64,000 bases of DNA from a virus: the IMG/VR virus record IMGVR_UViG_3300045988_177331; one strand, written 5' to 3'. The notes below the pieces were generated by a model that saw only the letters and a list, made by a program, of their open reading frames with translations, did not search any database and was not told the origin of the DNA. Of the stretch, positions 1-64,000 are shown piece after piece. Made by a program: the position numbers and the translations under genes. Each line of letters starts with the position of its first letter. Position 1 is the first letter of the stretch.

Positions 1-56
1 AAGAGGAAGAAGAAGAGGAAGAAGAAGAGGAAGAAGAAGAGGAAGAAGAAGAGGAG
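1..56 (+). repeat. 12-nt tandem repeat (GAGGAAGAAGAA)n, about 4.5 copies, encoding poly-Glu
   Basis: Direct reading: aagaggaagaag reiterated from base 1 to about base 56, in frame with the downstream ORF. Confidence 0.9.
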
Positions 57-254
57 TTGACCGGTGAACAACTCAATGAAATGGATTTTGAAGAATTAGA
101 AGATATTTGTGAAGATAAATCACTTGATACTGACCCTGATGATTATGATGAGGACGAGGTTGAAAAGTTGAGAAAAGCAGTTGCAAAAGAATTGGGTATT
201 AATCTCCCAAAAAAGCAAGAGAAAAAATCCAAAAGTAAGAAGGATAAAAAATAA
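1..254 (+). CDS. 3' end of a CDS entering from upstream; extremely acidic poly-Glu/Asp protein
   Basis: The frame of ORF 57..254 stays open back to base 3 (GAG/GAA codons). The TTG at 57 is therefore unlikely to be the real start. Stop at 252-254. Confidence 0.6.
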   Translation, partial: EEEEEEEEEEEEEEEEEELTGEQLNEMDFEELEDICEDKSLDTDPDDYDEDEVEKLRKAVAKELGINLPKKQEKKSKSKKDKK

Positions 255-296
255 TAAGACTATCAATTATCGTTCATAATTTAGTATTCATAAAAA

Positions 297-379
297 ATCC
301 AGAGGGGTTAATAAAAGAACACTGATACCTGTAGAATTCATATCGTTCCTATTTAATTCAAGTTTTAACCCCTCTGGAT
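297..379. other. 15-bp perfect inverted repeat (ATCCAGAGGGGTTAA / TTAACCCCTCTGGAT) with 53-nt spacer; long-loop hairpin, possible terminator or structured RNA
   Basis: Arms read at 297-311 and 365-379, in the gap between two + strand genes. Confidence 0.5.
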
Positions 380-426
380 ATAAAAAGTAGACCATTTATT
401 AAATAACAATAAAACAAAAAAAAATT

Positions 427-804
427 ATGGCAACTAAGAAAAAAGTTACAAAAGAAGTTAATGATGCTGAAGCAGAAAAAAAGGCAGCAAAAAGGAAAGC
501 TCGTTTGGAAGCTATTAAAAATCGTCCTGAAGGACAAAGACCCAATGGGAAACAAATTGATGTTATTGAAACCGGTAATGGGGTAGTAAAAAATTATGGA
601 TACCCCCTAAAAAACAAAGATGGACACCAGGGAGTATTGGTAACATCAGTTTTGGAAACCAAAGATGGTCAAGTAGTTTCTACTTCAGTAACATTTGTTC
701 CTGGTAAATTTACGGTAAAAGCCAAAAAAGGACATGGAACTATTTGCACAGCAAAAACCAAAAAAGATAAAGCTTCTGAAGAAACAGAAAATGATGAGGA
801 TTAA
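427..804 (+). CDS. hypothetical Lys-rich protein with acidic tail
   Basis: ATG after an A-rich leader (aaaaaaaaattATG). 125 aa, KKK-rich N-terminus, ETENDED C-terminus. Terminator follows at 862-902. Confidence 0.65.
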   Translation: MATKKKVTKEVNDAEAEKKAAKRKARLEAIKNRPEGQRPNGKQIDVIETGNGVVKNYGYPLKNKDGHQGVLVTSVLETKDGQVVSTSVTFVPGKFTVKAKKGHGTICTAKTKKDKASEETENDED

Positions 805-861
805 AAAATCCATATATTTCTCTTTTTGTTCATATTAGTTAGTTTTAGTTTTGTCAAGCTG

Positions 862-902
862 CCCCATTTAGGTTTAACTTATTTTCCTAAATGGGGTTTT
901 TT
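862..902 (+). terminator. rho-independent terminator
   Basis: Stem CCCCATTTAGG (862-872) / CCTAAATGGGG (886-896) followed by TTTTTT. Confidence 0.8.
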
Positions 903-915
903 ATTTATCAAGGTT

Positions 916-1161
916 ATGGATAATAAATTAGATGATATAGAAATTTTATACTTTGCAATCTGTAATCAAATAGGATTATATAATTCTTTTCTAGAAGATA
1001 ATAAAAATAACCTTTCAAAAGAAGATATTGAATTTTCAGAATATATAATTGCAAGGTCAATAGAGATAAGGGATAATATGGAAAAGAATTTGAAAAACAA
1101 ATTTGATTTAGATGTGGATAAACCAATAAGTAGACCAAAATGGACAGAGGAAAGTATGTAA
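916..1161 (+). CDS. hypothetical protein (81 aa)
   Basis: The track ORF starts at 826, but its first 30 codons cover the terminator hairpin at 862-902. The internal ATG at 916 (MDNKLDD...) is the more plausible start. Confidence 0.5.
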   Translation: MDNKLDDIEILYFAICNQIGLYNSFLEDNKNNLSKEDIEFSEYIIARSIEIRDNMEKNLKNKFDLDVDKPISRPKWTEESM

Positions 1162-1511
1162 TGTCAGTAAGGAATTTAATCCTTAGTATAATTGACCAAT
1201 CTAAGGAATTAAATTCCTTAGAATTGGAGTTATCCAAAACCAATAATCTTGGTAAAAGAAATTCTTTGATAAAATCAAAGGTATTTAAGTTAAAGAAATT
1301 AAAACATACTATGAGTACCATTGATAAGATTGTCAATGGAAATATAATAACAATTAGGTATTCATTAGATGAACAGGTATTTCAAAGAAAATTTGTAAAT
1401 ATATCAAAAAGAGATGTAATACTCCTGTTAAAATTGACTAATTCAAATCATAAAATTAAAATCCTAGAAATCAAGGAGGAATTTACCAAAGAAAGTTTAA
1501 TAAAACTATAA
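1140..1511 (+). CDS. hypothetical protein
   Basis: ORF from the track. An alternative start, ATG 1161, forms a TAATG stop-start overlap with the upstream gene. Confidence 0.55.
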   Translation: MDRGKYVMSVRNLILSIIDQSKELNSLELELSKTNNLGKRNSLIKSKVFKLKKLKHTMSTIDKIVNGNIITIRYSLDEQVFQRKFVNISKRDVILLLKLTNSNHKIKILEIKEEFTKESLIKL

Positions 1512-1536
1512 GATATAAAATTTAGAATCGAATCCT

Positions 1537-2196
1537 ATGGAATTTAAAACCCTAAAAATATCACCAAAAACAGCAGTTTTAGAATCTGTTAGGGCTCAAA
1601 CTAAATTATTTAGATATGTAAGGGATAATAATTTAGAATCAGCAAAAGCAAATCTAAATCACCCAATACATGGTCCTATCATTAAAGAATATTTAAGAAT
1701 CATACAATATGGTAATAATAAAATAAATGAGTTAGAACAAGAGATTATGAAAACAAAAAAAGAAAAGGAAGCTAAGGAAAAATTAGCAAATGAAGTTAAG
1801 GTTAAAAAAAGTGACAAAAAACTTAAAAAACCAGTAGTAAAGGTTGAACCTTCTAAAAATCGGGTATTTACAACTTATGATTATCCCACCATTGATGGGA
1901 AAGAACTCTCTTCAGATTTGAAAAAGAGATATAGGGCAAAAATCAGAAGTTTGATTAAATCCCAAATGACTAAAGAGGAAGCAACTAAAAGAGCAACTGC
2001 TTTTATCAAGGAAGAAAGTACAAAACCCAAAGATATAAAGAAGCAGGAACCCGACAAGGAATCAAAAAGCAAGGTTGGAAAATCAGAGAAAAAAGACAAG
2101 GTTTCTAAGAAAAAAGATTTACAGCCTAAGGATTCTTCAAAATCCAAAAAATCCAAAGATAAGCCTAAAAAAAAGGTAAAAAAGGAAGAGGATTAA
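1537..2196 (+). CDS. hypothetical Lys-rich low-complexity protein
   Basis: 219 aa. The C-terminal third is K/S/D/E low complexity (…KKSKDKPKKKVKKEED). Terminator directly downstream. Confidence 0.65.
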   Translation: MEFKTLKISPKTAVLESVRAQTKLFRYVRDNNLESAKANLNHPIHGPIIKEYLRIIQYGNNKINELEQEIMKTKKEKEAKEKLANEVKVKKSDKKLKKPVVKVEPSKNRVFTTYDYPTIDGKELSSDLKKRYRAKIRSLIKSQMTKEEATKRATAFIKEESTKPKDIKKQEPDKESKSKVGKSEKKDKVSKKKDLQPKDSSKSKKSKDKPKKKVKKEED

Positions 2197-2224
2197 ATAA
2201 AGGATTTTGTGGGACCAAAATAGG

Positions 2225-2267
2225 AAAAGGTATAGTGGATAATCCTGCAATTCACTATACCTTTTTT
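2225..2267 (+). terminator. rho-independent terminator
   Basis: 13-bp stem AAAAGGTATAGTG (2225-2237) / CACTATACCTTTT (2253-2265) running into a T tract. Confidence 0.8.
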
Positions 2268-2290
2268 CATTGACTAACCCAGAATTTTTA

Positions 2291-2322
2291 TTTGCATAAT
2301 TAAATTATTAAATTTATATTTG
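2291..2322 (+). promoter_or_regulatory. Bacteroidota-type promoter, early promoter family copy
   Basis: TTTG (2291-2294), exactly 20 nt, TATATTTG (2315-2322) followed by CATT. Upstream CCCAGAATTTTTA is shared with other copies. ATG at 2356. Confidence 0.7.
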
Positions 2323-2355
2323 CATTGAAATAAAAATAAAAAGGAAACAACTACT

Positions 2356-2799
2356 ATGGCAAAAATAAAAATAACCCCAGCTTTAACCAAAGAGAAAATA
2401 TTACTCATGGTTCTAGATATAAACATAGAATCAATAGAGAATATTTTACTTGATAATCAAATAAAAGAAAAATGGAAACTCTTGTGGGATAATTATGACA
2501 TAAATGGGGGGATATTTAGAGAACAAGCTACAAATATATTAAATACTTATAAATTCATAAGAAACCATATAATAACCAGTAATGATATCCCAACTTTTAC
2601 ATTAAAGAGTTTAAAGAGTACCTGGTATAATACTTTAAAAAGCACTTTATTTATGTTGGAACCTCAATTATTGGAAGAAGAACCATTTGCTCTATATGCA
2701 ATAAATAAGCTATGGGATATATTTCTAGAGATTGATTATAATAGAAAAGATAATTTTATTAACTTACTAAATTTAAAAAGCTATGTTGACAAGTTTTGA
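2356..2799 (+). CDS. hypothetical protein
   Basis: 147 aa, first ORF after the promoter copy. Confidence 0.6.
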   Translation: MAKIKITPALTKEKILLMVLDINIESIENILLDNQIKEKWKLLWDNYDINGGIFREQATNILNTYKFIRNHIITSNDIPTFTLKSLKSTWYNTLKSTLFMLEPQLLEEEPFALYAINKLWDIFLEIDYNRKDNFINLLNLKSYVDKF

Positions 2800-3046
2800 C
2801 CTAATTGATTTTGATGTTAAATCTAGTTCCAATTTAACTCATATATCCTGGAAAAGGGATATTGGACCCACAACAAAGGGAACCTTAAAAGTTTCCTTTC
2901 ACAATGGTCTAAGATATGAATATTATGGTATACCAAAATCATTAGTAGACCAATTATATGAAGTTGAACGAACTAATGGTTCTGTTGGTTCTGCATTTCA
3001 CAATCTTATAGTTAGAAACAAATCAATAAAATATCGTAAATTATGA
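2783..3046 (+). CDS. KTSC-domain-like small protein
   Basis: 87 aa. GTLKVSFHNGLRYEYYGIPKSLVDQLYEVERTNGSVGSAFHNLI fits the KTSC pattern (L.V.F..G..Y.Y.gVP...y..l....S.G.yf...I) as I recall it. Confidence 0.55.
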   Translation: MLTSFDLIDFDVKSSSNLTHISWKRDIGPTTKGTLKVSFHNGLRYEYYGIPKSLVDQLYEVERTNGSVGSAFHNLIVRNKSIKYRKL

Positions 3047-3480
3047 ACCAAAAGGATTTTAACCCGGATTTTAATGATGATGATTTACTAGTGGATATGA
3101 CCTTTAAGGTAGTAAAATTCATATTCACAATAGTTGCAGTATTAGGGGTATTCATTGTATTTGGTAGAATATCACAAGATAGTCAAAGTAATGAAGAGTA
3201 TACTCCAATAACATTTACTAATGTTAATCCAAGTATTCCAGCAAGTGAAATTAAATCAAGAGATTATACTAATAGAACTGTAACTTATAGGGAATATGGA
3301 ACCCCACCCCCAAGCAAATTATATGATAATTCAGATTATAGCAATAAGGGATTTGTTATAAAAGCAAATAATGGGGTTGAAATAAATACTGGGTTAACCA
3401 AAGATGATATTATACAGCAAGTAATGGATGATGCTGATATATATGATTTAATAGATTATTATGGTGATGAACTAAGGTAA
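3043..3480 (+). CDS. hypothetical membrane-anchored protein
   Basis: ATGA overlap with the upstream gene. One hydrophobic helix (VVKFIFTIVAVLGVFIVFGRI). Confidence 0.6.
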   Translation: MNQKDFNPDFNDDDLLVDMTFKVVKFIFTIVAVLGVFIVFGRISQDSQSNEEYTPITFTNVNPSIPASEIKSRDYTNRTVTYREYGTPPPSKLYDNSDYSNKGFVIKANNGVEINTGLTKDDIIQQVMDDADIYDLIDYYGDELR

Positions 3481-3521
3481 TCATAACATTATCACAATCC
3501 CAGAATTTTATATATTAAATA

Positions 3522-3553
3522 TTTGCATAATTAAATATTGCATTATATATTTG
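3522..3553 (+). promoter_or_regulatory. Bacteroidota-type promoter, early promoter family copy
   Basis: TTTG (3522-3525), 20 nt, TATATTTG (3546-3553). The 47 bp at 3511-3557 are identical to 6981-7027. Confidence 0.75.
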
Positions 3554-3578
3554 CATTGCAATTAAAAATAAAAGAGTT

Positions 3579-3797
3579 ATGGCAAAGAAACCTAAAATTA
3601 ACTTATCGGATTATACTTATGAATTTGAGGAAATCCTAAAAGCACACAGAAATTGTTGCCCATATCACCATTACCAAAAACAAGGAGATAATGGGTTAAA
3701 CTACACAATCAAATGTGGTGCCAATCATGAAGTTTGCAATGACAAATGTTGGTATATCCAGAACTTCAAAAAAGAACTTGAGTCACATATTAATTAA
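3579..3797 (+). CDS. hypothetical Cys/His-rich (zinc-binding-like) small protein
   Basis: 72 aa with CCPYHHY…C…H..C..KC spacing. Confidence 0.55.
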   Translation: MAKKPKINLSDYTYEFEEILKAHRNCCPYHHYQKQGDNGLNYTIKCGANHEVCNDKCWYIQNFKKELESHIN

Positions 3798-3856
3798 ACC
3801 CCAGGTAAACCACAAGAATTTTGATTAAAAAATTTTTCTATATTAAAAAATTGAAT

Positions 3857-3864
3857 TATATTTG
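3857..3864 (+). promoter_or_regulatory. -7 box only (TATATTTG), weaker promoter candidate
   Basis: TATATTTGTATTG lies 52 nt upstream of ATG 3916. No TTTG at the canonical 20-nt spacing. Confidence 0.4.
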
Positions 3865-3915
3865 TATTGTAAAAATTAATTATCTATTATTTATAAACAA
3901 CTAAAACTTAAAGTC

Positions 3916-4362
3916 ATGGAAAAGAACGAAAAGAAAATCACAACAACTGCTGAATTCATTAATGAAGTTCAAAACGTATTAAACAGTGAAAAACCTCAGG
4001 AAGTAAAGAAAACTAAATCAGAGAAAAAATCCAAAGAGGTAAAGGCCCAAAAGAAAGAAGACAAAACTTCTAAAAAGAAAACCAAAAAGAATGAAAAAGT
4101 TCTTAAAGAGGTAAAGGCCCAAAATGAAATAAATCTGGTAGAGGAAGTAATATCTAAAAGGGAAGTAAAATACAAATACCCAGAAGATTGTATCGATACC
4201 TTATCAAGAAAGAAATATAGACAACAGGTAAGGAATAAACTTCATCAATTGGAATTGGAAATGTACAGAATCCAAGATAAGCAATCTAAAGAATTTAAGA
4301 GAAAATCCAAGGAATATGAATCCTATAAAAAAGAGGTTCTAAAAGAAGGTGCAGCTGCATAA
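3916..4362 (+). CDS. hypothetical Lys-rich protein with internal repeat
   Basis: 148 aa. The 20-bp direct repeat aaagaggtaaaggcccaaaa at 4033-4052 and 4105-4124 encodes KEVKAQ twice. Confidence 0.65.
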   Translation: MEKNEKKITTTAEFINEVQNVLNSEKPQEVKKTKSEKKSKEVKAQKKEDKTSKKKTKKNEKVLKEVKAQNEINLVEEVISKREVKYKYPEDCIDTLSRKKYRQQVRNKLHQLELEMYRIQDKQSKEFKRKSKEYESYKKEVLKEGAAA

Positions 4363-4374
4363 ATAAAATAAATA

Positions 4375-4468
4375 GAGTGGGTGAATGAATTAGTTAGTTA
4401 TTATTTGTTTAATGAAAGATAACAACCAACTATTACTTTTGACTTTCACTTTTATCATTCACCCACTC
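4375..4468. other. 14-bp perfect inverted repeat (GAGTGGGTGAATGA / TCATTCACCCACTC) with 66-nt spacer
   Basis: Arms at 4375-4388 and 4455-4468, just after the stop of the 3916 gene. The spacer has partial internal complementarity. Confidence 0.5.
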
Positions 4469-4505
4469 ATTATATATTAATATACCTTAATAAAAATCCA
4501 GGATT

Positions 4506-4775
4506 ATGTATGAGCTACCAGAAAAAGTTATTAAAAAATCTAATGAGGAACTTATAGATATACATAAAAAATGTATAACTAATTATCTTATCCAAAGGCA
4601 AATAAAAATCACTAGAAGAAGACAATTATTCATTATTTATGACCATTATATAAGTCATAAGAATATAAGAATGTTCTTTTATAGACCAATAAAGTTATTT
4701 GTATATGCTTTGGTAACAAATAGGTTGGAAGAAATAAGTAATTACATATATAAGACAAAAAAAAATGTTCACTGA
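4506..4775 (+). CDS. hypothetical protein
   Basis: 89 aa ORF in the + strand tiling. Confidence 0.5.
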   Translation: MYELPEKVIKKSNEELIDIHKKCITNYLIQRQIKITRRRQLFIIYDHYISHKNIRMFFYRPIKLFVYALVTNRLEEISNYIYKTKKNVH

Positions 4776-5142
4776 TTTAGTATCAACTCTTACTCTGGAT
4801 AAAACCAGGATTATATATCCAAATTTTGCAACTAATAATCTTGATATTAGGAAAATCATGGTAAAGGATTTATTCAAATCCTGGGATACTAAGGGTAATA
4901 ATACATATCCAGATTTTTATATAAGGGGGTATTACTATAATGAGGACCATCATAGTAGAAATATATTTGGAATTGATGATACTGGTACCCATTATTTATA
5001 TATCACTGGAGTCCCAAAAGGAACCCCAAAAAATAGTAATGCCCTAAATGTATTTAAATTACTAAATGCACAATATATGACTTATTTTGAGGATTCAGAA
5101 ATAGGATATTTAATTCAAATAACCAAGATATGGAAAAAATGA
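4765..5142 (+). CDS. hypothetical protein
   Basis: 125 aa, short overlap with both neighbours. Confidence 0.55.
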   Translation: MFTDLVSTLTLDKTRIIYPNFATNNLDIRKIMVKDLFKSWDTKGNNTYPDFYIRGYYYNEDHHSRNIFGIDDTGTHYLYITGVPKGTPKNSNALNVFKLLNAQYMTYFEDSEIGYLIQITKIWKK

Positions 5143-5369
5143 CCCTACTTAAATTGATATATGCCCAAATAATGGCAAATCAAAATGATGGCATATATCC
5201 CTATGATTTATATGGACGTAAAGGACCAAAATTTAATCCTGATTATAAAGTAAAGGATAAAGATTCAATGAGGCAAGAAAGGGAATTCAATATAAATGGG
5301 ATTAAGGTAATGGCATATTCCAGAAAAGATGCACTACAACGTTTAAAACATAAAAACAAAAGAAAATGA
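5130..5369 (+). CDS. hypothetical protein
   Basis: 79 aa, overlaps the upstream gene, ATGA overlap with the downstream gene. Confidence 0.5.
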   Translation: MEKMTLLKLIYAQIMANQNDGIYPYDLYGRKGPKFNPDYKVKDKDSMRQEREFNINGIKVMAYSRKDALQRLKHKNKRK

Positions 5370-5800
5370 AAACTAAGGATTATGTAAGGTTATTCAAATT
5401 GGATAAACCATTTTATGAATTTAGTAGAGAAAAGTTCCTAAATGAACTAGGTAGGGAATTTAATCAAAGGGTTGAAGATACTAGATTAGAAAGGCAAAGG
5501 AGGAATCTAGAATTTACTTTTTCTATATTTAATAAAATAGTAAAAGAAATAGAAATAAAATTCTGGTCCATATCCAATAAAAAACATGGGTTGCCTTTTT
5601 CAGAAAAATTATTTTCCTCTTTCTTTGCTGGTTGGATAATCCCAATCCGAAAAAAATATTTCCCAAAAGAGGACCAGGAATTAACCTTAAAATGGGAAAG
5701 GAAAAAATTGGAAATGCAAAAATCAGAAGAACCCAAAAAACCAAATACCATTAAAAAACCTAAAAATAATAAATCCCTTTCTCACAAGACTAGTAATTAG
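5366..5800 (+). CDS. hypothetical protein with basic C-terminus
   Basis: 144 aa, ATGA coupling to the upstream gene. Confidence 0.55.
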   Translation: MKTKDYVRLFKLDKPFYEFSREKFLNELGREFNQRVEDTRLERQRRNLEFTFSIFNKIVKEIEIKFWSISNKKHGLPFSEKLFSSFFAGWIIPIRKKYFPKEDQELTLKWERKKLEMQKSEEPKKPNTIKKPKNNKSLSHKTSN

Positions 5801-6026
5801 GTTCTAGGAATTTTATAATTATAGGGTAAATAAAAACAATTATCTAATAACCAATTGGTTACGCTTATTACTCATGGTTATAAAATTTTAGAGAAATATC
5901 AAATCTAATATGTACGATAATGTGGATTATCTATAGTGTAATCATAGGTAAAATTGGGATTATTAATCCTGGGATTATTCAATAAAAAATCCCAATAAAT
6001 CACCAAGGGAAATAATCAGAATTTCA

Positions 6027-6062
6027 ATAGTGGGTACCTTAATTGGTTTACCCACTATTTTT
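6027..6062 (+). terminator. rho-independent terminator
   Basis: Stem ATAGTGGGTA (6027-6036) / TACCCACTAT (6049-6058) followed by a T run. It lies 227 nt after the nearest upstream stop. Confidence 0.75.
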
Positions 6063-6110
6063 CTGTGTATTTCAACCATATTGAATAATAAGTAAAAATC
6101 CGATATAATC

Positions 6111-6968
6111 ATGGCAAAAAAAGATTTAAATCAAAATCATCAAAGAGTACCTAGACCAATGGGTATAACCCAGTTAATGAATGAGTATCATAAAACTAAT
6201 GATAAAAAATTATTAGATATGGTGCAAACCTTTATAATACAACAATGGATTATAAATAATGGTAGGGTATGTGGGAACAATTTTTCTATATTGGAATTAA
6301 GTAAATTCTTATTATGTGAACCCGAGAGAATTAGGAGAAGAATGATGGAAATGTTAGTAGAAACTAATTTATGGGATAAAGAAAAACAGGATAAATTAAT
6401 GGATTCACTAATAGGACAAAATCTTGTATGGTTACTAGAAGATAGGATGGAAATAGAGGGTCAATTAAGTTTATTAAAAAAATCTCAGGGTGATAGATAT
6501 ACCCCTTTTGTTACTTCAGAAGTGAATAAAACCCTTGGTTTAAAATTGAATACTTCTACAAATTTACAATCTTTCATTAGGGCTTTATCTGGTGGGAATA
6601 GTTATGTAAATATATTCAATAATAATCAGGTAAATCAAACTCAAAATAACACTATTACATATGATGATGCTCTTAAAATAGTTCAGGAAGAAAGTACTAA
6701 ATTCTTAGGTAGTGACAAAGAGTTAAAATATATAGAAGCTAATTATGATATTGATGACTTACCAGAAGTAGTTGCAACTAAACAACTTGGGGTTGATACT
6801 TCAAAGGAGGGTCTTACTTTAAGCAATTCAGAAATTAGTCAAACCATAGACACTTACTATAAAGAACTAGATAATGGTGAAACCCCTCATGATGTTAGGA
6901 GAGAAATAGAATTGCAAATAGACAAAGAAGCTATAGACCCAGAAATAGATATATATCCAGATAATTAA
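6111..6968 (+). CDS. hypothetical protein (285 aa), possible helix-turn-helix segment
   Basis: Long ORF after a 310-bp gap. FSILELSKFLLCEPERIRRRM looks HTH-like, but function is not assignable from sequence alone. Confidence 0.6.
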   Translation: MAKKDLNQNHQRVPRPMGITQLMNEYHKTNDKKLLDMVQTFIIQQWIINNGRVCGNNFSILELSKFLLCEPERIRRRMMEMLVETNLWDKEKQDKLMDSLIGQNLVWLLEDRMEIEGQLSLLKKSQGDRYTPFVTSEVNKTLGLKLNTSTNLQSFIRALSGGNSYVNIFNNNQVNQTQNNTITYDDALKIVQEESTKFLGSDKELKYIEANYDIDDLPEVVATKQLGVDTSKEGLTLSNSEISQTIDTYYKELDNGETPHDVRREIELQIDKEAIDPEIDIYPDN

Positions 6969-6991
6969 CCCCCAATATATTATATTAAATA

Positions 6992-7023
6992 TTTGCATAA
7001 TTAAATATTGCATTATATATTTG
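6992..7023 (+). promoter_or_regulatory. Bacteroidota-type promoter, early promoter family copy
   Basis: TTTG (6992-6995), 20 nt, TATATTTG (7016-7023). Part of the 92-bp perfect repeat 6967-7058 = 8533-8624. Confidence 0.75.
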
Positions 7024-7052
7024 CATTAAATAATAATTAAAATAAAAAGGAT

Positions 7053-7616
7053 ATGGAACTAAACCTAAAAGAATCATATAATTTACTCAAAACTCTAATT
7101 AAAGAACACTGGGTAATATATGATTGCCCAGGTGGGTTAGAGTTAATAACTAATGTTCATCTTAAAAATAACAATCTTAGCTTTACAACTAAATCAAAAC
7201 TTATAGTATATCCAGGAAATAGGGTATATATATTAAATACCAAGGATATACCATTAAGACTTTTCAGTAATGTATCATCTAAATCACTTGATTTTAATAT
7301 AGTTACCATAGATGTTAGTGATATTACAAAATATAAATATTTTGGTATCATAAAACTTAGTGAACCCATAGATATAAGTTCTGATATAAAAAAATTACCA
7401 GAAACAATATTTATAGAAGAGGGTATAGTAGAAGAACAATATCTTAAATATACTCTAATGGTAGATGTAATAGAAGAGAATATTGGAAAGAAAGAGTATA
7501 GAAAGTATTATATTGTTAAATATATAGACCACAACTTTAATTTACGTTATAGTAATAAATATAAACCAGAAGACCTAAGAAGATTAACATTCATATCACC
7601 ATTAAAAATCAAATAA
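7053..7616 (+). CDS. hypothetical protein
   Basis: 187 aa, directly after the promoter copy. Confidence 0.6.
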   Translation: MELNLKESYNLLKTLIKEHWVIYDCPGGLELITNVHLKNNNLSFTTKSKLIVYPGNRVYILNTKDIPLRLFSNVSSKSLDFNIVTIDVSDITKYKYFGIIKLSEPIDISSDIKKLPETIFIEEGIVEEQYLKYTLMVDVIEENIGKKEYRKYYIVKYIDHNFNLRYSNKYKPEDLRRLTFISPLKIK

Positions 7617-7617
7617 T

Positions 7618-8214
7618 ATGTACGAAACTAAAAAACTGATTAGTAGAAAAAGAGGTAGATATCTTATAGATAATGATTTATCTATATGGATAAATAACTT
7701 ATCTAAGGAATTTCATATAGATGACTATAAACTCCATAAAAAAGTGTACGAAACTTACAAACATAATAGTTCATTATATGATATAATGCCTGAATTATTA
7801 TATAATAAGACCTTATTATTAGCTCTTTATATATGTAATAATAAGTACATAAACCCAATAAAATTATGTAACTTAATCAATATAGAACTATATTTCATAT
7901 CTAAAAATGGGTTTATAAATTACCCAGAATTGGTAAAACCATTAAAAGAATCAATAATGAAATGTGAATCATTTGGTTATTTTCATATTAATTCAATATC
8001 TTTAATGAATGTTGATACATTTCTAAAAAAGACATATACAATGGTATATTCACAAAATGTATCAAGAAGTGATTTAATACAAAATTGGTCAAATTTAATA
8101 TATGATTGTCTATATATCTTCTCAAAAGATGAACAATCATTTAATATGGTTAAAAATACTATAGTTAGGGACTTAAAGGAATTCAAGGAAAAAGAAGAAT
8201 GCAATCAAAAGTAA
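7618..8214 (+). CDS. hypothetical protein
   Basis: 198 aa, 1-nt gap from the upstream stop. Confidence 0.6.
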   Translation: MYETKKLISRKRGRYLIDNDLSIWINNLSKEFHIDDYKLHKKVYETYKHNSSLYDIMPELLYNKTLLLALYICNNKYINPIKLCNLINIELYFISKNGFINYPELVKPLKESIMKCESFGYFHINSISLMNVDTFLKKTYTMVYSQNVSRSDLIQNWSNLIYDCLYIFSKDEQSFNMVKNTIVRDLKEFKEKEECNQK

Positions 8215-8414
8215 TACCATTAGATGTAATAAAACATATATTGGAATTAAATCATGACCTATCAACAATGCGTGAAGATAATATTCCACTTAGTCAAATA
8301 TCCACATATTTAAGAACAAAAGAGAGAGAAATTAAAGATAAATACCAATTAGATGACATGGATTTAGTTCTTATAAGGTTTAATATATTTAGAAATTTTA
8401 CTCTGGATTCATAA
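8199..8414 (+). CDS. hypothetical protein
   Basis: 71 aa, followed by a terminator. Confidence 0.5.
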   Translation: MQSKVIPLDVIKHILELNHDLSTMREDNIPLSQISTYLRTKEREIKDKYQLDDMDLVLIRFNIFRNFTLDS

Positions 8415-8425
8415 TGTTAATTTTA

Positions 8426-8451
8426 GGTAGGGGATTCCCCTACCATTTTTT
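8426..8451 (+). terminator. rho-independent terminator
   Basis: GGTAGGGG (8426-8433) / CCCCTACC (8437-8444), 3-nt loop, then ATTTTTT. Confidence 0.7.
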
Positions 8452-8557
8452 ATGTTCCCAATCTAGAAAGTTATTTATCCTAACCTTAAAGAGAACTAGT
8501 AAATAAAAACCTAAATTCTGGAACCCAAGGTAAACCCCCAATATATTATATTAAATA

Positions 8558-8589
8558 TTTGCATAATTAAATATTGCATTATATATTTG
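8558..8589 (+). promoter_or_regulatory. Bacteroidota-type promoter, early promoter family copy
   Basis: TTTG (8558-8561), 20 nt, TATATTTG (8582-8589), inside the 92-bp perfect repeat. Confidence 0.75.
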
Positions 8590-8618
8590 CATTAAATAAT
8601 AATTAAAATAAAAAGGAT

Positions 8619-9029
8619 ATGGAAACAACAGAACAAAAAATTAACTTGCAACTAAACATTGATGGTCACAAATTCTTTGAAACCAATCAATTATTTGATG
8701 ATGACCAAACCTATTCAAATTTGATACAAGGGTTTATGGATGACCTTGATTATAAATTGGAAAACATGAGGGATTCAGAAGATGAACCAGTAGATGATGA
8801 AATTTATAGTAAGGTTGTTTCATACAAAAAACCAAAATTACAAATATCAATTAATATTGATATTCCAGAACAAGAAGCTAATAGTATCATATCTGATATA
8901 CGATTTACCTATGATATAAATACTTTGGTAAAAGAAATATATGATATGCTAAATAAATCATCTCTACATATCCAGGACATAAATAAAGTAATAGATATTG
9001 TCAGGTCAAAATTCTACAATAAATTCTAA
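8619..9029 (+). CDS. hypothetical acidic protein
   Basis: 136 aa, D/E-rich (…DSEDEPVDDE…). Confidence 0.6.
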   Translation: METTEQKINLQLNIDGHKFFETNQLFDDDQTYSNLIQGFMDDLDYKLENMRDSEDEPVDDEIYSKVVSYKKPKLQISINIDIPEQEANSIISDIRFTYDINTLVKEIYDMLNKSSLHIQDINKVIDIVRSKFYNKF

Positions 9030-9034
9030 CTAAT

Positions 9035-9298
9035 ATGCAATTCAGTAGCTTTATAACCAATAAAATCATTAAAAAACTTATTGAATGGGACCCAGAATTA
9101 TGGTGGGTAGATATATTACATAATTCTAACTTTAACTTTTTCAATGATTTACAAAATCTGTTAAACTCATATAATAATCATATAGACATTATATTCTATC
9201 CCAATGATGAACAAATATATTTCATTGAACATGGAACAGAAAATCCTTGTCATACTTTTAGGGTAGATGATGTAACCTTTTATATAATAATTAAATAA
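9035..9298 (+). CDS. hypothetical protein
   Basis: 87 aa in a tightly packed + strand series. Confidence 0.5.
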   Translation: MQFSSFITNKIIKKLIEWDPELWWVDILHNSNFNFFNDLQNLLNSYNNHIDIIFYPNDEQIYFIEHGTENPCHTFRVDDVTFYIIIK

Positions 9299-9305
9299 CA
9301 CTAAT

Positions 9306-9668
9306 ATGATAAAGAGATTAGTTAACAAACTAGACCCAAGTGAATTATTATCAGAATATACATATAATGCACTTATTTACCTATGTGATTCTGGAAAAGA
9401 ATTTGCTAATTGTTTGAATAATATCCAAGAACATAATTTTAGAAAGGAAGCTATAGATTCCCAAATACACAATATGTTCAAACAGGTTCATTTAGAAAAC
9501 CAAATACATGATGTAGAATTTGGTGCTTTTAAGATAAATGGAGAACTATTACCATCTATAAAATTCAAATTAATAGAAGACCCAATACATGATTGGTTTC
9601 TAATTGGTGCAGAAGACCAAATAATATTATTAGCAAATAATCCATTATATGAAACTGGACAAAACTAA
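9306..9668 (+). CDS. hypothetical protein
   Basis: 120 aa. Confidence 0.55.
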   Translation: MIKRLVNKLDPSELLSEYTYNALIYLCDSGKEFANCLNNIQEHNFRKEAIDSQIHNMFKQVHLENQIHDVEFGAFKINGELLPSIKFKLIEDPIHDWFLIGAEDQIILLANNPLYETGQN

Positions 9669-9673
9669 ATATC

Positions 9674-10015
9674 ATGAAACTATCCAAGAAAATACAAAAA
9701 CTCTTTAATGATACTTTCAAAGAAAAGGATTATTACACTTTTCTAGAATCATTATCTACCTTTGATAATAGGTATCATACTATAATAATAAGAATGGATA
9801 TGATATCCTTAACTGAACTGATACAGAAAGTAAGGTTACTATCTTTCCTTATATTGTCATCTATATTCAAATATAAAAATATAGCTATTAGACATTTTGA
9901 AGAATCAGAGAATGGGTTCTTAATAATAAGGTCTTATCAAGATGATAAGTATCAAATGAATATAACCCTATTCAAAGATTCTGGAATCATGCAAATAAAC
10001 ATATTAGAAATATGA
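9674..10015 (+). CDS. hypothetical protein
   Basis: 113 aa, ATGA overlap with the next gene. Confidence 0.55.
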   Translation: MKLSKKIQKLFNDTFKEKDYYTFLESLSTFDNRYHTIIIRMDMISLTELIQKVRLLSFLILSSIFKYKNIAIRHFEESENGFLIIRSYQDDKYQMNITLFKDSGIMQINILEI

Positions 10016-10266
10016 AACTGTTAGCTCATCTCATATATCTATTAAATGAACAGGGGGTAGGTAATACATTTTACCTATCTCCTATCATTAAAAAAATCCT
10101 GGATAATCACTATGAACAGGAAAGAAAAGCTAAGTTATCAACAATGAAGGTATATATCAGAAAGTTTACAAATAATGGATACCTTAAAAAAGAACCAGGA
10201 CATTATATCCTATTAAAACCAATTCCAACAGATTTAACTACTACAATTTTAAGGACCTGGAAATAA
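10012..10266 (+). CDS. hypothetical protein
   Basis: 84 aa. Confidence 0.5.
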   Translation: MKLLAHLIYLLNEQGVGNTFYLSPIIKKILDNHYEQERKAKLSTMKVYIRKFTNNGYLKKEPGHYILLKPIPTDLTTTILRTWK

Positions 10267-10314
10267 CCATTAAAATATTGGTATATAAAGGGTTATAAAT
10301 AATAAATTTATTAT

Positions 10315-10322
10315 TATATTTG
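10315..10322 (+). promoter_or_regulatory. -7 box (TATATTTG CATT) promoter candidate
   Basis: TATATTTGCATTA lies 23 nt upstream of ATG 10345. No clean -33 TTTG. Confidence 0.5.
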
Positions 10323-10344
10323 CATTATAAAATAATAAATAATT

Positions 10345-10713
10345 ATGAACTCAGACTTAAAAATCACCTTATCCAGGGTATTGGAAAAACCATTACAAAT
10401 CAATGGAACTGATACTGAAACTCATTATATAAATGAGTTATTCAAACGTTTAGTATTCCATGAATTACTAAATAAACTGAACCTAAAAGACCTATACCAC
10501 TATAGAGACAATGTTAAATATTGTCCTGGTAAGGTAGAATTAAATTTCACCCTTAATAAACAAGAACTAGATTCCTTAATAAACCAAATAACCAGTATGG
10601 ATAATGTACAAAAGACCTATACCATACTTCAATCAAAATTACAGGACTTAAATAAAGAAGAACAAGAAGAATTAATCCAATTATTAATAAAAAACTATGG
10701 AAGAAATATATAA
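10345..10713 (+). CDS. hypothetical protein
   Basis: 122 aa. Confidence 0.55.
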   Translation: MNSDLKITLSRVLEKPLQINGTDTETHYINELFKRLVFHELLNKLNLKDLYHYRDNVKYCPGKVELNFTLNKQELDSLINQITSMDNVQKTYTILQSKLQDLNKEEQEELIQLLIKNYGRNI

Positions 10714-11146
10714 AACTCTAAGAGAACAAATAAAAGGGAACTTTGATGAGGATAATATAATAGTTATATTGGATAATTTAATCTCTTTAACATGTGAGGA
10801 ACACCCAATTCCAGGCACCAACAATAGGGTATTCATAATACAGCCTTACCTAATTGATAGCTTAGAAAAAATAGGTAAACAATTAAATATATATGAACAT
10901 TTCCATAGAGTCCAAATATATCTAGACATATTAATTCAAGTACAATGGATAAAGATGTCACTAAACCTAAAATGCTATTTCATAAGGCAATTCATAGAGC
11001 AAAAGCTACTAGAATTAAATGAACACATAACCAGATATGAAATAATCACTGGAAAACCACTTACAAAGGAATATATAAGGTTCTTCAATGAACCCAAAAA
11101 ACAATATGAACTAACCATCAAAAACTATCTACAATGGAAGATTTAA
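10697..11146 (+). CDS. hypothetical protein
   Basis: 149 aa. Codons begin to shift towards C-ending forms. Confidence 0.55.
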   Translation: MEEIYKTLREQIKGNFDEDNIIVILDNLISLTCEEHPIPGTNNRVFIIQPYLIDSLEKIGKQLNIYEHFHRVQIYLDILIQVQWIKMSLNLKCYFIRQFIEQKLLELNEHITRYEIITGKPLTKEYIRFFNEPKKQYELTIKNYLQWKI

Positions 11147-11610
11147 ACTTATTATCAGAAGAACTATTAGAACAAATCTTTATATATCTAAAAGATATAA
11201 ACTGGGAAGAAGACCAAATAGATAATATATTAGGTCAAATATCAGATATAGAGGAAGAACTAGAACTAGAAGACAATCTAATCCTATTACCCAACTTCCC
11301 CTATATAAATACATATCTAGAAGACTTTAAATACTTAATCATATATGAATCACCTAAATATATTCTTCTACAAGATATACCAAATCAATTATACGACTAT
11401 CTAGAACAAATAGACCTAATCCCATTCCAAGGATACTCAACCACCTTCCAAGAACTAGAATACAATTACAACTACCACATAAGGTACAGAACCCAGAGAC
11501 TAAAAATACAGAACCAAATAGAACAAGAATCCCAACAACTAATCAAGGACTTAATCCTATCCAACCAAATAAATAATGTAACCCCAACCCAAATCAAAAT
11601 CCAATTCTAA
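11134..11610 (+). CDS. hypothetical strongly acidic protein
   Basis: 158 aa with a large excess of D/E over K/R in the first ~110 residues (…IEEELELEDN…). C-ending codons. Confidence 0.6.
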   Translation: MEDLNLLSEELLEQIFIYLKDINWEEDQIDNILGQISDIEEELELEDNLILLPNFPYINTYLEDFKYLIIYESPKYILLQDIPNQLYDYLEQIDLIPFQGYSTTFQELEYNYNYHIRYRTQRLKIQNQIEQESQQLIKDLILSNQINNVTPTQIKIQF

Positions 11611-11617
11611 ATAAGTA

Positions 11618-11653
11618 TAGGGAACTCCCAAAACACAAAAAGGAAGTTCCCTA
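11618..11653 (+). terminator. hairpin, terminator candidate
   Basis: TAGGGAACT (11618-11626) / AGTTCCCTA (11645-11653), 18-nt loop, weak T tract. Confidence 0.4.
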
Positions 11654-12083
11654 TTATAATACTAAATCCCAATAACCCACGTACAAAAGGATTACAAAAT
11701 ACCACCAACCCCAAACATAAAAAAACCAAATAATAATATAAAGAACCAACCCATATAAATAAAAGGGTAATATATAAATAACAATATAATAATATAAAAA
11801 ACAAAATACCCTTAAATCCCAATCCCTTTTATTTACACCCCCCTCCTCTTTTTTTATTCCTTTTCTCTATTCAGGATTTTTAATAAACTGAACAAAAAAG
11901 CATAAAAACTATATCAAAACATATAGTCTATCAGTTTAGGCCGGGCCCTTTTTGGGTGTTTTAGGCAGTTCGAGAAGGTACTGTTTACCCCATGTTTTTG
12001 AAGCTTTTTGACTTTTAGGGCCCCCCTACCCTTTAAAAAAAACTCTTTAAAAACACAGCGTTTTGGCTCACTCACAAATCCGA

Positions 12084-12560
12084 AAAATTGCCCAAAAAGG
12101 CAATCCTAGACCCAAATTTCGGTACCCAAAAGGCAATTTTTAGGTACCTAAAAGGCAATCCCAGAGGCAATTTTTAGGCAATTTAGGTACCTAAAATAGG
12201 CCCAAATTTAATAAATTTCGGTACCTAAAAGGCAATTTTTTGGGCCTAAAAGGCCCTCGGATTTATAAAAAATAGGCAATTTTTAGGCCCAAAATTGAGG
12301 GATTTTTATAAAAATAGGTACCTAAAATGGTCTAGGATTTAATAAAAATTGCCTAAAATTTGAATCCTGAGGGCAATTTTTGGGTAAAATTTTAGGGATT
12401 TTAGGCAATTTTTAGGCTCGGATTTAATAAAAAAGGCCCTTCTAGGTACCCAAAAAGGCAAAATTTTGGGTAATTTTAGGGCCTAAATTTAATAAATTAG
12501 GGTATTCAGGTACCTATTTTAGGTAAAATTTTAATAAAATTAGGGCCCAAAAGTACTTAG
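12084..12560. repeat. ORF-free array of helically phased short iterons (GGCAAT(T5), GGTACC(Y)AAAA, AGGCCC, GGATTTAATAAAAA)
   Basis: GGCAAT starts at 12099, 12132, 12154, 12166, 12177, 12231, 12275, 12372 and 12404, with inverted copies at 12087 and 12348. GGTACC starts at 12121, 12143, 12186, 12220, 12317, 12445 and 12509. Confidence 0.9.
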
Positions 12561-12796
12561 GATTTAAAATTCCCATCAACAATGTGTAAAGGATTTAAGG
12601 CCCTTGGGGTTATTTTTCCTAAAATATCTTAGTAATTTACAAGTATAGAGCTAAGAGTTAATATTAAAAGTAAAAAATAAACTCTAGAAGGTATATTAAA
12701 ATTAAAAGCATGTAGACTATATAGAAAGAAGATAGATATTGATATGTTATTGAGATGACATCAATTTAAGCTTAAATTTAAGGCCCCGAATTTTTA

Positions 12797-12828
12797 TTTG
12801 CATATTATATAATAATATATTATATTTG
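12797..12828 (+). promoter_or_regulatory. Bacteroidota-type promoter, early promoter family copy
   Basis: TTTG (12797-12800), 20 nt, TATATTTG (12821-12828) + CATTG. Upstream CCCCGAATTTTTA is shared with the copy at 2281. Confidence 0.7.
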
Positions 12829-12882
12829 CATTGCAATTAAATGCAATAAATATATTATTAACAACACTAAAACATTAACAAC

Positions 12883-13248
12883 ATGATTACAATCAAAAGT
12901 CATTTTGCATTCTCAGGAATCAATATTCCAACATGCATTACTTGTTCAATCAACTCTTATTACAAAGATGAACAATTCATTCAGGAGATAGATTTTCCAA
13001 CTACACCAATCACAGAACCTCTGGGACAAAATTACCTTAAATCAATAATTAATAACAATTTAAAAACACTAGACGATAACCTAACGGAATTACGAAAATA
13101 CCCAAATGATTCAGAACTTGCATCAGAAACAGTAGAACTATTTACTGCAATAAAACAAATAAATAAACATTTATTACCTGATAACCAAATATTTTACCTG
13201 GATTCTTATAATCCAACAATACAGAACCTTATAAATAACTTAAAATAA
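12883..13248 (+). CDS. hypothetical protein
   Basis: 121 aa, one of only two ORFs in 11.6-14.9 kb. Confidence 0.5.
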   Translation: MITIKSHFAFSGINIPTCITCSINSYYKDEQFIQEIDFPTTPITEPLGQNYLKSIINNNLKTLDDNLTELRKYPNDSELASETVELFTAIKQINKHLLPDNQIFYLDSYNPTIQNLINNLK

Positions 13249-13357
13249 TAACCTTTTAAAAACTTAACATTATGAATGCTCTAGAATTCAATTATTATAT
13301 TACTTATCACAATATTTAGACTAAGTTTCCATAATAATAACATAATCCTGAATGACT

Positions 13358-13387
13358 GGGAGACCTAAAAAGTCTCCCTTTCTTTTT
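13358..13387 (+). terminator. rho-independent terminator
   Basis: GGGAGAC (13358-13364) / GTCTCCC (13372-13378) followed by TTTCTTTTT. Confidence 0.65.
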
Positions 13388-13600
13388 GTGAATCAGAAAA
13401 ATCCCTCAACAAAGGCCCAAACCGAAAAAGGCCTTTACCTTATGACAATTATTGTAATCCTGATTTTAGGGATTACCCAATAAATTACTTCCTACGCCCT
13501 ATAACACATCCTGACCCAATATTCAGGAACTCAATCCTACACTTACCCACTGGGAGCAAAATTATTATATAATATATGATTGGAATAAAAATATAATTAT

Positions 13601-13608
13601 TATATTTG
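13601..13608 (+). promoter_or_regulatory. -7 box (TATATTTG CATTG) promoter candidate
   Basis: Lies 33 nt upstream of ATG 13641. Only ATTG is near the -33 position. Confidence 0.5.
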
Positions 13609-13640
13609 CATTGTATTATTAACAACTAAAATTTATTTTT

Positions 13641-14198
13641 ATGGAAACAAAAAATTATTTAGAGAGAATGCAAGAATTAAATGCAATCGCAACAAATTTA
13701 TTTATGGGACCCAACAGACCCCAATACAAACTTGCCATAATTTTAACCATTGACTATGCTGGAGCTTATGGGCTCTCATTACCTGGTAACCTAAACATTA
13801 TTAATAACGAATACTTCGAAATAACGGGAGACCCCGATAACGAAGGTTACTTTGCTCAAATAACCTCTTTACCCTTCAAAGACCAGGTAAACCTAAAACA
13901 CCAAATCGCTAACATAATAACCGATAACCTAAATTACCTAAATAACTGGTTAAACTCCAATCCTGACGATGGGGACTATTTCGACTATATACCAAGCTTA
14001 ATCGACCAAATGCTCCAATTAATAAACTTAGGCTTCAAAACCTTGGACAACTTTAAAAACGAATACGACTACATTTACGAAAAACTCCAAACACAAATTA
14101 ATAAATATAACGAAATGGACCCCGAAAACGGTATTAACCACATTAACCTAAATACCTTCACCTTAACCGAAGGTTACATGATACATATGCACCTATAA
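13641..14198 (+). CDS. hypothetical acidic protein with atypical codon usage
   Basis: 185 aa. Uses AAC/GAC/TAC/TTC/ACC codons and carries 18 CpG in 558 bp (hand count), unlike most of the window. Confidence 0.55.
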   Translation: METKNYLERMQELNAIATNLFMGPNRPQYKLAIILTIDYAGAYGLSLPGNLNIINNEYFEITGDPDNEGYFAQITSLPFKDQVNLKHQIANIITDNLNYLNNWLNSNPDDGDYFDYIPSLIDQMLQLINLGFKTLDNFKNEYDYIYEKLQTQINKYNEMDPENGINHINLNTFTLTEGYMIHMHL

Positions 14199-14302
14199 AA
14201 AAACCTAAACCCAATTAGGGGCCCTCAACAATGGGTCCCTTTTATTTTCGCCTTAAAGGGACCACCTACGCCCTTTAAGCAAAATTGGAAAATTTTATCA
14301 AT

Positions 14303-14347
14303 CGCTTGAATCCTTATATCGCTTGAAAATAACCACATACGCTTGAA
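14303..14347. repeat. three direct copies of CGCTTGAA(A)
   Basis: Copies at 14303-14310, 14320-14327 and 14340-14347, with spacing of 17 and 20 nt, in non-coding DNA. Confidence 0.85.
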
Positions 14348-14727
14348 ACTACTTACCTTTGATTATTCTTTTACTATCAAAGAAACAAAGCAATATATAA
14401 ATATCATTCTAGAGCCTCAAAGAATTTAAACATATTTACTCTAATGGCCATAATTCTATTATTTCTAAGAAATATTACTTCCTACCTGATTTACTACATA
14501 CCCAATTCTAAATATATAACCTTAAATATTACCAACAACGTATTTCCTAAAACTATACATACCTAATCAGATAATTAATATATTGCTAACAACGCATGTG
14601 CACCTTTCAGGCATACCAACAATGGTTCCCATCAACAAGGGCCTAATCTTACTAACGCCTTCAGACCCCCGTGGCAAATTTGTAAAAAATTGTAAAAAGA
14701 AATAAAAATAAAAATTATTTATTTTCA

Positions 14728-14785
14728 TTCTAAATAATATTATTTATATTGATTCTAAATTATTTTATTTAGAATTTTTCTAAAT
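14728..14785. promoter_or_regulatory. operator-like half-site cluster TTCTAAAT, including the palindrome TTCTAAAT-N6-ATTTAGAA
   Basis: TTCTAAAT at 14728, 14753 and 14778; inverted ATTTAGAA at 14767-14774. Immediately upstream of the promoter at 14818-14849. Confidence 0.6.
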
Positions 14786-14817
14786 AAAAATATTTTATAT
14801 TTTTTAACTTCAAAAGT

Positions 14818-14849
14818 ATTGACAAACGGATAAAAATATATTATCTTTG
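14818..14849 (+). promoter_or_regulatory. promoter of the three-gene cassette
   Basis: ATTG(ACA) at 14818-14821, 20 nt, TATCTTTG (14842-14849), which matches TAnnTTTG. ATG at 14929. Confidence 0.55.
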
Positions 14850-14928
14850 TTGTGTAATCGAAAGGGAAATACTTCCTAATTCATTACACATTATTATATT
14901 ATTGTTTAACTATCTAATTTTTTTAATT

Positions 14929-15288
14929 ATGGAAACAAAGAATTTTATCGATGAATTGTTAACTAATGACGTATTTGTTAAAAATTCAAATGGGAAAAAA
15001 TCCTCAATTTATAAGAGGGAATTATTTAACGGAATGTTAGACGATGACAAAAAAAAATTGCGTCGAAAATTGCGTAAAACTTTACAAAACAAATTTTTAG
15101 CCACATTTTTAACAATTCGTAAAAATGAAACTGAATTGAAAAAACTATCTAAAATTTGGAAAGAGTATGCAAACAAAGTATATAATAATATAGAGGTTGT
15201 TTGCGAATCAAATACAGACATTGAGACACAAAAACTAATTAAACAATTTTTGGAATCAATGAAAAATTGTGAAGCAAAAACAAAATAA
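14929..15288 (+). CDS. hypothetical protein (cassette gene 1)
   Basis: The track ORF starts at TTG 14902; ATG 14929 (METKNF…) is preferred. Arg is encoded by CGT/CGA, unlike the AGA/AGG used elsewhere. Confidence 0.55.
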   Translation: METKNFIDELLTNDVFVKNSNGKKSSIYKRELFNGMLDDDKKKLRRKLRKTLQNKFLATFLTIRKNETELKKLSKIWKEYANKVYNNIEVVCESNTDIETQKLIKQFLESMKNCEAKTK

Positions 15289-15342
15289 ATTTCTAATTGA
15301 GTAGGGGATAAACTCCCCTACTCCAAAAATCAAAAAAAAATT

Positions 15343-15660
15343 ATGAAAAGGGAAAATAAACGTTATATTAACTTTGTTAGAAAGGAAATACAAAACGAGT
15401 TAGATATTTTTCAAAGTTTTTTTTCAACTCCAATTTTTGAAAAAAAAGTCGTATATAAAGACGGGGATAAGATTTATATTTGCTTTCGAGACAATGAAAA
15501 GTTTTTAGAAAAATTTAATCAAAATTTTTACAAAGACTTAAAAAGAAAAATTCTTATTTCGATTCGTTCTAAACTAATTCGTGATAAAAAATTTAAGTTA
15601 AAACGTTTAGTTAATTTTGAAAAACAAAATCTAACTGCAATCATTTACGAAATTCTTTAA
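15343..15660 (+). CDS. hypothetical basic protein (cassette gene 2)
   Basis: 105 aa, A9 leader before the ATG, CpG-rich codons. Confidence 0.55.
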   Translation: MKRENKRYINFVRKEIQNELDIFQSFFSTPIFEKKVVYKDGDKIYICFRDNEKFLEKFNQNFYKDLKRKILISIRSKLIRDKKFKLKRLVNFEKQNLTAIIYEIL

Positions 15661-15671
15661 TACTTACAATT

Positions 15672-15917
15672 ATGAATACAAACGATAAACAAAGATTAAA
15701 TTTAATTTTCAAATTTGTAGAAACCTTTCAAAATCAAATTAGATTGTTTGATTTTGATGTAAATTGCAATCAAAATGAACAAATTTGCGGAGTAATTCGA
15801 TTAAATGAAAATTCAAATTTGGAAGAAATGGAACAATTTCTAATTGAAAATAAATGCAATTCGATTTTTGATTATTACGAAGTAGATAAAGATAGTTTAA
15901 TAATTGAAATGGAATAA
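15672..15917 (+). CDS. hypothetical acidic protein (cassette gene 3)
   Basis: 81 aa, followed by a strong terminator. Confidence 0.55.
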   Translation: MNTNDKQRLNLIFKFVETFQNQIRLFDFDVNCNQNEQICGVIRLNENSNLEEMEQFLIENKCNSIFDYYEVDKDSLIIEME

Positions 15918-15942
15918 ATTTTTAGTTAATTAAGTTAATAAA

Positions 15943-15971
15943 GGGGGACAAAATTTGTCCCCTATTTTTTT
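15943..15971 (+). terminator. rho-independent terminator
   Basis: GGGGACA / TGTCCCC stem (15944-15962) followed by TATTTTTTT. Confidence 0.8.
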
Positions 15972-16319
15972 ACATAATTTAGTTAAAATAAACCTACCCT
16001 ACCCCCTTCCCAAAGCCACAACTTTTAGAGCCCATAGTAATGGGAACCCAAGGGAACCAGAGAGAGAAGAGAACCCATACAACAACAAATAACCCCATAG
16101 AAACCCCTGAAAGCCAAAAAAACAACCAATCCATAACCAATAACAACCCCCCTCTCTAATCAATCCAACAAAACCCAAATTATCCTTCAAACCCAATTTC
16201 AAAAAAAAAATTCCCAATCCCCCAATAGTAATGGGAATCCCAATCTCTATTTCAATTAAAAAGGGCTACCTCCAAGAAAATATAAATATATCTTCAAAGA
16301 GATAACCCTAAAATAAAAA

Positions 16320-16565
16320 CTAAAACTCTAGAAAAGAATATAAAGAATAAATCCTTATGCCATATAAAATAACCATAACTGAATTCCATAAATCCTTATT
16401 GAATACTTTATTCAAATGGTCAAATACAATTGAAATTAGGTTTAATATTAAAACCATGGAAAGGATTACTACCAATATAATGGATTTCTCATCACCAGCA
16501 AAATATTGCATTAGAAAAAATCCAAAAGAAAATCCAAAGAGTAGATTTATAATATCCTTTGTCAT
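16320..16565 (-). CDS. hypothetical small membrane protein
   Basis: 81 aa with 2-3 hydrophobic helices. Last gene of the minus-strand operon; 4-nt overlap with the upstream gene. Confidence 0.55.
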   Translation of the reverse strand: MTKDIINLLFGFSFGFFLMQYFAGDEKSIILVVILSMVLILNLISIVFDHLNKVFNKDLWNSVMVILYGIRIYSLYSFLEF

Positions 16566-16861
16566 CCTGTTACTTTTATATCAAATAAACCTTCTATTTC
16601 CTCTATGGTAATTCCAAGGTATTCCAATTCCAATCTAAGGATATCAAATTCCTCATCTGTAGTTTCAGATATACTGGTTTCCGATAAATGCCTGAATGTA
16701 ATATAATTATTGAAGGATAGGATATTCCTATTATTATCTACACTTAATAGGACCTTGAAATTAATTGCCATATCAGATGATATAGAATTTATAATTCCAA
16801 TAAATTTACTAAATTTAGCTGTACCTTTGATGGTAACTAAGGTTCCTTTTTCTAATTCCAT
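16562..16861 (-). CDS. hypothetical protein
   Basis: 99 aa, overlapping stop/start with both neighbours. Confidence 0.55.
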   Translation of the reverse strand: MELEKGTLVTIKGTAKFSKFIGIINSISSDMAINFKVLLSVDNNRNILSFNNYITFRHLSETSISETTDEEFDILRLELEYLGITIEEIEGLFDIKVTG

Positions 16862-17082
16862 AATTTATAAACTTTTTTAAAAAATCCACTATCAATTAAT
16901 TCAACTATAATAATTACTATCAATGATGCTGGACTAAGAACTACAAGGAACAACCCCCCTGTTATATGTTTATCTGCCAAACATCCCTTATTATTAAATC
17001 CACAATTAGTACAAGTAATAGACTTTATACATTGATATAAATTATCCTGATAATTAAATATTTCACCTATTTTTAGTTCCAT
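16852..17082 (-). CDS. hypothetical Cys-containing membrane protein
   Basis: 76 aa. CTNCGFNNKGC motif followed by a hydrophobic helix. Confidence 0.5.
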   Translation of the reverse strand: MELKIGEIFNYQDNLYQCIKSITCTNCGFNNKGCLADKHITGGLFLVVLSPASLIVIIIVELIDSGFFKKVYKLWN

Positions 17083-17402
17083 AATTCCAATTGTTTCCTT
17101 TCTCTTTTTTCCTGTAATTCATATACATTTTCATATAAGTCTCTAATCTTCTTAAAGGTAATTTTAATTTTTCTAGAACCTTCTAGTTTTACACTTACTC
17201 TTTCCATATAACCTCTAGTTTCAAAATTACTTCTATACCCCAAAACTGTTGTATGTGAATAACCAAGGTCATTTATTAAATCCATAAAATCAAATTTTTC
17301 ACCTACTGGTATTTGATTAAATCTTTTCCTAAGGATATCAAATTTACTCATAATATTAATTGTTTTATATTGAATATGTCTACTATATCTCAATTTGGTC
17401 AT
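17073..17402 (-). CDS. hypothetical protein, possible winged-helix DNA-binding protein
   Basis: 109 aa. FMDLINDLGYSHTTVLGYRSNFETRGYMER resembles a wHTH. The ATG at 17402 abuts the U tract of the hairpin at 17409-17433, so the internal ATG at 17351 is an alternative start. Confidence 0.45.
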   Translation of the reverse strand: MTKLRYSRHIQYKTINIMSKFDILRKRFNQIPVGEKFDFMDLINDLGYSHTTVLGYRSNFETRGYMERVSVKLEGSRKIKITFKKIRDLYENVYELQEKRERKQLELWN

Positions 17403-17433
17403 AAAAAAATTCCTCTACTTGGAATAGAGGAAT
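17402..17433 (-). terminator. minus-strand hairpin plus T7 tract (intra-operon terminator/attenuator candidate)
   Basis: Arms at 17409-17417 and 17425-17433. The A7 on the + strand gives a T7 after the stem on the minus strand. Confidence 0.55.
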
Positions 17434-17468
17434 TGAATAGTAAAAGAAGGAAGAACCAAATACTTCTT

Positions 17469-17945
17469 TTATCTTAAAATTTCAATATTAATACATTCTA
17501 ATCCCCAAGATTCTTCCGTACTGGGGTCAAAATTACCAGTTGTAGAGATTTGTAAACCACCAAACATAAATTTTTTACCAGTAGAACTTGGAGCAGTAGA
17601 AGTAAGGTATACAGTAGTAAAATTCCTTCGTAAAGCATTAGCATTACTTGGGTCAAAATCAATACTATGTAAATCAACATACTTATTGTCACTTACCATG
17701 ATATTACAATATCTTTCTGAAGTAACAATATTCTGAATAACAGAACATGCAAATAGACGTACCAATGGTGTATTATCACTTCTAGTAACATATATATCAA
17801 ATGCAATATCACTGGGGGTTAATGATTTAGCTGATATACTATTGAATACACCAGTCAAATAAAATGCCATTTCTTTAGTAATAGCAGAAAATTTTACTTC
17901 AAACCCATCTAATTTATCTTTGGGCATAATTGGGATTATTATCAT
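17469..17945 (-). CDS. hypothetical protein (158 aa, beta-rich composition)
   Basis: Longest ORF of the minus-strand block. No motif recognised. Confidence 0.6.
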   Translation of the reverse strand: MIIIPIMPKDKLDGFEVKFSAITKEMAFYLTGVFNSISAKSLTPSDIAFDIYVTRSDNTPLVRLFACSVIQNIVTSERYCNIMVSDNKYVDLHSIDFDPSNANALRRNFTTVYLTSTAPSSTGKKFMFGGLQISTTGNFDPSTEESWGLECINIEILR

Positions 17946-17999
17946 ACTGTTCTATTTTTTAGGTTATTTTTTGGTTCTTCATATCAAAATAGTATATAC

Positions 18000-18034
18000 A
18001 AAAAAACCACCAATATTTTCTCAAACCTTGGTGG
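18000..18034 (-). terminator. minus-strand rho-independent terminator candidate
   Basis: CCACCAA (18007-18013) / TTGGTGG (18028-18034). The A7 at 18000-18006 on the + strand gives a T7 after the stem on the minus strand. Confidence 0.55.
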
Positions 18035-18076
18035 CAAACAGTGAAACATAAATTCAAGAACGAGATAAACATAAAC

Positions 18077-18301
18077 TCATAGATGAGTTTCTTTACTATG
18101 GTTTTTAGAAAGTATTATTACTGTATATAATAGTAAACTAAGAATTAATACTGGGGATATCATAAAAGTAATTACCATTATAAAAAAATGCCTTATATTA
18201 TTCTTTGTACCTTTTACACCTGATTTCCTAACAGTATAATCTATTGCTATGGTTAATATTAACCCAATAAAATATATAATAATTAAAATTTTCATTGCCA
18301 T
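18077..18301 (-). CDS. small multi-pass membrane protein (holin-like architecture)
   Basis: 74 aa, 2-3 hydrophobic helices and a charged C-terminus (KNHSKETHL). Confidence 0.5.
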   Translation of the reverse strand: MAMKILIIIYFIGLILTIAIDYTVRKSGVKGTKNNIRHFFIMVITFMISPVLILSLLLYTVIILSKNHSKETHL

Positions 18302-18305
18302 AACC

Positions 18306-18500
18306 CTATACTGTTGCTAGAAATGAAAGGAATAATCCACCAATAATTAAAGCAATGATTACCAATGGTACAAAAAAGGTTCTAAAATTAGAACATTCTT
18401 CATCTAAACCTTTAAATAAAGCCCAAATACTAAAAAAGCTATCTGTTGTTACTTTGTCAAATTTCCTTAGGATTAAAAAATCCAACATCTTTCTAATCAT
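18306..18500 (-). CDS. small C-terminally anchored membrane protein
   Basis: 64 aa, ends with FFVPLVIIALIIGGLFLSFLATV. Confidence 0.5.
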   Translation of the reverse strand: MIRKMLDFLILRKFDKVTTDSFFSIWALFKGLDEECSNFRTFFVPLVIIALIIGGLFLSFLATV

Positions 18501-18817
18501 AAATATTTTTCCTCCATTTTTCTAAGTTTATTGTACAATTTAACCACTGATTCATTAGGTAATTTCCCTAATCCTTCATTAATTTTACCCAAAATTCTGG
18601 GTATTCTTTCCATGGATAATAAATAATTATATTTATCCTCATCAAATAGTTCAACCTTGAACTTAAAAGTAACAATACTGATAATATTTAGGTTATTATC
18701 TATGGTCATCCCATTATTAAGTTTGTATTTATTACCTTTTAATACAGAATCCACCAAAGCTTTTTCATAATGTGCTGGTCCAGTTACCAATAAAGCATCT
18801 TTTTCTTTAAGTTTCAT
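18497..18817 (-). CDS. hypothetical protein, first gene of the minus-strand operon
   Basis: 106 aa, ATGA-type overlap with the next gene. Confidence 0.55.
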   Translation of the reverse strand: MKLKEKDALLVTGPAHYEKALVDSVLKGNKYKLNNGMTIDNNLNIISIVTFKFKVELFDEDKYNYLLSMERIPRILGKINEGLGKLPNESVVKLYNKLRKMEEKYL

Positions 18818-18864
18818 ATTTTTTGCATTATATAATTAAATTCAATAAGAAGTAGTATTTCGCA

Positions 18865-18872
18865 ATACCTTT
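18865..18872 (+). promoter_or_regulatory. -7 box TACCTTTG upstream of the methyltransferase gene
   Basis: Matches TAnnTTTG, 38 nt before ATG 18910. No -33 TTTG at canonical spacing. Confidence 0.4.
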
Positions 18873-18909
18873 GTTGTATAATATATAATCTCTAAAACTT
18901 ATAAAAATC

Positions 18910-19920
18910 ATGGGTAAATTAAGAGTACTTGGAGTATGTGGAGCTCAAGGAGCTTTATTATTCCCTTTTAAAAAGTATTTAATCAGTAATATTGAACCAA
19001 GAGCAGTATTTCATACAAAAAATGAAGAACAATGGAAATTAAATTTTGGTGAAATACCTTTCAAAAGAGACCTTGAATCATTTAAAGGCCAAGTAGATAT
19101 TATAATTGGTTCCCCTTCTTGTGGTCATTCTAGTGTTTTTAGTTATTCAAGGAAGAAAACCCTTGGTAAACCAAAAGAAGATAAAACTTTGAATCTATTT
19201 TTAACCTCTTTGAGCATGTTTAAACCAAAAATATTCCTAATGGAAAACCTCCCAAAACTTTTTGATTTAATTCCAAGAGAGGAATGGGAAGCAAAATTGC
19301 AAAATTATCACCTAATTGTCCATTGCCATTCAGTATTTGATTTTGGTAATTCACAAAAATCACGAAAAAGATTAATCCTAATTGGTATTAGAAAGGATTC
19401 TAATATAAAAGTATCAAACTTTGAAAATATTTTTCCAGTATCAACTCCAATGTTAGTATCAGAAATTGAAAAACTGATAAGAAAGGACATTAATTTCAAA
19501 GAAAATGATGATAAAAAATTAGCCATGTACCATTATTCTGATAAATCAAAGAAAACCCTAACAGTAAAGGAAGTAAAAAATCTTTGGTTGAGTGAATTTA
19601 AAAAAGAATATAAATGGCCAATGAAAAATACCAAAATGAAAACTCTTCCAGGAGTGTATAGAAATAGAAAAAATAGTTATCCATTAACTGTAAGACCATC
19701 AAATAGGCAATTTAATCCTGATGGGGATATCATGGGCCTAGAAGAATATAGGATTATTATGGGATTCCCAAAAAGGTTCAAGGTATATATGGATACTGAA
19801 AATTTAAATTATTGGCTCAATAAAGGAAGAAATACATTAACAAAAGGCTCAGTTTATGAAGTTGGGGTATGGTTTAAAAAATGCCTGAAAAAACAATTCA
19901 GGAATATGGAAACCCCCTAA
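18910..19920 (+). CDS. DNA (cytosine-5)-methyltransferase-like protein
   Basis: The C5-MTase motifs occur in order: I-like VLGVCGAQGALLF; IV-like GSPSCGHSS (Cys retained, PCQ changed to SCG); VI ENLP; VIII QKSRKRLILIG; IX-like EEYRIIMGFPKRF; X-like TKGSVYEVG. Confidence 0.7.
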   Translation: MGKLRVLGVCGAQGALLFPFKKYLISNIEPRAVFHTKNEEQWKLNFGEIPFKRDLESFKGQVDIIIGSPSCGHSSVFSYSRKKTLGKPKEDKTLNLFLTSLSMFKPKIFLMENLPKLFDLIPREEWEAKLQNYHLIVHCHSVFDFGNSQKSRKRLILIGIRKDSNIKVSNFENIFPVSTPMLVSEIEKLIRKDINFKENDDKKLAMYHYSDKSKKTLTVKEVKNLWLSEFKKEYKWPMKNTKMKTLPGVYRNRKNSYPLTVRPSNRQFNPDGDIMGLEEYRIIMGFPKRFKVYMDTENLNYWLNKGRNTLTKGSVYEVGVWFKKCLKKQFRNMETP

Positions 19921-20032
19921 CGCGTACGTATGCGCTTATTATTAATTAAATAAATATATAGATAGATATTATATATCTATCTATATATTACGTATATGCG
20001 CTATTATAAGGTTACGTGTACACGTGTACGTA
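19920..20032. repeat. dense cluster of CpG-containing palindromes and inverted repeats
   Basis: ACGCGT 19920, CGTACG 19923, TACGTA 19925/19989/20027, TTAATTAA 19942. 16-bp IR AATATATAGATAGATA/TATCTATCTATATATT at 19953-19989. Overlapping 12-bp palindromes ACGTGTACACGT (20014) and GTACACGTGTAC (20018). Confidence 0.9.
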
Positions 20033-20148
20033 ATATATTTATACCCTCTAAAAGGGTAAATAAATATATTTTACTCTTTTTAGAGGAGGGAATAAATCAA
20101 AAAGAATAAGGGGGAACTATTGGTTATAAATCCCAAAAATTTTATGTT

Positions 20149-20814
20149 ATGAAAATCCTATGGTCAATTTTGAAAATCCTAATCCCAATTGTTTTATGTT
20201 TTTTGATTGGTTATTACCTTGGTTCATTGAAACATAAATCTGATTCAAAACCCAACAATCAAAAACCAGATACAGTTTATATTGATAAGCCTTTTGTTCC
20301 AGAGGAACCATTTGATGAACCAAAAGAACCAGAAGTTATTTATGTTCATACTTTGGATACGATAGAAATTTTAAATATCATTTACCATAATGATACAATA
20401 AAACTATTATATCCTGATTCAAGTTTTATTTCAGTATCACCTCAGTTTCTTTCTCAATTCCCAAATTCAAGTAAGCTAATTCAATTTCTTCTAACTGATA
20501 CTGATTTAAAACTTGGATTATTAAACACAGATGGAAAGCTCTTTGAAAAGGTTTATTCAATTGATACTGATAAATATTCATACAATTATTTTGAGGATAA
20601 TATGACTCAAAAAAGAAAATCCTTCATAAAAAGATTTTCACCATTAACTGAACTTCAATGGAGACCATTCAACAATTTATGGGATTTGAATTTAGGTTTA
20701 AAATACAATACCAGTAAATTTAATTATGAACTTGGGTTAAATCTATTTTACTACCCAAGGATTAAAACAAATCCTGGAACAGATTTATACTTCAAATTAA
20801 GTTATCAATTCTAA
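20149..20814 (+). CDS. hypothetical membrane protein with outer-membrane beta-barrel-like C-terminus
   Basis: 221 aa. N-terminal hydrophobic helix. The C-terminus has alternating hydrophobic residues and ends …DLYFKLSYQF (terminal Phe signature). Confidence 0.55.
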   Translation: MKILWSILKILIPIVLCFLIGYYLGSLKHKSDSKPNNQKPDTVYIDKPFVPEEPFDEPKEPEVIYVHTLDTIEILNIIYHNDTIKLLYPDSSFISVSPQFLSQFPNSSKLIQFLLTDTDLKLGLLNTDGKLFEKVYSIDTDKYSYNYFEDNMTQKRKSFIKRFSPLTELQWRPFNNLWDLNLGLKYNTSKFNYELGLNLFYYPRIKTNPGTDLYFKLSYQF

Positions 20815-20816
20815 CT

Positions 20817-23327
20817 ATGGCAAGGATATTAAAAGAAGATAAAAGCTTAAACCAGGAACAGCTAAGAATTTTATCTAGAGTATCAAAAGATGTATTTTTA
20901 TTCTCTACATTTGTTTGGGTAGTTAACCCAGTACTGGGTATGGTAAAATTTAATTTATACCCATACCAAAAATCAGTTCTTTATCAATTCCTAAAACATA
21001 GGTTCAATATAATCCTAAAATTCAGACAAGCTGGAATTACAGAATTGATTGCTATGTACTGTTTATGGTTAGCTATGTATCACCCAAACAAAAAAATAAA
21101 CATCATATCAATCAAGGATACTATAGCAAAGAAGGTACTTAAGAAAATTAAGTTCATGTATAAGAATTTACCTTGGTACCTTCAAACACCAATCATAAAT
21201 GGTAGGGTGGGGGAATTTGGTAGTACAACTACCATGGAATTCTCAAATGGTTCAATTATAGAATCAATTCCTACTTCTGAACAAGCTGGTCGTTCAGAAT
21301 CTCTATCTTTACTTGTTATAGATGAAGCTGCTGCAGTAAGATGGGCTAACCAAATTTGGGCAGCAGCTTTCCCTACCCTTTCTACTGGTGGTTCAGCAAT
21401 CATTAATAGCTGTGTAACCGGTGATACTGAAATAGTTACTAAGAACGGGCTGCTTAGGATAGATACAGTTTGTCCTAAAGAGTTTGGAGTAGCAGATATC
21501 TCTGCTCTTAATTTAGAGGTATTAACTCACAACCTACAGTGGAAAAAGGTTAAAGCTTCAGTTAACAAGGGTAAACTACCTACCTGGGAAATAAAAACCA
21601 CTAAAGGTACAATACTCAAATGTACTCCTGCTCATAAGCTTCTTACTACTTATGGTTGGAAACCTGTTAAGGAGATAGTAGAAAAGGATCTGAACGTCAT
21701 TGAATATGACTTAGGCTTAGATTCTTTAAGAAAACTGCCAGTTACTAAACCCCCTAAGAAGGAAGAGTTAAAACAAATCAAAGGTTATCCCAACTATTAC
21801 ATAAGTAATCTAGGAAAGGTTTACATCAAGAAAGGTGATCAACTGATCATTAAAGAAGGTAGACCTAATAAACAGGGTTATTTACGTATAAAGCTATGGA
21901 ATCACAACAAAAATAAGAACTTCTCTATTCATAGGCTGGTAGTAGAACACTTTATAGGTAAAATACCAAACGGTTATGTAGTTGATCACCTCAATGGTAA
22001 TAAAAGTAATAACTATGTAACTAACCTAGAAATAGTTTCTGTAGCCGAGAATACCAGAAGAGCTTCTGTTTCTAACTACTCTATGTCTATTGGCTCTAGG
22101 ATCCTTAAAGAAGGAACTAGAATACCTCTAGAAGTAGTTGGAATAGTTAAGGAAATATATCCAAAAGTTAAACATAAGAAATACAGTGGTTCTAATGGTA
22201 ATGGTTATCAGAAAGCTATAGTTGATGAAGTAAGGAAAAGAACTGGTTTTGAACTTGATACTAAGCAAATTTACAAAATTATAGCTGGTACCAGGAATCA
22301 AGGTTTAACCTTATCTAAGGTAGAAGTTCTTAGGAAGTTTGAGGCTGAAATTTTTGATATTTCAGTTGAGGATGACCAATCTTATTTCGTAAACCCTAGT
22401 CTCCCATCACATAACACCCCTTTGGGAGTTGGTGGATTTTATCATTCAAGTTGGGTAGATGCTATATCTGGTGGTAATCCAATGAATCCAATCAGATTAT
22501 ATTGGCAAATGCACCCAGATAGAGATGATAAATGGTACCAAGAAATGGCATCTGCACTTGGACCAAGAAGAACTGCCCAAGAAATAGATGGTGACTTTTT
22601 ATCTTCAGGTAATACAGTATTTGATATGTCTGATATCAAAGGTATTGAAGAAATGTTATCTGAATATCCTCCAATATTAACAAAAATGGGTGGTCAATAT
22701 AGAGAATTCAATGAAGTAGACCCAGATAAGGAATATTTCATTGGTGCAGACTGTTCAACTGGTAGAGCAACTGACTACTCTTCTTTCACGTGTATGGATA
22801 AATTTGGGGAAGAACAGGTTATATACAAAGGAAGGTTACCTCTAGATAGATATGCAAAGTTACTTGGTGATACTGGAATGAAATTTAATAATGCACTTCT
22901 AGCACCAGAAACAAATGATATAGGGGCAGCTGTTACTGCAATGCTTCAAGCTGAAGGTTATCCAAATCTTTATTACTATACTAAAATTCTTAAAAAGAAG
23001 GGTAAAAGTAGACCAGAAGAAGAAAAAATTCCTGGTTGGTTAACAACCACTAAAAATAGAACAGTTATAATAGAGGGTCTGGAAGAGGATATTAGAAAAG
23101 AAAATATAATCATAAAGGACCCATTCTTTATACAAGAAGCCTATACCTTTATATATGATGCAACAGGAAGACCAGTTGCAAGAGGTAAACATAGAACCTC
23201 ATCTAGTTCAGCTTCTGATATAGATATGGATGACCAAACTTATTCAGATGATGATATATTTGGTAAAGCTATAACCAACCATATAAGGAAGTCAAATCAA
23301 TACAATGGATATGTATTACCCCAATAA
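20817..23327 (+). CDS. terL: terminase large subunit, interrupted by an intein
   Basis: Deviant Walker A KFRQAGIT, Walker B LSLLVIDEAA, coupling motif split as …GGSAIINS / TPLGVGGFYH, nuclease-type IGADCSTGRATDYSSF. Sits upstream of the portal. Confidence 0.9.
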   Translation: MARILKEDKSLNQEQLRILSRVSKDVFLFSTFVWVVNPVLGMVKFNLYPYQKSVLYQFLKHRFNIILKFRQAGITELIAMYCLWLAMYHPNKKINIISIKDTIAKKVLKKIKFMYKNLPWYLQTPIINGRVGEFGSTTTMEFSNGSIIESIPTSEQAGRSESLSLLVIDEAAAVRWANQIWAAAFPTLSTGGSAIINSCVTGDTEIVTKNGLLRIDTVCPKEFGVADISALNLEVLTHNLQWKKVKASVNKGKLPTWEIKTTKGTILKCTPAHKLLTTYGWKPVKEIVEKDLNVIEYDLGLDSLRKLPVTKPPKKEELKQIKGYPNYYISNLGKVYIKKGDQLIIKEGRPNKQGYLRIKLWNHNKNKNFSIHRLVVEHFIGKIPNGYVVDHLNGNKSNNYVTNLEIVSVAENTRRASVSNYSMSIGSRILKEGTRIPLEVVGIVKEIYPKVKHKKYSGSNGNGYQKAIVDEVRKRTGFELDTKQIYKIIAGTRNQGLTLSKVEVLRKFEAEIFDISVEDDQSYFVNPSLPSHNTPLGVGGFYHSSWVDAISGGNPMNPIRLYWQMHPDRDDKWYQEMASALGPRRTAQEIDGDFLSSGNTVFDMSDIKGIEEMLSEYPPILTKMGGQYREFNEVDPDKEYFIGADCSTGRATDYSSFTCMDKFGEEQVIYKGRLPLDRYAKLLGDTGMKFNNALLAPETNDIGAAVTAMLQAEGYPNLYYYTKILKKKGKSRPEEEKIPGWLTTTKNRTVIIEGLEEDIRKENIIIKDPFFIQEAYTFIYDATGRPVARGKHRTSSSSASDIDMDDQTYSDDDIFGKAITNHIRKSNQYNGYVLPQ
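21411..22415 (+). mobile_element. intein (335 aa) carrying an HNH homing-endonuclease module, in frame inside terL
   Basis: Begins CVTGDTEIVT (block A). TxxH block LKCTPAHKLLT. NUMOD4-like YPNYYISNLGKVY plus HNH-type HRLVVEHF…VDHLNGNKSNNYVTNLE. Ends …VNPSLPSHN followed by Thr+1. Confidence 0.85.
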
Positions 23328-23336
23328 TAAAAATCT

Positions 23337-24803
23337 ATGAATTTATTTGCATGGTTTAGAAAAAAACCAGTACCACAACAATTGGTAAACCAAGATAGAA
23401 AAGATGATTCATCAATACCCCCTGGTAGAGTATCAGTTCCTAATGAACCATCATTTAATAATCTAATAAGTGTAATGGGAGTTAAAGATTTGGTATTACC
23501 AAGTTTCAGAACTGAAATAATTCCACTTATAAGAGATTTATATAAAGTTAATCCAGATGTTAGTATAGCTTTACAAGATATGTTTAAGTTATCTAATACT
23601 GGTCATACTATATCATTCCCAAATAATACCCCAGAAGAAGCAGAAAAAATGAGTTCACATTTAAAACAAGCAAGTAAGAGGTGGACTAATTATACTGCTG
23701 GTATTGATGGTTTAGTAAATAAATTTATGGTACAATGTTTAATAGGTGGTGCAATATCCATTGAAGCAGTACCAGATAATAAACTAAATGGGATATCAAC
23801 CATAGTATTTGTAAACCCAGAATCAATTATATTCAGGAGAATGGGTAATGGGGTATATCACCCATATCAAAAAAATCCATATTCCCCACAAAATCAAAAA
23901 CCAGATTATATAAAACTTAATACTGAAACTTATTTATATGTTGGTATGTATAATGATACTGATGAACCTTATGGGGTACCACCTTTTATGGCTGCATTAG
24001 ATTCATTAAAGGGTCAACATGAAATGAGAGTCAATTTTAAGAATATAATGGAAGTAATGGGTATGGTTGGTTTCTTGGAAGCTAAAATGCAAAAACCTCA
24101 AAGATTACCATCAGAAAGTATAGAAAAATATCAGGATAGGTTAATTGGTTTATTAAAACAACTAAAAGTGAACCTAATGAATGGTATGAAAGATGGTATA
24201 GTAACTGGGTTCATTGAAGACCATGAATTTAAATTAAATTCAACTACCCAAAACTTACAAAATCTAGATAAACCTTGGACCATGAATCAACAATCTGTTG
24301 CAAATGGTTTAGGGGTTAGTGGTAATTTAATCGGAGTTACTTCAAATACTACTGAGGGTGGTGCTGGTATTTTATTATCAAAGATTATCTCCCAGTTAAA
24401 AAATTTACAAACCCTTACTTCTTTTGTATTAGAATTTATTTATTCTCTAGAATTACGTCTAGCTGGTCTTCCAAATAAGGGTATTAAAGTTACATTTGGA
24501 ACTACCACAATATCTGATGAAGTAAAAGTTCAACAAGGGTTAGAATATAAAATTAGAAATTTAACCTCTCTATATAATCAAGGAATAATTGGGCAAGAAA
24601 AATTTGCTTGGGAAATGGGTTATGATAAACCCGACCAAAAAGAACCAAGAATTAAACCAGAAGAATCCAACCAAGTATCATCACCAGGTGATAATGCAAA
24701 GAAACAAAAAAGGGAGGCAGATAAAGATACCTCGGATAGAAAAACAAGGGATAAAAATAATCCAAATCCTAAAAGGGCTGACCAAGATACAAGAAAACGA
24801 TAA
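23337..24803 (+). CDS. portal protein (by position and size)
   Basis: 488 aa immediately after terL. Charged, disordered C-terminal tail. Confidence 0.6.
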   Translation: MNLFAWFRKKPVPQQLVNQDRKDDSSIPPGRVSVPNEPSFNNLISVMGVKDLVLPSFRTEIIPLIRDLYKVNPDVSIALQDMFKLSNTGHTISFPNNTPEEAEKMSSHLKQASKRWTNYTAGIDGLVNKFMVQCLIGGAISIEAVPDNKLNGISTIVFVNPESIIFRRMGNGVYHPYQKNPYSPQNQKPDYIKLNTETYLYVGMYNDTDEPYGVPPFMAALDSLKGQHEMRVNFKNIMEVMGMVGFLEAKMQKPQRLPSESIEKYQDRLIGLLKQLKVNLMNGMKDGIVTGFIEDHEFKLNSTTQNLQNLDKPWTMNQQSVANGLGVSGNLIGVTSNTTEGGAGILLSKIISQLKNLQTLTSFVLEFIYSLELRLAGLPNKGIKVTFGTTTISDEVKVQQGLEYKIRNLTSLYNQGIIGQEKFAWEMGYDKPDQKEPRIKPEESNQVSSPGDNAKKQKREADKDTSDRKTRDKNNPNPKRADQDTRKR

Positions 24804-24815
24804 ATAATAAATATT

Positions 24816-26276
24816 ATGCCAAATTATGTTGATATCATGGTACTTGGAAATGGACATAGTATATTAATGTCCCATGTACCTAACCATCATGAAGAAATTT
24901 CTAATAGGTTTTTTAGTGAAGCTAAACCTAATAAGGATTCAATAGACCAATTTGGTTTATTTGGTTCAGGGGCTAATTATAATACTTTTTATCAAGATGT
25001 AGACCCAGAAGATTTACATCCCAATGATGAAGAGTTTATAGAACCAATGTTCAGATTACTTTCAGCTTGTATAGTTTCAAAGAATTATATGCCAACTGAA
25101 TTTCCCAAGAATGTTCTTAAAGATTCTATGAATCTTTTAGTTGGTCAAACAGTAAATTGTGACCATGAAACTGATGTAGCCAATGCTATTGGTTCCGTTA
25201 AATCAGTTTTATGGCAAGAATCATATACAGTTGATGGAGTAACTATACCTGCTGGAATAAATGGGGTACTAAAAATAGATGGTAAATCAAACCCAAGAAT
25301 TGCAAGAGGTATAAATATGGACCCTCCTTCTATACATTCCAATTCAGTAACTGTTCAATTCGAATGGAAACCATCACATAGATTTGAAAAAGAATGGGAA
25401 TTTTATGATAAATTAGGTACCATAGCTGAAGATGGTACTATGGTTCGTAGAATTGCTACAAGAATTATATCTTATAAGGAAACTTCTTTGGTATCACATG
25501 GAGCTGACCCATTTGCTCAATTAATAAAAGATAATAAAATAAACAATCCAGCTTATGCTGGTTCTGTTTATTATTCATTTTCGGAAGCTCCCATAAAGAA
25601 AGAAGACCTTCCAAAGAAACTTTCTTTCTTTGAATTCAAAGGGGCCCATGAAGTTGATATAATGTACAATACCAGTAAATTTATTAATGAAAATAATAAT
25701 ACTAACCCAAAAGATAAACCTATAATGAATGAATTAGAAAAATTTCTAGAATCATTATTTGGTGATGGTATGTTAACTCTACAAGAGGGGGCAACCATTA
25801 GTCAAGAAATGGTTCTCTCTCAGATTAGAACAATTGTATCTGAGAATTCTAGTTTATCTGAAGCTAAAACAAATGCTGAGGATAATATTAATAAATTAAA
25901 TGGTGAAATAAATACCTTAAAAGAAACCATTGAATCAAATAAATTGATGGTAACTATTGGTACTAACCATTTAACTGAGGTAAGAAATAATGCAATTTCT
26001 TCCTATAAAAAGCTTGTTGGTGAAGATAAAGTAGATGAAAATATTATCTCTTTATTGGAATCCAATACTACAAGTATTGAGACTCTTATATCACTTACCA
26101 AAACCTATGATTTACAATTAGAAGAAAAATTCCCTCTTGTTTGTAAAGAATGTGGTTCTAAAAATGTAAGCAGAGCTTCCTCAGTAACAAAAGATGATGA
26201 ATCTACAGAAGAAACTAAAAATTCTGAGGATTTAAATTCTACTATCAAAAATATAGCTGATTCTAAATTAAAATAA
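24816..26276 (+). CDS. putative prohead protease / scaffold fusion protein
   Basis: Sits between the portal and capsid genes. N-terminal half has His/Ser-containing blocks (VNCDHETDVANAIGS, SIHSNSV). C-terminal half is coiled-coil-like (NKLNGEINTLKETIESNKL). Confidence 0.4.
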   Translation: MPNYVDIMVLGNGHSILMSHVPNHHEEISNRFFSEAKPNKDSIDQFGLFGSGANYNTFYQDVDPEDLHPNDEEFIEPMFRLLSACIVSKNYMPTEFPKNVLKDSMNLLVGQTVNCDHETDVANAIGSVKSVLWQESYTVDGVTIPAGINGVLKIDGKSNPRIARGINMDPPSIHSNSVTVQFEWKPSHRFEKEWEFYDKLGTIAEDGTMVRRIATRIISYKETSLVSHGADPFAQLIKDNKINNPAYAGSVYYSFSEAPIKKEDLPKKLSFFEFKGAHEVDIMYNTSKFINENNNTNPKDKPIMNELEKFLESLFGDGMLTLQEGATISQEMVLSQIRTIVSENSSLSEAKTNAEDNINKLNGEINTLKETIESNKLMVTIGTNHLTEVRNNAISSYKKLVGEDKVDENIISLLESNTTSIETLISLTKTYDLQLEEKFPLVCKECGSKNVSRASSVTKDDESTEETKNSEDLNSTIKNIADSKLK

Positions 26277-26288
26277 TATAAGAAGATT

Positions 26289-26768
26289 ATGATGCCCTAT
26301 GTAAATCCCGAAGCAATGACTGCTGTTGGGAGTAAAACAAAACAAACAGTAATTTATAAAAGTGAATCTCATAAATTACATCAGGCATTCCCTGTAAAAA
26401 AAGATGAGGTTATACTTCAAGGTCAACCAGTACAGTTGAATACTGATGGTACTATTCAAGCTTATTTTGGTACTGGTATTTATTTGGGTATTGCTGTTAC
26501 TGATACTCAATACCCTGCTTATCCTGTTGGGGAAAAAATTCCAGAGGTAACAGTAATGGTAGAAGCATTTGCTATTGTATATGGAGTAGCTGGAGAAGAA
26601 ATGCCTACATGTGGTGCTGTACTTCCCAATAAACTTGATGAAGATAGCATATATGTAACATATATGTTAGATGATGAATCATCTTCAACAACAAAAGCTA
26701 ATCCCAAATTTGTTAATTTAAATACTGCAGCAGCTATCAATGATTTAATTGCAGTAATGGTTCGATAA
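26289..26768 (+). CDS. hypothetical head protein (decoration/scaffold position)
   Basis: 159 aa immediately upstream of the major capsid gene. Confidence 0.35.
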   Translation: MMPYVNPEAMTAVGSKTKQTVIYKSESHKLHQAFPVKKDEVILQGQPVQLNTDGTIQAYFGTGIYLGIAVTDTQYPAYPVGEKIPEVTVMVEAFAIVYGVAGEEMPTCGAVLPNKLDEDSIYVTYMLDDESSSTTKANPKFVNLNTAAAINDLIAVMVR

Positions 26769-26786
26769 AAAATATTAAAAAGTAAT

Positions 26787-27902
26787 ATGGAAGACGTAAC
26801 TAAAATGAAAGCACAGGACTTCACCAAAGAGTTGAGGTCAATTGTACAACTTTTGGATGCTACCCGTGCTGGTCACCAAAATCAAAGACCTGTTGATATT
26901 TCACTTAGTGAATTGGTAACAAACCGTTATGGATTGTCAATTCAGGATTATTATGATAAGATTGGCATTAATCCCAAAAAAGATACAATGCAGAATATCT
27001 TTACAATGCCTGACCAAAATATCCGTTGGATTGTTCCTGAAATTATTCGTGATGCCATTTATTTGGGTATTAAGGAAGCTCCTTTCTATCCCAATATTAT
27101 TTCTTCTGACCAAGCAATCAATGGGCTTCAAGTAATCATGCCTATGATTAACCCTTCAGATGCTGCACCTGCAAGAGTTAATGAGGCTGAAACTATCCCT
27201 CTTGGAGATGTAAGCTTTGGTCAAAAATCAGTAAGACTTTTCAAAATTGGTAAAGGTTTTAAAATTACCGAAGAGGTTAAGAATTATGTATCACTTGATG
27301 TAATGGCAATTTTCATTCGTGACTTTGGTATTCAATTGGGTTATGCCCTTGATACTTTGGCTATGGATGTATTGATTAATGGTAATCAAGCTGATGGTTC
27401 TGAATCTGCCCCGGTAATTGGAGTAAATACCACTGCAGAAGGTATTACCTATAAAGACCTTCTTAGAACTTGGGTTCGTGGTTCTCGTCTTGGTAGAGTA
27501 TTCCGTACTTTGATTGGTGATGAATCAGCAGCAATTGATATTCTTGACCTTCCTGAATTCAAAATCAGAATGTATGGTCAACCCCAATCCACAATGAATT
27601 TGAAAACTCCTGTTCCCAGCAGCTCTGATTTCTATATTCATCCTGGGGTACCTGAAAATAATGTATTATTGGTAGACCCCCGTTCTGCATTAATTAAGCT
27701 TACAGCTCGTCAATTGATGATTGAATCTGAAAAGATTGTATCTAATCAAACTGAAGCTGTATATGCTACAATTACCACTGGTTTCTCTAAGATGTACAGA
27801 GATGCTTCAATATTGATTGATTCTACTAAGGAATTTAGTACAAATGGATTCCCTGAATGGATGAATATTGACCCCTATATCAATGTAAACATTGAACAGT
27901 AA
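26787..27902 (+). CDS. major capsid protein (by position and size)
   Basis: 371 aa, after the protease/scaffold genes, followed by a strong 11-bp-stem hairpin. Confidence 0.65.
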   Translation: MEDVTKMKAQDFTKELRSIVQLLDATRAGHQNQRPVDISLSELVTNRYGLSIQDYYDKIGINPKKDTMQNIFTMPDQNIRWIVPEIIRDAIYLGIKEAPFYPNIISSDQAINGLQVIMPMINPSDAAPARVNEAETIPLGDVSFGQKSVRLFKIGKGFKITEEVKNYVSLDVMAIFIRDFGIQLGYALDTLAMDVLINGNQADGSESAPVIGVNTTAEGITYKDLLRTWVRGSRLGRVFRTLIGDESAAIDILDLPEFKIRMYGQPQSTMNLKTPVPSSSDFYIHPGVPENNVLLVDPRSALIKLTARQLMIESEKIVSNQTEAVYATITTGFSKMYRDASILIDSTKEFSTNGFPEWMNIDPYINVNIEQ

Positions 27903-27921
27903 ACTCTTTTCATTTATAAAA

Positions 27922-27962
27922 GATACCTGGTATTCCATAAATATACATGGGTACCAGGTATC
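27922..27962 (+). terminator. hairpin after the capsid gene
   Basis: GATACCTGGTA (27922-27932) / TACCAGGTATC (27952-27962), 19-nt loop. No strong T tract. Confidence 0.55.
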
Positions 27963-27992
27963 AAATTATTAATTTATTAAATCAAATCAATT

Positions 27993-28391
27993 ATGGGTAC
28001 AAAAGTAAAGGTAGGTTCAAAAGCTTATATATTCCATGACCAATCCACCGGTATTACCATTAAAAAGGGTGAAATAAAAGAATTAACGCCCCAACAATAC
28101 AATTCAAAAAGAATCCGTTCTGCTATCAATGGTGGTCATTTGGTAATTACCAATGAAAACATTGAAAAAGAGATTAAAAAAGATGTAAAGGTTGATAATA
28201 AGAAAGCTATTGAAAAATTCAAAGAAATGGTAGAATCTGGTATGACCAGTGAAAAAATTGCCAAAGCTTTCAATTTGGAAACCCTAAAAACAATGGCAGC
28301 TTCTTTTGATATTGAAGTAACAGATGAAGATACTAAATTATCTATTGTTGAAGCTTTAATGGAAGAAGATGAAGAACCTTCAGAAGATTAA
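27993..28391 (+). CDS. hypothetical protein with acidic C-terminus
   Basis: 132 aa. Confidence 0.55.
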   Translation: MGTKVKVGSKAYIFHDQSTGITIKKGEIKELTPQQYNSKRIRSAINGGHLVITNENIEKEIKKDVKVDNKKAIEKFKEMVESGMTSEKIAKAFNLETLKTMAASFDIEVTDEDTKLSIVEALMEEDEEPSED

Positions 28392-28403
28392 AAAAAATAA
28401 ACT

Positions 28404-29282
28404 ATGGTAGTTGATTTTATATTCAACACTGTAGGGTTAAAATCAAATTTTACAAACCTATCATATGAAGTCCCAGATGAGTATACCTACTCCTGGGACT
28501 TTGGTGATGGGGAAACTTCAACTGAATTGAACCCTACACATGAATATCAGAGAATGGGTTTTTATAGGGTTTCAATGTCAATTGTTGATTCCAATAATAG
28601 ACCAGTAGAAAAGGTAACAAAAACTGTTTTGATATCTGATAAAGTAAAAACCCATTTATCAAACAGTATATATGTGTTGATTAATACCTATATACCTTAT
28701 TCAATATTTGGGAAGGTACCATCAAGTATTAAACAACAATTTATTGAGAAATGGCAATTATATATTCAGCCACTAGTAAATCATGAAATTCCAGTAGAAG
28801 ATTTTAATAATGAACTTTATTATGAAGCTCTAGAAAATCAATTAATAATGGAATTGGCTGCCTATGATTATATGATATTAAACATTCAAAATGTAATCAA
28901 TGCTACTTCTCAAACCATTATAAAAGATAATTCACAAGGTTCAGAATGTGGTGGAGAATATTCTTCCCAAAGTTCTGGTTCCTCATCAGATACATCCTCT
29001 GCATCTGGAGGTTCAATAAAAAAGATTGTAACTGGACCAACAGAAGTAGAATATTTTAATGATACAGAATCTGAAAAAGATTTTATATCAAACATAACCA
29101 AAGCAACCCAACCTGGTGGTTTCATAGATATACTGAAACAAAATTTATGTATGCTAGCAGGAAGGTTAGATATATATCTACCAATCTGTGAAAACCAAAC
29201 TAGGGTTGTAGTACCAAGAGTGGTAAACAGAAGGAAACCAAGATTATTGAATGGTCCAGACCCATTAGAAGTATTAAGGTAA
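28404..29282 (+). CDS. PKD-domain-containing structural protein
   Basis: The N-terminus YTYSWDFGDGETSTELNPTHEYQRMGFYRVSMSIVD matches the PKD signature (WDFGDG…H.Y…G.Y.V). Ser-rich linker. Confidence 0.65.
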   Translation: MVVDFIFNTVGLKSNFTNLSYEVPDEYTYSWDFGDGETSTELNPTHEYQRMGFYRVSMSIVDSNNRPVEKVTKTVLISDKVKTHLSNSIYVLINTYIPYSIFGKVPSSIKQQFIEKWQLYIQPLVNHEIPVEDFNNELYYEALENQLIMELAAYDYMILNIQNVINATSQTIIKDNSQGSECGGEYSSQSSGSSSDTSSASGGSIKKIVTGPTEVEYFNDTESEKDFISNITKATQPGGFIDILKQNLCMLAGRLDIYLPICENQTRVVVPRVVNRRKPRLLNGPDPLEVLR

Positions 29283-29283
29283 T

Positions 29284-29847
29284 ATGCCAAAAATTAGCAG
29301 AATGTCCCAAAAAGATTGGGATAAATATAAATCCATAATAAATAACTTCATAGATGTAGATGCTGGTAAACAACCATTTCTATGGTTAAGAAAAATAAAC
29401 CAACCATTAGCTTTTGGTGAAGATGTTGGAGTTAAATATGTACCTTATCAATTAGAAGGGTTATTCCAATATAATTTTATTAAAACCTGGGCATCATCTG
29501 GAAGAAATTCCATTTCTGGTGAACTAGATAATGGTAATTTGGTTTTATATATTTCTGCTAACCTTTTAAGGGAAAACAATTTATTAAACAAATATGGGTA
29601 TTGGGATTTTAATTGGTCCGAAGATAGGTTTATATTAAATGGGAAAGTATATAAACCATCTGGAGATACCCAAGTTGCACAAGCATCAGATGAAGCTCTT
29701 TTATTCTTTATCATATTAGATAGAGAAGACCCACAAGAGAATGAAGATATTTTACAATCTTATGTATCAGATACTACCATAATAAGTTCTGGAAAACAAT
29801 CCATAATAAGGAATACAAATGGTAGAAAAGTTTATGAAATAATTTGA
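29284..29847 (+). CDS. hypothetical head-tail module protein
   Basis: 187 aa, 1-nt gap from the upstream gene. Confidence 0.55.
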   Translation: MPKISRMSQKDWDKYKSIINNFIDVDAGKQPFLWLRKINQPLAFGEDVGVKYVPYQLEGLFQYNFIKTWASSGRNSISGELDNGNLVLYISANLLRENNLLNKYGYWDFNWSEDRFILNGKVYKPSGDTQVAQASDEALLFFIILDREDPQENEDILQSYVSDTTIISSGKQSIIRNTNGRKVYEII

Positions 29848-29848
29848 T

Positions 29849-30211
29849 ATGGAAAATCAAATACAACCACAACCATACTGGGCAGATTTTAAAATCAAGG
29901 TAGGGTTATATGTAAATCAAAATGAGGGTGGAGAAACTAAAAGAGTATTAATTGACCCAAAAGATATCCAATTCAAATTTACATACAAAGATTCAAAGGA
30001 TAATCAGTTGGTTGCTAGTTATGATGGTAATACCAGAGTCAATCATAAGATTGAAGATAATCATATTATAGTGATTGTAAATTCCAACACTTTTAAATGT
30101 GGGTTATTAAAAGTAACCAGAGCATTCAATACCCCAGATTCTGATTTTAATGATGGAGTTTGGGATTATGGTGATAAAACAGTATATACCAATATAGAAA
30201 TTGTATCATGA
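29849..30211 (+). CDS. hypothetical protein
   Basis: 120 aa, ATGA overlap with the downstream gene. Confidence 0.55.
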   Translation: MENQIQPQPYWADFKIKVGLYVNQNEGGETKRVLIDPKDIQFKFTYKDSKDNQLVASYDGNTRVNHKIEDNHIIVIVNSNTFKCGLLKVTRAFNTPDSDFNDGVWDYGDKTVYTNIEIVS

Positions 30212-31698
30212 ATATGATTATAGAAGAGGAGGTATTAGTTCCAGATATACCAATAATAGAGGAACAAGTACTTTATCCTGATAATCCAATTTCTGTAGAA
30301 GAGGAGGTATTAGTTCCTGCTACTATCCCAGCACCTAATGAGGTAGAGAAAGTAATAGACCCAGCATGGAGAGATTATGTATATAATGTAGAAGATGAAT
30401 ACATAAATGTTATAGTTACTCAATATAAATATATTGAACCAATAGTATGTCTCACTAGTTATAGTTCTACTTATCAAGTATTTAGTATTAATGGGGAAAG
30501 AATAACCCCAACAACATATAAAAATTACCAAATTATCCTAATGAATAATTACAAAGAAACTGGGCTTGATTCATTAGGACGAAAATTTTGGGTATTAAAA
30601 TTTACCAATACCGAAGAAGCTAAGAAGTCAAATATTTTCAATTTATCTTTTTATTCAAGAGAAACTGAATTTTATGAGTTTACCCCACTAATAAATTCTA
30701 GTTTAACCTTTATTTCAGTTGGAGATAAAATATTTACTGAGAAAAGATATGCAACTAGAGTAGGTCAAACCATATTATATACTTATCAAAGTAATTATAA
30801 TCTTCTTGGGATTAAAATAAGAGGTTCATATTTGTATAAATTACCCATTATAGCTGGTACCCTACATAATAATTTCAGAGGAATAATTTTTGATGAGGGG
30901 GTTAAATTGGAATATTTTCCAGAGGACCATATAAATGAAAATCAAATAATTTATTGGGGGGATGGTTTATTTGGTCTTACTTGGTTTAAGCAGATAGAAG
31001 TAATTGAAGGTTCCTTAATCCCATTTTCACTAACAATGAGGTCTATTGCTGGTGATTATAATAAAATTGATTTAACTAAATACAGGTTTAAGGTAACTAA
31101 TACCCCTGGGCAACCATTTGCTGGGTCTTTACCAACTTTTGGTTATTATTCCTATGCGTTGCAGGAATTAATATATCCAAGAGAACCATATCTAGGTGAT
31201 TCAGTATATGATATTAACAATAGTTGTTATAGGTTAAAGAAATTAATCTTTCCACCTTCTATGCCCTATATTTACAATGCTGGGTACTTTTTATATGATT
31301 GCCATAATTTAGAGGAATTATATATTCCAGAGGATTTTGGTAGTCTTTCTGAAAGAGGTACTACAATGGGCCAAGTATTTCATTTGTATTTACCAGAATT
31401 TATTTTAAATATACCAGGTTGTAAACTGTTAAACATCTCAGTATCATATTCAAGTATTAAAGGTATTAAATTTAGTAAAGAATCTCCTTTTGTTTTTAAT
31501 AATTCTTATACAAATGTATTTATTTTAAGTCATACTGCTATAAGTAGAGAAGCTATAGTTGATATATTTAATCAATTACCAGATTTTACGGGACAACCCA
31601 CAAGGTCCATGAATCTGGTTGGTAGTCCCTATGCTTCAGAATTAACAGAAGAAGATTTGAAAATAGCCATCAATAAAAATTGGGTAATAAATAGATAG
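30208..31698 (+). CDS. putative fibre/receptor-binding protein with BspA-type leucine-rich-repeat-like C-terminal half
   Basis: 496 aa. N-terminal EEEVLVP repeats (23-bp DNA repeat at 30224 and 30299). Repeating …L..L.IP… segments near the C-terminus. Confidence 0.4.
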   Translation: MNMIIEEEVLVPDIPIIEEQVLYPDNPISVEEEVLVPATIPAPNEVEKVIDPAWRDYVYNVEDEYINVIVTQYKYIEPIVCLTSYSSTYQVFSINGERITPTTYKNYQIILMNNYKETGLDSLGRKFWVLKFTNTEEAKKSNIFNLSFYSRETEFYEFTPLINSSLTFISVGDKIFTEKRYATRVGQTILYTYQSNYNLLGIKIRGSYLYKLPIIAGTLHNNFRGIIFDEGVKLEYFPEDHINENQIIYWGDGLFGLTWFKQIEVIEGSLIPFSLTMRSIAGDYNKIDLTKYRFKVTNTPGQPFAGSLPTFGYYSYALQELIYPREPYLGDSVYDINNSCYRLKKLIFPPSMPYIYNAGYFLYDCHNLEELYIPEDFGSLSERGTTMGQVFHLYLPEFILNIPGCKLLNISVSYSSIKGIKFSKESPFVFNNSYTNVFILSHTAISREAIVDIFNQLPDFTGQPTRSMNLVGSPYASELTEEDLKIAINKNWVINR

Positions 31699-31699
31699 T

Positions 31700-31891
31700 A
31701 TGAAACATTTAGTAGCAAAAGAAGGATTCCTATTTGTAAATAAGGATATCAGAAATGGTATTGTTTTAGCTGGTGAATTATATATTCCAGATGAATATAA
31801 TTATTTGGATTATTATGATGAAATTCCAGAACAAGAAGCTTTAGAATTACAAGAAAAATATAACAATAATGGGGATAGGAATATTAATTAA
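31700..31891 (+). CDS. hypothetical protein
   Basis: 63 aa. Confidence 0.45.
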   Translation: MKHLVAKEGFLFVNKDIRNGIVLAGELYIPDEYNYLDYYDEIPEQEALELQEKYNNNGDRNIN

Positions 31892-31941
31892 AATTCTGGG
31901 TATACCCATAAATAAAGGTACCCCCAATAAAGATTCAAATA

Positions 31942-32202
31942 ATGAAAAATCAAGGTAGAAAATCCATTACCCTAAGTTTACAGGTAAGTGTAATAGGTAA
32001 TATACCAAGTGGTAACTTTAAGCTTGGTTCACCTAAGGAGGTTTTCCTTATTAAAAATATAACTGATGAAGCAATAAGCTTATCAGTTAAACCAGCAGGA
32101 AGTGGGGAATTCATTACCACAAAGATATATCCTGGTTGGAACCCAGAAATAATTTCGGAAATCCAAGATGCCCCTGAAAATTCTTTACAGTATGGGTATT
32201 AA
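31942..32202 (+). CDS. hypothetical protein
   Basis: 86 aa. Confidence 0.5.
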   Translation: MKNQGRKSITLSLQVSVIGNIPSGNFKLGSPKEVFLIKNITDEAISLSVKPAGSGEFITTKIYPGWNPEIISEIQDAPENSLQYGY

Positions 32203-32213
32203 GTAAAAAAAAA

Positions 32214-32777
32214 ATGTCAGGACAATTAATTATAGGAGTAGGAGGGAACCAATCATCATCAAGTTCCATACCAAAGAATTCAGTTACTTCTGATATGGTA
32301 AAATCCATAGTAGTAACTGATAGTGCACCTATAAAAGAAGATAATGTTCTATATTTTGAATATGAACCAGTATCATCTGTGGTATTACGTTCTTCAGCAG
32401 AAAAAAAAATCCCAAGATTTAGTAATGCAGAGATAAAGAATAAATTTATTAAGAATAACTCTGGAATATTAAATTTAATTCTAGAAAACCCCACAGATAA
32501 TACCTATAAAAGGGTTAGGATATTATTAAGAAATAATTCCAAAGAATCTGGGAACTTAATTATACAGGATTCAGATTTTAATAAAGTTGGAACAAATACT
32601 TCTTATATCAGTAGTGGTTCAACTGGGTTTACCATAGAACCAAATTCTATATTGAGTATCCCAATAAACCTTTTGTTTGATAATGATGGTCTCTATGAAA
32701 TCCAATTTGATTTAGTGTATTTAGATAGTGGTAATATTATCACTACCAATAAATTTGTAGTTCAGGTAGGGAATTAG
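32214..32777 (+). CDS. hypothetical protein
   Basis: 187 aa, A10 leader before the ATG. Confidence 0.55.
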   Translation: MSGQLIIGVGGNQSSSSSIPKNSVTSDMVKSIVVTDSAPIKEDNVLYFEYEPVSSVVLRSSAEKKIPRFSNAEIKNKFIKNNSGILNLILENPTDNTYKRVRILLRNNSKESGNLIIQDSDFNKVGTNTSYISSGSTGFTIEPNSILSIPINLLFDNDGLYEIQFDLVYLDSGNIITTNKFVVQVGN

Positions 32778-32780
32778 ATT

Positions 32781-33002
32781 ATGGCAACACCAATAAGCTC
32801 ATTTAATAATAGAAAAATCCAAAGAATTGTTTTTAATGGAAGGGAAATAAGAAAAGCTGTTTTTAATGGTTTAGTGGTTTGGACCAATGATGATTCAGAA
32901 CCAAGACTTTCTCTTGAGAAACTAAGTGTATTTTTATCTGAACAAAACAATTTTCAAGATACTAATCAAGTGTACACAAATACAACTTTTTCTGTGGAAT
33001 AA
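32781..33002 (+). CDS. hypothetical protein
   Basis: 73 aa. The C-terminus TNTTFSVE echoes the TNTTFTVS end of the next gene. Confidence 0.45.
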   Translation: MATPISSFNNRKIQRIVFNGREIRKAVFNGLVVWTNDDSEPRLSLEKLSVFLSEQNNFQDTNQVYTNTTFSVE

Positions 33003-33004
33003 AT

Positions 33005-33023
33005 AAAAAAAAAAAAAAAAAAA
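33005..33023 (+). repeat. A19 homopolymer abutting the ATG at 33024
   Basis: Direct count: A from 33005 to 33023, continuing into the A of the ATG. Confidence 0.95.
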
Positions 33024-33653
33024 ATGGCAGAAGTAACCAAAAAAGGTATAGTAGTAAATCCTAGTACAGGTAGTGGGGATACTACTTTAAAAGTAAAAGC
33101 ACAAACACCCAATAGTGGTAACCGTGTTAAACAATCAGCAGAATTTACAGTAACAGCTCCTGGAGTTTCAAAACCCAAGAAATTTACTGCAAATCTATTA
33201 CCCAAAAAGGAGTTTGTAAGTTTTGATAATAGTTCACCTGCAGTTGATAAAGCTGGTGGAGTAGTTACTATTACTGGTAAATCAAACTCTCAAAAACTTA
33301 CCTTTAAAAAGGGTGCAGGTGATATAATCACAGAAGATATTTCTTCAATTGAATATCAGGCAAATGGTTCTAATACTGTAAATGGTGTTGCTATTGATGG
33401 TGACCCTGGAGCAACTGCTCAGTATACCTTCACTTTAACTTTAAATGCTGTTGAAAATGAGACAATAGATGCAAGAACCCAACAGATTACAGTAGAAGGA
33501 GCTGGTGGTTCCAGTGTATCAGATACTCTTACTCTTAATCAAACTGCTGGTGATCCGACTTTGGAAGTATCTCCTACTTCTATCAATGTACCTCAAGATG
33601 GTTCAGAAGTACAAGTACAAGTTACTACCAATACTACATTCACAGTTTCTTAA
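33024..33653 (+). CDS. Ig-like-domain surface protein
   Basis: 209 aa, T/S/V/G-rich beta-strand pattern, repeated …TLKV…FTVT… / …VQVQVTTNTTFTVS segments. Own terminator. Confidence 0.5.
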   Translation: MAEVTKKGIVVNPSTGSGDTTLKVKAQTPNSGNRVKQSAEFTVTAPGVSKPKKFTANLLPKKEFVSFDNSSPAVDKAGGVVTITGKSNSQKLTFKKGAGDIITEDISSIEYQANGSNTVNGVAIDGDPGATAQYTFTLTLNAVENETIDARTQQITVEGAGGSSVSDTLTLNQTAGDPTLEVSPTSINVPQDGSEVQVQVTTNTTFTVS

Positions 33654-33670
33654 AAAGATTAATCAACAAT

Positions 33671-33703
33671 CCAGGTGGAATTCAAAACCCACCTGGATTT
33701 TTT
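33671..33703 (+). terminator. rho-independent terminator
   Basis: CCAGGTGG (33671-33678) / CCACCTGG (33689-33696) followed by ATTTTTT. Confidence 0.8.
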
Positions 33704-33716
33704 CCTAATAAGGATT

Positions 33717-34040
33717 ATGTCAAAGAAAGCAAAAGCAAGTTCCAATATTATTGCAGAAATACCATGGAATGATGGTACTGGGGATAAGGTATATGTTAAT
33801 TATAATTCTAATGAAAAATCCCAAACCATAAACATAACCTCGGATTTTAATTTTGGAAATCAACCAAGGGATTTAATAATTATAATCCAAACTAATTCAC
33901 CAAATATAGACCCAGATTTACAAGTAAAATTTTCCTTACTTGTTACACAACAGGTTGACAATACAAGAGTAGTAGCCACATTTGATAACAAAAAATCCTT
34001 ATATTCAAATACTTCTTCCCAATATGTAAAACAATCCTAA
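33717..34040 (+). CDS. hypothetical protein, paralogue of the next gene
   Basis: The track start at 33675 lies inside the terminator; ATG 33717 (MSKKAK…) is preferred. Shares IPW.DGT… and VVATFD motifs with 34045..34332. Confidence 0.55.
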   Translation: MSKKAKASSNIIAEIPWNDGTGDKVYVNYNSNEKSQTINITSDFNFGNQPRDLIIIIQTNSPNIDPDLQVKFSLLVTQQVDNTRVVATFDNKKSLYSNTSSQYVKQS

Positions 34041-34044
34041 TATT

Positions 34045-34332
34045 ATGGAATTAAAAATATCAATACCATGGGGAGATGGTACTAATCAATATTTTTATCT
34101 TGATTTTTCTAAAATACAGGAAAATGACCAAGTCTTGGTTACTTCAGATAAAAATACCCAAGGTATTCAAAGAGTAAAAGTTATTGGATTCAAAGGAATA
34201 TCAGAAAAAGTAGATAACAATCAACCAATAGCTTATTTACAAGTATTACAACAAACAGATAATAGTGTAGTAGCCACATTTGATAGTAATGTGAGTATAT
34301 ATGATGATAATAAAGCTTCCTATAAATATTAA
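34045..34332 (+). CDS. hypothetical protein, paralogue of the previous gene
   Basis: 95 aa. ISIPWGDGTNQ… and SVVATFDSN… are shared with 33717..34040. Confidence 0.55.
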   Translation: MELKISIPWGDGTNQYFYLDFSKIQENDQVLVTSDKNTQGIQRVKVIGFKGISEKVDNNQPIAYLQVLQQTDNSVVATFDSNVSIYDDNKASYKY

Positions 34333-34351
34333 TCATAAAAAATAAAATATT

Positions 34352-35059
34352 ATGCCAGAATTTAAAGACATATCAACATTTAACCAAGTAACCCCAGTTG
34401 GTACTGAAAGAATCCAGGTATCAGCAGCCAATTGTGTAACTCTAATGGATATTGCTAATCTTGGTAGTGAAACTAATTGGTATACTGAATTAGATAAAAG
34501 AATTACACAGAATAAAAATGATGCTCTTGCAGCTTATGAATTAGCTAATAATGCTAATAATAAAGCAGTTGAAGCTATGAGTGATGCAGAATCTGCTTTA
34601 AATCAAGCATCAAATAACCGTTCATCAATAGTTTCATTATCCAATAATTATAAAGCTTTATCAAGTTATAACCTAATTAGTAATACTATTGCTAGTGTTA
34701 CATTAACTGGTAATAATGTAAGTTTTATAAATAATTCATCAATTAAAACCATAATACTTAATATCACTAATTGGGGAGCGAACCTGGGTTCGCTCCAGGA
34801 TTCAGTAATATATATTCCAAGAAGTAATGGAGTGGGTGGTATAGTTGAATGGAGTACTCCCCATAAAATAAGTGGTATATATGGTAATCTTACCGAAATA
34901 GAAATGATGGTTTCAAGTTTAAATAATTGTTGGGTAAGATATCAAGTAAGTCTAGTAAAAAGTGAAAATGGTAGTGGTATGAGTGGTTTTGATTTAATCA
35001 TTATTGGTACTGTATTACTACCTAATCCTAACAAAGAAGTAATGGAGTGGGTGGTATAG
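34352..35059 (+). CDS. hypothetical tail-module protein whose 3' end is altered by a tandem duplication
   Basis: 235 aa. The last residues EVMEWVV* come from reading into the second repeat copy out of frame. Confidence 0.55.
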   Translation: MPEFKDISTFNQVTPVGTERIQVSAANCVTLMDIANLGSETNWYTELDKRITQNKNDALAAYELANNANNKAVEAMSDAESALNQASNNRSSIVSLSNNYKALSSYNLISNTIASVTLTGNNVSFINNSSIKTIILNITNWGANLGSLQDSVIYIPRSNGVGGIVEWSTPHKISGIYGNLTEIEMMVSSLNNCWVRYQVSLVKSENGSGMSGFDLIIIGTVLLPNPNKEVMEWVV

Positions 35060-35261
35060 TTGAATGGAGTACTCCCCATAAAATAAGTGGTATATATGGT
35101 AATCTTACCGAAATAGAAATGATGGTTTCAAGTTTAAATAATTGTTGGGTAAGATATCAAGTAAGTCTAGTAAAAAGTGAAAATGGTAGTGGTATGAGTG
35201 GTTTTGATTTAATCATTATTGGTACTGTATTACTACCTAATCCTAACAAAGAAGTAATGGA
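34819..35261 (+). repeat. perfect 215-bp tandem duplication with a 13-bp junction homology (AAGAAGTAATGGA)
   Basis: 34819-35033 equals 35034-35248 by direct comparison. The 13-mer recurs at 35249-35261. Confidence 0.9.
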
Positions 35262-35271
35262 TATATTATAA
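35047..35271 (+). pseudogene. orphan duplicated 3' segment of the 34352 gene
   Basis: 74-aa ORF whose sequence (GGIVEWSTPHK…PNPNKEVM) repeats the C-terminus of the preceding gene. It ends EVMDIL*, probably the ancestral terminus. Confidence 0.5.
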
Positions 35272-35274
35272 CTT

Positions 35275-35454
35275 ATGAAAAAGTGGATTAAATCACCATA
35301 CTTTTGGTTAATTATCTATTTAATAGCCATGTTTATAGTAGTTGCATTCCTTTGGAAGTATCTTCCAATATGGGAATCATTATTACTTATATTATGGTCA
35401 ACCTGTTCTCTAGTAGCTGGGTATTTAGTTGCTAGGTTTCTATATAAACATTAA
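35275..35454 (+). CDS. small two-helix membrane protein (59 aa, below the ORF-track cutoff)
   Basis: Hand translation: MKKWIKSPYFWLIIYLIAMFIVVAFLWKYLPIWESLLLILWSTCSLVAGYLVARFLYKH. It fills the gap between neighbouring genes. Confidence 0.5.
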   Translation: MKKWIKSPYFWLIIYLIAMFIVVAFLWKYLPIWESLLLILWSTCSLVAGYLVARFLYKH

Positions 35455-35469
35455 AAGTAAAACTCTTCT

Positions 35470-36063
35470 ATGGCTAAAAAAATACCACATTTATCAATAC
35501 CTTCAATTGGTAACCTTCCAATAGAAATAAAGTTATATGGTGATTGGCATAAAGCCATAGAATTAGTTGATAATCTTGGACCCAGTATTAAAAAAGGGTA
35601 TGATACAGCAGTAAATAAATTTTCAAAGGATTTATTAAAGATTGTATTATTTTCCATAGCTACTGGAACTCCACCAAAAGGTACAGGTATAAATTGGGAA
35701 CCCCATAGTCCTATCACTACAAAGAAATATGGGGAACATCCAATTTATTACCTTACTGGTACTTATTATAGGGCAATAGGATTATTCAAATACAAGGATA
35801 GAACACTTGTTGGATTACCAAGGTCAAAAGGAAGGTCATCATCAGGTGGTATAACTCTTGGGGAATTAGCAAGAATTCTTGAATATGGGACCGGTGGAAG
35901 AGGTGGAGGTAAATCATCAGGAACTATACCACCAAGACCATTATGGAATCCTGCAATAAATGCAGTTGGTGGAAAAGATAGACTAAGGTCAATGATTATA
36001 AAAAATATCAGAAAACAATTATATGGTTTTGGTATAAGAGCCAACCAAGTTAGATGGAGGTAA
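35470..36063 (+). CDS. putative neck/tail-completion protein
   Basis: 197 aa. Gly-rich GGRGGGKSSGTIPPRPLW segment reminiscent of HK97 gp10-type proteins. Sits upstream of the sheath gene. Confidence 0.35.
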   Translation: MAKKIPHLSIPSIGNLPIEIKLYGDWHKAIELVDNLGPSIKKGYDTAVNKFSKDLLKIVLFSIATGTPPKGTGINWEPHSPITTKKYGEHPIYYLTGTYYRAIGLFKYKDRTLVGLPRSKGRSSSGGITLGELARILEYGTGGRGGGKSSGTIPPRPLWNPAINAVGGKDRLRSMIIKNIRKQLYGFGIRANQVRWR

Positions 36064-36728
36064 TAAATATGATAAACTCACAAGAAATCATAGAAAGGTC
36101 AATATATCAAGCCTTGCTTAATGCTTCTATAAAACTTGGATATTCACTAGACCCAAATAATTATTTACCCATAAGTATTGAAAACCAAAAGAGGTTTAAA
36201 GAAGACATGGATAAATTAAATAAATATATTTGGGTATTTGGTACTGGGAATAATCAATCCAAGGATAAGAAACTTACTCCAAGGATAGTAGTTAATGCAA
36301 GGGGTTTCTACCCTGGTGGAATTGGTTTACCTAAGTTACTTATACAAAAAGAGGAAGGAATAGGATTTACAGCAACGGAAGAACCATACGAAACCATAGA
36401 CCAATTTATAGATATACATCTAATAGCTAATAATCAAGAAGACCTAAGATTATTACATCAGGTAATGTTTTATAGTATCCCACAAAGGGGTTATTTAAAA
36501 CCTTATAATGTAGATGAATTTTTATTTTCTGGTAATATATTTTTGGAATTGGTAAACTTCTTTGATATTCCTAATTTAGATTTTGGGTTATTAGAGAAAG
36601 TTTACCAATTTGTTATTCAGGATTGTGTAATAAATGAAATTACAGAAAAAGCAGACCTTGTACCTATTACAGATATAACACTTCTATTAGAAAATTATGG
36701 ATATAACCTAATAGAAGTTTCAAAATAA
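36054..36728 (+). CDS. hypothetical tail-module protein
   Basis: 224 aa. Alternative non-overlapping start at ATG 36069. Confidence 0.55.
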   Translation: MEVINMINSQEIIERSIYQALLNASIKLGYSLDPNNYLPISIENQKRFKEDMDKLNKYIWVFGTGNNQSKDKKLTPRIVVNARGFYPGGIGLPKLLIQKEEGIGFTATEEPYETIDQFIDIHLIANNQEDLRLLHQVMFYSIPQRGYLKPYNVDEFLFSGNIFLELVNFFDIPNLDFGLLEKVYQFVIQDCVINEITEKADLVPITDITLLLENYGYNLIEVSK

Positions 36729-36758
36729 ACAAATTATTAATCCCAAAATATAAAAAGT

Positions 36759-38642
36759 ATGCCTAATACACCTAGAGTTGAATTCAACTTTCAAAACAAC
36801 AATGTACAGCAATCTGTACCGTTATTAGGGGTATCCCATGTAATGGCTCGTACTACTAAGGGTCCTTTTAATCAACCAGATGAGGTTTTTTCAACCTATA
36901 CCCAATTCCAAAGGGTGTATGGGGAAGAAATAGTTCCTGATGGTTCTATTTCTAATATTATGAAAGCCTTTGAAATAGGTTCAAAGATTAGGGTATCAAG
37001 AGTAGCTGGTGCAGAAACTACTGTAGCAAAAGGACAAGCTAAAACCTATACCTTCAGTTCTACAACGGGTGAAGGTTCAACAGGTTCACAAACCAAAATA
37101 ACAATCAAATTGGAAGACCCAAATAGTGATGATACTATATCAATGATATTGAATATCAATACTAAAGAAGCGGGTAGCCCAATTCTTGATGATACTGGTT
37201 ATGGGTTAAATAGAAATTTTTATGGTAGATTTTATGCCCAAGAAGGACCTACTACAAAAATTTATTTCCAGCAGTTTAAAGCTTATACAACCATTGATAA
37301 TGACCCAGATGGTGAACATGATTATCAAATGCAAATAGCTGCAGAAGATATTATATCCACTAATCAATTCTTCTCTGGTTCAAAAACTGGTTCTTCAAGT
37401 ATATTTGTAGAATCTCAGGTTTTACAGGATTTTATTAACAATACACCCAATATAGAATTGGTTTTAGCTTCAGATGAATCAACAGCATCATTTGATGATG
37501 AGTTTAATAATAAACTTAAAGCTCAAGGTATTAATGGAGTAGTTTCTACTCTTGCTAGTTATTCTAATTGGCAAGGTTCAGTATTATTTGATAATACAGC
37601 AATAAGTACTGCTTCATCTCCTCTTGTAATTATAAATGAAGGTGATAATGGTGGTAAATCAAGTGCTGCTACTTGGGTTGAAGCTTATGAAGCTTTAAAG
37701 GGTTATTCAGATGGCTACCAATTAATAGCTTCCCATATTCATCAAAATGATATGGTAAAAGCTAAATCCTCCGGACCTGGAGTAGACCCAGACCCTAATG
37801 GTTGGAAATCTGCCTATGTAGAAATTGCAAAAGATGTAGTTGCAAATTTTGAAACTGTATTATATGTAGAGGTTCCCAAATATGATTCAGAAGGAAAAGT
37901 ACAAACTCCTGATGGTATCATAAATCAATTAGAAACTTTAGTACCACAGATTGGGTATGCTAAAAATATTGCATATTTTGCTGGTGGTATTAAATATTAT
38001 GATGCAAATGGGACTTTACAAAACTGTGACCTTCTTGGTTCAGCAATTGGTTTGGGTGATGCTTCTGCTTCTCAATATGGTCCTTGGTATTCATTCTCTG
38101 GTATGAATAGGGGGGTAATTGCTTCTGCATTGGGTCCCGTAACTGAAAATTTGGGTGGACCTAGTAAAATAGAAGAACTCCAAAAATTAGCAGAATGGTA
38201 TTGCAATCTTTTTGTAATAAAAGATACTAGAACCCAAGGAAAAAGAACTATGCTTTGGCATGGGTTTACTTCTAATCCCAAATCAGATTCAGAAAAATTC
38301 CTTTCAATTGTAAGATTGAATCTTTATCTAAAAAAGAATCTAAGACCTATTCTTGAAAGTTATTTGGAAGAACCCAATACTTGGTCTACTTGGCAAAGTA
38401 TCTATTATGAAGCCAAGAAAATTCTTGATGACTTAATTGGTACTGCTATTACCGAATATACCTGGATGGGTGACCAAGATGCTCAATCATATGATGATTT
38501 GGTAGTAAATAATGAAGCTGATGTAAGACAGGGAAAATATCATATTATATTGAAATATAAAGAGATTGTTCCCTTGCAAGAAGTAACCATGGATATTGTA
38601 ATTGATTCTGTATCAAAAGATGTAAACATATCAGCAGAGTAA
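36759..38642 (+). CDS. contractile tail sheath protein
   Basis: 627 aa directly upstream of the tube gene. N-terminal LLGVSHVMARTTKGP…VFSTYTQFQRVYG resembles the sheath N-terminal pattern. Confidence 0.7.
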   Translation: MPNTPRVEFNFQNNNVQQSVPLLGVSHVMARTTKGPFNQPDEVFSTYTQFQRVYGEEIVPDGSISNIMKAFEIGSKIRVSRVAGAETTVAKGQAKTYTFSSTTGEGSTGSQTKITIKLEDPNSDDTISMILNINTKEAGSPILDDTGYGLNRNFYGRFYAQEGPTTKIYFQQFKAYTTIDNDPDGEHDYQMQIAAEDIISTNQFFSGSKTGSSSIFVESQVLQDFINNTPNIELVLASDESTASFDDEFNNKLKAQGINGVVSTLASYSNWQGSVLFDNTAISTASSPLVIINEGDNGGKSSAATWVEAYEALKGYSDGYQLIASHIHQNDMVKAKSSGPGVDPDPNGWKSAYVEIAKDVVANFETVLYVEVPKYDSEGKVQTPDGIINQLETLVPQIGYAKNIAYFAGGIKYYDANGTLQNCDLLGSAIGLGDASASQYGPWYSFSGMNRGVIASALGPVTENLGGPSKIEELQKLAEWYCNLFVIKDTRTQGKRTMLWHGFTSNPKSDSEKFLSIVRLNLYLKKNLRPILESYLEEPNTWSTWQSIYYEAKKILDDLIGTAITEYTWMGDQDAQSYDDLVVNNEADVRQGKYHIILKYKEIVPLQEVTMDIVIDSVSKDVNISAE

Positions 38643-38663
38643 ATTTATTAAAGATATAAGATT

Positions 38664-39128
38664 ATGCCAGCTCAAGTAAAAAATCCAAGAAAGAAATTTT
38701 TATGGTCCATAGAATTTCCTTCACATCCAATAAATGCTTATCTTTTTCAGACTGTAACTTTACCTGAGATTACAATAGAAGAAGTAGAACATGGGGATGT
38801 AAACCGTTCAGTTAAAACTGGTGGTAGAGTTTCAGTAGGTACCATGACTGCTCAGAAACTTGAAACTACTTCTGGTTCTGATACCTGGTTCTGGGATTGG
38901 TTATTCTCAGTTCAGGATATGATTAATGGTGGTGGTTTAACTCCTAGCCAATATTGGCAAACCGTAATTGTAAAAGAATTAGCAGAAGATGGAGTATCAG
39001 TTCTAAATAAATGGGTATTAACTGAAGTATGGCCCACTAGAGTAAATGGGCAAGAATTAGACCGTATGAGTTCTGATAATTCAATTGAAGAAATAGAGTT
39101 CTCAGTAGGTACTTGTGATAAATTATAA
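38664..39128 (+). CDS. tail tube protein
   Basis: 154 aa between the sheath and chaperone/tape-measure genes, followed by a terminator. Confidence 0.6.
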   Translation: MPAQVKNPRKKFLWSIEFPSHPINAYLFQTVTLPEITIEEVEHGDVNRSVKTGGRVSVGTMTAQKLETTSGSDTWFWDWLFSVQDMINGGGLTPSQYWQTVIVKELAEDGVSVLNKWVLTEVWPTRVNGQELDRMSSDNSIEEIEFSVGTCDKL

Positions 39129-39143
39129 TATTGCTTTTATGAA

Positions 39144-39187
39144 AAAGGGAGGGCTCATATATTATTGGGTTCTCCCTTTGTTTTTTT
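39144..39187 (+). terminator. rho-independent terminator
   Basis: AAAGGGAG (39144-39151) / CTCCCTTT (39172-39179) followed by GTTTTTTT. Confidence 0.7.
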
Positions 39188-39211
39188 ATAACCATTTAAA
39201 CTCAACACAAC

Positions 39212-39988
39212 ATGGAAAAAGAAGAATTAACAGGTTACAATGTAACATTTACAGCACCCTCTGGATATGAATATACCATTAGGGAACAAAATGGAGCAGA
39301 TGATGATATTTTATCAAACCCATCAGAAGCTTCGACATTAATAAATATTTCAAGATTTATAGCTGGTATAGTAATTGATACCAACTCTACAACTAATAGA
39401 AAATTAACAGTAGAACAAGCTCATATGATGCCATCATTAGATAGATATGCAATCCTAATAAAATCTAGGATTTTATCTAATGGGGAAGACTTAGAGTTTG
39501 AATATGATTGGGGTCCTGATGGGGGAGGAAAAAGTACTTATTGCCAACCATTGGATGAATACTTATTTGATTATTCAAAGGAAATTGATGATGATACTTT
39601 GGCTAGTAAACCAAATGCTATAAAACCATATCCTTTAAAAGATAAAACTAAAGATATAGCTTTTTCATTATCATCTGGTAAAGAGGTTAAATTTGATTTA
39701 TTAACTGGAGCTAGTGAATCTTATTTAGTTAATTTACCATTAGAACAAAGAACCCAAAATAAAGCTCTAGTAGCAAGGAATTTGTGCCTATTAGTAGATG
39801 GAAAATGGGAAAAAGTATCTTCTTTCCATTTATTCTCAATGAAGGATATGAGAGAGATAAGAACTAATGTAAAAGCTATAGACCCTGAATTCTCAGGGAT
39901 TTGTACTCTAATGAATCCCCATAATGGTATGTCAGCTGATATTAATATCATGGCTATCAAGGATTTTTTCTATCCGGGGGAGATTTAG
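39212..39988 (+). CDS. putative tail assembly chaperone
   Basis: 258 aa in the canonical slot between the tube and tape-measure genes. Confidence 0.5.
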   Translation: MEKEELTGYNVTFTAPSGYEYTIREQNGADDDILSNPSEASTLINISRFIAGIVIDTNSTTNRKLTVEQAHMMPSLDRYAILIKSRILSNGEDLEFEYDWGPDGGGKSTYCQPLDEYLFDYSKEIDDDTLASKPNAIKPYPLKDKTKDIAFSLSSGKEVKFDLLTGASESYLVNLPLEQRTQNKALVARNLCLLVDGKWEKVSSFHLFSMKDMREIRTNVKAIDPEFSGICTLMNPHNGMSADINIMAIKDFFYPGEI

Positions 39989-40122
39989 AGAGAGATTTCT
40001 TTTACCTACATCAAGCAAAAATAAGAATCAGTTTTACTGAATTGTTATATTTACCAATCAGACGTCGATTAAAATTATTAAAATTGGCGTCTGATTATTT
40101 TGGTTCTCTAAATAAAAAATAA
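39979..40122 (+). other. candidate -1 frameshift extension of the chaperone gene
   Basis: After CCG GGG GAG (39974-39982) the -1 frame stays open for 47 codons (GDLERDFFYLHQAKIRISFTELLYLPIRRRLKLLKLASDYFGSLNKK). It stops at 40120-40122, 11 nt before the tape-measure ATG. Confidence 0.4.
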
Positions 40123-40133
40123 CCCCCAATATC

Positions 40134-42191
40134 ATGGCTTATGTCACCAGTGGAAGTCTAAGAGGTAATTCCTTGGAAATAGGTATTGCTCTAGTACTTC
40201 AAGATAGATTCTCCAATCAAGCTAAAGATGCTTCTGCTGCAATTAGAAGACTTCATAATGAAGCTAAGGAAGCAGTAACAGCAAATCTTCAAACTGCAGA
40301 TAGTATTCTTGGTAATGTATATAATGGTTTTTTAAATGTTGCTACTGGAATAACTAATACAGTATTACAAGGTGCTGAATTTATTGATACCATGACCACT
40401 GTATCAGCTATTACTGGTTCTACCAGGGAGCAATTACAAATGCTATCGGAAACTGCTCAATCCTTGGGTCTTGAAACCATGTTTGGTTCCCAAGATATTG
40501 CTTCTGGTATGAAATATCTAGCAATGGCTGGTAATACAGTTGAACAGGTTAATGATATGATTAAGGGTGCAGCTTATGTAGCCAATGCTACTGGTATGGA
40601 ACTTGGTGGTAAAGGTGGAGCTGCAGACTTAATTACCAATGTTATGAAGACCTTTAAAATTGTAGGTGATGGTGCTTCAGAATTAGTTGGAGACCAGTTA
40701 ACCAAAGCAACACTTTCTGCAAATATATCCATGACAGATTTAGCAGAATCCATTAAATATTCTGCAGCTGATATGGTTATGTTAAAGAAGGAACTTCCAG
40801 AAGTAGCTGCAATGATTGGTACCCTTGGTAATGCTGGTATACAAGGTTCAATGGCTGGTACTTCATTAGGTAACATGGCAAGATACCTTATAAAAGCCTT
40901 TAACCCAAAAACTGATGCCTATTCATTCTTACAAAGAATGGGATTATCTCAACAGGATTTTGTGGATGCCCAAGGAGACCTTATAGACTTTGGTGACATC
41001 ATGGAAAAAATAAGCAAAGGGGTTGAAAATTTACCATCAATTGATAGAGGTAAAGCTATTGGTGCTATATTTGGTGTCAGAGGTCAAAGAGCAGCAAATG
41101 CTATTATGAATGACCTAGAAGGATATAGGAATCTATTAGACCAAATCCAGAATAATTCAGCAGGATTTGCAAAAGATATTGTTGATAAAAGAATGAATAC
41201 TCTAGCTGGTTCTATAGATAAGGTATCATCTGCATGGGAGAATTTAAAGGTGGCATTCACAGAACAAATTGCACCAGCGTTAATGCCAATCCTAAATACC
41301 ATATCTCAAATTATAGAAGCAGTAAGAGAATTTGTAACTACCCCAGTTGGGGCTTTTGCTTCCCAGGTATTTGTATTATCTACATTTATTGGATTAGTTG
41401 GAACTAAGGTACTTCAACTAATTACCAAATGGAGGTTATTAAGGAGTGATACCCAGATTGGATTTACTAATATGTTCAGGTTAATCAGAGGTGGTTGGCA
41501 AGGAGCTACCCTTGATTTACAGAATTATATGAGATTACAAGGGTTATTAAATGCTCAAGCTACTTATGGGTTACCGTATTATGCTTCTATGGCTAAACAT
41601 CTTGGGACCCCAGTTGGTGGTGTAGTATATGACCAAAGAACCAAAAGATGGAGGTCTCATGACCAATCAGTTACTGGGTTAGGTAAAGGAACTTTTATGA
41701 AAGAAAGGGATGCTATTAGGTATACAGAAACCCATGGTACTGGTAAACAAGTTGTTAGTGGATTTTTTGGAACTGGTGGTGCTACAACAACTGGTACCCA
41801 ATCTACTTGGGGAAAATTATTAGGTCTTGGTTCAAAGTTATTTGGTGTATTAAGTTTAGTTAGTTTAGGGGCAATGATATTAGTACCATTGGTTAAAATG
41901 GTTGCTAATGCCATAAAGGGAAATACCGAAGAGATAAAAAAGAATACATATTCTGTAAATACTCTAGCTGGTAGATATGCTACAGAACAAGAAAGGTTGG
42001 CATCTGGTAAAAGTTTGGATTTAGCTGGTGAAGTAAGATTGTTGAGAGAATCCATAGAAAAATTCAATAAAAAATCAAGTAATCAAACTTTAACCCTTAG
42101 GTTAGAAGATTTGAATGGTAAGGAAATTACTAGAAAAATTGTGGATTTGAATGATGATTCAAATCAAACAAATGGTATAAAAGTTGGGTAA
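40134..42191 (+). CDS. tail tape measure protein (TP901-type core)
   Basis: 685 aa. TMTTVSAITGSTREQLQMLSETAQSLGLETMFGSQDIASGMKYLAMAGN matches the tape-measure core region. C-terminal TM-like segment. Confidence 0.85.
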   Translation: MAYVTSGSLRGNSLEIGIALVLQDRFSNQAKDASAAIRRLHNEAKEAVTANLQTADSILGNVYNGFLNVATGITNTVLQGAEFIDTMTTVSAITGSTREQLQMLSETAQSLGLETMFGSQDIASGMKYLAMAGNTVEQVNDMIKGAAYVANATGMELGGKGGAADLITNVMKTFKIVGDGASELVGDQLTKATLSANISMTDLAESIKYSAADMVMLKKELPEVAAMIGTLGNAGIQGSMAGTSLGNMARYLIKAFNPKTDAYSFLQRMGLSQQDFVDAQGDLIDFGDIMEKISKGVENLPSIDRGKAIGAIFGVRGQRAANAIMNDLEGYRNLLDQIQNNSAGFAKDIVDKRMNTLAGSIDKVSSAWENLKVAFTEQIAPALMPILNTISQIIEAVREFVTTPVGAFASQVFVLSTFIGLVGTKVLQLITKWRLLRSDTQIGFTNMFRLIRGGWQGATLDLQNYMRLQGLLNAQATYGLPYYASMAKHLGTPVGGVVYDQRTKRWRSHDQSVTGLGKGTFMKERDAIRYTETHGTGKQVVSGFFGTGGATTTGTQSTWGKLLGLGSKLFGVLSLVSLGAMILVPLVKMVANAIKGNTEEIKKNTYSVNTLAGRYATEQERLASGKSLDLAGEVRLLRESIEKFNKKSSNQTLTLRLEDLNGKEITRKIVDLNDDSNQTNGIKVG

Positions 42192-42203
42192 ATTAATTGA
42201 TTT

Positions 42204-43274
42204 ATGGCTAGTTTAGTACACAATATAGTTGATTCAGCAAGAAATAAATTATCTGCCAAAATAGATAATGCTATTGCTGGTATTACAAATAATGGTTTAG
42301 GCCCAATAGATAACAAAGCTCTTAGAGCTACGTTACTTATTAACAGGGCAAACCCTAAGCTCCCAAAGATAAATTTTCTAGAATATGAATTTGGTGGAGT
42401 AATAAGAGATATAAAAGAAACCTTTGGTATAGGTTTACAAACAGCTAGACAAACTTCATCTACTAGTACAAATGGAGGAACTGTTTTTAGAAGATTAACC
42501 ACTCCAAATAAAAATTCACTAGTAAACACCTCATTCAAATCAGATAATGCTGGTTCAAATCCTGGTATTTTGGTTTTATCATTAAATCAAGGTATAAGGA
42601 AGCTTCAAAGAGAAACTCTAATACCTAAAAACAATATTATTATTGTAAATGATAATGTAAGTCCTGCTATATCCATTGTTATCCAAAATAGACCTAATGA
42701 AATATCAGTAGATACCCAAACAAGCTGGGTATCAGTAAAATCCATGGGTAGGAATAACCCTTTCATGGTTTACACTGGTGGTGAAGATACAATATCATTT
42801 GATATATCATGGTATTCTAATGACCCTATGAATAGAGAAGATGTTTTAACCAAATGCAAATTATTGGAATCATGGTCCAAAGCAAATGGGTATAACCAAT
42901 CCCCACCAGTTCTTAGAATTTCATGGGGTACTTCTGGTATATTTGATAATGATTTATTTATTCTTTACTCTGCGAGCTACAAATTGAATAATTTTCAAGA
43001 TAGGTATAGTGGTAATTCAATTGATACTGATGAGTTTTCAAGAAGTGTATCCAAAACAATAAACCTTGGTTTATTGCCAAGCATAGCAACTCAATCATTA
43101 GTATTTAAAAGAGTGACTAATAAGAATATTACTCATAATGATATTTGTTCACCAGAAAAATTACAAAAATTAAGACCATCAGAAGTAGGAGGGGTTCAAA
43201 CAACTATTTCTACTTCCCCTACTTTTATTAATATACCAAAAACAACTATTCCAACAGAGTTAAAACCATTTTAG
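42204..43274 (+). CDS. hypothetical tail/baseplate protein
   Basis: 356 aa between the tape-measure and LysM genes. Confidence 0.5.
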   Translation: MASLVHNIVDSARNKLSAKIDNAIAGITNNGLGPIDNKALRATLLINRANPKLPKINFLEYEFGGVIRDIKETFGIGLQTARQTSSTSTNGGTVFRRLTTPNKNSLVNTSFKSDNAGSNPGILVLSLNQGIRKLQRETLIPKNNIIIVNDNVSPAISIVIQNRPNEISVDTQTSWVSVKSMGRNNPFMVYTGGEDTISFDISWYSNDPMNREDVLTKCKLLESWSKANGYNQSPPVLRISWGTSGIFDNDLFILYSASYKLNNFQDRYSGNSIDTDEFSRSVSKTINLGLLPSIATQSLVFKRVTNKNITHNDICSPEKLQKLRPSEVGGVQTTISTSPTFINIPKTTIPTELKPF

Positions 43275-43276
43275 TT

Positions 43277-43534
43277 ATGGCAGATTTTAATCCATATTCT
43301 GATTCAGTAGCCATATTATTTGATAATGGTGATATTATATTAGAAAGGAACTCAAATAAAAGAGTAAAAAATACTGTAGTACATACAGTAAAAGAAGGAG
43401 AAACTATACAAAGTATAGCTTTTCAATATTATGGTGATTCTGGTTATTGGGTTTATATAGCTGATATTAACAGTATATTTAACCCATTTACTGAATTAGA
43501 GGAAGGTATGGAAATTTATATACCATCAATTTAA
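43277..43534 (+). CDS. LysM-domain tail protein (P2 gpX / PBSX XkdP-like)
   Basis: HTVKEGETIQSIAFQYYGDSGYWVYIADINSI…LEEGMEIYIP fits the LysM pattern. Position matches XkdP. Confidence 0.75.
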   Translation: MADFNPYSDSVAILFDNGDIILERNSNKRVKNTVVHTVKEGETIQSIAFQYYGDSGYWVYIADINSIFNPFTELEEGMEIYIPSI

Positions 43535-43540
43535 ATTATC

Positions 43541-45883
43541 ATGGGAGATAGTGAAAATATTTTATTAAATGGTACCGGTACCCCATATATATCCATATTT
43601 GATAGTAAGGGTAATCCAATTATAGACCCAGTTAGTGGTTTACCAATAGGGGACCTTGTTACATCATTTACCTATGTATACGATGAAGAACGAGAAGATA
43701 ATGGTAATATTCATATTATATGTAATAACCCAGATTTAATATCATTATCAGCTCTTGGTTATCAAATGGGGTTAAGATTACAATGGGGCTGGGTATTATC
43801 AGAATCTTCCATTTTTTGTGGGCCAGTAAGAAAAGTCATCATAATAGGAGTAAAAGTTGAATTTACTAGTAATGGTGTAGAGATAGATTTAGATATAGCT
43901 GATTCTTCTATAATGTTAAAAAATACACCTTCAAATTATTATAAGAATAATTCTGAAGCCTATTTATTTTCTGAATATGTTAAATGTTTAGTATCTGGTT
44001 TACCAAATGACCAAAGTTTTACCATAAATGATTATAAAAGTCAGGATGTTATAGAAGTCAAAAAATTTTATAAAGTAGTAGACCCAAGTCAAGTAGCAGA
44101 TTATGAAACTGTATCTAAATCTGGCGTAGTTGGTAGAAATTATGTATTAGGTAATGGTAGAAAAGGAATTAATTCAGATTACCCCATTTATAAGTTTTTA
44201 GAGCAAAAAGAATCTGTTAATTATCAAGATTATATACCAGTAGTTTTATTTGAGATAAATCCCAATATAAGTGAAGAGGAACGAAAGAAGTTATATAATA
44301 GAATGGACGAAATGATTAAATTATTCCCAAATAAATACGGGTATATAAATATACAACAGAAATATAACTTTTCTCGTATACTTAAAGGTACAAGTAAAAA
44401 TATATGGTCCCAATTTCACGATTTGATAAATAATATACCAAATGGGCCATATTATATGGATGGTAGAGATGGTAAATTGGAGATTCATAATAGAAAGTAC
44501 AATAGACCAATATCTAAAATATATACATATTATGGTGGTAATGGGGAATTATTACATTTTTCAGTAGAATCTAAGTTTATAAAGAAAACAGTATCTGTAA
44601 CTAAAGGTTCAGAAGTATCACCAGAAGATAAAACCATTAAAACTAAATCTGAACAGGCTGTAAATACCCCAGAATCAGTTTTATATTTAAAAAAGGAGTA
44701 TGAAGATAGTTTGGTTCCTATGCAAACTTATTCTACCATTGGTATGGGGTATTATTTTAATGCCTATGATACTTATACTGGTTCTCTTATTCAAAATAAT
44801 AATTCAGCTAAGGATGTAGTTCAAGAGCCTAATGGTAAATTAAGGGGTGATTATATTAACCCATATAAGAATATACCCCATTATAATAGTGTGGATGAGG
44901 GTACTAGTAAATCAAGGGATACTGTAGTATTCACTCAAAAAGAACTTCAGGATTTTGTAACAGAACTTAAAGCAAACTTTAAAACCAAGTTAGAACATAA
45001 AAATGGACTTAATGAAAATGCTTCTGAAAAATCAATATCTGATATATTACATGGGGTTGTAGATAAAATGCCATATTTACAAGTTAAAAGGCAATTTTTA
45101 GTTAGGTCAGATAATTATAGAGCTCCAGATATAAATAGTGGTGGTGGAGGTATAGATTATGTAAGAGAATGGGAATATTCAGGAAAAAATAGGGATTTGA
45201 TATTATCAAATGATGAACCTTATGGGTTAAAATTAATCCAGATGGGTATCCCACAATTTGAAGAAAATAATAAACAAGTATTGTATGATTTGTATGAAAT
45301 AACTTTTCAAGTAGATGGTTTAAAAGCTATTAATCAAGGTGCACTTGATAGTGGTGTAGCAATGGGTAATGATTTGGAAAATAGTACAACAAATCAAATA
45401 ACTGCCTCTGCTACTGTATTAGGTGACCCAACCATTGAATCATCTATGAATTTTATAATACAGAATGTATCCAGTTTATATTCCGGTAAATGGTACTCAA
45501 AAAAAGTAACTCATAATATAACCCAAGGAAGTGGATATACCTGTGATATAGAATTTGTTCAAGAAAATAAATTACTCAATAGGGTAGTAGTAAGCTCAGA
45601 GGTATCAACTCATAATTTTTTGAAAAATATTAAAAGTGATATTTCTAAATGGTCAAAGAATTGGACAGAAGACCAAGTTAGGAATATGAGTGTATCCGAG
45701 GGGCTAGAAGCTAGTGTAGAAAAAGTATCAGAAGATAACCCAGATAAAAATATTATTGGGGAAGTAAATCCAGATGGTAGTATATCAGTTACTGTGGATA
45801 CATCTGAAGCTAGTATACAATATGATTATCCAACAAAACAAATTGATAGTGAAAATGATTTTATGATAAATTCATTATTTTAA
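43541..45883 (+). CDS. putative baseplate hub protein (gpD / XkdQ position)
   Basis: 780 aa between the LysM protein and the gpV-like spike. Assignment by synteny only. Confidence 0.45.
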   Translation: MGDSENILLNGTGTPYISIFDSKGNPIIDPVSGLPIGDLVTSFTYVYDEEREDNGNIHIICNNPDLISLSALGYQMGLRLQWGWVLSESSIFCGPVRKVIIIGVKVEFTSNGVEIDLDIADSSIMLKNTPSNYYKNNSEAYLFSEYVKCLVSGLPNDQSFTINDYKSQDVIEVKKFYKVVDPSQVADYETVSKSGVVGRNYVLGNGRKGINSDYPIYKFLEQKESVNYQDYIPVVLFEINPNISEEERKKLYNRMDEMIKLFPNKYGYINIQQKYNFSRILKGTSKNIWSQFHDLINNIPNGPYYMDGRDGKLEIHNRKYNRPISKIYTYYGGNGELLHFSVESKFIKKTVSVTKGSEVSPEDKTIKTKSEQAVNTPESVLYLKKEYEDSLVPMQTYSTIGMGYYFNAYDTYTGSLIQNNNSAKDVVQEPNGKLRGDYINPYKNIPHYNSVDEGTSKSRDTVVFTQKELQDFVTELKANFKTKLEHKNGLNENASEKSISDILHGVVDKMPYLQVKRQFLVRSDNYRAPDINSGGGGIDYVREWEYSGKNRDLILSNDEPYGLKLIQMGIPQFEENNKQVLYDLYEITFQVDGLKAINQGALDSGVAMGNDLENSTTNQITASATVLGDPTIESSMNFIIQNVSSLYSGKWYSKKVTHNITQGSGYTCDIEFVQENKLLNRVVVSSEVSTHNFLKNIKSDISKWSKNWTEDQVRNMSVSEGLEASVEKVSEDNPDKNIIGEVNPDGSISVTVDTSEASIQYDYPTKQIDSENDFMINSLF

Positions 45884-45892
45884 CTAATAAAT

Positions 45893-46534
45893 ATGTCGTC
45901 AAATTTAGTTGAAATTATACAAAGGTATGGAGTAGAGTATATTGGTAGATTTTACTCCGTATATCGTGGAGTTGTAACTAATAATAAAGATGATACTGGG
46001 ATGAATAGACTTAGCCTATATATCCCATCAATACAAAATGGTATAAATGTAATAGCTTTACCAAAATCTACTAGTTTTGGTAGTATAAATTATGGGATTA
46101 AATTAATAACCCCACGTATTGGAGAAGTTGTATATGTGGAATTTGAAAATGGGGACCCATTTAAACCATTGTGGTCTTATCATGGTTGGGCAACTGGAGA
46201 AACCCCAGATGATTTAAAAGATAATAATTCAATAGGATTGGTTACCCCAGAAGGTAACAAGATATTTATAAAAGATATTGATGGGGAGCTTTATATACAA
46301 ACTAACTCCAAAGTAAATATATCAATATTAGAAGGACCAAGTCTTAAAATGACCCAAAAAGGTTTTACATTTAATTTTGGTGATGATTTTAGTTTAAAGA
46401 AAACATTAACCCAAATATTAGATGCTATACTTCAATTAACAGTAACTACTGGAGTAGGTCCTTCTGGTACCCCAATAAATGCACAAACTTTTACTGATAT
46501 TAAGAATTCACTTGATAATTATTTAGAGGAATAG
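45893..46534 (+). CDS. baseplate spike/assembly protein V-like
   Basis: VYRGVVTNNKDDTGMNRLSLYIPS…ITPRIGEVVYVEFENGDPFKPLWSYHGW matches the gpV/VgrG OB-fold pattern (G.V…P.vGd.V.V.F..GD...P). Confidence 0.7.
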   Translation: MSSNLVEIIQRYGVEYIGRFYSVYRGVVTNNKDDTGMNRLSLYIPSIQNGINVIALPKSTSFGSINYGIKLITPRIGEVVYVEFENGDPFKPLWSYHGWATGETPDDLKDNNSIGLVTPEGNKIFIKDIDGELYIQTNSKVNISILEGPSLKMTQKGFTFNFGDDFSLKKTLTQILDAILQLTVTTGVGPSGTPINAQTFTDIKNSLDNYLEE

Positions 46535-46539
46535 AAATT

Positions 46540-46758
46540 ATGTTAGTAAAACAAACAATTAAATCAGAAATAAAATCTGCTTTTACAGAAGTAATGAATC
46601 AAGCAGATGATGATAGGGATGGAGCATTAGATAAAGTATCAGATAAATTGGCAGATGCCATTATTAATGCTATTAAAAGTGCTACCATTACATATACTAC
46701 TGGTCTAGTAACTTCAATGGGTCCAGTAACTGGTACATTTGGTAATACAATATCTTAA
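46540..46758 (+). CDS. hypothetical small baseplate-module protein
   Basis: 72 aa. Confidence 0.5.
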   Translation: MLVKQTIKSEIKSAFTEVMNQADDDRDGALDKVSDKLADAIINAIKSATITYTTGLVTSMGPVTGTFGNTIS

Positions 46759-46770
46759 TAATTTAATATT

Positions 46771-47241
46771 ATGAATCTAGAACAACTCAACTATATAGGA
46801 ACTGGTCCATATTTCCCAATAAAATTAATCACAGTGTTAGATGAAAATGGGAACCCAGAACAAGTTGTACAACCAGATGGTACAATTGTAAATAAAATCT
46901 CTTGGAGAAACCTAAAAGGAGATATTAATCTTATAAAACAGAACCTTACTTCTCTTTTCACATATCAATTAGGTCAAAGGATAAGGCAAGAATATTTTGG
47001 GTCTAGAGTGTGGGAGTGTATTGAAGAACCAAATACTCAAGCCTTATCCTTCATGATAAAAACCTTTGTGAAAAATTCCATAGTTTCCTGGGAACCAAGG
47101 ATAACAGCCTTAGATGTTCAATCAGAAAGAGTATATGATAAAATCCATATACAAATTAGGTTTGCAATCCAAAATCAAACCTCAATAAGTGAATTAAATT
47201 TTGAATATAATCCATCAAATAATACCATCAATGTCAACTAG
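46771..47241 (+). CDS. baseplate wedge protein, gp25/gpW-like
   Basis: IKQNLTSLFTYQLGQRIRQEYFGSRVWECIEEPN…VSWEPRITALDV matches the GPW_gp25 pattern (I.q.l..ll.T..GeR…fGs.l…WEPRi). Confidence 0.8.
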   Translation: MNLEQLNYIGTGPYFPIKLITVLDENGNPEQVVQPDGTIVNKISWRNLKGDINLIKQNLTSLFTYQLGQRIRQEYFGSRVWECIEEPNTQALSFMIKTFVKNSIVSWEPRITALDVQSERVYDKIHIQIRFAIQNQTSISELNFEYNPSNNTINVN

Positions 47242-48985
47242 TAATAATTGGTTAAATCCTTATCAAAGGTCTTTTAATGATATTAAAGCTAAATTAATAT
47301 CCGAATTAAGATTACAAATCCCAGAAATAACTGATTATAGTGAAGGGAATATATTTGTAATCATAATATCCATTTTTGCAGCTATTGCAGAAGTAATTCA
47401 TTATTATATTGATAATATGGCAAGAGAAGCATTTCTTCCAACTGCTAGAAGATATTCTTCTTTATATAAACATGCCAAACTAGTAGATTATCATATTAAA
47501 TCCGCAATTCCAGCTACAGTAGATGTTGTTCTATATAAGAATGATGATACTCCAATTGGTCAGGATATAACAATTCCATTAAATACTGAATTTACATCTT
47601 CAGATGGTAAAACCTGGATATCCACAAAAACTGTTATTTGGTATAAAGACTCCTATTATGTAACTGTACCATTAGTACAACAAAAATCAGTTGGGGTACC
47701 AGATAGAATCCAATTAGGAAATATATTATCACCAGATTCCATAATATATATAACCGATATACCCTCAGACCAAAAATATGTAGAAGGTTCAATGAATCTG
47801 TATATCAATGATGAACCCTGGATTTTGGTAGATACCTTTGCTTATTCTTCATCAAGGGATAAAGTATATAAGATAGAGGTAGATGAACAACTTAGACCAT
47901 ATATAAAATTTGGTGATGGTCAATTTGGTATGAAACCAGAATATAATGCAACCATAGAAGCTTCATATTCATTAACCTATGGTTCAGCTGGTAATATAGC
48001 TACCAATAATTTTACTACTGTACCACAAGATATTCAAGTTATAGACAATAAGATTACAATTAATAATGTAATCCCAGCTACTGGTGGTTCTGACTATGAA
48101 ACTTTTAATATGTTAAAGAATCATATCCCTTTGTCAATAAAAACCCTTGGAGTAGCAATTACTAAAGAAGATTTTGAAGCTATTGCCAAAATGGTTGGTG
48201 GGGTAGATAAAGCTTATGCAAATTATGTTTGCGGAAGATATGTAGAAATTTATATAACCCCAGATGGTGGAGGGGAAGCTTCTAGTGCATTATTAGATTC
48301 TGTTGAAAAAACAATATCCAAAAGTAAAGTAATTACTACTAGCATAGAAGTATTATCTACCCATAAATCCCAAGTATTTTTGGATATAACCATAACTGGG
48401 AAAAAATCCTTTAAATCTAATGATATTTCAAATCAAGTAAAGAAAGCTTTAACTACAGCTTATGATTACAATAATTCAGATATAAACAAACCAGTAAGAT
48501 TATCAGATATATATGCTTTAATTGATAATCAAAGTATGGTTGATTACCTTACCATAAATAAATTATATCAACTACCATATCCAATTCCCCAAAAAAATAC
48601 GAATTTACCATTAAATATTTCATATTTTGTTCAAAACATAAATCCAGTTACTACTGGTGAAGAATATATAGTTATAGTAAATACATTTTTTGCTAATAAA
48701 CATTATGATGTTTTAATACAAAAATACTATGGGGAAGGTTCAGATAATAGAATATTAGGTAAGGGTTCTTATGGGGAGGTGATAAATGTATTAGATTTAG
48801 AAACCCAAACAAAAATAATATTTCAAATCACTATAAATAAACCATCAGAAAATCTGGATTATGGTGAAAATGATAAATATGAATTAACATTATTACCTAT
48901 GAATCAGGATTTATATCCATTATCCTATCAAATTCCAATCATAGAAAATCAAAATATAACCTTATCAATAAATGAAGTCGTTTAA
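47231..48985 (+). CDS. baseplate J-like protein
   Basis: The track start TTG 47201 is replaced by ATG 47231 (MSTSNNW…). 584 aa following gp25-like. IFAAIAEVIHYYIDNMAREAFLPTA is typical of gpJ N-termini. Confidence 0.7.
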   Translation: MSTSNNWLNPYQRSFNDIKAKLISELRLQIPEITDYSEGNIFVIIISIFAAIAEVIHYYIDNMAREAFLPTARRYSSLYKHAKLVDYHIKSAIPATVDVVLYKNDDTPIGQDITIPLNTEFTSSDGKTWISTKTVIWYKDSYYVTVPLVQQKSVGVPDRIQLGNILSPDSIIYITDIPSDQKYVEGSMNLYINDEPWILVDTFAYSSSRDKVYKIEVDEQLRPYIKFGDGQFGMKPEYNATIEASYSLTYGSAGNIATNNFTTVPQDIQVIDNKITINNVIPATGGSDYETFNMLKNHIPLSIKTLGVAITKEDFEAIAKMVGGVDKAYANYVCGRYVEIYITPDGGGEASSALLDSVEKTISKSKVITTSIEVLSTHKSQVFLDITITGKKSFKSNDISNQVKKALTTAYDYNNSDINKPVRLSDIYALIDNQSMVDYLTINKLYQLPYPIPQKNTNLPLNISYFVQNINPVTTGEEYIVIVNTFFANKHYDVLIQKYYGEGSDNRILGKGSYGEVINVLDLETQTKIIFQITINKPSENLDYGENDKYELTLLPMNQDLYPLSYQIPIIENQNITLSINEVV

Positions 48986-49856
48986 GAGTTTTAAACAATG
49001 GGTATTTCCTAATTTATTTCCAGCTTATTATAAGGATTATGATACTTATAAAGATAAGAATGGGAAAGGTATTCTGGAAAGATTCATAGAAGTATGTTCA
49101 AATTATCTAGATACTGATATTATACCAGATATAGATAATTTTATGGATATATTAGATGTGGATGTTACCCCTGATATATTTCTGAATTATTTTTGGGAAT
49201 ATTTTGATTATATACCCTATGCTTATGGGGTATTAGTAAAAGGTGTACCTTTTACTAAAGAAAATGTAGCTAGTTGGTTAAATACTCCAGATGGATTTCC
49301 AAAAGCAGATACTAGAAGTATTTTAAAATATGCAGTATCTTTATATAAAATAAGGTGCACTCAGGATTTTTATACAATACTTGGTAGATTTTATGGAGTA
49401 AGATTTGAATTAGAAGAAATTCTATTCGAGGATGGATATAGTAATAAACCAAGTAATAATCCAGGTATTAACTATAGACTTATAGGCGCTGTATTCGAGG
49501 ATGGATATAGTAATAAACCAAGTAATAATCCAGGTATTAACTATAGACTTATAGGCGCTGTATTCGAGGACGTAGTAAGTACTTATAGTGGAGAAAATGA
49601 ATACTATGGTGATTGGAAAGGATTATATCCATACGGTGATTGTACATCATGTACTACTATAAAAGCCAATATCTATATTCCAAAAGGTATGTATGATGCT
49701 ATTCAGGATAATATAGATAATGTAAAAAATGCTTTTGTCAATTTACTCAATAAATACATACCAGTAAATGTAAAACCATTCACGAAAGATACCATAGAAT
49801 TAATTTCAGAAATACCTACAATTATACCAATAGAAATAGAACCTCAACAAAATTGA
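48972..49856 (+). CDS. tail protein I-like baseplate protein with an internal 23-aa duplication
   Basis: 294 aa after gpJ-like. VFEDGYSNKPSNNPGINYRLIGA occurs twice in tandem. Confidence 0.5.
   Translation: MKSFKSFKQWVFPNLFPAYYKDYDTYKDKNGKGILERFIEVCSNYLDTDIIPDIDNFMDILDVDVTPDIFLNYFWEYFDYIPYAYGVLVKGVPFTKENVASWLNTPDGFPKADTRSILKYAVSLYKIRCTQDFYTILGRFYGVRFELEEILFEDGYSNKPSNNPGINYRLIGAVFEDGYSNKPSNNPGINYRLIGAVFEDVVSTYSGENEYYGDWKGLYPYGDCTSCTTIKANIYIPKGMYDAIQDNIDNVKNAFVNLLNKYIPVNVKPFTKDTIELISEIPTIIPIEIEPQQN
49423..49571 (+). repeat. perfect in-frame 69-bp tandem duplication
   Basis: 49423-49491 equals 49492-49560. The first 10 nt recur at 49561-49570. Confidence 0.9.
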
Positions 49857-49863
49857 CCCAATT

Positions 49864-50496
49864 ATGTTATCCATCCTACTTCAAACTGAAAACCTTAACA
49901 ATTTAACTGAATCAGTTAATAAAGTTACTGATTCCTCTATTAGAATTGCCCAAGCTGCAAATGATTTTGGTGCATTAAGAGTAGCCTTTGGTGTATTTAT
50001 GATTTTTATAATCATAATTGTAATATTGTTTATATGGCAAATATTTGTATTATCTGGCAAATTAAATACCATATATGGAGCAGCTGTCAAAACTACTGAA
50101 TATTTTGAAACTTCTGCAGAAGGGGATATTGGTCCTTCACAAGCTCAAGTAATAGTGAGAAGAAATTTTAATAGTTTAAGTCAAGCAATTAAATATTACA
50201 TTCTTAGAATAAGGCTAGAAAACCATATAGACGATAAAAATAAAATAAAAGTAAAAATAGATAGGTTAGTTAGAAATGAATTTTCAGAACTAACCACATA
50301 TCTATCAAACTTTAAGTGTAATGAAAAGGTTTTAAGTTTTATAGTAGAAGATGATGATATTCAAATGGTTGAAGATTTTATTTTTGAACAGGTATATATA
50401 CCAAAAAATGATTTTACCATATCCAATATGGACCAATCAACCTCTATATTTATAAATGGTCTAAAGCTTTCATATATTAAGAAAATACCACAATGA
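49864..50496 (+). CDS. single-pass membrane protein upstream of the endolysin (holin candidate)
   Basis: 210 aa, one TM helix (VAFGVFMIFIIIIVILFIWQIFVL), ATGA overlap with the amidase gene. Confidence 0.3.
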   Translation: MLSILLQTENLNNLTESVNKVTDSSIRIAQAANDFGALRVAFGVFMIFIIIIVILFIWQIFVLSGKLNTIYGAAVKTTEYFETSAEGDIGPSQAQVIVRRNFNSLSQAIKYYILRIRLENHIDDKNKIKVKIDRLVRNEFSELTTYLSNFKCNEKVLSFIVEDDDIQMVEDFIFEQVYIPKNDFTISNMDQSTSIFINGLKLSYIKKIPQ

Positions 50497-51089
50497 GAAA
50501 ATTGATAGTTATATTAGACCCAGCACATGGGTCAGATGTAAAAGGTAAACGTTCACCAGATGGTACCCATTTAGAATATATATGGAGTAGAGAAATATGC
50601 AAAAAACTAAAAGATAGGCTTATCCTAAATGATTTTAGGGTTAAATATACAAATGAAACAGAAAATGAAATAGGCTTATCAAAGAGAAAAGAAATTGCAA
50701 ATAATATAAAATCAAGTCCTGGTGAATATAAATTTCTAGTAAGTTTGCATAATAATGCTGCTGGGGATGGTACCCAATGGTTAAATGCAAAAGGGTTTGA
50801 AATTTATACTTCAAAGGGGCAAACCATTTCTGATAAATTTGCAACCATTATTTTTAATAATTTAAAAAATGATTTTCCCGGTATAAATGCAAGAGCAGAT
50901 TATATTGATGGTGACCCAGACAAGGAAAGTAATTTCACAGTATTAATGGGAAACTATTATGCTGTTCTAATAGAATGGTTATTCCAGGATAATAAAGAAG
51001 AAGTAATACTTCTAAAAGATAAAACCATTAATTCCAGATTAGTGGATTCTTTAGTAAATTCACTGATTGAAATAGATGAACAATTATAA
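50493..51089 (+). CDS. N-acetylmuramoyl-L-alanine amidase (endolysin)
   Basis: VILDPAHGSDVKGKRSP…E…SLHNNA…E residues fit the zinc-amidase (Amidase_3-type) pattern. Confidence 0.7.
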   Translation: MRKLIVILDPAHGSDVKGKRSPDGTHLEYIWSREICKKLKDRLILNDFRVKYTNETENEIGLSKRKEIANNIKSSPGEYKFLVSLHNNAAGDGTQWLNAKGFEIYTSKGQTISDKFATIIFNNLKNDFPGINARADYIDGDPDKESNFTVLMGNYYAVLIEWLFQDNKEEVILLKDKTINSRLVDSLVNSLIEIDEQL

Positions 51090-51155
51090 CTCATTCTTTT
51101 GTTACCATAGTTGAGTTGATGGTGAGGGTAATTTGGGTGACCAAGTTGCCCTCTT

Positions 51156-51830
51156 TTAGCGTTTAGAAAAATGTTCCTTTGCTTCTTTAATTGTATTCTT
51201 AATATGGGTTCTCATATTGCTTATATAATCAGCTGCTCTTTGTGTTTTTGGTAATTCAAAGTATTCAATTAAATTCAAGGTTGATAATTTACCATGAGCT
51301 TCTTTCATTTTTTCTTTGAGAAACATTGGAGGGTCCAATTCTGTAACAAATATCAGATATTCATCAGGGGTTAATTTTTCTCTCATATATTCATGGAGCA
51401 TATTAGAGAAATTATTTTCTTCTGGTTCATTTTCAATAATATCCTTTTCTTGGTTATCATCTTTATCTTCTTTACTATTATCAAATAATTCCTCAAATGA
51501 AGTTAATTCTTGATTAAATTCTGCTTGTCTAGTATAAGCATTCCTAAGTAATTTGTTCTTAAAAATTTGTAAAGAAGTTATTAATGTAGCTTTTAATCTA
51601 TCTTCGGTATATTTATCCTGATATTTATTATATACATATAAGAATTTATCCCAAAAATAACTTTGAATTATATCTTGACTAACATTGAATCTTCTAGAAT
51701 CAATATTTTTAGATAGCTTTTTAATTAGTGGTTTACAGATTTTATACATTCTTTCAAATTCTTCCCTGTTATAATGGGTAAATTCTTTTATCCTATGAAT
51801 TTCTGAACCATTAGTACCTTGTTTACTCAT
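51156..51830 (-). CDS. putative sigma-factor-like transcription regulator
   Basis: 224 aa. EEFERMYKICKPLIKKLSKNI…VSQDIIQSYFWDKF resembles sigma region 2, and the C-terminus is HTH-like. Driven by an early-family -7 box. Weak assignment. Confidence 0.3.
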   Translation of the reverse strand: MSKQGTNGSEIHRIKEFTHYNREEFERMYKICKPLIKKLSKNIDSRRFNVSQDIIQSYFWDKFLYVYNKYQDKYTEDRLKATLITSLQIFKNKLLRNAYTRQAEFNQELTSFEELFDNSKEDKDDNQEKDIIENEPEENNFSNMLHEYMREKLTPDEYLIFVTELDPPMFLKEKMKEAHGKLSTLNLIEYFELPKTQRAADYISNMRTHIKNTIKEAKEHFSKR

Positions 51831-51858
51831 AACTTAATAGATTAATTATTTAACAATG

Positions 51859-51866
51859 CAAATATA
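51859..51866 (-). promoter_or_regulatory. early-family -7 box on the minus strand
   Basis: The + strand AACAATGCAAATATATA is the reverse complement of TATATATTTGCATTGTT, 29 nt upstream of the minus-strand ATG at 51830. Confidence 0.6.
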
Positions 51867-51945
51867 TATAATAATTTTATCACTTGTATGAAAATATATC
51901 AACTTTTTCACCCTATGTGTTGATTTTTATAAAATTGAAATATAA

Positions 51946-53475
51946 ATGAATCTAGAAAAGACTACTCATAGATACAACTTTCATATATGTAAAGACATGG
52001 CAACTAAATTTAAAAAGAAAATTAATCAGAGTGATAAATTCACTTTTACCATTGACTTCCAACTGGAAGTTTTAAGGTTCCTAATACAAAATAAGGAATC
52101 AGTTTTAATTATTCAAAAAATAAAACCAGGTTACTTTACTCTAATAGAACATTCAATAATAATGGAATCATTATTGAAGTTTCATAGAAAATATGGAAAG
52201 TTACCAAGTGAAACCTTGTTAAAAGAAACCTGTAACTCATTATTAAGTGGTAAGGACTTTGTTGATTTAGTTACTAAGGAAGATATCCCAAATATTAATA
52301 GGATAATAAATAACCTATATTCAATACCATTAAGGGATTCAGATGTTATAAAGGAGAACATATTTAAGTTCATAGCTTATATAGAAATGAAAACCCTAAA
52401 TGAATCCATGGATTTCACTAATTTTAATCTATATGAGGATTACCAAAATAAGGTATCAAAAATAATCAGAAATTCAAAACCACAGAAAAAAGATGAACCA
52501 TTATATATGGTTGGTGGAACAGTGAAAAGACAATTAATGAGAAGAGTTGACCCAGATATAATCCCCACTCCATACTGGCAATTAAATAACCTATCAAATG
52601 GTGGAGGATATTCTAAGGGTAGTATATTTGTAATATTAGATAAACCAAAAGCCAAGAAAACATTTGCATTAATAAATATATCAAGAGGATATCTTACCAT
52701 GAAAAAGAATGTATTATATATTGATACCGAGAATGGTAAGAATCAAATTATGGAGAGAATGGTTCAATCAACTCTTAATAAAACCAAAAAAGAAATTGTA
52801 TCTGGTGAACAAGATAAACTTGAACAGAGACATATGAGAAAATATAAAAGGTTAGGGGTTGAATTTATAGTAGAAAGGGTTCCTGCTCTAGTATCAGATG
52901 CAAATGTTATTAAAGGTATAATAAAGAAAATAGAAGCAGATACTGGGATAAAGATTCATATATTAATGATTGACTATGCAGCTAAATTAGCTTCTATATC
53001 AAAAGATAAAGATGATACTGAACGTATAAATAATGTTTATATAGATTTGGATAATCTGGCTTCAGAATTGGAATTAGAAGCAATTTGGACTGCACAACAT
53101 GTAAAAAGGGAAGCATCAAAAAGAAAAGGTACTAGATACGAGGATAATGATATTGCAAGTGCCATCTCTATAATAAGGAATGCCCAATGTATTATTGGTT
53201 TAAATTCCACTGATGATGAAGAAGAACATGGGATTCAAAGAATGGAGATTGTAGTACAAAGAGATGGTAAATCCCATGGTAGATGTTTATTTAATTTTGA
53301 TAGTGATAGGCAAAGATGGAAAGAGTTTTCAAGGGAAGCTAGGGAGAAATATGATAAAACCATTGGTAAAACTGTTGATGATATGATTAAGAAAGAATCT
53401 GGTAATGGTATAGTAAAAAAATCAAACCCAATAGCAGACCCAGAAAAAGCAAATCATAAAGGGGGGGATATCTAA
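51946..53475 (+). CDS. DnaB-like replicative helicase (RecA-fold) with atypical Walker A
   Basis: GSIFVILDKPKAKKTFALIN stands in place of G..PG.GKT. Walker B-like HILMIDYAAKL. Adjacent to the primase. Alternative start at ATG 51997. Confidence 0.55.
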   Translation: MNLEKTTHRYNFHICKDMATKFKKKINQSDKFTFTIDFQLEVLRFLIQNKESVLIIQKIKPGYFTLIEHSIIMESLLKFHRKYGKLPSETLLKETCNSLLSGKDFVDLVTKEDIPNINRIINNLYSIPLRDSDVIKENIFKFIAYIEMKTLNESMDFTNFNLYEDYQNKVSKIIRNSKPQKKDEPLYMVGGTVKRQLMRRVDPDIIPTPYWQLNNLSNGGGYSKGSIFVILDKPKAKKTFALINISRGYLTMKKNVLYIDTENGKNQIMERMVQSTLNKTKKEIVSGEQDKLEQRHMRKYKRLGVEFIVERVPALVSDANVIKGIIKKIEADTGIKIHILMIDYAAKLASISKDKDDTERINNVYIDLDNLASELELEAIWTAQHVKREASKRKGTRYEDNDIASAISIIRNAQCIIGLNSTDDEEEHGIQRMEIVVQRDGKSHGRCLFNFDSDRQRWKEFSREAREKYDKTIGKTVDDMIKKESGNGIVKKSNPIADPEKANHKGGDI

Positions 53476-54431
53476 TGTCAAACTTTACCAATGAGTTTAA
53501 AGGTAAACTCAAAAAATATTTTCATGTAAAATTGGGTGCATTCACCTATAAACATGGTTGGGATAAATGCAAATGTCCATACTGTGGTAGAGATGGTAAA
53601 TTTGGAATAAATATATCCAGAAATAGGTGCAATTGTTTTAGGTGTGGAGAACACCCTTCACCCATACAATTAGTAATGTATCTTGAATCAGTAGATACAT
53701 ATGCAGAAGCTATAAAGATACTTAATCAAGCAAAGTATGAAGGTTATATATTTAAGGAAGAGAAGGTAGAATTAAAATCTAGAAAGGATTTATATTTACC
53801 AGAGGGATTTAAATTATTAACTGTTGGTAACTCTGAACTTGCTAAATCAGCAAGAAATTATGTAACCAAAAGAGGTTTTAATATAAAGGAAGTTGCTATG
53901 TCTGGTTGGGGTTATGGGACTCAGGGTAAATATTTTGGGTATCTCATAATCCCTTTTCATGAAAATGGTAAATTAGTGTATTTTAATGCCAGATTATTTA
54001 TAGGCAATGGTCCAAAATATAATAATCCAGATGTATCAGATACTGGATTAGGTAAATCCTTTATTATATATAATAAAGATGCCCTTTATATGTATAAAAC
54101 TGTTTATTTGTGTGAAGGTGCAATAAATGCCCAAACTATGGGGGAAAAAGGAATTGCATCTGGTGGTAAAGCAATATCCAGATACCAGGTAAATGAGATT
54201 ATAAAATCTCCAGTGGAAAGGGTTATCATATTATTTGACCCAGATGCAAAAGATAGAGCAATAGATTTGGCATTTAAACTTATAAATTATAAAAAGGTAA
54301 AAGTTATATTCTTACCGGAAGGTAAAGATGTAAATGATATTGGTAAGAAAAAAACCATGAAATTCATATATTCCCAACGATATCTAGATTATCAGGAACT
54401 ATTAGAATTAAAATTCAAATATAAGATTTAA
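53475..54431 (+). CDS. DNA primase (zinc finger + TOPRIM)
   Basis: CPYCGRDGKFG…CNCFRCGEH zinc ribbon. TOPRIM residues LCEGAINAQTM and ILFDPDAKD. Confidence 0.8.
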   Translation: MSNFTNEFKGKLKKYFHVKLGAFTYKHGWDKCKCPYCGRDGKFGINISRNRCNCFRCGEHPSPIQLVMYLESVDTYAEAIKILNQAKYEGYIFKEEKVELKSRKDLYLPEGFKLLTVGNSELAKSARNYVTKRGFNIKEVAMSGWGYGTQGKYFGYLIIPFHENGKLVYFNARLFIGNGPKYNNPDVSDTGLGKSFIIYNKDALYMYKTVYLCEGAINAQTMGEKGIASGGKAISRYQVNEIIKSPVERVIILFDPDAKDRAIDLAFKLINYKKVKVIFLPEGKDVNDIGKKKTMKFIYSQRYLDYQELLELKFKYKI

Positions 54432-55271
54432 ATGAGAGAACCAAGTATTCACATATCAAAATCCATTTTCATTAAAATCCTTAAAAAAGAGGGTGTTAAA
54501 ATTTCCCAATCCAAAATAGATTCCATATTTACTACAGCAAGAAATTATTCCCTGGACCATCGTTCAATATTAAAGAATAATAAAAAGAACCAAAAAATAT
54601 TATCTAGAAGAACTCAATCAACAGTTGGTAATGCAAATATGTTAGCAGATATAATATATTCTGTTAGGATAAAATTAAAACATGTGGGTGTTACTAAAAT
54701 AAAACAAACAGATAATCAATGGGCTCAAATAAGGGAATTGGTACCAATCATAGATGAATTTTGTTCATATTATAAATTCCTTAATAAAAGACAAGGGTAT
54801 ATTCAATTTGTAGAAATAGGATTAAACTTAATGGGTAATTCAAATAGACCAAATTATAGTTATTGTGCAAATTGGATGCTACAAAAAGCAAGTTGGATAT
54901 CAACTTATTATGGGGCAATAAAAGAAATATCAGAAGACAATTATAAAGAAGAAACCAATGAAATTTATAATTGTTATATAAATAAGATACTAGAGATGAC
55001 TGGAATTAGCAATAATTATAAGAAAAATCCAACTGATTATGTTAATTTCATTCATGCAAGAAAATTAGCTGATAAAATTGGGGTTGATTATAAAATATTT
55101 ATGGATTCCCAATTTGAGGCTTTATCTTTTTGTAATGGTATTCCAAAATTGGAGGATTTGGGAAATGAAAAAGCCCAACAAAGGTTAACCCAATTTATTT
55201 CAAAACATGGTTTAATAATCAGGAAGAAAATCAATTTAACCCAAAATGACTGGGATTCATTTAAAAAATAA
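54432..55271 (+). CDS. hypothetical replication-module protein
   Basis: 279 aa, starts 1 nt after the primase stop. Confidence 0.55.
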   Translation: MREPSIHISKSIFIKILKKEGVKISQSKIDSIFTTARNYSLDHRSILKNNKKNQKILSRRTQSTVGNANMLADIIYSVRIKLKHVGVTKIKQTDNQWAQIRELVPIIDEFCSYYKFLNKRQGYIQFVEIGLNLMGNSNRPNYSYCANWMLQKASWISTYYGAIKEISEDNYKEETNEIYNCYINKILEMTGISNNYKKNPTDYVNFIHARKLADKIGVDYKIFMDSQFEALSFCNGIPKLEDLGNEKAQQRLTQFISKHGLIIRKKINLTQNDWDSFKK

Positions 55272-55277
55272 CTTAAT

Positions 55278-56747
55278 ATGGTAGAGATAATAATAAAGAA
55301 CTGTAATCAGTGCCAATTAAACGGTTCTAGAAAAGAATTAATGAAATTGTATGATACTTTTAGGATTAAGCATCCAAATGCTTGGCATATCACTAGATTC
55401 CAAAAAGGGAAATATCAATGGGATGGTTATATAAAATATATATCCTCTTATGGTGAATTTAAAATAGGGTTATTACCTATGGTATATAATACTCTAAAAT
55501 CTTGGGGAGTTGAGGATATAAAAATAACCGATAAAAGAATAATCCCAAATATTGAACCAATAATCCCAACTCAATTGGGGGCAAATTATAACCTCATTAA
55601 ATTATATCCAAGACAAATACAAGCTATAAAAACTTTATTGAATAATAAAGTAGGTGATACACCTTTTCTTATATGTGCTGGGGATTATTCTGTTGGATTT
55701 GGTAAAACCCTTTTATTTTGTGCTTTATATAAAGCTTATCAAGGTAATTTACCAACAATCCTACTTTTAAATGATTCTGATTTATTCAATCAATTTAAAA
55801 GAGAAATTCCTGAACTTTTACCAAATGAGGATATTGCATTTATCCAAGGTTCTAAATGTAATAGATGGGGTAAATTTAATGTGGCAATGGTCCAAAGTAT
55901 ATCTAAGAATATAAGGCAATATCAACAAAACCTATTAGATATAAGAATGGTTTTAATTGATGAAGCAGATATCATAGATAATAAAACTTATCAAACAGTT
56001 ATATCATATCTTTATAATTCTTTCATAAGAATTGGGTTAAGTGGTACCATTTATATGAATGAAAGAAAAAATGGGGTTGTTCATAATATGAATGTAAGGC
56101 AATTTATTGGGGATGTGGTAGACCAAGTTAAATTATCAGAACAAATTAAAACAGGTAGAGCAACTAAAGTTATTGTTAAAATGATTTATACTGGTATTGG
56201 GGAAAAGGTACCAAATGATTATCAAAGAGAATATAAATTAAATATTATTGAGAATAAAGAATCCTATAAACTTTCATTTTCTAGAATGCTTTATAATTAT
56301 AAATATGGAAGGGTTCCAATGGTTATATTATGCAAATTTATTGACCATTGTGAGGATTTATATAAATATTATACTGAAAGGATTAATAAAATGGGATTAC
56401 CATTAAGGGTTGCCTATTTACATCACAATGTAAAAGGTAGAGATAAAATATTAACTGATATAAGGGAAGGGAATATAGATATTCTAATATCCACTACAGT
56501 TATTGCAAGAGGTAAAAATATACCTACTTTACAATATCTTCAGAATATTGCATCAATGGATTCCCAAGAAAAATCCATTCAAATTTTGGGAAGGTTAGTT
56601 AGGAAACATGAATCCAAAAATAAAACCTACCTTGATGATTTTATTTTTGAAGGTACCTTTTTAAAAAGGCATGGCAATCATAGAAAAGTTTATTACCAAA
56701 AACAAGGATTCAAGGTAATAAAAATAGAATACACAAAAAAAGTATAA
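55278..56747 (+). CDS. superfamily 2 DEAD/DEAH-type helicase
   Basis: Motif I GFGKTLLF, motif II VLIDEADI, motif III LSGT, motif VI-like ILGRLVRK. Confidence 0.75.
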   Translation: MVEIIIKNCNQCQLNGSRKELMKLYDTFRIKHPNAWHITRFQKGKYQWDGYIKYISSYGEFKIGLLPMVYNTLKSWGVEDIKITDKRIIPNIEPIIPTQLGANYNLIKLYPRQIQAIKTLLNNKVGDTPFLICAGDYSVGFGKTLLFCALYKAYQGNLPTILLLNDSDLFNQFKREIPELLPNEDIAFIQGSKCNRWGKFNVAMVQSISKNIRQYQQNLLDIRMVLIDEADIIDNKTYQTVISYLYNSFIRIGLSGTIYMNERKNGVVHNMNVRQFIGDVVDQVKLSEQIKTGRATKVIVKMIYTGIGEKVPNDYQREYKLNIIENKESYKLSFSRMLYNYKYGRVPMVILCKFIDHCEDLYKYYTERINKMGLPLRVAYLHHNVKGRDKILTDIREGNIDILISTTVIARGKNIPTLQYLQNIASMDSQEKSIQILGRLVRKHESKNKTYLDDFIFEGTFLKRHGNHRKVYYQKQGFKVIKIEYTKKV

Positions 56748-56862
56748 TAGTTAGTTACTAGTAATATTGGTCAAATTATTAACTAAGTTTAACTTATGAT
56801 ATATAAAAAGTAAATTCTTTGAAGACTAAAAGTAGATTATATTTTAAATATTTAAATATTAA

Positions 56863-57039
56863 TCAGGCTATTAGCTATATACATATACAGGCTAATAAAT
56901 ATTTATCAGGCCATAAATATATTCAGGCTATTAGCCTGAATATATTATCTAGGTAGCAAGCTACCTAGATATTAGCTTATTAGAGTATATGGTCTTTTTT
57001 CTTTTCTTTTTTTGGTTACTTTTTTTCTTTTCTTTTTTG
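56863..57039. promoter_or_regulatory. CAGGCTAWTA repeats, two adjacent perfect palindromes and a duplicated T-rich tract
   Basis: CAGGC(T/C) at 56864, 56888, 56907 and 56924. ATTCAGGCT-ATT-AGCCTGAAT at 56921-56941. ATCTAGGTAGC-AA-GCTACCTAGAT at 56947-56970. (T6CT4CT6-7) occurs twice in 56994-57039. Confidence 0.8.
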
Positions 57040-57116
57040 AACATAGAAATTTACAAGGTACCATAATAAACTTGAAAAAACCTATTATCATTTGGAAAAC
57101 TTAAAATTCAAAACTA

Positions 57117-57527
57117 ATGGCAAAGAAACAAAAACAAAAGGAATTAATAAAACTTGAAGATACAGATATATTGAAACCAATTGATATTTCTCAAATAGGT
57201 TCAAATGGGGACCCATGCTTTGGAAAAGAATATAACCTATCAACCAAGGAATGCAAGATGTGTGGGGATTCAGAATTATGCTGCATAAAATTTGCAGAGT
57301 TAATTGGAAAAGATAGAAAACAATTGGAAAAAGAGAATGAATTTAAGGACTTAGAAAATCTAGTAGATTTAAAAGCAGTGTCAAAAACTATTAGATATTT
57401 GAAAAGGAAAGATGAACCCAAAAAAATAATCCTTGATAAGATTCAAGCAAAATATGAATTGAGCAGGGAAGAAGCTAGAACAATTTATAAATCAGTAATA
57501 AACAAACAAAATGGAAAAAAACAATGA
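57117..57527 (+). CDS. hypothetical Cys-containing protein
   Basis: 136 aa. C..K…CKMCGDSELCC cluster. Confidence 0.55.
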   Translation: MAKKQKQKELIKLEDTDILKPIDISQIGSNGDPCFGKEYNLSTKECKMCGDSELCCIKFAELIGKDRKQLEKENEFKDLENLVDLKAVSKTIRYLKRKDEPKKIILDKIQAKYELSREEARTIYKSVINKQNGKKQ

Positions 57528-58035
57528 ATTAATTTTCACAAGGGTAAGAGATGTTCAATTACCCAAAAGAGCAAATCAACATGATGCAGGAATAGACTTC
57601 TTCTGTCCAGTTCTAGATTCTGAATTAATCCAAAGAATCAATGAGATTAACAATAGTAAGAATGTTATAACAACTCCTGATTTTATTTTGGTAGCTCCTG
57701 GTGCAGATATAACAATCCCATCAGGGGTAAAAGTTTGGATAATGAATAAAGAATCTGCTTTAGTTGCAGCAAATAAATCTGGATTAGCAACAAAGTTTAG
57801 TATTCAATTCACTGCTCAAGTAATAGATGCAGATTACACTGGGGAAATTCATATTGGAATAAGGAATCATGGAAAAGACTTCTTTATGATTAAACCTGGT
57901 GCAAAGTTAATACAATTCCTGCATTTACCAATCATATTATCAGATATCATAGAGGTAGGTAATGATGGGTATAATGATATTGTTGATGGGAAATCAGATA
58001 GGGGAGAAGGAGGATTTGGTTCAACTGGATTTTGA
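57511..58035 (+). CDS. dut: trimeric-type dUTPase (dUTP/dCTP pyrophosphatase fold)
   Basis: All five dUTPase motifs are present: AGIDF, IPSGVKV, QVIDADYTGEI, KPGAKLIQFL, RGEGGFGSTG. Confidence 0.85.
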   Translation: MEKNNELIFTRVRDVQLPKRANQHDAGIDFFCPVLDSELIQRINEINNSKNVITTPDFILVAPGADITIPSGVKVWIMNKESALVAANKSGLATKFSIQFTAQVIDADYTGEIHIGIRNHGKDFFMIKPGAKLIQFLHLPIILSDIIEVGNDGYNDIVDGKSDRGEGGFGSTGF

Positions 58036-58111
58036 TTATGGAAAATACAAATATACAACAAGAGTTAAATGATATTTATATCCATGATTGGTATATTAAA
58101 GACTGAGTGAT

Positions 58112-58996
58112 ATGGATTCAAGAGATATAAAAGAAGAACCAAGTATTCCAAAAGATAATAAGTATCTGGAATCAATATATGAAATGCAAAAACAACTACT
58201 AGATAGTTATATAAGCATTGAAGGGTTACCAAAATACCCATTAAATATAAACACAAAAACCAATCAATTAATCCTAAAAGATTTTACTTCAAGGGTAATT
58301 GAGGAACTTGCAGAAGCTTATGAGAGTTTATTATTAGTGGAGGAATTAACAATAACAAAACAAAATTGGTTCACTATATCATCAACTTCAATTAATTCTT
58401 TTGTTGAATGTATGAATCATTTGCAAAATGCAAGTGAAGAAATGGCAGATGCTTTACATTTCTTCATTGAGTTGTTAATTTACACTAATATACAACCAGA
58501 AGATATTAATTCATACATTGAAAGTAAATTACCAAAGAATAAGAGACAAAACTTCTCAAATACACTTGAATATGGGATGGCATTGGGTAAACAATGGTTA
58601 TCAAATATGAATCAAATCCCAGATGTGAAGAGGAAGAATTTGGTAAACTTAATTCATAAGTATGAACAAGTAAAGGTTGATTTTGATATACCAGAATATA
58701 ATATTAAACTTTTACATTGTGGTGAAGACTACAATTATGAACTTTATAATTCATACAAAAGTTATCTTTGGGATATAACCTATGAACTGAATATATCAAG
58801 GAATTTCCTTAAAAATAAACCATGGAAGCAATCTCAAATGATGACCAATGAATCAGCTTATCAAGAGGAGATAGTAAAGTCATTTATATTATTCCTTGGT
58901 ACATTGAATATAATGGGAGTAAATGGAAGTAATCTGTATTATATTTACTTCAAGAAGAATAAGATAAACCAATTCAGAATAAAATCTAAGTATTAA
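58112..58996 (+). CDS. all-alpha NTP pyrophosphohydrolase, dimeric dUTPase/dCTPase-like
   Basis: EELAEAYES (E..E), EEMADALHFFIELL (E..D.lHF), KNKPWKQ (WK) and C-terminal KKNKINQFRIKSKY (K..N..R…Y), in the order typical of dimeric dUTPase/MazG-type enzymes. Confidence 0.6.
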   Translation: MDSRDIKEEPSIPKDNKYLESIYEMQKQLLDSYISIEGLPKYPLNINTKTNQLILKDFTSRVIEELAEAYESLLLVEELTITKQNWFTISSTSINSFVECMNHLQNASEEMADALHFFIELLIYTNIQPEDINSYIESKLPKNKRQNFSNTLEYGMALGKQWLSNMNQIPDVKRKNLVNLIHKYEQVKVDFDIPEYNIKLLHCGEDYNYELYNSYKSYLWDITYELNISRNFLKNKPWKQSQMMTNESAYQEEIVKSFILFLGTLNIMGVNGSNLYYIYFKKNKINQFRIKSKY

Positions 58997-59985
58997 TGAA
59001 AAGTTTTGTATTTAAAACCGGAGATGAAGCTTGGGCAAGTATAAACAAAATGTTTATTGAACAAGATGAAAAATTAGGATTATTTTCTGATGGACAAGGG
59101 GCTTCAATAACTAATTCACTATATACTTATGGGATGTCAGTATTGATAGAAGAAGCCAAATTTGATCCAGAATTTGATTTTGGGAAGATAATGGGTTATA
59201 CTCAATCTAAATGGAGCAGTTTATTAAATAACTATTTGGACCTTGATTCATTGGATAAATTAAAACTACAAATAAGGGAACTTGAAAAAAATAAAGCCAT
59301 AAACAGAAATTATCATATTGGTTTTAATTTTGCAGATTCTCATGGAAATGGTAAAGGTTGCTTAGTTTCTGGGATGTTCTCAAGAATGATAGGTATTGAT
59401 AAACCAAGGCTTACAATAGTAATGAGAGCTTCAGATGTTGTAACAAGGTTACCTTGGGATTTATTATTGGCTATAAGAATGGGAGAATATGTTTTTGGTC
59501 ATACAGAGTTTACCGTAGAATTATTTATCCGTTCAGCTTTTGCAGATGATACTAGTTTAATGCTTTATAATGGGTATGAACCCATAGAACCTATTATTGA
59601 GAAAATAAAAAATGAAGAAAGGAGAAAGAGATTAAAGAAAGCATTAAAAAGAGTAAAGAAAGCATCAGAAAAAGGTGATGACCCAAAATATCAAGCTTAT
59701 ATGAGGGTATATAAGATATTCAGCCCAGAGAAATATGGTAAAGAATTTAAATCACTTTTTGCTAAGGATTGCATTATTGGTAATTGGGATGGAATACCAT
59801 TGCCAGAAGTATGCCCCTCTATACTTGTAAGGAATCAAATAAAGAAGGTATACTTAAAATTTGTGAACAAGTATAACCTAAATATCTTTTCAAGTGTAGA
59901 TACTAAAAAGAAACTGATAAAGTTTAAGGAAAGTGATGGTTCCATAACTGATTCAATTGAAGATTTAGGTGAAGAAGATGAATAA
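58996..59985 (+). CDS. divergent thymidylate-synthase-fold-like protein, paralogue A
   Basis: GKGC-22 aa-RASD-…-PWD-…-GEYVFGH…RSAF follows the TS order Cys / RxxD / specificity residue / GDxHxY region. Clear paralogue of 59969..60730. Confidence 0.35.
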   Translation: MKSFVFKTGDEAWASINKMFIEQDEKLGLFSDGQGASITNSLYTYGMSVLIEEAKFDPEFDFGKIMGYTQSKWSSLLNNYLDLDSLDKLKLQIRELEKNKAINRNYHIGFNFADSHGNGKGCLVSGMFSRMIGIDKPRLTIVMRASDVVTRLPWDLLLAIRMGEYVFGHTEFTVELFIRSAFADDTSLMLYNGYEPIEPIIEKIKNEERRKRLKKALKRVKKASEKGDDPKYQAYMRVYKIFSPEKYGKEFKSLFAKDCIIGNWDGIPLPEVCPSILVRNQIKKVYLKFVNKYNLNIFSSVDTKKKLIKFKESDGSITDSIEDLGEEDE

Positions 59986-60730
59986 CAATATAACCTGGTT
60001 TCCAGACTCTCTTCTAGCTTGGGAATACTTTAATGAAGTATTTTTAAGTGGGGAAGAGGGTCTTCCTTTTGTTTTTCAAAAAAATGCCACTTACTTATAT
60101 GATGTGGTATTTGGTATAATGGACCCAAGATTACCAAGTAATATTGATTTTGGGAAGTTATTTAATTATTCACAAGCAAAATGGAGATTACTAGTATCTA
60201 ATTACCTTGATGAGTTTGTTATAAATAAAACCAAGAGGGAAGTTACTGATTTACATAAAAAGGGCTTAGTATATAATTATTCAATGTCTTTTACTAATAA
60301 CCATGGATGTGGTAAGAAATGCTTATTATCCATAGTTTTTAGTAAAAGATGTAAAGAAAATAATCCCACAATATCAGTTTATTTAAGGGCATCAGAAATA
60401 ACCAAGAGGTTGATATTTGATTTTCTTTTTGTTCAAAGGATAGGGGAATATGTTTATGGTCATAATAACTTTAAAATGGTATTCCATATAAATCAGATGT
60501 TTAATGATAATACAGTATTATTAATGTATCATGCCCATAAGAATATTATAAAGCTTTTAAAGAAAAAAGAGGATAAAAGGAGTATAAAACTATTGGAAGA
60601 TTTAAATACTTTTCTAGAAAAGCCAATAGATAGCATAAAATATAAAATACATAAAAGGGTTGCAAAAGTTTTACAAGAAGACATAAAAAAACCAGTTACA
60701 TTAGTCAAGGATTGCAAATTACCATTCTGA
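59969..60730 (+). CDS. divergent thymidylate-synthase-fold-like protein, paralogue B
   Basis: Shares IDFGKLFNYSQAKW, GCGKKCLLS, LRASEITKRLIFDFLF and IGEYVYGH blocks with 58996..59985. Confidence 0.35.
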   Translation: MKKMNNNITWFPDSLLAWEYFNEVFLSGEEGLPFVFQKNATYLYDVVFGIMDPRLPSNIDFGKLFNYSQAKWRLLVSNYLDEFVINKTKREVTDLHKKGLVYNYSMSFTNNHGCGKKCLLSIVFSKRCKENNPTISVYLRASEITKRLIFDFLFVQRIGEYVYGHNNFKMVFHINQMFNDNTVLLMYHAHKNIIKLLKKKEDKRSIKLLEDLNTFLEKPIDSIKYKIHKRVAKVLQEDIKKPVTLVKDCKLPF

Positions 60731-60780
60731 TAGTATTGAAATCTATTCTTATTAAACCAAACTTATTAAACTAAATAAAT

Positions 60781-61515
60781 ATGAGAATTTATGATGATTG
60801 TTATGAGTTGATGTCAGAGATGGGCAGAAACTTATGGGAAATGGGTTCTATAGTTAAACCCAAAACCTATCAAAATAAAGTTATTGAGGGTGATGAGAGT
60901 TATATAACCAGAGAACTTATTTGTGAACAATATTGTTTAACAAGTTTAAATAATGTAGACAAGTTATTCATATATTCCAATTCAAAGGAATGGGCTGATA
61001 ATGAATTCTTAGAAAGGATTAACAATGAACCATTAAATCCTGGTGGAGCTTGGACATTAAGAAAAGATATATGGGAACAATTTTTGGTAGATGGTAAATT
61101 TGATTATACCTATTCTGAAAGAATGTTTGATTCTTTAAGGTCAGTAATTAGTTTACTGAAAAATGACCCAGATACAAGAAAAGCAGTACTTCCAATTTTT
61201 AATGGGGAATATAACAATGATTGTAAATATTATGATGGTAGTAAACGTATACCATGTTCCATGTATTATGATTTTTTAGTGAGAGAAAATCAAAAAGGTG
61301 AAAAGGTATTAAATATTTGTTACCATCAAAGGAGTTCAGATTTTGTAACCCATTTTGGTAATGATGTTTATCTTTCATGGAAGCTTATGGAATTTGTTGC
61401 AAATAAAATTGGGGTAAAAGCTGGTTATCTATATCATACAATAGATTCTATACATTCTTATAAAAAGGATTGGATTTTATTAAAAACATCTCTAAATGAT
61501 TTAAGAGGATATTAA
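60781..61515 (+). CDS. thymidylate synthase family enzyme, deoxypyrimidylate C5-(hydroxy)methylase type
   Basis: LLKNDPDTRKAVLPIFN (cf. ThyA QLKNDPDSRR…WN), catalytic-type IPCS, HQRSSDFVTHFGNDVY (cf. QRSCDVFLGLPFNIAS), DSIHSY (cf. GDTHLY). Asp sits at the ThyA Asn177-equivalent position. Confidence 0.75.
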   Translation: MRIYDDCYELMSEMGRNLWEMGSIVKPKTYQNKVIEGDESYITRELICEQYCLTSLNNVDKLFIYSNSKEWADNEFLERINNEPLNPGGAWTLRKDIWEQFLVDGKFDYTYSERMFDSLRSVISLLKNDPDTRKAVLPIFNGEYNNDCKYYDGSKRIPCSMYYDFLVRENQKGEKVLNICYHQRSSDFVTHFGNDVYLSWKLMEFVANKIGVKAGYLYHTIDSIHSYKKDWILLKTSLNDLRGY

Positions 61516-61520
61516 TAAAC

Positions 61521-64000
61521 ATGAAAACCAGGTACCATATAATAAAGAGTTACAGTGAATTAGAAAAGTTAGTAGAAGCATGCCTAAAAACTGGGTATGC
61601 TTCTGTTGACTTTGAAACTAATGCTGAACCTATATACAATGATACATTTAAACCAACCATATTATCAGTAACCTTTCAACCAGGTTCTGGGATATCAATA
61701 CCATTACAACATTTTGAATGTAGTGAATCCCATATAAATAAAACATGGTTGGAATGGTTAACATATTTTGGTAGAAATGTAATTGAGAATCCAAATGTAG
61801 TAAAAATAGCTTGGAATTGGAAATTTGATAATCAGATATTCCAAAGATATAATATATATTCAAGGGGTACTGTAATAGATGGTATGCTTGCTAAATATCT
61901 TTTAAATGAAGAAAGACCAAATGGTTTAAAGGATATGGTAAGAAGATTTTTACCTGAGTTTTCTGATTATGAAAAATATGATTCATTTGATTCAATACCT
62001 TGGTCAAAAAAACCATTAAAAAAGTTATGTGAATATGGTTGTATGGATACAGATTTTACTTTTAGGTTATCCATATTTTTTGAATCATTCTTAATTAAAA
62101 AAGGGTTTTATAATTTATATAGGAATCTTATAATGCCAGCAAGTAAGGTATTACAAAGTGCTGAAAAGAATGGGTTACCATTTGATGTTGAATTGAATGT
62201 TAAACTAAGGGAAAAATATAATAATCTTATAAATGAATACAATACTAAATTAAGGTCAATAAGAACAGTTCAGAGATATCAAAATTATATAATAAAGAAA
62301 AGAAAAGAAGATTATATTGAAACTCTAGAAAGTGAAATAGAAGAATTAAGGGAAGAGGGAAAAGATAGACAAGTAAAAACAAGGGAACAAAAATTATCCA
62401 GAATAATAGCTGGGGAGTATACAACAAAAGCTGAACTAAAATTAATAGAGGAAGTAAACTTTAGTTCACAAAAACAAATGGTGGACCTATTATATAATTC
62501 AAATCATGGGTTCAAATTCCCAGTTATTGCTTATACAGTTGATAAACATAAAAAACCAACAAATAATCCATCAACTGCAGAAGATACTTTAATAAAACTA
62601 AAAGAACATGATAAATCTGGGTTTATAGATACTCTTTTGGATTTAAGGGGAGTACAAACCATAAATTCCACTTTTATTGTTGGACTAGGGGATTTGGTAC
62701 AAAGTGATGGTGGGGTACACCCTACATTTCTTATCCATGGTTGTGTATCAGGTAATACTAAATTGATAGGTAAAGAAAATGATATAAGGATAGAGGATAT
62801 ATGTCCTAAAGAAGTAGGGGTATTAAATGTAGAAGATAAGAATATATGGGTATTATCCCATGAGGGTACTTGGGAACAAGTAACACATACCATAAATAAG
62901 GGCAAACAACCATTATATAAAATCACTACTAAAAATGGTGATATATTAAGGTGTACAAAGGAACATAAACTTTTAACACCAAAGGGGTGGAAGAGGGTAT
63001 CATATATATTTAAGCATAACCTAAACGTGGTAATGTATGATACTTCAAAATTAGATATAACTAAACCAATTGTAGGTAAAAAATATGATGAGATAATATT
63101 TAGGGATATACCAGGTTGGGATGGGTACATAGCTTCATCAGAGGGCAAAATATATTCAGTAAAAATTCCAGGTGGAAGGGGTATGTTAGATTATAATCAC
63201 CCCCATGAATTAGTTCCAAGGGAATGGAAACCTGGGAGGTTAAGAGTGTATCTGAGGAATAACTCTAAAAAGAAGTATTCTTTCTCAGTGTCCCATTTGG
63301 TATGGATGGCTTTTAATAATAAGTTACATATACCAGAAAAGATGGTAATAGACCATATAAATTGTAATACTCTTGATAATAGACCTGAGAATCTACAGTG
63401 TATAACCTATTCAGAAAATATAAAGAGAGCTTATACATGTACTAGAACAGCATTTACTAGTAATGGTATTAATGGTACTAATAAATTTAATACACTGACC
63501 ATTTCTAAAGTACTAGAAGATTATCAGAATGGGTATACTCAAGCAGAAATATGTGAAAGATATAATATATCCCAAAAACAGGTATCAGGTATAGTTAATG
63601 GTCAGAGGAGAAAAGATATATATCTAACAAAATTGGTATCAATGGAATATGAGGGGGAGAAGACCATATATGATTTATCAGTAAATGATAAGCATAGTTA
63701 TATAACTAGGTCGAACTTTATAAACTCCAATACAGTTAGCGGAAGATTGTCAAGTAGAAACCCCAATGGTCAAAATATACCAAAGACCATGGTAAATCCA
63801 GATGTTAAATTGCAATTTATTCCCCCAAAAAATCAATTATTCCTATCTTATGACTATTCACAAGCTGAATTAAGAATATTAGCTCATTTAGCAAATGAGA
63901 GTACAATGTTGGAGTGGTTTAGAACAGGGAAGGATATCCACCTTGCTTCAGCTTGTAAAAAATATCATGAAGATTATGATGAGATAATAAAGATATATCA
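61521..64000 (+). CDS. family A DNA polymerase (3'-5' exonuclease + polymerase), 3' partial, interrupted by an intein
   Basis: Hand translation is open from ATG 61521 to the window end. Exo motifs VDFETN, WNWKFD, YGCMDTD. Polymerase motifs TVSGRLSSRNPNGQNIP and DYSQAELRILAH. Confidence 0.9.
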   Translation, partial: MKTRYHIIKSYSELEKLVEACLKTGYASVDFETNAEPIYNDTFKPTILSVTFQPGSGISIPLQHFECSESHINKTWLEWLTYFGRNVIENPNVVKIAWNWKFDNQIFQRYNIYSRGTVIDGMLAKYLLNEERPNGLKDMVRRFLPEFSDYEKYDSFDSIPWSKKPLKKLCEYGCMDTDFTFRLSIFFESFLIKKGFYNLYRNLIMPASKVLQSAEKNGLPFDVELNVKLREKYNNLINEYNTKLRSIRTVQRYQNYIIKKRKEDYIETLESEIEELREEGKDRQVKTREQKLSRIIAGEYTTKAELKLIEEVNFSSQKQMVDLLYNSNHGFKFPVIAYTVDKHKKPTNNPSTAEDTLIKLKEHDKSGFIDTLLDLRGVQTINSTFIVGLGDLVQSDGGVHPTFLIHGCVSGNTKLIGKENDIRIEDICPKEVGVLNVEDKNIWVLSHEGTWEQVTHTINKGKQPLYKITTKNGDILRCTKEHKLLTPKGWKRVSYIFKHNLNVVMYDTSKLDITKPIVGKKYDEIIFRDIPGWDGYIASSEGKIYSVKIPGGRGMLDYNHPHELVPREWKPGRLRVYLRNNSKKKYSFSVSHLVWMAFNNKLHIPEKMVIDHINCNTLDNRPENLQCITYSENIKRAYTCTRTAFTSNGINGTNKFNTLTISKVLEDYQNGYTQAEICERYNISQKQVSGIVNGQRRKDIYLTKLVSMEYEGEKTIYDLSVNDKHSYITRSNFINSNTVSGRLSSRNPNGQNIPKTMVNPDVKLQFIPPKNQLFLSYDYSQAELRILAHLANESTMLEWFRTGKDIHLASACKKYHEDYDEIIKIY
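62742..63731 (+). mobile_element. intein (330 aa) with an HNH homing-endonuclease module, in frame inside the DNA polymerase gene
   Basis: Begins CVSGNTKLIG after …PTFLIHG. TxxH block LRCTKEHKLLT. IPGWDGYIASSEGKIYS plus SHLVWMAF…IDHINCNTLDNRPENLQ. HTH-like YTQAEICERYNISQKQVSGIV. Ends …FINSN before Thr+1 of TVSGRLSS. Confidence 0.85.

Follow-up and report, generated by a model that had tools for sequence, protein, structure and literature searches.

Iteron origins, among them those of lambda, P1, R6K, RK2-type plasmids and lactococcal and streptococcal phages, combine phased repeats with a bend, AT-rich flanks and a promoter. In phage phi29, the DNA forms a right-handed superhelix round the small protein p6, whose sites are set partly by bendability; the complex activates the initiation of replication and represses an early promoter. 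The genome of phi29 is linear and protein-primed, and p6 binds close to its ends every 24 bp, with little sequence specificity. The parC site of plasmid R1, a type II centromere-operator, consists of 10 nearly identical iterons in 159 bp, 11-bp direct repeats placed one per helical turn, which are curved and flank a promoter; each iteron is bound by one small dimer in a cooperative fashion, and the site acts both as an operator and as an assembly site (PMC2241845). The parH site of TP228 is built from degenerate boxes with AT-rich spacers, is coated cooperatively and tolerates the deletion or rearrangement of subsites (PMC3130281). Repeat region 3 of T5 is an untranslated region of >1 kb that contains direct and inverted repeats and palindromes; it is situated among small early genes with strong promoters, and its sequence is kept more closely than that of the ORFs around it (10.1101/866236).

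The DNA analysed here, a stretch of 64 kb to which we refer as the window, comes from an AT-rich, lytic-type myovirus of a common human-gut lineage, the genome of which is ~70% AT. Its early-gene region contains a non-coding gap of 1.27 kb, and this gap is host to an array of ~45 units of GGnnnn followed by W5, which recur every 10.8 nt on average. The array is probably a variant on the known phased-repeat sites, for which we infer a function from the sequence. The features of the gap and of the genes that follow it are these:

11611..11938, + strand: left non-coding flank, A+C-rich on the + strand (sequence, TRF, composition)
11939..12083, + strand: degenerate left margin of the array, with weaker periodicity and units such as GGGCCCTTTTT, GGGTGTTTTA and GGGCCCCCC
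12084..12570, + strand: core array
12087..12104, no strand: inverted pair at the left array edge, ATTGCC-N6-GGCAAT
12138..12153, no strand: perfect 16-nt palindrome TTTTAGGTACCTAAAA (inverted repeat I23, 100% complementary)
12182-12196: second copy of the palindrome, 15 nt, TTTAGGTACCTAAAA
12343..12414, no strand: perfect 17-nt inverted repeat TAAAAATTGCCTAAAAT ... ATTTTAGGCAATTTTTA, arms 38 nt apart (I12)
12571..12764, + strand: unique non-repetitive block from array to promoter, 97-98% identical in close relatives
12765..12796, + strand: two promoter-proximal array-type units, TTTAAGCTTAAA and TTTAAGGCCCC
12797..12828, + strand: early promoter TTTG-N20-TAtaTTTG (pattern scan)
12883..13248, + strand: first operon gene after the array, encoding a 121-aa acidic protein
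14929..15285, + strand: gene for a basic 119-aa helical protein (tblastn synteny, alignment A2)

A sliding Fourier scan of the whole window placed the array at ~12040-12570, with degenerate units from 11939 and values above the 98th percentile from ~11900, and the same scan found no second array of this kind in the 64 kb. Laid out on their GG starts, the units are mostly 9-13 nt long, and the words of the core are AGGCAAT(TTTT), (TT)AGGTACC(TAAAA), AGGCCC/GGGCC(T/C), GGGAT/GGATTTAATAAAAA and GGGTAA. The core is mostly polar, with 30 AGG on the + strand vs 14 CCT, and it contains the repeat families D1-D8, with 31-nt families of five copies, as well as a 22-nt composite unit detected by TRF. 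GGCAAT starts at 12099, 12132, 12154, 12166, 12177, 12231, 12275, 12372 and 12404, so that nine of its 23 copies in the window fall within 0.75% of the window length; GGTACC starts at 12121, 12143, 12186, 12220, 12317, 12445 and 12509 (7 of 34 copies, the remaining 27 being mostly within ORFs). The densities outside the array would give 0.1 GGCAAT and 0.2 GGTACC per 477 nt by chance. The word (A/C)GGATTTAATAAAAA occurs at 12334 and 12419, and the 16-nt palindrome at 12138..12153 resembles the kind of site that a dimeric protein would bind. An earlier sequence-only reading had described this stretch as an ORF-free array of phased iterons; all of its motif coordinates were reproduced exactly, including the inverted ATTGCC copies at 12087 and 12348, as were the three instances of GGTACC 11 nt before GGCAAT, and the interleaved AGGCCC words that it mentioned number five. 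The stretch is also free of ORFs as described, the sole overlapping ORF of at least 40 aa being a 40-aa TTG ORF on the minus strand. The left flank carries a 20-nt A-rich tandem repeat (11720-11808, TRF) and a hairpin with a 7-bp stem (11908-11927). The left half of the array has a GC content of 35-41% and the right half one of ~28-35%; the 100-nt blocks with the highest AT content in the gap lie on either side of it, with 21% GC at 11700-11799 and 18-25% at 12600-12899.

The phasing of the units stands out from shuffled sequence. A single sharp Fourier peak at 10.8 nt was obtained for AGG, AA/TT, AAA, TTT, G, C and G+C, and for all seven features its power was reached by none of 300 dinucleotide-preserving shuffles, while the power of the GG periodicity was reached by two of 300. 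The phase coherence was matched in 29 of 5000 permutations of the order of the GG-to-GG intervals, in which some pairs of short and long intervals represent one unit with an extra GG. The helical phasing proposed from the spacing of the motifs therefore holds. As the A/T tracts recur in phase, the naked DNA of the array is predicted to be strongly curved, in approximately two turns of a right-handed coil. Two wedge models gave bends per 10 bp of 18.7 and 14.7 degrees vs medians of 9.3 and 7.8, the highest of any 487-nt segment in both models, and a total predicted bend of ~650-840 degrees with positive torsion; the proposal that the tracts bend the DNA is thus matched by a prediction that makes the array the most curved stretch of the window.

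The array words are confined to the array within the 64 kb, as indicated by a word scan, and TTAGGTACCTAA is found nowhere else in the window, while the hexamers GGCAAT and GGTACC recur elsewhere. This confinement suggests a single cis site, and dispersed operator sites were rejected on this ground. The possibility of an RNA gene was also rejected, as Rfam gave no match at gathering score in the window, with chance-level matches only at E up to 1, and as the good fold of the array as RNA (z -4.8) is explained by its palindromes. No tRNA or tmRNA was found, and there was no nucleotide match to the array region among GenBank phages.

The array is kept in both close and distant lineages. In close relatives it is 96-98% identical vs 86-96% for the adjacent genes, with 94-96% for the left flank and 94-98% for the whole gap, and it varies in length by -77, +10 and -207 nt, the first of these being a deletion of seven 11-nt units. 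In the divergent relative L013, conservation is lowest in the array (61%) and, among the non-coding parts, highest in the block 12571..12764 (80%), and the 119-aa protein is 93% identical; the low identity of the array fits a loose, partly structural constraint as well as an origin. Distant lineages, with TerL 55-63% and a neighbouring protein 35-47% identical, have arrays of 120-157 nt with a period of 11.0-11.3 nt (~11.1), the power of which was reached by 0-4 of 200 shuffles. TTAGG/TAAGG, GGTACC and GGCC/GGGCC are common to these arrays and the window, and GGCCC, AGGCC, AAGGC, GGTAC and TAAGG/TTAGG are the enriched words. Further periodicity peaks of the distant loci at ~-1.1 to -1.3 kb were discarded, the one inspected (L091) being in coding sequence. 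Peaks of the distant loci also occur at -243.

The sequence-only reading was incomplete in one respect, in that it missed the link of the array to a strong early promoter. Promoters of Bacteroidota have the consensus TTTG at -33 and TAnnTTTG at -7, and the promoter at 12797 is one which we take to be of this type. Judged from promoter type only, the host would belong to the Bacteroidota; a search for the host in isolate genomes matched a single 4.5-kb MAG contig and was uninformative. The promoter is one of five near-identical copies, at 2291, 3522, 6992, 8558 and 12797, of which the last alone is accompanied by an array. The main array lies ~230 nt upstream of it, only two units adjoin it directly, and a GGCC word is placed ~12 nt upstream of its -33 element. 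The intervening unique block is 21-25% GC from 12600, and no RNA fold beyond shuffles was found at 12560-12800 (z +0.58). In the distant lineages, the arrays abut the homologous promoter and end immediately upstream of the -33 element, where the phased tracts are placed as they would be in a curved promoter element; a (TA)n stretch adjoins the conserved core, and the gene downstream differs. The arrangement GGCC-N(8-10)-TTTGCAT is also present in L013, L066, L054, L059, L074, L087 and others.

The 121-aa acidic protein encoded directly after the promoter has no family match and is not conserved in distant lineages. The basic 119-aa protein, characterised by the invariant motif SIY..F..D..KK.LR.KLR, is one of only two small early-region proteins of the window for which every distant lineage examined has a homologue, and of these two it alone is encoded on the array strand and after the array; the homologues lie ~1.0-2.5 kb downstream of the array region in the same orientation. 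This protein is a candidate for the binder of the array. Pfam and PHROG contained no match to it and PDB none of significance, a designed helical bundle scoring best (E 0.0014); its single-sequence AF2 model is of low confidence (pLDDT 55), and its homologues from a large database are all at least 95% identical.

We tentatively favour the explanation that the array is an iteron-type nucleoprotein assembly site, that is, an origin or replication-control element coupled to the early promoter, and we infer the binding, the binder and the origin activity alike. As such, the array would act as a single-copy, cis-acting site for nucleoprotein assembly. Successive units place a short word containing G/C (TTAGG, AGGC, GGTACC, GG(G)CC) on the same helical face, with an A/T tract after each. 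A small sequence-specific protein would coat this pre-bent DNA in a cooperative manner; from the palindromic TTAGGTACCTAA sites one would expect a dimeric binder, and the directional AGGCAATTTTT units suggest that it packs head to tail. The superhelical complex would serve as an iteron-type origin or replication-control region, for which the two AT-richest blocks flanking the array would be the melting regions, and the strong host-type early promoter next to it could serve to activate the origin while itself being under the control of this complex. Such a dual role resembles that of phi29 p6 complexes or of the lambda ori with pR, although the array, in contrast to the p6 sites, has specific words that are conserved across lineages.

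With iteron origins the array shares helically phased direct repeats, a 22-nt composite, a predicted bend, flanks that are AT-rich within a genome of high AT content, a promoter and its presence in single copy; the mostly direct and polar units, the composite and the perfect palindromes speak for an origin. It differs from them in that its units are more numerous, shorter and degenerate, in that DnaA boxes are absent (TTATCCACA with up to one mismatch has no match at 10756-14133) and in that no initiator is adjacent. The location of the array in the early region of a lytic-type genome with DnaB and DnaG-like primase genes of its own is in favour of an origin. The distance of the array from these replication genes (~40 kb), the heterogeneity of its words and a length exceeding that of classical iterons argue against an origin. 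Pfam and PHROG scans of the 30 ORFs at 427-20814 were essentially empty, and a Rep/O/DnaA-type initiator domain is absent from every one of them; as these ORFs are all ORFans, a novel initiator is possible. No Par gene or terS is recognisable near the array, nor is any other gene for a DNA-binding protein next to it. GC skew was rejected as a marker of the origin, since the cumulative curve has its extremes at ~9 kb and ~19 kb, away from the array, and the change of sign within the array is local only. The idea that the C5-methyltransferase gene at 18910-19920 might be connected with the array was dropped, as this enzyme gave no match among solved structures from which its specificity could be inferred. 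The earlier proposal of a phased, bent assembly site, either a replication origin or a packaging region, thus stands as regards the site itself, through its periodicity, curvature, conservation and shared words; its origin half is plausible and its packaging half weaker.

A close rival, albeit one that we hold to be somewhat unlikely, is that the array serves transcription alone, as an operator or an architectural element. In this reading, curved DNA upstream of the 12797 promoter would act as an activator, or repressors would assemble on it cooperatively as in ParR/parC or omega-heptad systems, setting the strength or timing of that promoter, possibly via the 119-aa basic protein. Phased A-tracts upstream of phage early promoters are reportedly activating, according to work on SP82 Alu156. 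The arrays of all distant lineages end at -33 with GGCC at a fixed ~12 nt, two array-type units persist at the window promoter, and every lineage has the basic-protein homologue at a similar place downstream and in the same orientation, all of which is consistent with an operator. The tandem 10-11-bp curved iterons tied to a promoter also have a precedent in R1 parC, where 11-bp curved iterons flank and repress a promoter (PMC2241845). However, the other four near-identical promoters of the genome lack an array, ~45 units (0.5 kb) exceed the need of any known promoter-upstream element, and a unique block of 200 nt separates the main array from the window promoter. The first downstream gene is not conserved, which suggests that the element is autonomous rather than gene-specific, and the basic protein is far more similar between the window and L013 than is the array (93% vs 61%).

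It is unlikely, in our estimation, that the array, together with the corresponding shorter arrays of related gut phages, represents a new class of phage cis-element, a very long, sequence-specified, right-handed superhelical organiser coated by small, basic, helical proteins of a novel family, that of 14929-15285. If true, such an organiser would couple genome entry, anchoring or the start of replication with early transcription, and would be without a homologue among the known Rep, ParR and p6 systems.

A role of the array in packaging, as a terminus or in DNA entry seems improbable; it would be a pac or terminase-assembly site, a T7-like array flanking a terminal repeat or a T5-like injection-stop region. 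CCTAAA-type words recur in it, as they do in the left-end repeats of T7. Several independent contigs of relatives end at 12035, ~12282, ~12396 and ~12485 (window-equivalent positions), and MT121964 starts inside array-like sequence. Contig ends cluster at least as strongly at the repeated promoter at 8600 and at the palindromes at 19969-20131, and since they coincide with every repeat or palindrome, as breaks of de Bruijn assembly do, they were rejected as evidence of a physical terminus; moreover, at least seven contigs read straight across the array, and the 77-80-kb contigs have differing start points, as is usual for circular or permuted assemblies. In being large, untranslated and rich in repeats, in lying among small ORFan early genes that have strong promoters of the host type, and in being conserved better than the flanking ORFs, the array region recalls the T5 iss region (10.1101/866236). 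The T5 region is marked by paired DnaA boxes in long inverted repeats inside a long terminal repeat, and by DNA entry in two steps; the array lacks such DnaA-box pairs and has strict 10.8-nt phasing as its hallmark. That no terS is recognisable was stated correctly in the sequence-only reading, the 221-aa ORF before terL having no family match, and this would leave room for a packaging site. The array is not within or next to a terS-terL operon; it lies 8.3 kb and >10 genes upstream of terL (20817), and a minus-strand block (16562-18817) lies between the two. A palindrome-rich intergenic region directly before the terL operon (19921-20148) is a better-placed candidate for pac.

It is very improbable that the array is a partition centromere, a very long site of the parC, parH or tubC kind serving an episomal or carrier state. 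Its 11-bp phased curved repeats beside a promoter are reminiscent of R1 parC (PMC2241845), its degenerate boxes with AT-rich spacers resemble the deletion-tolerant parH (PMC3130281), whose tolerance matches the natural length variants of the array, and no integrase was detected among the scanned ORFs. Yet parH is ~100 bp and without intrinsic bend, unlike the array, predicted to be the most curved DNA of the window, and where R1 parC is short and near-uniform, the array has ~45 heterogeneous units in ~0.5 kb and lies in the early region of a lytic-type phage. The ORFs at 12883-15917 gave no Pfam or PHROG match, neither to a ribbon-helix-helix ParR nor to an actin-like ParM, and none of them is long enough for ParM; no NTPase of the ParA, ParM or TubZ type was found among the scanned ORFs, with ~13 kb of the genome lying outside the window; the phage has the genes of a lytic-type myovirus, and the plasmid collection contained no match to the array.

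A functionless, minisatellite-like tract arising from slippage of an 11-nt unit is hardly credible, for although the indels of -77, +10 and -207 nt are near whole units, as unequal recombination would give, and conservation in L013 is poor, the array exceeds the neighbouring genes in identity among close relatives, its vocabulary and period persist at the homologous site despite 35-47% identity of the neighbouring protein, its phase coherence exceeds that of permuted intervals and it contains perfect palindromes.

The lineage is very common in human-gut metagenomes, where a single near-identical protein cluster was found on 186 contigs. The 0.5-kb array offers a handle on the origin or control region, and on a DNA-binding protein among the ORFan early proteins, and might find use in Bacteroidota genetics, either as a PER-type decoy or as a replicon part. 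With ~45 units in phase, it would rank with the longest stretches of phased, bent DNA that occur naturally in phages. When the genome is assembled, contigs break off at the array, at the repeated promoters and at the palindromes at ~20 kb.

A phased array of repeats of about 11 nt, at 12084-12570 of an AT-rich (about 30% GC) myovirus, is a real, highly non-random and conserved feature, and is of interest for the abundance of the lineage that carries it and for its unusual length and regularity. The array and the genes around it are arranged as follows, with L066 denoting a locus of a related phage.

11611-12882: non-coding gap around the array, 1.27 kb
14929-15285: basic helical protein of 119 aa, from a 109-119-aa family (L066 5041-5370; 15 other loci)
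19921-20148: palindrome-rich intergenic region with CG-containing palindromes and repeats, directly upstream of a 221-aa ORF and the terL operon
start 20817: terL
start 23337: portal
start 24816: protease
start 26787: major head protein
start 36759: tail sheath
start 40134: tape measure
start 47201: baseplate
start 51946: DnaB-like helicase

Further genes encode a DnaG-like primase, an SNF2-type helicase, two dUTPase-like proteins and one ThyA-like protein. The two dUTPase-like genes and the thymidylate-synthase-like gene adjoin the replication module (57511-61515), a cluster that may reflect pyrimidine modification of the phage's DNA. The small ORFan genes of the first 16 kb gave essentially no family matches. 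The gap opens with a flank rich in A+C, which contains a hairpin and a tandem repeat of 20 nt. The array comes next, then 200 nt of unique AT-rich sequence, two further array-type units, an early promoter (12797-12828) and a 121-aa gene. Between about 9300 and 16000, the coding strand of plus-strand genes and non-coding DNA is rich in A+C (GC skew -0.3 to -0.8), plus-strand genes elsewhere have positive skew, and several of the encoded proteins seem, by eye, strongly acidic or Asn/Gln-rich.

The sequence-only reading described this tract as free of ORFs and built of helically phased iterons, and both its motif coordinates, which we reproduced exactly, and the absence of ORFs were borne out. 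Of the 23 GGCAAT copies in the window, 9 fall within 12099-12404, and of the 34 GGTACC copies 7 fall within 12121-12509, the remaining 27 being mostly intra-ORF. The array also contains two inverted ATTGCC, five AGGCCC and two (A/C)GGATTTAATAAAAA words. The unit consists of GG and four bases followed by a 5-base A/T tract, usually 9-13 nt in all; a 22-nt composite unit (TRF), families of 31-40 nt, perfect palindromes (TTTTAGGTACCTAAAA among them) and an inverted pair of 17 nt were also detected. Fourier analysis of 12084-12570 gave a single sharp peak at 10.8 nt for AGG, AA/TT, AAA, TTT, G, C and G+C, whose power was matched by none of 300 dinucleotide-preserving shuffles (2/300 for GG). In a sliding scan of the 64 kb the array, which spans about 12040-12570 and has weaker units starting near 11939, was the sole region of its type, and the array words recur nowhere else in the window. 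Permuting the order of intervals reached the observed phase coherence in only 29 of 5000 trials, so departures from 11 nt tend to compensate one another, although some pairs of short and long intervals are one unit carrying an extra GG. The array is also the densest cluster of GGCC, GGGCC and GGTACC in the window.

Curvature was predicted with the Bolshoy-Trifonov and De Santis dinucleotide wedge sets, using literature parameter values. Under both models the array, as expected for phased A/T tracts, has the strongest predicted bend of all 487-nt windows, averaging 18.7 and 14.7 degrees per 10 bp where the median window has 9.3 and 7.8, and it also exceeds every shuffle. Since the period of 10.8 nt is longer than the helical repeat of the models (10.3-10.5 bp), the predicted path would be a coil of mostly positive torsion and not a flat circle, with a total bend of 650-840 degrees, or about two right-handed turns.

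The nearest GenBank records are uncultured human-gut phages (portal identity about 61%), and IMG/VR contains many relatives. The lineage is abundant: one near-identical protein cluster was found on 186 contigs, the longest of 77-79 kb. The window resembles Quimby-like phages (PMC8008677) in size, in the DnaB plus DnaG pair and in a presumed Bacteroidota host. Close relatives share the array at 96-98% nucleotide identity, against 86-96% for flanking genes, and three natural length variants occur (-77 nt, or seven units; +10 nt; -207 nt); the array is therefore conserved but elastic. In the related locus L013 it is the least conserved segment (61%), broken up by AT-only inserts, and the unique promoter-adjacent block holds 80% identity. 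AT-only stretches of the form (TATATTATATAATATATA) break up the array region of divergent relatives (L013 3210-3510; L066 3440-3480 and 3620-3660); they have short direct or inverted repeats on their flanks, and may represent unwinding elements or what remains of promoters. In distant lineages (TerL 55-63% identical), the homologous non-coding region runs from array-like words through a (TA)n stretch and a conserved core to a phased array of 120-157 nt and then an early promoter. Promoter-proximal arrays of 16 distinct sequences have a period of 11.0-11.3 nt, with a power reached by 0-4 of 200 shuffles. GGCCC, AGGCC, AAGGC, AGGGC, GGTAC and TTAGG/TAAGG are enriched in the distant arrays as in the window; GGCAAT is restricted to the window's lineage.

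In every lineage the gene for the basic helical protein lies some 1.0-2.5 kb downstream of the array region. The protein has the invariant motif SIY..F..D..KK.LR.KLR...W..Y..VY.N, and searches of Pfam, PHROG and PDB recognised no family or structure for it. Together with a 106-aa minus-strand ORF (18497-18817), it is the only small early-region protein with homologues across the distant lineages. Five near-identical TTTG-N20-TAnnTTTG promoters serve early-region genes (2291, 3522, 6992, 8558, 12797). They are 32 nt long, of the form TTTGCATA...TATATTTGCAT, and three are 100% identical; partial copies lie at 10318, 13604 and, on the minus strand, 51863, and two copies share about 25 nt of identical downstream sequence (7034-7058 = 8600-8624). 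This form is the Bacteroidota consensus, and from promoter type alone the host is presumably a member of the Bacteroidota.

These results support a view of the array as a pre-bent site, present in one copy and sequence-specific, on which proteins would bind cooperatively; in the whole family it accompanies an early promoter. Binding itself, the binder and any activity are putative. The nearest anatomical precedent is R1 parC, with 11-bp iterons, strong curvature, a promoter-flanking position and one dimer bound per iteron (PMC2241845); the elasticity of the array recalls parH (PMC3130281), and as an extensive untranslated stretch of repeats amid early genes it recalls the T5 iss region (10.1101/866236). 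The interpretation in the sequence-only reading, an origin or packaging initiation region, is upheld in part, as a binding platform, with the specific function conjectural. Every phage needs an origin, and AT-rich flanking blocks with an adjacent promoter are a classical origin layout. On these grounds, and because a better packaging candidate lies elsewhere, an iteron-type origin or region of replication control is tentatively our leading reading, with some probability left unassigned among the readings. DnaA boxes were not found in the array, and no Rep, Par, integrase or terS gene was recognisable beside it; cumulative GC skew has its extremes near 9 kb and 19 kb, and the sign change within the array is local only. 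A purely transcriptional operator or architectural array is a close though less likely rival. In its favour, the early promoter accompanies the array across lineages; against it, the first gene downstream varies between them.

A packaging, terminus or entry-related element is unlikely. Relatives' contigs end in or at the array; the duplicated promoter (8600) has as many such ends, and 19969-20131 has more, with six independent contigs terminating there. Assemblers break at repeats and palindromes; as all three sites are of this kind, and no fewer than seven contigs span the array, contig ends give no firm information on termini. The region at 19921-20148 contains ACGTGTACACGT, an AT palindrome (ATATATAGATAGATAT/ATATCTATCTATATAT) and two CGTAT(AT)GCGC motifs, and the distant relative L047 also has a CGTATATGCGC motif at the corresponding place. 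It could be a pac/cos site, or no more than an assembly-breaking palindrome; if such a site adjoins the terminase genes, this region is a better candidate than the array.

A partition centromere is very unlikely, with no Par gene recognisable beside the array. The array is a variant within the class of phased iteron or centromere-like arrays; it showed no nucleotide similarity to any GenBank phage record or to plasmids. That so regular and conserved a repeat is functionless is hardly credible, its length variants notwithstanding. A known RNA was ruled out, the region having no Rfam hit at gathering score and no significant fold in the promoter-side block, and no tRNA or tmRNA was found.

Just before the palindromic region, a C5 cytosine methyltransferase gene (18910-19920) is kept in all related lineages (66-73% identity). 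At residues about 231-533, the product of the terL gene (20817-23327) contains an intein that includes a homing endonuclease (Pfam Intein_splicing, HNH_3 and NUMOD4). In the relative L038 (96% identical) TerL is uninterrupted and about 500 aa long, and the insertion is therefore polymorphic in the population.

Follow-up and report, generated by a model that had tools for sequence, protein, structure and literature searches.

A phage gene cassette with a new family of thymidylate synthase-fold proteins: a candidate supply route for modified deoxycytidine nucleotides

Thymidylate synthases (TS) are obligate dimers sharing active-site arginines across subunits, and Asn177 of the enzyme ThyA specifies uracil. 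Several described systems use TS homologues on cytosine nucleotides: the hydroxymethylcytosine pathway of phage T4 (gp56 dCTPase/dUTPase, gp42 dCMP hydroxymethylase, gp1 dNMP kinase), the flavin-dependent 5-hydroxy-dCMP synthases (HY126 AfhB, PDB 9iqu/9iqc; RB69 gp48; DLP3 gp80) and MilA (PDB 5b6d, 5jnh), which acts as CMP 5-hydroxymethylase in the mildiomycin pathway. In terms of ThyA positions, N177D confers dCMP specificity, a hydrophobic versus an acidic residue at L143 separates methyl from hydroxymethyl products, the acidic one (Asp or Glu) admitting water, and the flavin-dependent 5-hydroxy-dCMP synthases are recognised by D169N (PMC13326640). N177D is also the strongest residue association of cytosine-modified viral contigs (PMC8670742).

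The locus compared here with these systems belongs to a gut phage (IMG/VR record IMGVR_UViG_3300045988_177331), of which a stretch of 64,000 nt, hereafter the window, was analysed. Five + strand genes, p1 to p5, lie in tandem at positions 57511-61515, and coordinates and strand were verified for all five ORFs. An earlier note on this DNA had read them as genes for a trimeric dUTPase, an all-alpha pyrophosphatase, two TS-fold-like paralogues and a TS-family enzyme, and these assignments were confirmed by Pfam and PHROG matches and by structure models. The family to which p3 and p4 belong is designated P34.

57511..58035, + strand: p1, trimeric dUTPase, 174 aa (PF00692, phrog_135, five motifs)
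58112..58996, + strand: p2, all-alpha dimeric-dUTPase/MazG-like NTP pyrophosphatase, 294 aa, candidate dCTPase (PF08761, phrog_12184, phrog_173)
58996..59985, + strand: p3, long P34 paralogue, 329 aa, predicted TS-like fold, C-terminal extension of ~85 aa (AlphaFold2/Foldseek, similarity to p4)
59969..60730, + strand: p4, typical P34 member, 253 aa, predicted TS-like fold, GTG start (AlphaFold2/Foldseek, hhalign)
60781..61515, + strand: p5, short TS homologue, 244 aa, cytosine-type active site (PF00303)
61521..64000, + strand: family A DNA polymerase, running off the window (translation; DNA polymerase 1 in the annotation of the relative MT121960)
18910..19920, + strand: C5 cytosine DNA methyltransferase homologue, 336 aa, outside the cluster (PF00145)

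The first 17 nt of p4 are also the last 17 of p3. The polymerase gene lies immediately downstream of p5 and contains an HNH intein (62742-63731).

The first gene product, p1, matched the Pfam dUTPase family PF00692 (9e-12, 45.3 bits, cut-off 22) and phrog_135 (3e-27), and all five dUTPase motifs were legible in its translation (DAGIDF at residues 25-30, NKSGLA at 88-93, VIDADYTGEI at 104-113, AKLIQF at 131-136 and RGEGGFGSTG at 164-173). Its score against NCBIfam TIGR00576 (77.5, 8e-22) was below the equivalog cut-off of 102.55, and p1 is therefore regarded as a divergent dUTPase member. Matches of p2 were to PF08761 (dUTPase_2; 31.2 bits, cut-off 22.9), with the best-matching part limited to residues 224-294, to the nucleotide pyrophosphohydrolases of phrog_12184 (8e-21) and to phrog_173 (2e-8, residues 15-294). 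Among GenBank phages, full-length p2 relatives were confined to those bearing the module, and in the others only the C-terminal KNKPWKQ region matched dUTPase/MazG-like genes. Since p1 and p2 are both present, p2 is probably not simply a second dUTPase. From this redundancy and from the co-occurrence of p2 with Asp177 TS homologues, p2 is proposed as a candidate dCTPase of the T4 gp56 type.

Membership of p5 in the TS superfamily was apparent from its match to PF00303 (1e-14, 54.8 bits, cut-off 24.3), and its scores against the NCBIfam ThyA equivalogs were 46.4 (cut-off 174.55) and 39.2 (cut-off 327). The best PDB sequence relatives were AfhB (9iqu, 7e-9) and MilA (8e-6). Residues R156, C159, S160, R184, D187, D195 and H225/Y227 of p5 correspond to L143, C146, H147, R166, D169, N177 and H207/Y209 of ThyA. 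The segment R184-D195 aligned without gaps to R166-N177 of what we take to be the E. coli ThyA reference sequence, whose residue numbering was consistent on checking, and Asp195 fell in the N177 column, as it did in HMMER alignments of p5 to 9iqu and MilA. Asn194 directly precedes Asp195, and a shift of one residue would put Asn in the column; no alignment made supports such a shift.

Among the 93 TS-family ORFs of the fetched loci, 89 displayed the p5 signature (Arg at L143, Asp169, Asp177) and the other four were canonical ThyA; the N177 column held Asp in 89 of 89 p5-type sequences and Asn in all four canonical copies, which also had the full C-terminal tail. Asp195 is the residue of dCMP hydroxymethylases at this column, but Arg156 is not their Asp or Glu at L143 and fits neither of the described product signatures. 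It aligns with Glu in 9iqu and Asp in MilA, and is kept in the family as R-[IVAM]-P-C. The D169N change was absent from all three cluster proteins (RSSD in p5, RASD in p3 and RASE in p4, versus RSQN in 9iqu); as p5 keeps Asp169, its reaction is probably of the folate type and not of the flavin hydroxylase type. Only 17 residues follow Y227 in p5, versus 55 after Y209 in ThyA, and the ThyA C-terminal tail is therefore missing.

The paralogues p3 and p4 (32% identical, E 3e-37) had no Pfam or NCBIfam match. PF00303 gave 0 matches at E <= 0.1 among 73 diverse P34 members, on which ground P34 is set apart as an unannotated family of its own. The best match of its profile in the PDB was to 9iqu, at E 0.34 only, and p3 matched phrog_13667, of unknown function, at 9e-5. 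AlphaFold2 models reached pLDDT 86 and pTM 0.80 for p3, and 95.6 and 0.92 for p4. In Foldseek searches of the PDB with these models, TS-fold proteins made up every match at E <= 0.001 and almost all of the best 50: AfhB (4e-6), then MilA, T4 dCH and TS for p3; MilA (2.8e-7), T4 dCH and AfhB (TM 0.52/0.60), then TS for p4. Structural similarity of P34 to TS was moderate (TM 0.4-0.6). Profile alignment of P34 with the p5-type TS by hhalign (E 3.8e-5, probability 71%) brought the Cys residues, the motifs RASE (P34) and RSSD (p5-type) and the Asp residues into register. The TS-like fold which the earlier note had supposed for the genes starting at 58996 and 59969 is thus the one predicted by the models, and P34 is a previously unannotated TS-fold enzyme family, new here.

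In p3, p4 and p5 alike, the ThyA N177 position is occupied by Asp, and the catalytic Cys, the Arg and an acid at D169 are retained. The claim that all three share the cytosine-specifying Asp hence held, for p5 in the ungapped ThyA alignment and in those with AfhB and MilA, and for p3 and p4 across the 73 P34 members. The conserved residues are C122, R144, D147 and D155 in p3; of their p4 counterparts, C118, R140 and D151 do not vary among these members and E143 hardly does, despite a mean column identity of only 25%. The family comprises 144 clusters at 50% identity. Most members are nearer to p4 than to p3, and p3 therefore appears to be a duplicate particular to its lineage.

The order dUTPase, NTP-PPase, P34, P34, TS was found in 75 of the 96 cassette-bearing loci as well as in the window, and a p1-type dUTPase opens the cassette in 82 of them, again in addition to the window. 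More distant relatives have one P34 gene directly upstream of the TS gene. The triad of all-alpha NTP-PPase, P34 and p5-type TS recurs ahead of the gene for the family A polymerase in phage lineages and replication modules that are unrelated, cultured phages of Clostridium perfringens and Brevundimonas among them; P34 was always accompanied by a p5-type TS, and in every lineage examined the module directly preceded PolA. Canonical ThyA sits in the p3 slot of loci L027 and L028 and accompanies p3 in L016 and L025. As these four relatives carry it besides a p5-type gene, p5 is probably not the dTMP synthase. In the distant lineages L173 to L175, a zinc-dependent dCMP deaminase gene lies alongside the module. 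A near-identical contig carries a thymidylate-kinase-like gene ~6 kb past the window end (phrog_2107, 1.7e-8; AAA_28, 1e-7).

The explanation that we favour, and to which we give an even chance, is that the cluster is a pre-replicative nucleotide-pool module feeding the adjoining polymerase with a C5-modified deoxycytidine nucleotide. It would constitute an undescribed route to modified DNA cytosine, which is likely but unproven. Support comes from the Asp column, the invariant P34 residues, the cassette order, the position of the triad before PolA and the kinase-like gene. As we infer its substrates and products, p2 would hydrolyse dCTP to dCMP like T4 gp56, dUTP would be removed by p1, and p5 would hold dCMP via Asp195 while Cys159 and methylene-tetrahydrofolate add a one-carbon unit at C5. 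A hydroxymethyl product would be likelier than a methyl one because of the polar Arg156 at L143 and the missing C-terminal tail, which serves hydride transfer; judged by sequence alone, however, the product could be methyl, hydroxymethyl or other. P34 keeps the set of nucleophile, Arg, acid and Asp, and p3 and p4 may most plausibly perform a second Cys-C6 Michael-addition reaction on a cytosine nucleotide, working as homodimers or as a p3/p4 heterodimer. An exocyclic C5 methylene could, for example, be re-formed from the hydroxymethyl product and capture another nucleophile; there is a precedent for chemistry in which Cys attacks C6 and a C5 hydroxymethyl derivative gives back the exocyclic methylene (PMC8989533). 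The thymidylate-kinase-like protein and host NDP kinase would then yield the triphosphate, which the family A polymerase would have to accept.

An analogy with the dCTPase and dCMP hydroxymethylase of T4 had been drawn in the earlier note; it is reasonable, and strengthened by the kinase-like gene and by the separate canonical ThyA of relatives. The suggestion that three TS-fold genes imply additional chemistry gains support in so far as P34 is a distinct conserved family always found with a p5-type TS, the chemistry itself being speculative.

Another possible explanation, which we consider unlikely, is that P34 is a non-catalytic or regulatory partner of the p5-type TS, either in a heterodimer or as a scaffold of a complex that synthesises dNTPs. 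The pathway would then stop at simple 5-hydroxymethyl- or 5-methyl-dCMP, like those of T4 or XP12, with cytosine replacement possibly partial. The obligate TS dimer with its arginines shared between subunits lends itself to such a partnership, P34 and TS genes adjoin and often overlap, and no clearly conserved counterpart of the ThyA R126/R127 pair was seen in P34 alignments. However, a pure scaffold would not need the Cys, Arg, acid and Asp that are (nearly) invariant in so divergent a family, and no P34-TS fusion occurred among the 144 representative clusters.

The composition of the genome bears on the extent of any cytosine replacement. The C5 methylase homologue matched PF00145 at 7e-18, with PSC, ENL and QxRxR motifs present. 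Its relatives were found in 138 IMG/VR stretches, two cassette-bearing contigs (_171840 and _139049) among them, with identities of 48-100% among the 80 matches listed, and a DNA cytosine methyltransferase is annotated in the relative MT121964. Enzymes of this type require DNA whose cytosine C5 is unsubstituted. CpG was depleted (O/E 0.17) while CC/GG was not (1.74), a context dependence expected from site-specific and not from global C5 modification. GATC was nearly purged (7 observed versus 171 expected, O/E 0.04), which would be unexpected were every cytosine protectively modified; ATGCAT and CTTAAG were strongly avoided too, so that cytosine-containing sites appear to be still under restriction pressure. 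These indirect signs, methylase, CpG and GATC, argue against complete, protective cytosine replacement of the T4 or XP12 style. They count against the modified-dCMP module, as do Arg at L143, the moderate similarity of P34 to TS, and the tailoring enzymes: none acting at the DNA level, glycosyltransferases included, was found in the ORFs scanned.

Methylase and site avoidance fit ordinary cytosine, and thereby a thymidylate-supply route for this 71% A+T genome (G+C 28-30%) in place of a pathway of DNA modification, in which route dCMP obtained from dCTP would be converted by p5 to 5-methyl-dCMP and deaminated by P34 to dTMP through covalent Cys-C6 catalysis. It is known from C5 methyltransferase chemistry that a thiol adduct saturating the 5,6 bond of cytosine deaminates faster, and the canonical ThyA in the p3 slot of two loci would suit such a function. 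We nevertheless judge this route improbable: we know of no TS-fold deaminase, p3 coexists with canonical ThyA in two other loci, the lineages L173 to L175 already have a dCMP deaminase with the module, and a methyl product is disfavoured by the polar L143 residue and the lack of the tail.

That the modified nucleotide is not destined for virion DNA, serving as an anti-defence or host-takeover metabolite or to deplete or poison the host dCTP pool, is very doubtful; MilA-type homologues do make hydroxymethyl-CMP for an antibiotic and the signs of ordinary cytosine would agree, but the module lies immediately upstream of a replicative polymerase in all lineages examined, a thymidylate-kinase-like gene is present, and the phage Asp177 TS homologues cited in the literature consulted all feed DNA. 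Equally, it is highly improbable that p5 is an ordinary divergent dUMP-to-dTMP TS accompanied by decayed, functionless duplicates: the PF00303 match, the depositors' annotation of its homologues in Clostridium phage CPD4 and Brevundimonas phage Strzyga as 'thymidylate synthase' and a conceivable one-residue alignment shift at Asn194 are outweighed by equivalog scores far under the cut-offs, by the division of Asp and Asn between p5-type and canonical sequences, and by P34 active sites intact across distant phage lineages.

The modified-dCMP module can be set against each known system. From canonical ThyA (PF00303), a separate gene in some relatives, p5 retains the fold, the catalytic Cys and the R166, D169 and H207/Y209 equivalents, but differs by Asp for Asn177, Arg/Ser for L143/H147, the absent C-terminal tail and its sub-threshold equivalog scores. 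In MilA, an enzyme specific for cytosine, the N177 column likewise holds Asp, and this protein is the top Foldseek match of p4 and the second PDB sequence match of p5; unlike the proteins of this phage replication module, it works on a ribonucleotide in the making of an antibiotic, its L143 residue is Asp and its length ~320 aa. The flavin-dependent 5-hydroxy-dCMP synthases share Asp at N177 and a length of ~235-245 aa, provide the top PDB sequence match of p5 and are among the best structural matches of p3 and p4, whereas their diagnostic D169N is lacking in all three, and genes for arabinose or other sugar nucleotides were not seen here. The clade 2 aGPT-Pplases of thymidine hypermodification offer a mechanistic precedent for a second enzyme: they place a Cys on pyrimidine C6, turn a hydroxymethyl derivative back into the exocyclic C5 methylene and add a nucleophile (PMC8989533), but have an unrelated, helix-hairpin-helix glycosylase-like fold and act post-replication on 5-hmU in DNA; the resemblance of P34 to them is a hypothesis about chemistry only. 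The T4 pathway differs in having Asp/Glu and not Arg at L143 and no counterpart of the one or two additional P34 genes; here a C5 DNA methylase is present, no glucosyltransferase was found, and p2 is a dCTPase by candidacy only. Common to both are nevertheless a location among replication genes, a pyrophosphatase able, or in p2 putatively able, to furnish dCMP, a nucleotide kinase encoded by a gene of its own, and a short TS homologue that has the catalytic Cys and Asp in the N177 column but lacks the C-terminal tail of ThyA.

The window (G+C content 26-36%) encodes a contractile-tailed phage, with genes for terminase, portal, major head protein, sheath and tape measure, as well as baseplate genes and an amidase. 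Its replication block extends from 51.9 kb to the window end and comprises a DnaB-like helicase, a primase and an SF2 helicase, five consecutive genes designated p1 to p5, and a family A DNA polymerase (PolA) gene running off the window. The five ORFs were all recovered with the coordinates and strand described in the earlier note:

57511-58035, plus strand: p1, trimeric dUTPase (PF00692, 9e-12; phrog_135, 3e-27)
58112-58996, plus strand: p2, all-alpha dUTPase_2/MazG-like NTP pyrophosphatase (PF08761, above cut-off; phrog_12184, 8e-21)
58996-59985, plus strand: p3, paralogue of p4 in the thymidylate synthase (TS)-fold family termed P34
59969-60730, plus strand: p4, paralogue of p3 in family P34
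60781-61515, plus strand: p5, TS homologue (PF00303, 1e-14)

Proteins p1 and p2 are unexceptional representatives of their families, and all five dUTPase motifs were legible in the translation of p1. The p3 and p4 sequences were 32% identical (E 3e-37). The PolA gene (start at 61521) was found to be interrupted at 62742-63731 (plus strand) by an intein of 330 aa that contains an HNH homing-endonuclease domain, preceded by FLIHG and followed by TVSGRLSS; the intein begins with Cys and the downstream extein with Thr. This intein is polymorphic, being present in the window and in related locus L014 and missing from the near-identical relative L007. In the large terminase subunit (20817-23327, plus strand, 836 aa), too, HNH-endonuclease sequence is inserted at about residues 243-491 (phrog_59, 3e-37); this is probably another intein or else an inserted domain.

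Sequence searches on their own did not reveal the fold of p3 and p4. Neither protein matched Pfam or NCBIfam, p3 matched only a family of unknown function among PHROGs, and a PDB sequence search with p3 alone returned nothing relevant. The P34 family was therefore collected from 1.84 billion representative proteins, yielding 144 clusters (50% identity, E <= 0.001). An alignment of 73 full-length members, none of which matched Pfam or NCBIfam, served as the basis of AlphaFold2 models of p3 (pLDDT 86, pTM 0.80) and p4 (pLDDT 95.6, pTM 0.92). When these models were compared with the PDB by Foldseek, all matches with E <= 0.001, and nearly all of the best 50, were TS-fold proteins. The cytosine-specific enzymes AfhB (the dCMP hydroxylase of phage HY126, 9iqu), the CMP hydroxymethylase MilA and T4 dCMP hydroxymethylase led the list, followed by ordinary TS. 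The TM-scores were moderate (0.4-0.6), which argues for a divergent branch of the TS fold rather than a close relative. In BFVD, the nearest entries were uncharacterised proteins; one of them, A0A2I6PI74 from Pseudomonas phage PMBT14, was structurally nearer to p4 (TM 0.69, E 7e-10) than any annotated TS; judging from the predicted structures, this cultured phage may likewise carry a P34-like protein.

When P34 was compared profile to profile with a narrow p5 alignment, the match was poor (E 0.007, probability 5%); only a more diverse p5-type set improved it (E 3.8e-5, probability 71%). The latter alignment paired the invariant P34 Cys with the TS catalytic Cys, placed R-[AS]-S-[ED] of P34 opposite R166-S-x-D169 (E. 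coli ThyA numbering) and brought the invariant P34 Asp into the N177 column. Mean column identity over the 73 members was 25%, yet C118, R140 and D151 of p4 were invariant and E143 nearly so. Structural and profile evidence thus bears out the earlier suggestion that p3 and p4 are TS-like, and P34 has the TS fold, escapes PF00303 and appears to be unannotated. Because most P34 representatives were nearer to p4 than to p3, the latter, which is extended by 85 residues at its C-terminus, has probably arisen by duplication within its own lineage. No fused domains, and no P34-TS fusion, were found in the family; the extra length of long members consisted only of low-complexity basic tails. In P0249, P0295 and P0306, three of the longest members, the basic C-terminal tails carry AT-hook-like GRP motifs (GPGRPPK, AGRP and GKRGRPR), a weak hint from sequence that some P34 proteins may associate with DNA.

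The active site of p5 was analysed by alignment to E. coli ThyA, whose landmark residues fell at their textbook numbers. R156, C159, S160, R184, D187 and D195 of p5 were paired with L143, C146, H147, R166, D169 and N177, respectively, and H225/Y227 with H207/Y209. The claim of an Asp at the cytosine-specifying column was upheld, since D195 occupies the N177 position and was also opposite the Asp of AfhB and that of MilA in HMMER alignments to solved structures. In the same alignments, Arg156 was opposite a Glu in AfhB and an Asp in MilA. It has been reported that N177D gives dCMP specificity, that a hydrophobic residue at L143 leads to methyl products and Asp or Glu to hydroxymethyl products, and that D169N marks flavin-dependent 5-hydroxy-dCMP synthases (PMC13326640); TS positions 177 and 147 show the strongest association with cytosine-modified viral contigs (PMC8670742). 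According to these residue rules, p5 is expected to be cytosine-specific and not of the flavin-hydroxylase type; an AfhB-type hydroxylase was rejected, the D169N signature being absent. Protein p5 lies within the TS superfamily but differs from ThyA in lacking Asn177 and the C-terminal tail and in scoring far under all NCBIfam ThyA equivalog cut-offs. The dCMP hydroxymethylase signature was found in part: Asp177 is present, whereas position 143 holds Arg instead of an acidic residue and fits neither described product class.

Searching for P34 loci with the 73-sequence alignment proved too diverse, and a 17-sequence subset was used. A conserved P34 peptide pattern was confirmed in 558 IMG/VR stretches, with a few more in MAG bins. 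ORFs were called in 96 cassette-bearing loci and classified with HMMs from our own alignments. The order seen in the window (dUTPase, NTP pyrophosphatase, P34, P34, TS) was present in 75 of them, and nine more distant loci (L003, L021, L031-L033 and L087-L090; the L021 and L087 sequences start shortly before the P34 gene) had a single P34 directly upstream of TS, often overlapping it. Four loci additionally encoded, inside the cassette, a canonical ThyA that has Asn177, a Leu or a Val at position 143 and the full C-terminal tail:

L016, 3668-4639: canonical ThyA adjoining the p3-type gene, giving four TS-fold genes in a row
L025, 6768-7745: canonical ThyA adjoining the p3-type gene, giving four TS-fold genes in a row
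L027, 7011-7979: canonical ThyA in place of the p3-type gene
L028, 7020-7979: canonical ThyA in place of the p3-type gene

The remotest P34 members were located in very different replication modules (RepB-type primase, UDG-fused PolA, PDDEXK nuclease, AAA_24). These lineages nevertheless keep the order dUTPase_2, P34, short TS, PolA, and their TS genes all have the R-x-P-C-[ST], RSSD and ...ND signature. The L173 module contains two P34 paralogues (5596-6390 and 8001-8801), the second apparently an independent duplication, and a dCMP deaminase (7326-7727). In L171, a 366-aa ORF (8937-10037, plus strand) between the P34 and TS genes carries the CxxxCxxC motif (GCFRKCEFC) that typifies radical SAM enzymes; the genes after it match Pfam Tad3 (PF25185) and DUF488. 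This arrangement is a hint that additional tailoring enzymes can join the module.

With remote P34 members as tblastn queries, the triad of p2-type pyrophosphatase, P34 and p5-type TS was also found in cultured phages. These included the Clostridium perfringens phages CPD4 (CPD4_73, CPD4_74 and CPD4_75, then DNA polymerase I), CP3, Clo-PEP-1, CPAS-15, P21, A2, C2, D1, E1 and H1, and the Brevundimonas phages Strzyga and Polewnik, where an NTP pyrophosphohydrolase, a hypothetical protein and a 'thymidylate synthase' precede the DNA polymerase. Among GenBank phages, full-length p2 relatives occurred only where the module was present. From the comparison of loci and cultured phages, the triad therefore represents the core unit, and the trimeric dUTPase and second P34 are additions. 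Genome contigs allowed no host assignment, as all six matches were phage contigs (four of 62-83 kb) binned in unrelated MAG taxa. Literature searches on the PDB codes, related GenBank records and cultured module-bearing phages gave nothing on DNA modification, those on Flandersviridae and thymidylate synthase nothing informative, and no paper describing P34 or the triad was found.

The window covers about 64 of 77 kb, and the remaining ~14 kb was reconstructed from a near-identical contig represented by overlapping loci L007 and L178. It encodes a gp32-like single-stranded DNA-binding protein, a 5'-3' exonuclease, a Mre11-like phosphoesterase, a PDDEXK nuclease and, about 6 kb past the window end, the following protein:

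L178, 1445-2110, plus strand: 221-aa P-loop protein (thymidylate-kinase PHROG, 1.7e-8 over the full length; AAA_28)

On the basis of these matches, it is a candidate kinase for a modified monophosphate. Pfam searches (ten early-region ORFs, the two baseplate-region ORFs 48972-49856 and 49864-50496 and, on the minus strand, 51156-51830) gave no kinase, glycosyltransferase or other tailoring enzyme within the window, and neither a glycosyltransferase nor another recognisable DNA-tailoring enzyme was detected among scanned ORFs of the window and the reconstructed part. An ORF of >983 aa runs from 13810 to 16761 of L007 into L178, outside the window. A recombinase A gene is annotated somewhere in the record of a relative, MT121960; should the two correspond, so long an ORF would point to a further intein.

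The best-supported reading of these data is a pre-replicative pathway following T4 logic. Protein p2 would convert dCTP to dCMP, a role proposed partly because a genome with p1 needs no second dUTPase. A one-carbon unit from methylene-tetrahydrofolate would then be placed by p5 onto C5 of dCMP, with a hydroxymethyl product favoured over a methyl one since position 143 has a polar residue and p5, like T4 dCMP hydroxymethylase, lacks the C-terminal tail. P34 retains all residues for Cys-C6 Michael addition to a cytosine nucleotide, as far as its sequence tells, and its strict association with p5-type TS points to a further reaction along the same substrate line. The triphosphate, made from the modified monophosphate by the kinase-like protein together with enzymes of the host, would be incorporated by the adjacent polymerase.

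Four main rivals have to be considered. The module product may not be meant for DNA. P34 could also be a non-catalytic partner of p5. Alternatively, the module may be a dCMP-to-dTMP supply route, or p5 may have plain ThyA activity. The last of these was rejected: four relatives carry canonical ThyA as a separate gene, which shows that dTMP synthesis in the phage is not the task of the p5-type gene.

Regarding the pathway on T4 logic, the earlier note had further proposed that modified cytosine probably replaces cytosine in this phage. Gene assignments, the TS-like fold, Asp177 and the T4-like logic favour cytosine modification, whereas complete replacement is disfavoured by several observations. 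One is another gene of the window:

18910-19920, plus strand: divergent C5 cytosine DNA methyltransferase homologue (PF00145, 7e-18), lying shortly before the terminase genes

This ORF shows the Cys, ENV-like and QxRxR motifs. Relatives were found in 138 IMG/VR stretches (48-100% identity among the 80 listed), among them two contigs that have the cassette as well, and the annotation of a more distant relative of the phage includes a DNA cytosine methyltransferase. Such enzymes require an unsubstituted C5 in DNA. Over the whole window, CpG was strongly depleted (O/E 0.17), CC/GG enriched (1.74) and GC mildly low (0.75). The CpG depletion is a context-specific signature, and could result from methylation at CpG accompanied by deamination, from mimicry of the host or from avoidance of restriction. 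GATC occurred seven times versus 171 expected (O/E 0.04, z -12.6), at 21687, 21837, 21845, 21984, 22100, 33552 and 59164; ATGCAT (1 versus 13) and CTTAAG (1 versus 8) were avoided too. Five of the seven GATC sites were within the HNH insertion of the large terminase gene, suggesting that this insert is a recent arrival in a GATC-purged genome. A purge of cytosine-containing restriction sites is not expected if every cytosine bears a bulky protective group. Methylase, CpG depletion and site avoidance thus lower our confidence in complete replacement; they are compatible with a modification that is small, partial or no obstacle to the relevant host enzymes.

Phage DNA base modifications set resistance to restriction enzymes, CRISPR and other nucleases, and affect sequencing and cloning. 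The module is abundant in gut viromes (a single p3 cluster contains 394 member sequences) and also occurs in cultivable phages, so the question is directly testable in CPD4, CP3, Clo-PEP-1, Strzyga and Polewnik. Even were the DNA to turn out canonical, P34 would represent a new TS-fold activity in nucleotide metabolism. Only tentatively do we advance the full proposal, which we consider possible but rather doubtful: that P34 is a new TS-fold enzyme class and forms, with the Arg143/Asp169/Asp177 TS homologue and the all-alpha NTP pyrophosphatase, a widespread three-gene pathway of abundant human-gut phages and cultured Clostridium perfringens and Brevundimonas phages, which would make a so far undescribed hypermodified cytosine (or, starting from such a cytosine, a thymine analogue) wholly at the nucleotide level before replication.

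The overall logic, pre-replicative pyrimidine modification by a TS homologue, is known. To our knowledge, only one TS homologue acts before replication in the pyrimidine pathways known so far, and further tailoring takes place on DNA. What is new is the conserved presence of additional TS-fold enzyme(s) beside the TS homologue, and the chemistry could be new as well. One or two such enzymes with the full covalent-catalysis residue set belong to a module that stays next to the polymerase gene in unrelated phage lineages and is carried by hundreds of gut virus contigs; this suggests an undescribed second chemical step at the nucleotide stage. Going by the clearest chemical precedent, P34 would re-form an exocyclic C5 methylene from a hydroxymethyl derivative and capture a nucleophile. 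Clade 2 aGPT-Pplases regenerate this methylene and capture nucleophiles in the same manner (PMC8989533), but their fold is unrelated to that of P34 and they act on DNA.

Follow-up and report, generated by a model that had tools for sequence, protein, structure and literature searches.

Genes at the locus

The window, that is, the whole stretch of 64,000 nucleotides of viral DNA that was analysed (IMGVR_UViG_3300045988_177331), contains two adjacent open reading frames, paralogues A and B, which are located between the genes of an NTP pyrophosphatase and a thymidylate synthase (TS) homologue, with PolA following from position 61521 (Table 1). Both frames were recovered on the plus strand exactly where the sequence-only reading had placed them. 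The stop codon of the pyrophosphatase overlaps the start of A (TAATG), and the end of A is overlapped by B whether B is translated from the GTG at 59969 or, as may be the case, from an ATG at 59978, which would yield a product of 250 aa as in cluster P0121.

Table 1. Coordinates of the genes and active-site segments at the locus
Feature	Position	Strand	Product or remark
Trimeric dUTPase-like protein	57511..58035	+	174 aa; Pfam dUTPase 9e-12; PHROG 135 3e-27
Dimeric-dUTPase/MazG-type all-alpha NTP pyrophosphatase	58112..58996	+	294 aa; dUTPase_2 3.2e-7; PHROG 12184 8e-21
Paralogue A	58996..59985	+	329 aa; ORF; TS-fold family member with ~80-aa C-terminal extension and acidic tail
Cys122 codon of A	59359..59361	+	putative nucleophile; equivalent to C146 of E. 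coli ThyA (hhalign); invariant in 69 members
R144-A-S-D147...R151-L-P-W154-D155 of A	59425..59460	+	equivalent to ThyA R166-S-C-D169...G173-L-P-F176-N177 (hhalign)
Paralogue B	59969..60730	+	253 aa from GTG; ORF; TS-fold family member
Cys118 codon of B	60320..60322	+	putative nucleophile; invariant alignment column
R140-A-S-E143...R147...F150-D151 of B	60386..60421	+	equivalent to the ThyA R166...N177 segment
TS homologue (partner)	60781..61515	+	244 aa; R143/S147/H173/D177 subtype; Pfam PF00303 E=1e-14

A and B are paralogues, and their similarity is well above chance (BLASTP E=3e-37, 32% identity over 233 residues), which bears out the colinearity proposed from the sequence. All of the motifs on which that proposal was built are present, in A and B respectively: FDFGKIM and IDFGKLF, YTQSKW and YSQAKW, HGNGKGCLVS and HGCGKKCLLS, MRASD and LRASE, MGEYVFGH and IGEYVYGH, and RSAFADD and NQMFNDN. 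The duplication is ancient, and B is nearer than A to the single-copy forms of other phages. The pair had also been described as fast-evolving, but in a comparison of 76 related gut-phage loci the divergence of A and B was about that of the adjacent genes for the dUTPase and the pyrophosphatase, and this description is not supported. A Lys-rich C-terminal extension of ~90 aa had been noted in A; the extension exists, but it is about 80 aa long (residues 250–329) and mildly Lys-rich (11 K, 14%), with an acidic tail that ends in EDLGEEDE. A strongly basic helix (residues 203–228 of A) is common to both proteins, and its conserved sequence is KIKNEERRKRLKKALKRVKK.

The pyrophosphatase likely has a dCTPase/dUTPase role, and the PHROG that it matches is annotated as 'nucleotide pyrophosphohydrolase'. 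The trimeric dUTPase-like gene is a member of the gut-phage clade cassette, and its position is conserved in 79+ loci. In the TS homologue, R156 corresponds to position 143 and D195 to position 177, together with C159 (hmmalign), and the best PDB sequence matches of the protein are 9iqu/9iqc and MilA. It belongs to a TS subtype characterized by R143, S/T147, K/Q127, H173, N/D176, and D177, in which R126 is kept. The protein is predicted from its sequence to be dCMP-specific and to be no dTMP synthase, the latter because a canonical ThyA is encoded beside the R143-type subtype in L039, L044, L099, and Triscuit.

Fold and active-site residues of the paralogues

The AF2 models of A (pLDDT 85.5, pTM 0.80) and B (pLDDT 95.0, pTM 0.92) were compared with the PDB by Foldseek, and all of the matches at E<=1e-3 (40/40 for A, 17/17 for B) have the TS fold, with a probability of 0.99–1.00. 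The best match of A is AfhB (9iqu, E=1.3e-6), and the top 12/12 matches of B are cytosine-specific TS-fold enzymes, namely MilA, T4 dCMP hydroxymethylase, and AfhB; the TM-scores of the two models against solved TS-fold structures are modest (0.35–0.60). When the profile of a 69-sequence family alignment was aligned by hhalign with that of 16 TS-family sequences, a probability of 94.5% and E=7.6e-8 were obtained over 182 columns, and the motif register of the sequence-only reading was reproduced. The relationship to TS claimed there is thus confirmed by the fold matches and the profile alignment alike.

At the sequence level, the family is only ~10% identical to TS. Searches of Pfam, NCBIfam, and PDB sequences with A and B returned no match, in line with the earlier remark that the pair could be placed in no characterised family, and PF00303 (Thymidylat_synt) matched neither A, B, nor 32+20 members of the family, even at E<=1. 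The sole match in PHROGs is PHROG 13667, of unknown function, and two family members were tagged 'pyrimidine hmase synthase' by an independent annotation pipeline. The lack of sequence-level matches and the low identity might point to a chance resemblance of motifs on an unrelated fold. This is extremely unlikely, however, as two independent confident models retrieved only TS-fold structures, the profile–profile alignment brings the catalytic residues into register, and the label on the two members came from an independent source; an unrelated fold is refuted by the Foldseek results for both proteins together with hhalign. A and B probably represent an unnamed, Pfam-less, phage-specific branch of the TS/dCMP-hydroxymethylase fold superfamily.

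In TS enzymes, R166 is a ligand of the nucleotide phosphate and activates Cys, R126/R127 are 5'-phosphate ligands donated across the dimer, His207/Tyr209 bind the deoxyribose 3'-OH, and the Asn or Asp at position 177 reads the pyrimidine N3/C4 edge. In the hhalign alignment, C122, R144, D/E147, Y80, and D155 of A are paired with C146, R166, D169, Y94, and N177 of ThyA. The nucleophile Cys is followed by the R166-x-x-D169 motif in both paralogues (C122, R144, D147 in A; C118, R140, E143 in B), and the Cys-to-Arg spacings are those previously read from the sequence, 22 residues in A and B against 20 in ThyA and 25 in the 60781 product. Position 177 carries the cytosine-type signature, an Asp that is invariant (D155 of A and D151 of B) and lies 11 residues after the Arg, as from R166 to N177 in ThyA; the equivalent of the general base Tyr94 is also invariant (Y80 in A, Y79 in B), and that of Trp80 is kept in A/B. 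Among the 69 sequences, down to 17% identity, there is no variation at K72, Y80, C122, R144, and D155 and next to none at E147, R151, and R237. The Cys, Arg(+11)Asp, Tyr set, every residue of which is retained by A and by B, is also kept in a remote branch consisting of PMBT14 gp48, Muddy gp47, GTE2 orf39, Zuko gp75, Triscuit gp64, P744 ORF027, and CPD4_74. [quoted passage not shown] The core covalent-catalysis residues and the invariant Asp at the N177 position are the reason why A and B are proposed to be active enzymes.

The pocket is otherwise altered, as had been expected from the sequence. H147 is replaced by Leu and H207 by Met/Leu, besides the exchange of N177 for Asp, and position 143 (L143 in ThyA) is Gly in A and B (Gly119) and G, T, K, D, N, S, or L elsewhere in the family. 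Neither hhalign nor the family alignment revealed a conserved Arg at the position aligned with Arg126/Arg127, before strand 106–111; other conserved basic residues, K72, R151, and R237, may serve as substitutes. The replacement of the GDxHxY block, as claimed earlier, holds for the His (H207), but the Tyr (Y209) is kept in the A/B clade as Y191 in A and Y187 in B, with ...DDTSLMLY aligned to ...GGDTHLY of ThyA in the hhalign register; its conservation is confined to the gut clade, and elsewhere the position is variable. Tyr takes the place of the acidic D169 equivalent in the actinophage branch alone, and outside the gut clade the residues that correspond to F176 and W80 vary; Cys and Arg are invariant family-wide. 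With H207, H147, and R126/R127 lost and the equivalents of D169, F176, and W80 variable, the use of folate is therefore doubtful.

Longer family members, of up to 483 aa, have no recognisable additional domain, and one of them has a weak AT-hook. This AT-hook, the conserved basic helix KIKNEERRKRLKKALKRVKK, the extra conserved Arg/Lys residues (R151, R237, K72), and the missing ligands for the mononucleotide phosphate and the 3'-OH (R126/R127, H207) would fit a post-replicative DNA enzyme that flips a (modified) cytosine from DNA and forms a Cys–C6 adduct as in C5-DNA methyltransferases. Such a role is very improbable, however, as the gene neighbours are enzymes of the nucleotide pool (pyrophosphatase, kinase, deaminase) and not DNA transferases, and the equivalent of R166, the phosphate-binding and Cys-activating Arg, is retained. 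To our knowledge, no TS-fold enzyme acts on polynucleotides.

Distribution of the family and its gene module

The family comprises about 256 clusters at 50% identity. It is widespread among phages that infect Actinobacteria, Proteobacteria, and Clostridia, where its association with one specific TS subtype is conserved; a restriction to Bacteroidota phages, which had been raised with the initial observation, is not borne out. The module has the order (dNMP kinase), NTP pyrophosphatase, one or two family members, R143-type TS homologue, (deaminase), and PolA, and is carried by gut phages, C. perfringens CPD4, Pseudomonas PMBT14, Yersinia P744, Gordonia GTE2, Streptomyces Zuko, Microbacterium Triscuit, and Mycobacterium Muddy (gp47). 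The order pyrophosphatase, family member, TS (R143, D177) was found at 80+ gut-phage loci, and the same pyrophosphatase/family/TS order recurs in independent lineages (L017, L018, L099, L101, L103–L105, L107–L109). The pyrophosphatase is located upstream of the family member in all lineages examined, confirming across phage genomes the co-occurrence with a dimeric-type pyrophosphatase that had been suggested. A dNMP kinase gene adjoins the module in most phages and a deaminase is present in many, and the linkage of the module genes is accompanied by translational coupling, with frequent overlaps of start and stop codons. The copy number of the family varies; in the cassette described here, three cytosine-type TS-fold proteins (A, B, and the neighbour) are encoded, which is seemingly redundant for a simple pathway. 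No description of the family turned up in searches of the literature on the related GenBank records, on the modifications of Muddy, PMBT14, Serbin, and CPD4, or on the module.

The close linkage to the TS homologue, the translational coupling of the genes, the varying copy number, and the absence from the family of R126/R127, H147, and H207, together with the retention of R126 in the partner, are also compatible with pseudo-enzymes or regulatory/scaffold subunits that hetero-oligomerise with the R143-type TS homologue. Such subunits would tune the specificity of the TS or tether it to the replisome with no chemistry of their own, and A does end in an acidic C-terminal tail of a kind typical of replisome-interaction motifs. 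We consider this unlikely for A and B. Pseudo-enzymes normally lose residues needed only for catalysis or nucleotide binding, whereas Cys, Arg, Asp, and Tyr are invariant here among sequences of as little as 17% identity and in the remote branch too, and a family member is retained in L002- and L100-type phages with no TS nearby.

The TS partner is missing or distant in L002, L100, and L101. In L002-type phages, a single family member is encoded together with a pyrophosphatase and a dCMP deaminase but no recognisable TS, which suggests that a family member can act as an enzyme alone. A 205-aa gene that takes the place of B and TS in L002 was considered as a possible relative and rejected, as no similarity to either the family or TS could be detected in it. 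The L002 arrangement mirrors the logic of phage Xp12 with the family in the TS role and, together with the cytosine-type Asp, the Cys/Arg/Tyr set, and a gut-clade LP(W/F)D that is much like LPFN of ThyA, would agree with each family member being a stand-alone dCMP C5-methylase or hydroxymethylase, independent of its neighbour, in which case the supply of modified dCMP would be duplicated or diversified, or a second modified base would be made. The almost obligate pairing with one TS subtype across distant phages would, however, be unexpected for independent enzymes, the folate-pocket residues are not kept family-wide, and 5mC is made by Xp12 without the family. Complete independence from the neighbour therefore seems improbable.

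Proposed function and comparison with known systems

On balance, we favour the reading that A and B are active Cys-dependent enzymes whose substrate is a cytosine nucleotide and which work jointly with the TS homologue next to them; enzymatic activity, a mononucleotide substrate, and this cooperation are inferred. A and B would bind a cytosine mononucleotide, either dCMP or C5-substituted dCMP, and their Cys thiol would add to C6, activating C5. The setting would be a conserved pre-replicative 'dC-replacement' module in which the all-alpha NTP pyrophosphatase may remove dCTP/dUTP and supply the monophosphate. Modification of the cytosine nucleotide may fall to the family member(s) and the R143/D177-type TS homologue beside them, and its re-phosphorylation to the dNMP kinase; in many phages, the deaminase would divert part of the pool to a thymine-type nucleotide, and the adjacent PolA would incorporate the product. 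Tentatively and speculatively, the family member and the R143-type TS may act one after the other on the same nucleotide, the TS first putting a one-carbon unit on C5 and the family member then re-forming the Cys–C6 adduct/exocyclic methylene to install the final substituent. TS enzymes function as obligate dimers with shared active-site arginines, and a hetero-oligomer in which R126 of the partner completes the phosphate site of the family member could be a likewise speculative alternative. It is rather doubtful, though conceivable, that the family and the R143/H173/D177 TS constitute a two-component TS-fold system whose product is neither 5mC, 5hmC, nor 5hoC, or which employs a non-folate cofactor, in the way that AfhB employs flavin.

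Phage DNA base modifications determine the sensitivity to restriction, CRISPR, and other defences and supply enzymes for epigenetic sequencing. Current surveys, such as MetaGPA, locate the pathways via Pfam domains, and a conserved component without a Pfam model is therefore invisible to them. Here, a widespread cytosine-replacement module appears to include, as a standard part, a second protein of the TS fold whose catalytic Cys is intact. This protein is almost always accompanied by one unusual TS subtype, and the characterised pathway by which Xp12 makes 5mC lacks it. If the two-component reading were true, an undescribed DNA base would be present in a large set of cultured phages, and the carriers would include Muddy, many Gordonia phages, Serratia and Pseudomonas siphoviruses, CPD4-like phages, and an abundant ~77-kb human-gut clade. 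The family member and its TS partner may turn out to carry out a new reaction of the TS fold or to make a new modified base, and hundreds of 'hypothetical protein' annotations could be improved, with relevance to therapeutic phages.

E. coli ThyA shares the fold and has equivalents of C146, R166, D169, Y94, and W80 in the family, and its GLPFN corresponds to RLP(W/F)D of the gut clade. In contrast to ThyA, the family has N177 replaced by Asp, L143 by Gly, H147 by Leu, and H207 by Met, and lacks equivalents of R21/R126/R127 and the C-terminal folate-closing segment; a canonical ThyA is encoded alongside the family in some phages. The deoxycytidylate hydroxymethylase gp42 of T4 (1b5d, 6a9a) also has the same fold (Foldseek E about 1e-5 to 1e-4), shares the Cys, the R166 and Tyr94 equivalents, and the Asp at the N177 position (D179 in T4), and is likewise phage-encoded in a pyrophosphatase-linked dC-replacement context. 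However, the family is only ~9–13% identical to gp42, lacks a PF00303 match, R126/R127, and H207, has N- and C-terminal helices of its own, and accompanies a bona fide TS homologue instead of being the only one. In T4-type dCMP hydroxymethylases, an acidic residue at L143 lets water attack the exocyclic methylene, in addition to Asp177 (PMC13326640); A and B possess Asp177, but Gly119 occupies position 143 in place of an acidic residue. The CMP 5-hydroxymethylase MilA (5b6d, 5jnh), the top structural match of B (E=6e-7), is cytosine-specific with altered sugar recognition. MilA belongs to a bacterial antibiotic pathway, carries Asp at 143 as well as at 177, and has a recognisable PF00303, whereas the family lacks both an acidic residue at 143 and the Pfam signature.

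AfhB, an RB69 gp48-type flavin-dependent 5-hydroxy-dCMP synthase (9iqu, 9iqc), is the best structural match of A (TMt 0.58) and gives the highest TM for B (0.52/0.60). It is also a short TS-fold protein with the cytosine-type Asp and provides an example of the TS fold giving up folate chemistry. D169N is diagnostic of 5-hydroxy-dCMP synthases (PMC13326640), whereas the family has Asp147 in A, Glu143 in B, and Tyr in actinophages, with no Asn at the D169 position among the members examined; by this criterion, a 5-hydroxy-dCMP synthase identity is ruled out for A/B and for the neighbouring TS. No arabinosyl- or glycosyl-transferase genes were seen in the annotated part of the window. An assignment of A/B to AADT/aGPT-Pplase (PUGT), an idea that arose from a weak PF18724 match of the neighbouring TS, was also rejected, as A and B do not match PF18724 and the crystal structure of PUGT is a novel helical fold (two-helical bundle) that is not TS-related (PMC11472151).

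A parallel in gene organization is the dCMP methyltransferase cassette of the Xp12/PaMx74 type, which consists of a pyrophosphatase, a TS, and a 5mC-selective deaminase (bioRxiv 10.1101/2024.12.05.627091). No family member is present in Xp12, a known 5mC phage; a 257-aa gene upstream of its TS was considered as a hidden member and proved to be a MazG-type pyrophosphatase (hhalign probability 0.1). The Xp12 TS has N143/P147/R127/G173/Y176, unlike the R143/S-T147/K-Q127/H173/N-D176 subtype that accompanies the family, and the logic and gene order of the two cassettes are the same, with an N177D TS homologue at the centre and PolA alongside.

Fold of the paralogue pair

The paralogues A and B (Table) align over 233 residues with 32% identity and 55% positives (BLASTP, E=3e-37). 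All of the motif blocks quoted for them in a sequence-only reading were recovered, in colinear order. The Cys and the Arg are 22 residues apart in both A and B; E. coli ThyA has a spacing of 20 residues, and the thymidylate synthase (TS) homologue starting at 60781 (the 60781 product) one of 25. The pyrophosphatase stop and the start of A overlap in a TAATG junction, and the start of B falls within the final codons of A, indicating that the three genes are translationally coupled. The low-confidence C-terminal extension of A ends in an acidic tail, EDLGEEDE, presumably resembling the replisome-interaction tails of phage SSB-type proteins, and is partly alignable with the extensions of some single-copy members (P0163 and P0157).

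Features of the replication region and its surroundings
Feature	Position	Strand	Support or remark
Myovirus-type baseplate genes (gpV-like, gp25-like, baseplate J-like) and Amidase_3 endolysin	45893-51089		upstream of replication module
136-aa Lys-rich protein with CxxC...CxxC-like cluster (CFGKEY...CKMCGDSELC)	57117-57527	+	
Trimeric dUTPase-like protein and 294-aa dimeric-dUTPase/MazG-type pyrophosphatase, side by side	57511-58996		
Paralogue A, 329 aa, ATG start	58996-59985	+	ORF
C-terminal extension of A, ~80 aa	59743-59985		low confidence
Paralogue B, 253 aa from GTG at 59969 or 250 aa from ATG at 59978	59969-60730	+	ORF
TS homologue	60781-61515		Pfam PF00303, E=1e-14
PolA (DNA polymerase I), after the cassette	61521-64000	+	DNA_pol_A 9e-35, in two stretches
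Intein inside PolA, with HNH homing endonuclease and HTH	about 62784-63731	+	Intein_splicing 2e-14 (residues 422-737), HNH_3 4.5e-12 (Pfam)

No Pfam-A or NCBIfam model matched A or B, even at E<=1, or any of 52 diverse relatives, and a 32-member family profile found nothing significant among PDB sequences; the single family match was PHROG 13667, of unknown function (E=9e-5). AlphaFold2 models built from family alignments were confident, with a pLDDT of 85.5 and a pTM of 0.80 for A, and 95.0 and 0.92 for B, and all of their PDB matches in Foldseek were TS superfamily structures. The top match of A was AfhB, the dCMP hydroxylase of phage HY126 (9iqu, E=1.3e-6, TMt 0.58), with T4 dCMP hydroxymethylase, MilA, and many TSs ranking next. 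For B, the first 12 matches were cytosine-specific enzymes (MilA at E=6e-7, T4 dCH, AfhB), with uracil-specific TSs ranking below. TM-scores to solved TS-fold structures were 0.35-0.60, which points to a shared but substantially remodelled fold. Among predicted viral structures, Pseudomonas phage PMBT14 supplied the first match beyond obvious orthologues (an uncharacterised protein, E=1.6e-8), which ranked before TS and gp42 homologues. The models and the profile alignment described below thus bear out the proposed TS fold, and a non-TS origin is refuted by the TS-only fold matches and the significance of that alignment.

Conserved residues of the family

An exhaustive HMM search placed the relatives of the pair in 256 representative clusters at 50% identity. 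A 69-sequence family alignment from this search, reaching down to ~17% identity, was compared using hhalign with a TS reference comprising E. coli ThyA, T4 gp42, RB69-type and DLP-type 5hodCMP synthases, SP8 dUMP hydroxymethylase, further TS homologues from phages, and the 60781 product. The two aligned over 182 columns (probability 94.5%, E=7.6e-8) in the register previously drawn by eye, so the motif order on which the TS relationship was proposed stands. In this alignment (A numbering first, ThyA second), W73 pairs with W80, Y80 with Y94, G119 with L143, C122 with C146, L123 with H147, R144 with R166, D/E147 with D169, R151-L-P-W154-D155 with G173-L-P-F176-N177, M189 with H207, and Y191 with Y209. 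The canonical H-x-Y block had been considered absent; its His is indeed gone, but its Tyr is kept in the A/B clade. Equivalents of H147, H207, and the cross-subunit phosphate ligands R126/R127 are lacking from the family.

Five residues (K72, Y80, C122, R144, and D155) are invariant in all 69 diverse members and nine more are at least 90% conserved (N17, Y68, W73, L76, F112, L123, E147, R151, and R237); A, B, and their orthologues retain all of them. The surviving Cys/Arg/Asp/Tyr set is relevant solely to nucleotide binding and covalent catalysis. The invariant D155 lies at Arg+11, the same spacing as from R166 to N177 in ThyA, and Asp at position 177 has been reported as the determinant of the preference for dCMP over dUMP (PMC13326640; bioRxiv 10.1101/2024.12.05.627091). 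The persistence of this set over very large distances argues for an active enzyme family whose members use a cytosine nucleotide, the Cys thiol adding to C6. That A and B are instead a non-catalytic partner is possible, but carries lower weight.

The linked TS and the conserved module

The 60781 product is a genuine but unusual TS homologue, with AfhB (9iqu/9iqc) and MilA as its top PDB sequence matches. According to hmmalign, it carries C146, R166, D169, H207, and Y209, together with R143, S147, K127, H173, N176, and D177, and is predicted to be dCMP-specific by published criteria. The same criteria rule out a 5hodCMP synthase, since D169 is kept. Its residue at 143, Arg, matches neither the hydrophobic state (methyl) nor the acidic one (hydroxymethyl).

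When 103 retrieved loci were scanned locally with HMMs, ~80 loci of the gut-phage clade showed a helicase, then a trimeric dUTPase, a dimeric-dUTPase/MazG-type pyrophosphatase, two family members, and TS, in that order, in line with the suggested co-occurrence with the pyrophosphatase. Related phages (L006) have a single family copy; L006 also carries an additional weak dUTPase-like gene between the trimeric dUTPase and the pyrophosphatase. In L002, an orphan 205-aa gene (L002:8795-9412) and a dCMP deaminase come after the single copy and occupy the place of B and TS (also in L003); TS is absent, and no similarity of the 205-aa protein to TS or the family was detected. The same core occurs in independent lineages, including Clostridium perfringens phage CPD4 (pyrophosphatase CPD4_73, family member CPD4_74, and TS CPD4_75, with PolA next), a Manatee Spring phage, and two IMG/VR contigs (L099, L101). 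In every case, the linked TS bears the R143/S-T147/H173/D177 signature.

A tblastn search with an R143-type TS found 114 phage records, including 68 Gordonia, 10 Clostridium, 9 Mycobacterium, 6 Serratia, and 5 Pseudomonas phages, besides phages of Streptomyces, Brevundimonas, and Microbacterium. Every inspected record has a 260-350-aa 'hypothetical protein' directly upstream of TS, usually with a 4-nt overlap, which profile comparison identifies as a remote family member: hhalign supports PMBT14 gp48 (probability 96.8%, E=2.4e-10), Muddy gp47 (95.7%, E=9.7e-9), and GTE2 orf39 (96.2%, E=2.6e-9), and hmmsearch supports Zuko gp75 (3e-8), Triscuit gp64 (1.5e-12), and Yersinia P744 ORF027 (3e-19). 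These members retain the Cys, Arg, Asp(+11), and Tyr80, and the actinophage branch has Tyr at the D169-equivalent position. Their genes recur in one order: a thymidylate-kinase-like gene comes first, then NTP pyrophosphatase, the family member, TS (R143, D177), deaminase, and PolA. In public annotation, the family member is a 'hypothetical protein' in Muddy (gp45-gp49, L104) and five further loci (L105, L107, L108, L103, L109), and in two records members are labelled 'pyrimidine hmase synthase', evidently by an automated remote-homology pipeline. A literature search found no paper describing the family. Overall, A and B are members of an unnamed phage-specific family with the TS fold, and this family is widespread.

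Many cultured phages, among them the therapeutic Mycobacterium phage Muddy, have the linked TS annotated as plain 'thymidylate synthase'; by the residue criteria, the R143/D177 TS is unlikely to make dTMP. A canonical ThyA (L143, H147, G173, F176, N177) is also present in L039, L044, L099, and Triscuit (gp67), and this coexistence shows that the linked TS is not the dTMP synthase. In L039 (6993-7970) and L044 (3668-4639), the ThyA gene lies exactly between A and B; such insertions show the cassette to be a hotspot for the gain of nucleotide-metabolism genes.

Across 76 complete gut-phage modules, at ~58% helicase identity, A and B were 51% and 45% identical, compared with 44% for the trimeric dUTPase, 52% for the pyrophosphatase, and 68% for TS; the pair is therefore not unusually fast-evolving, contrary to the initial proposal. 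A neighbour-joining tree resolved three deep clades (A-type, B-type, and single-copy forms), with the A clade on a long stem, which indicates that the duplication is old. Mosaic cases indicate recombination inside the module: the near-identical phage L022 and the window (58-61.5 kb) share 97% identity in the helicase, 100% in A, 83% in B, and 80% in TS, implying a breakpoint between A and B.

Elsewhere in the window, the 136-aa gene sits between an SF2 helicase and the dUTPase, overlapping the dUTPase start; its product has no family match, and relatives carry a small gene at the same place. The Pfam dUTPase_2 match of the pyrophosphatase is limited to its C-terminal ~70 residues. The insertion site of the PolA intein immediately precedes the T(V)SGRLSSxxPNxQNIP motif; in the related phage L004, the polymerase is either split or has a fragmented annotation, and its intein match is weak. 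ARAGORN found no tRNA genes in the 64-kb window.

Predicted role and comparison with Xp12

The constant place of the family among nucleotide-pool enzymes and its translational coupling with one particular subtype of TS argue that a family member and the R143-type TS probably make a modified dCMP jointly before replication. The partner TS keeps R126, unlike the family, and is altered at G173 and F176, whereas gut-clade members keep the LP(W/F)D segment; these contrasts would fit either two sequential steps in one pathway or a hetero-oligomeric enzyme. An independent, parallel methylase or hydroxymethylase and a DNA-level enzyme are possible alternatives of lower weight than this cooperation. 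In L002-type phages, a family member and a deaminase occur in the absence of TS, which suggests that a member may also function alone. The predicted function is experimentally accessible.

Phage Xp12 replaces C with 5mC, and its dCMP-methylating TS has been characterised (bioRxiv 10.1101/2024.12.05.627091). Its cassette consists of a MazG-type pyrophosphatase, TS, dCMP deaminase, and DHFR and lacks a family member; the gene upstream of its TS reached an hhalign probability of 0.1 against the family. The Xp12 TS is of another subtype (N143, P147, R127, G173, Y176), which indicates that the family tracks the R143 subtype of TS rather than cytosine replacement in general.
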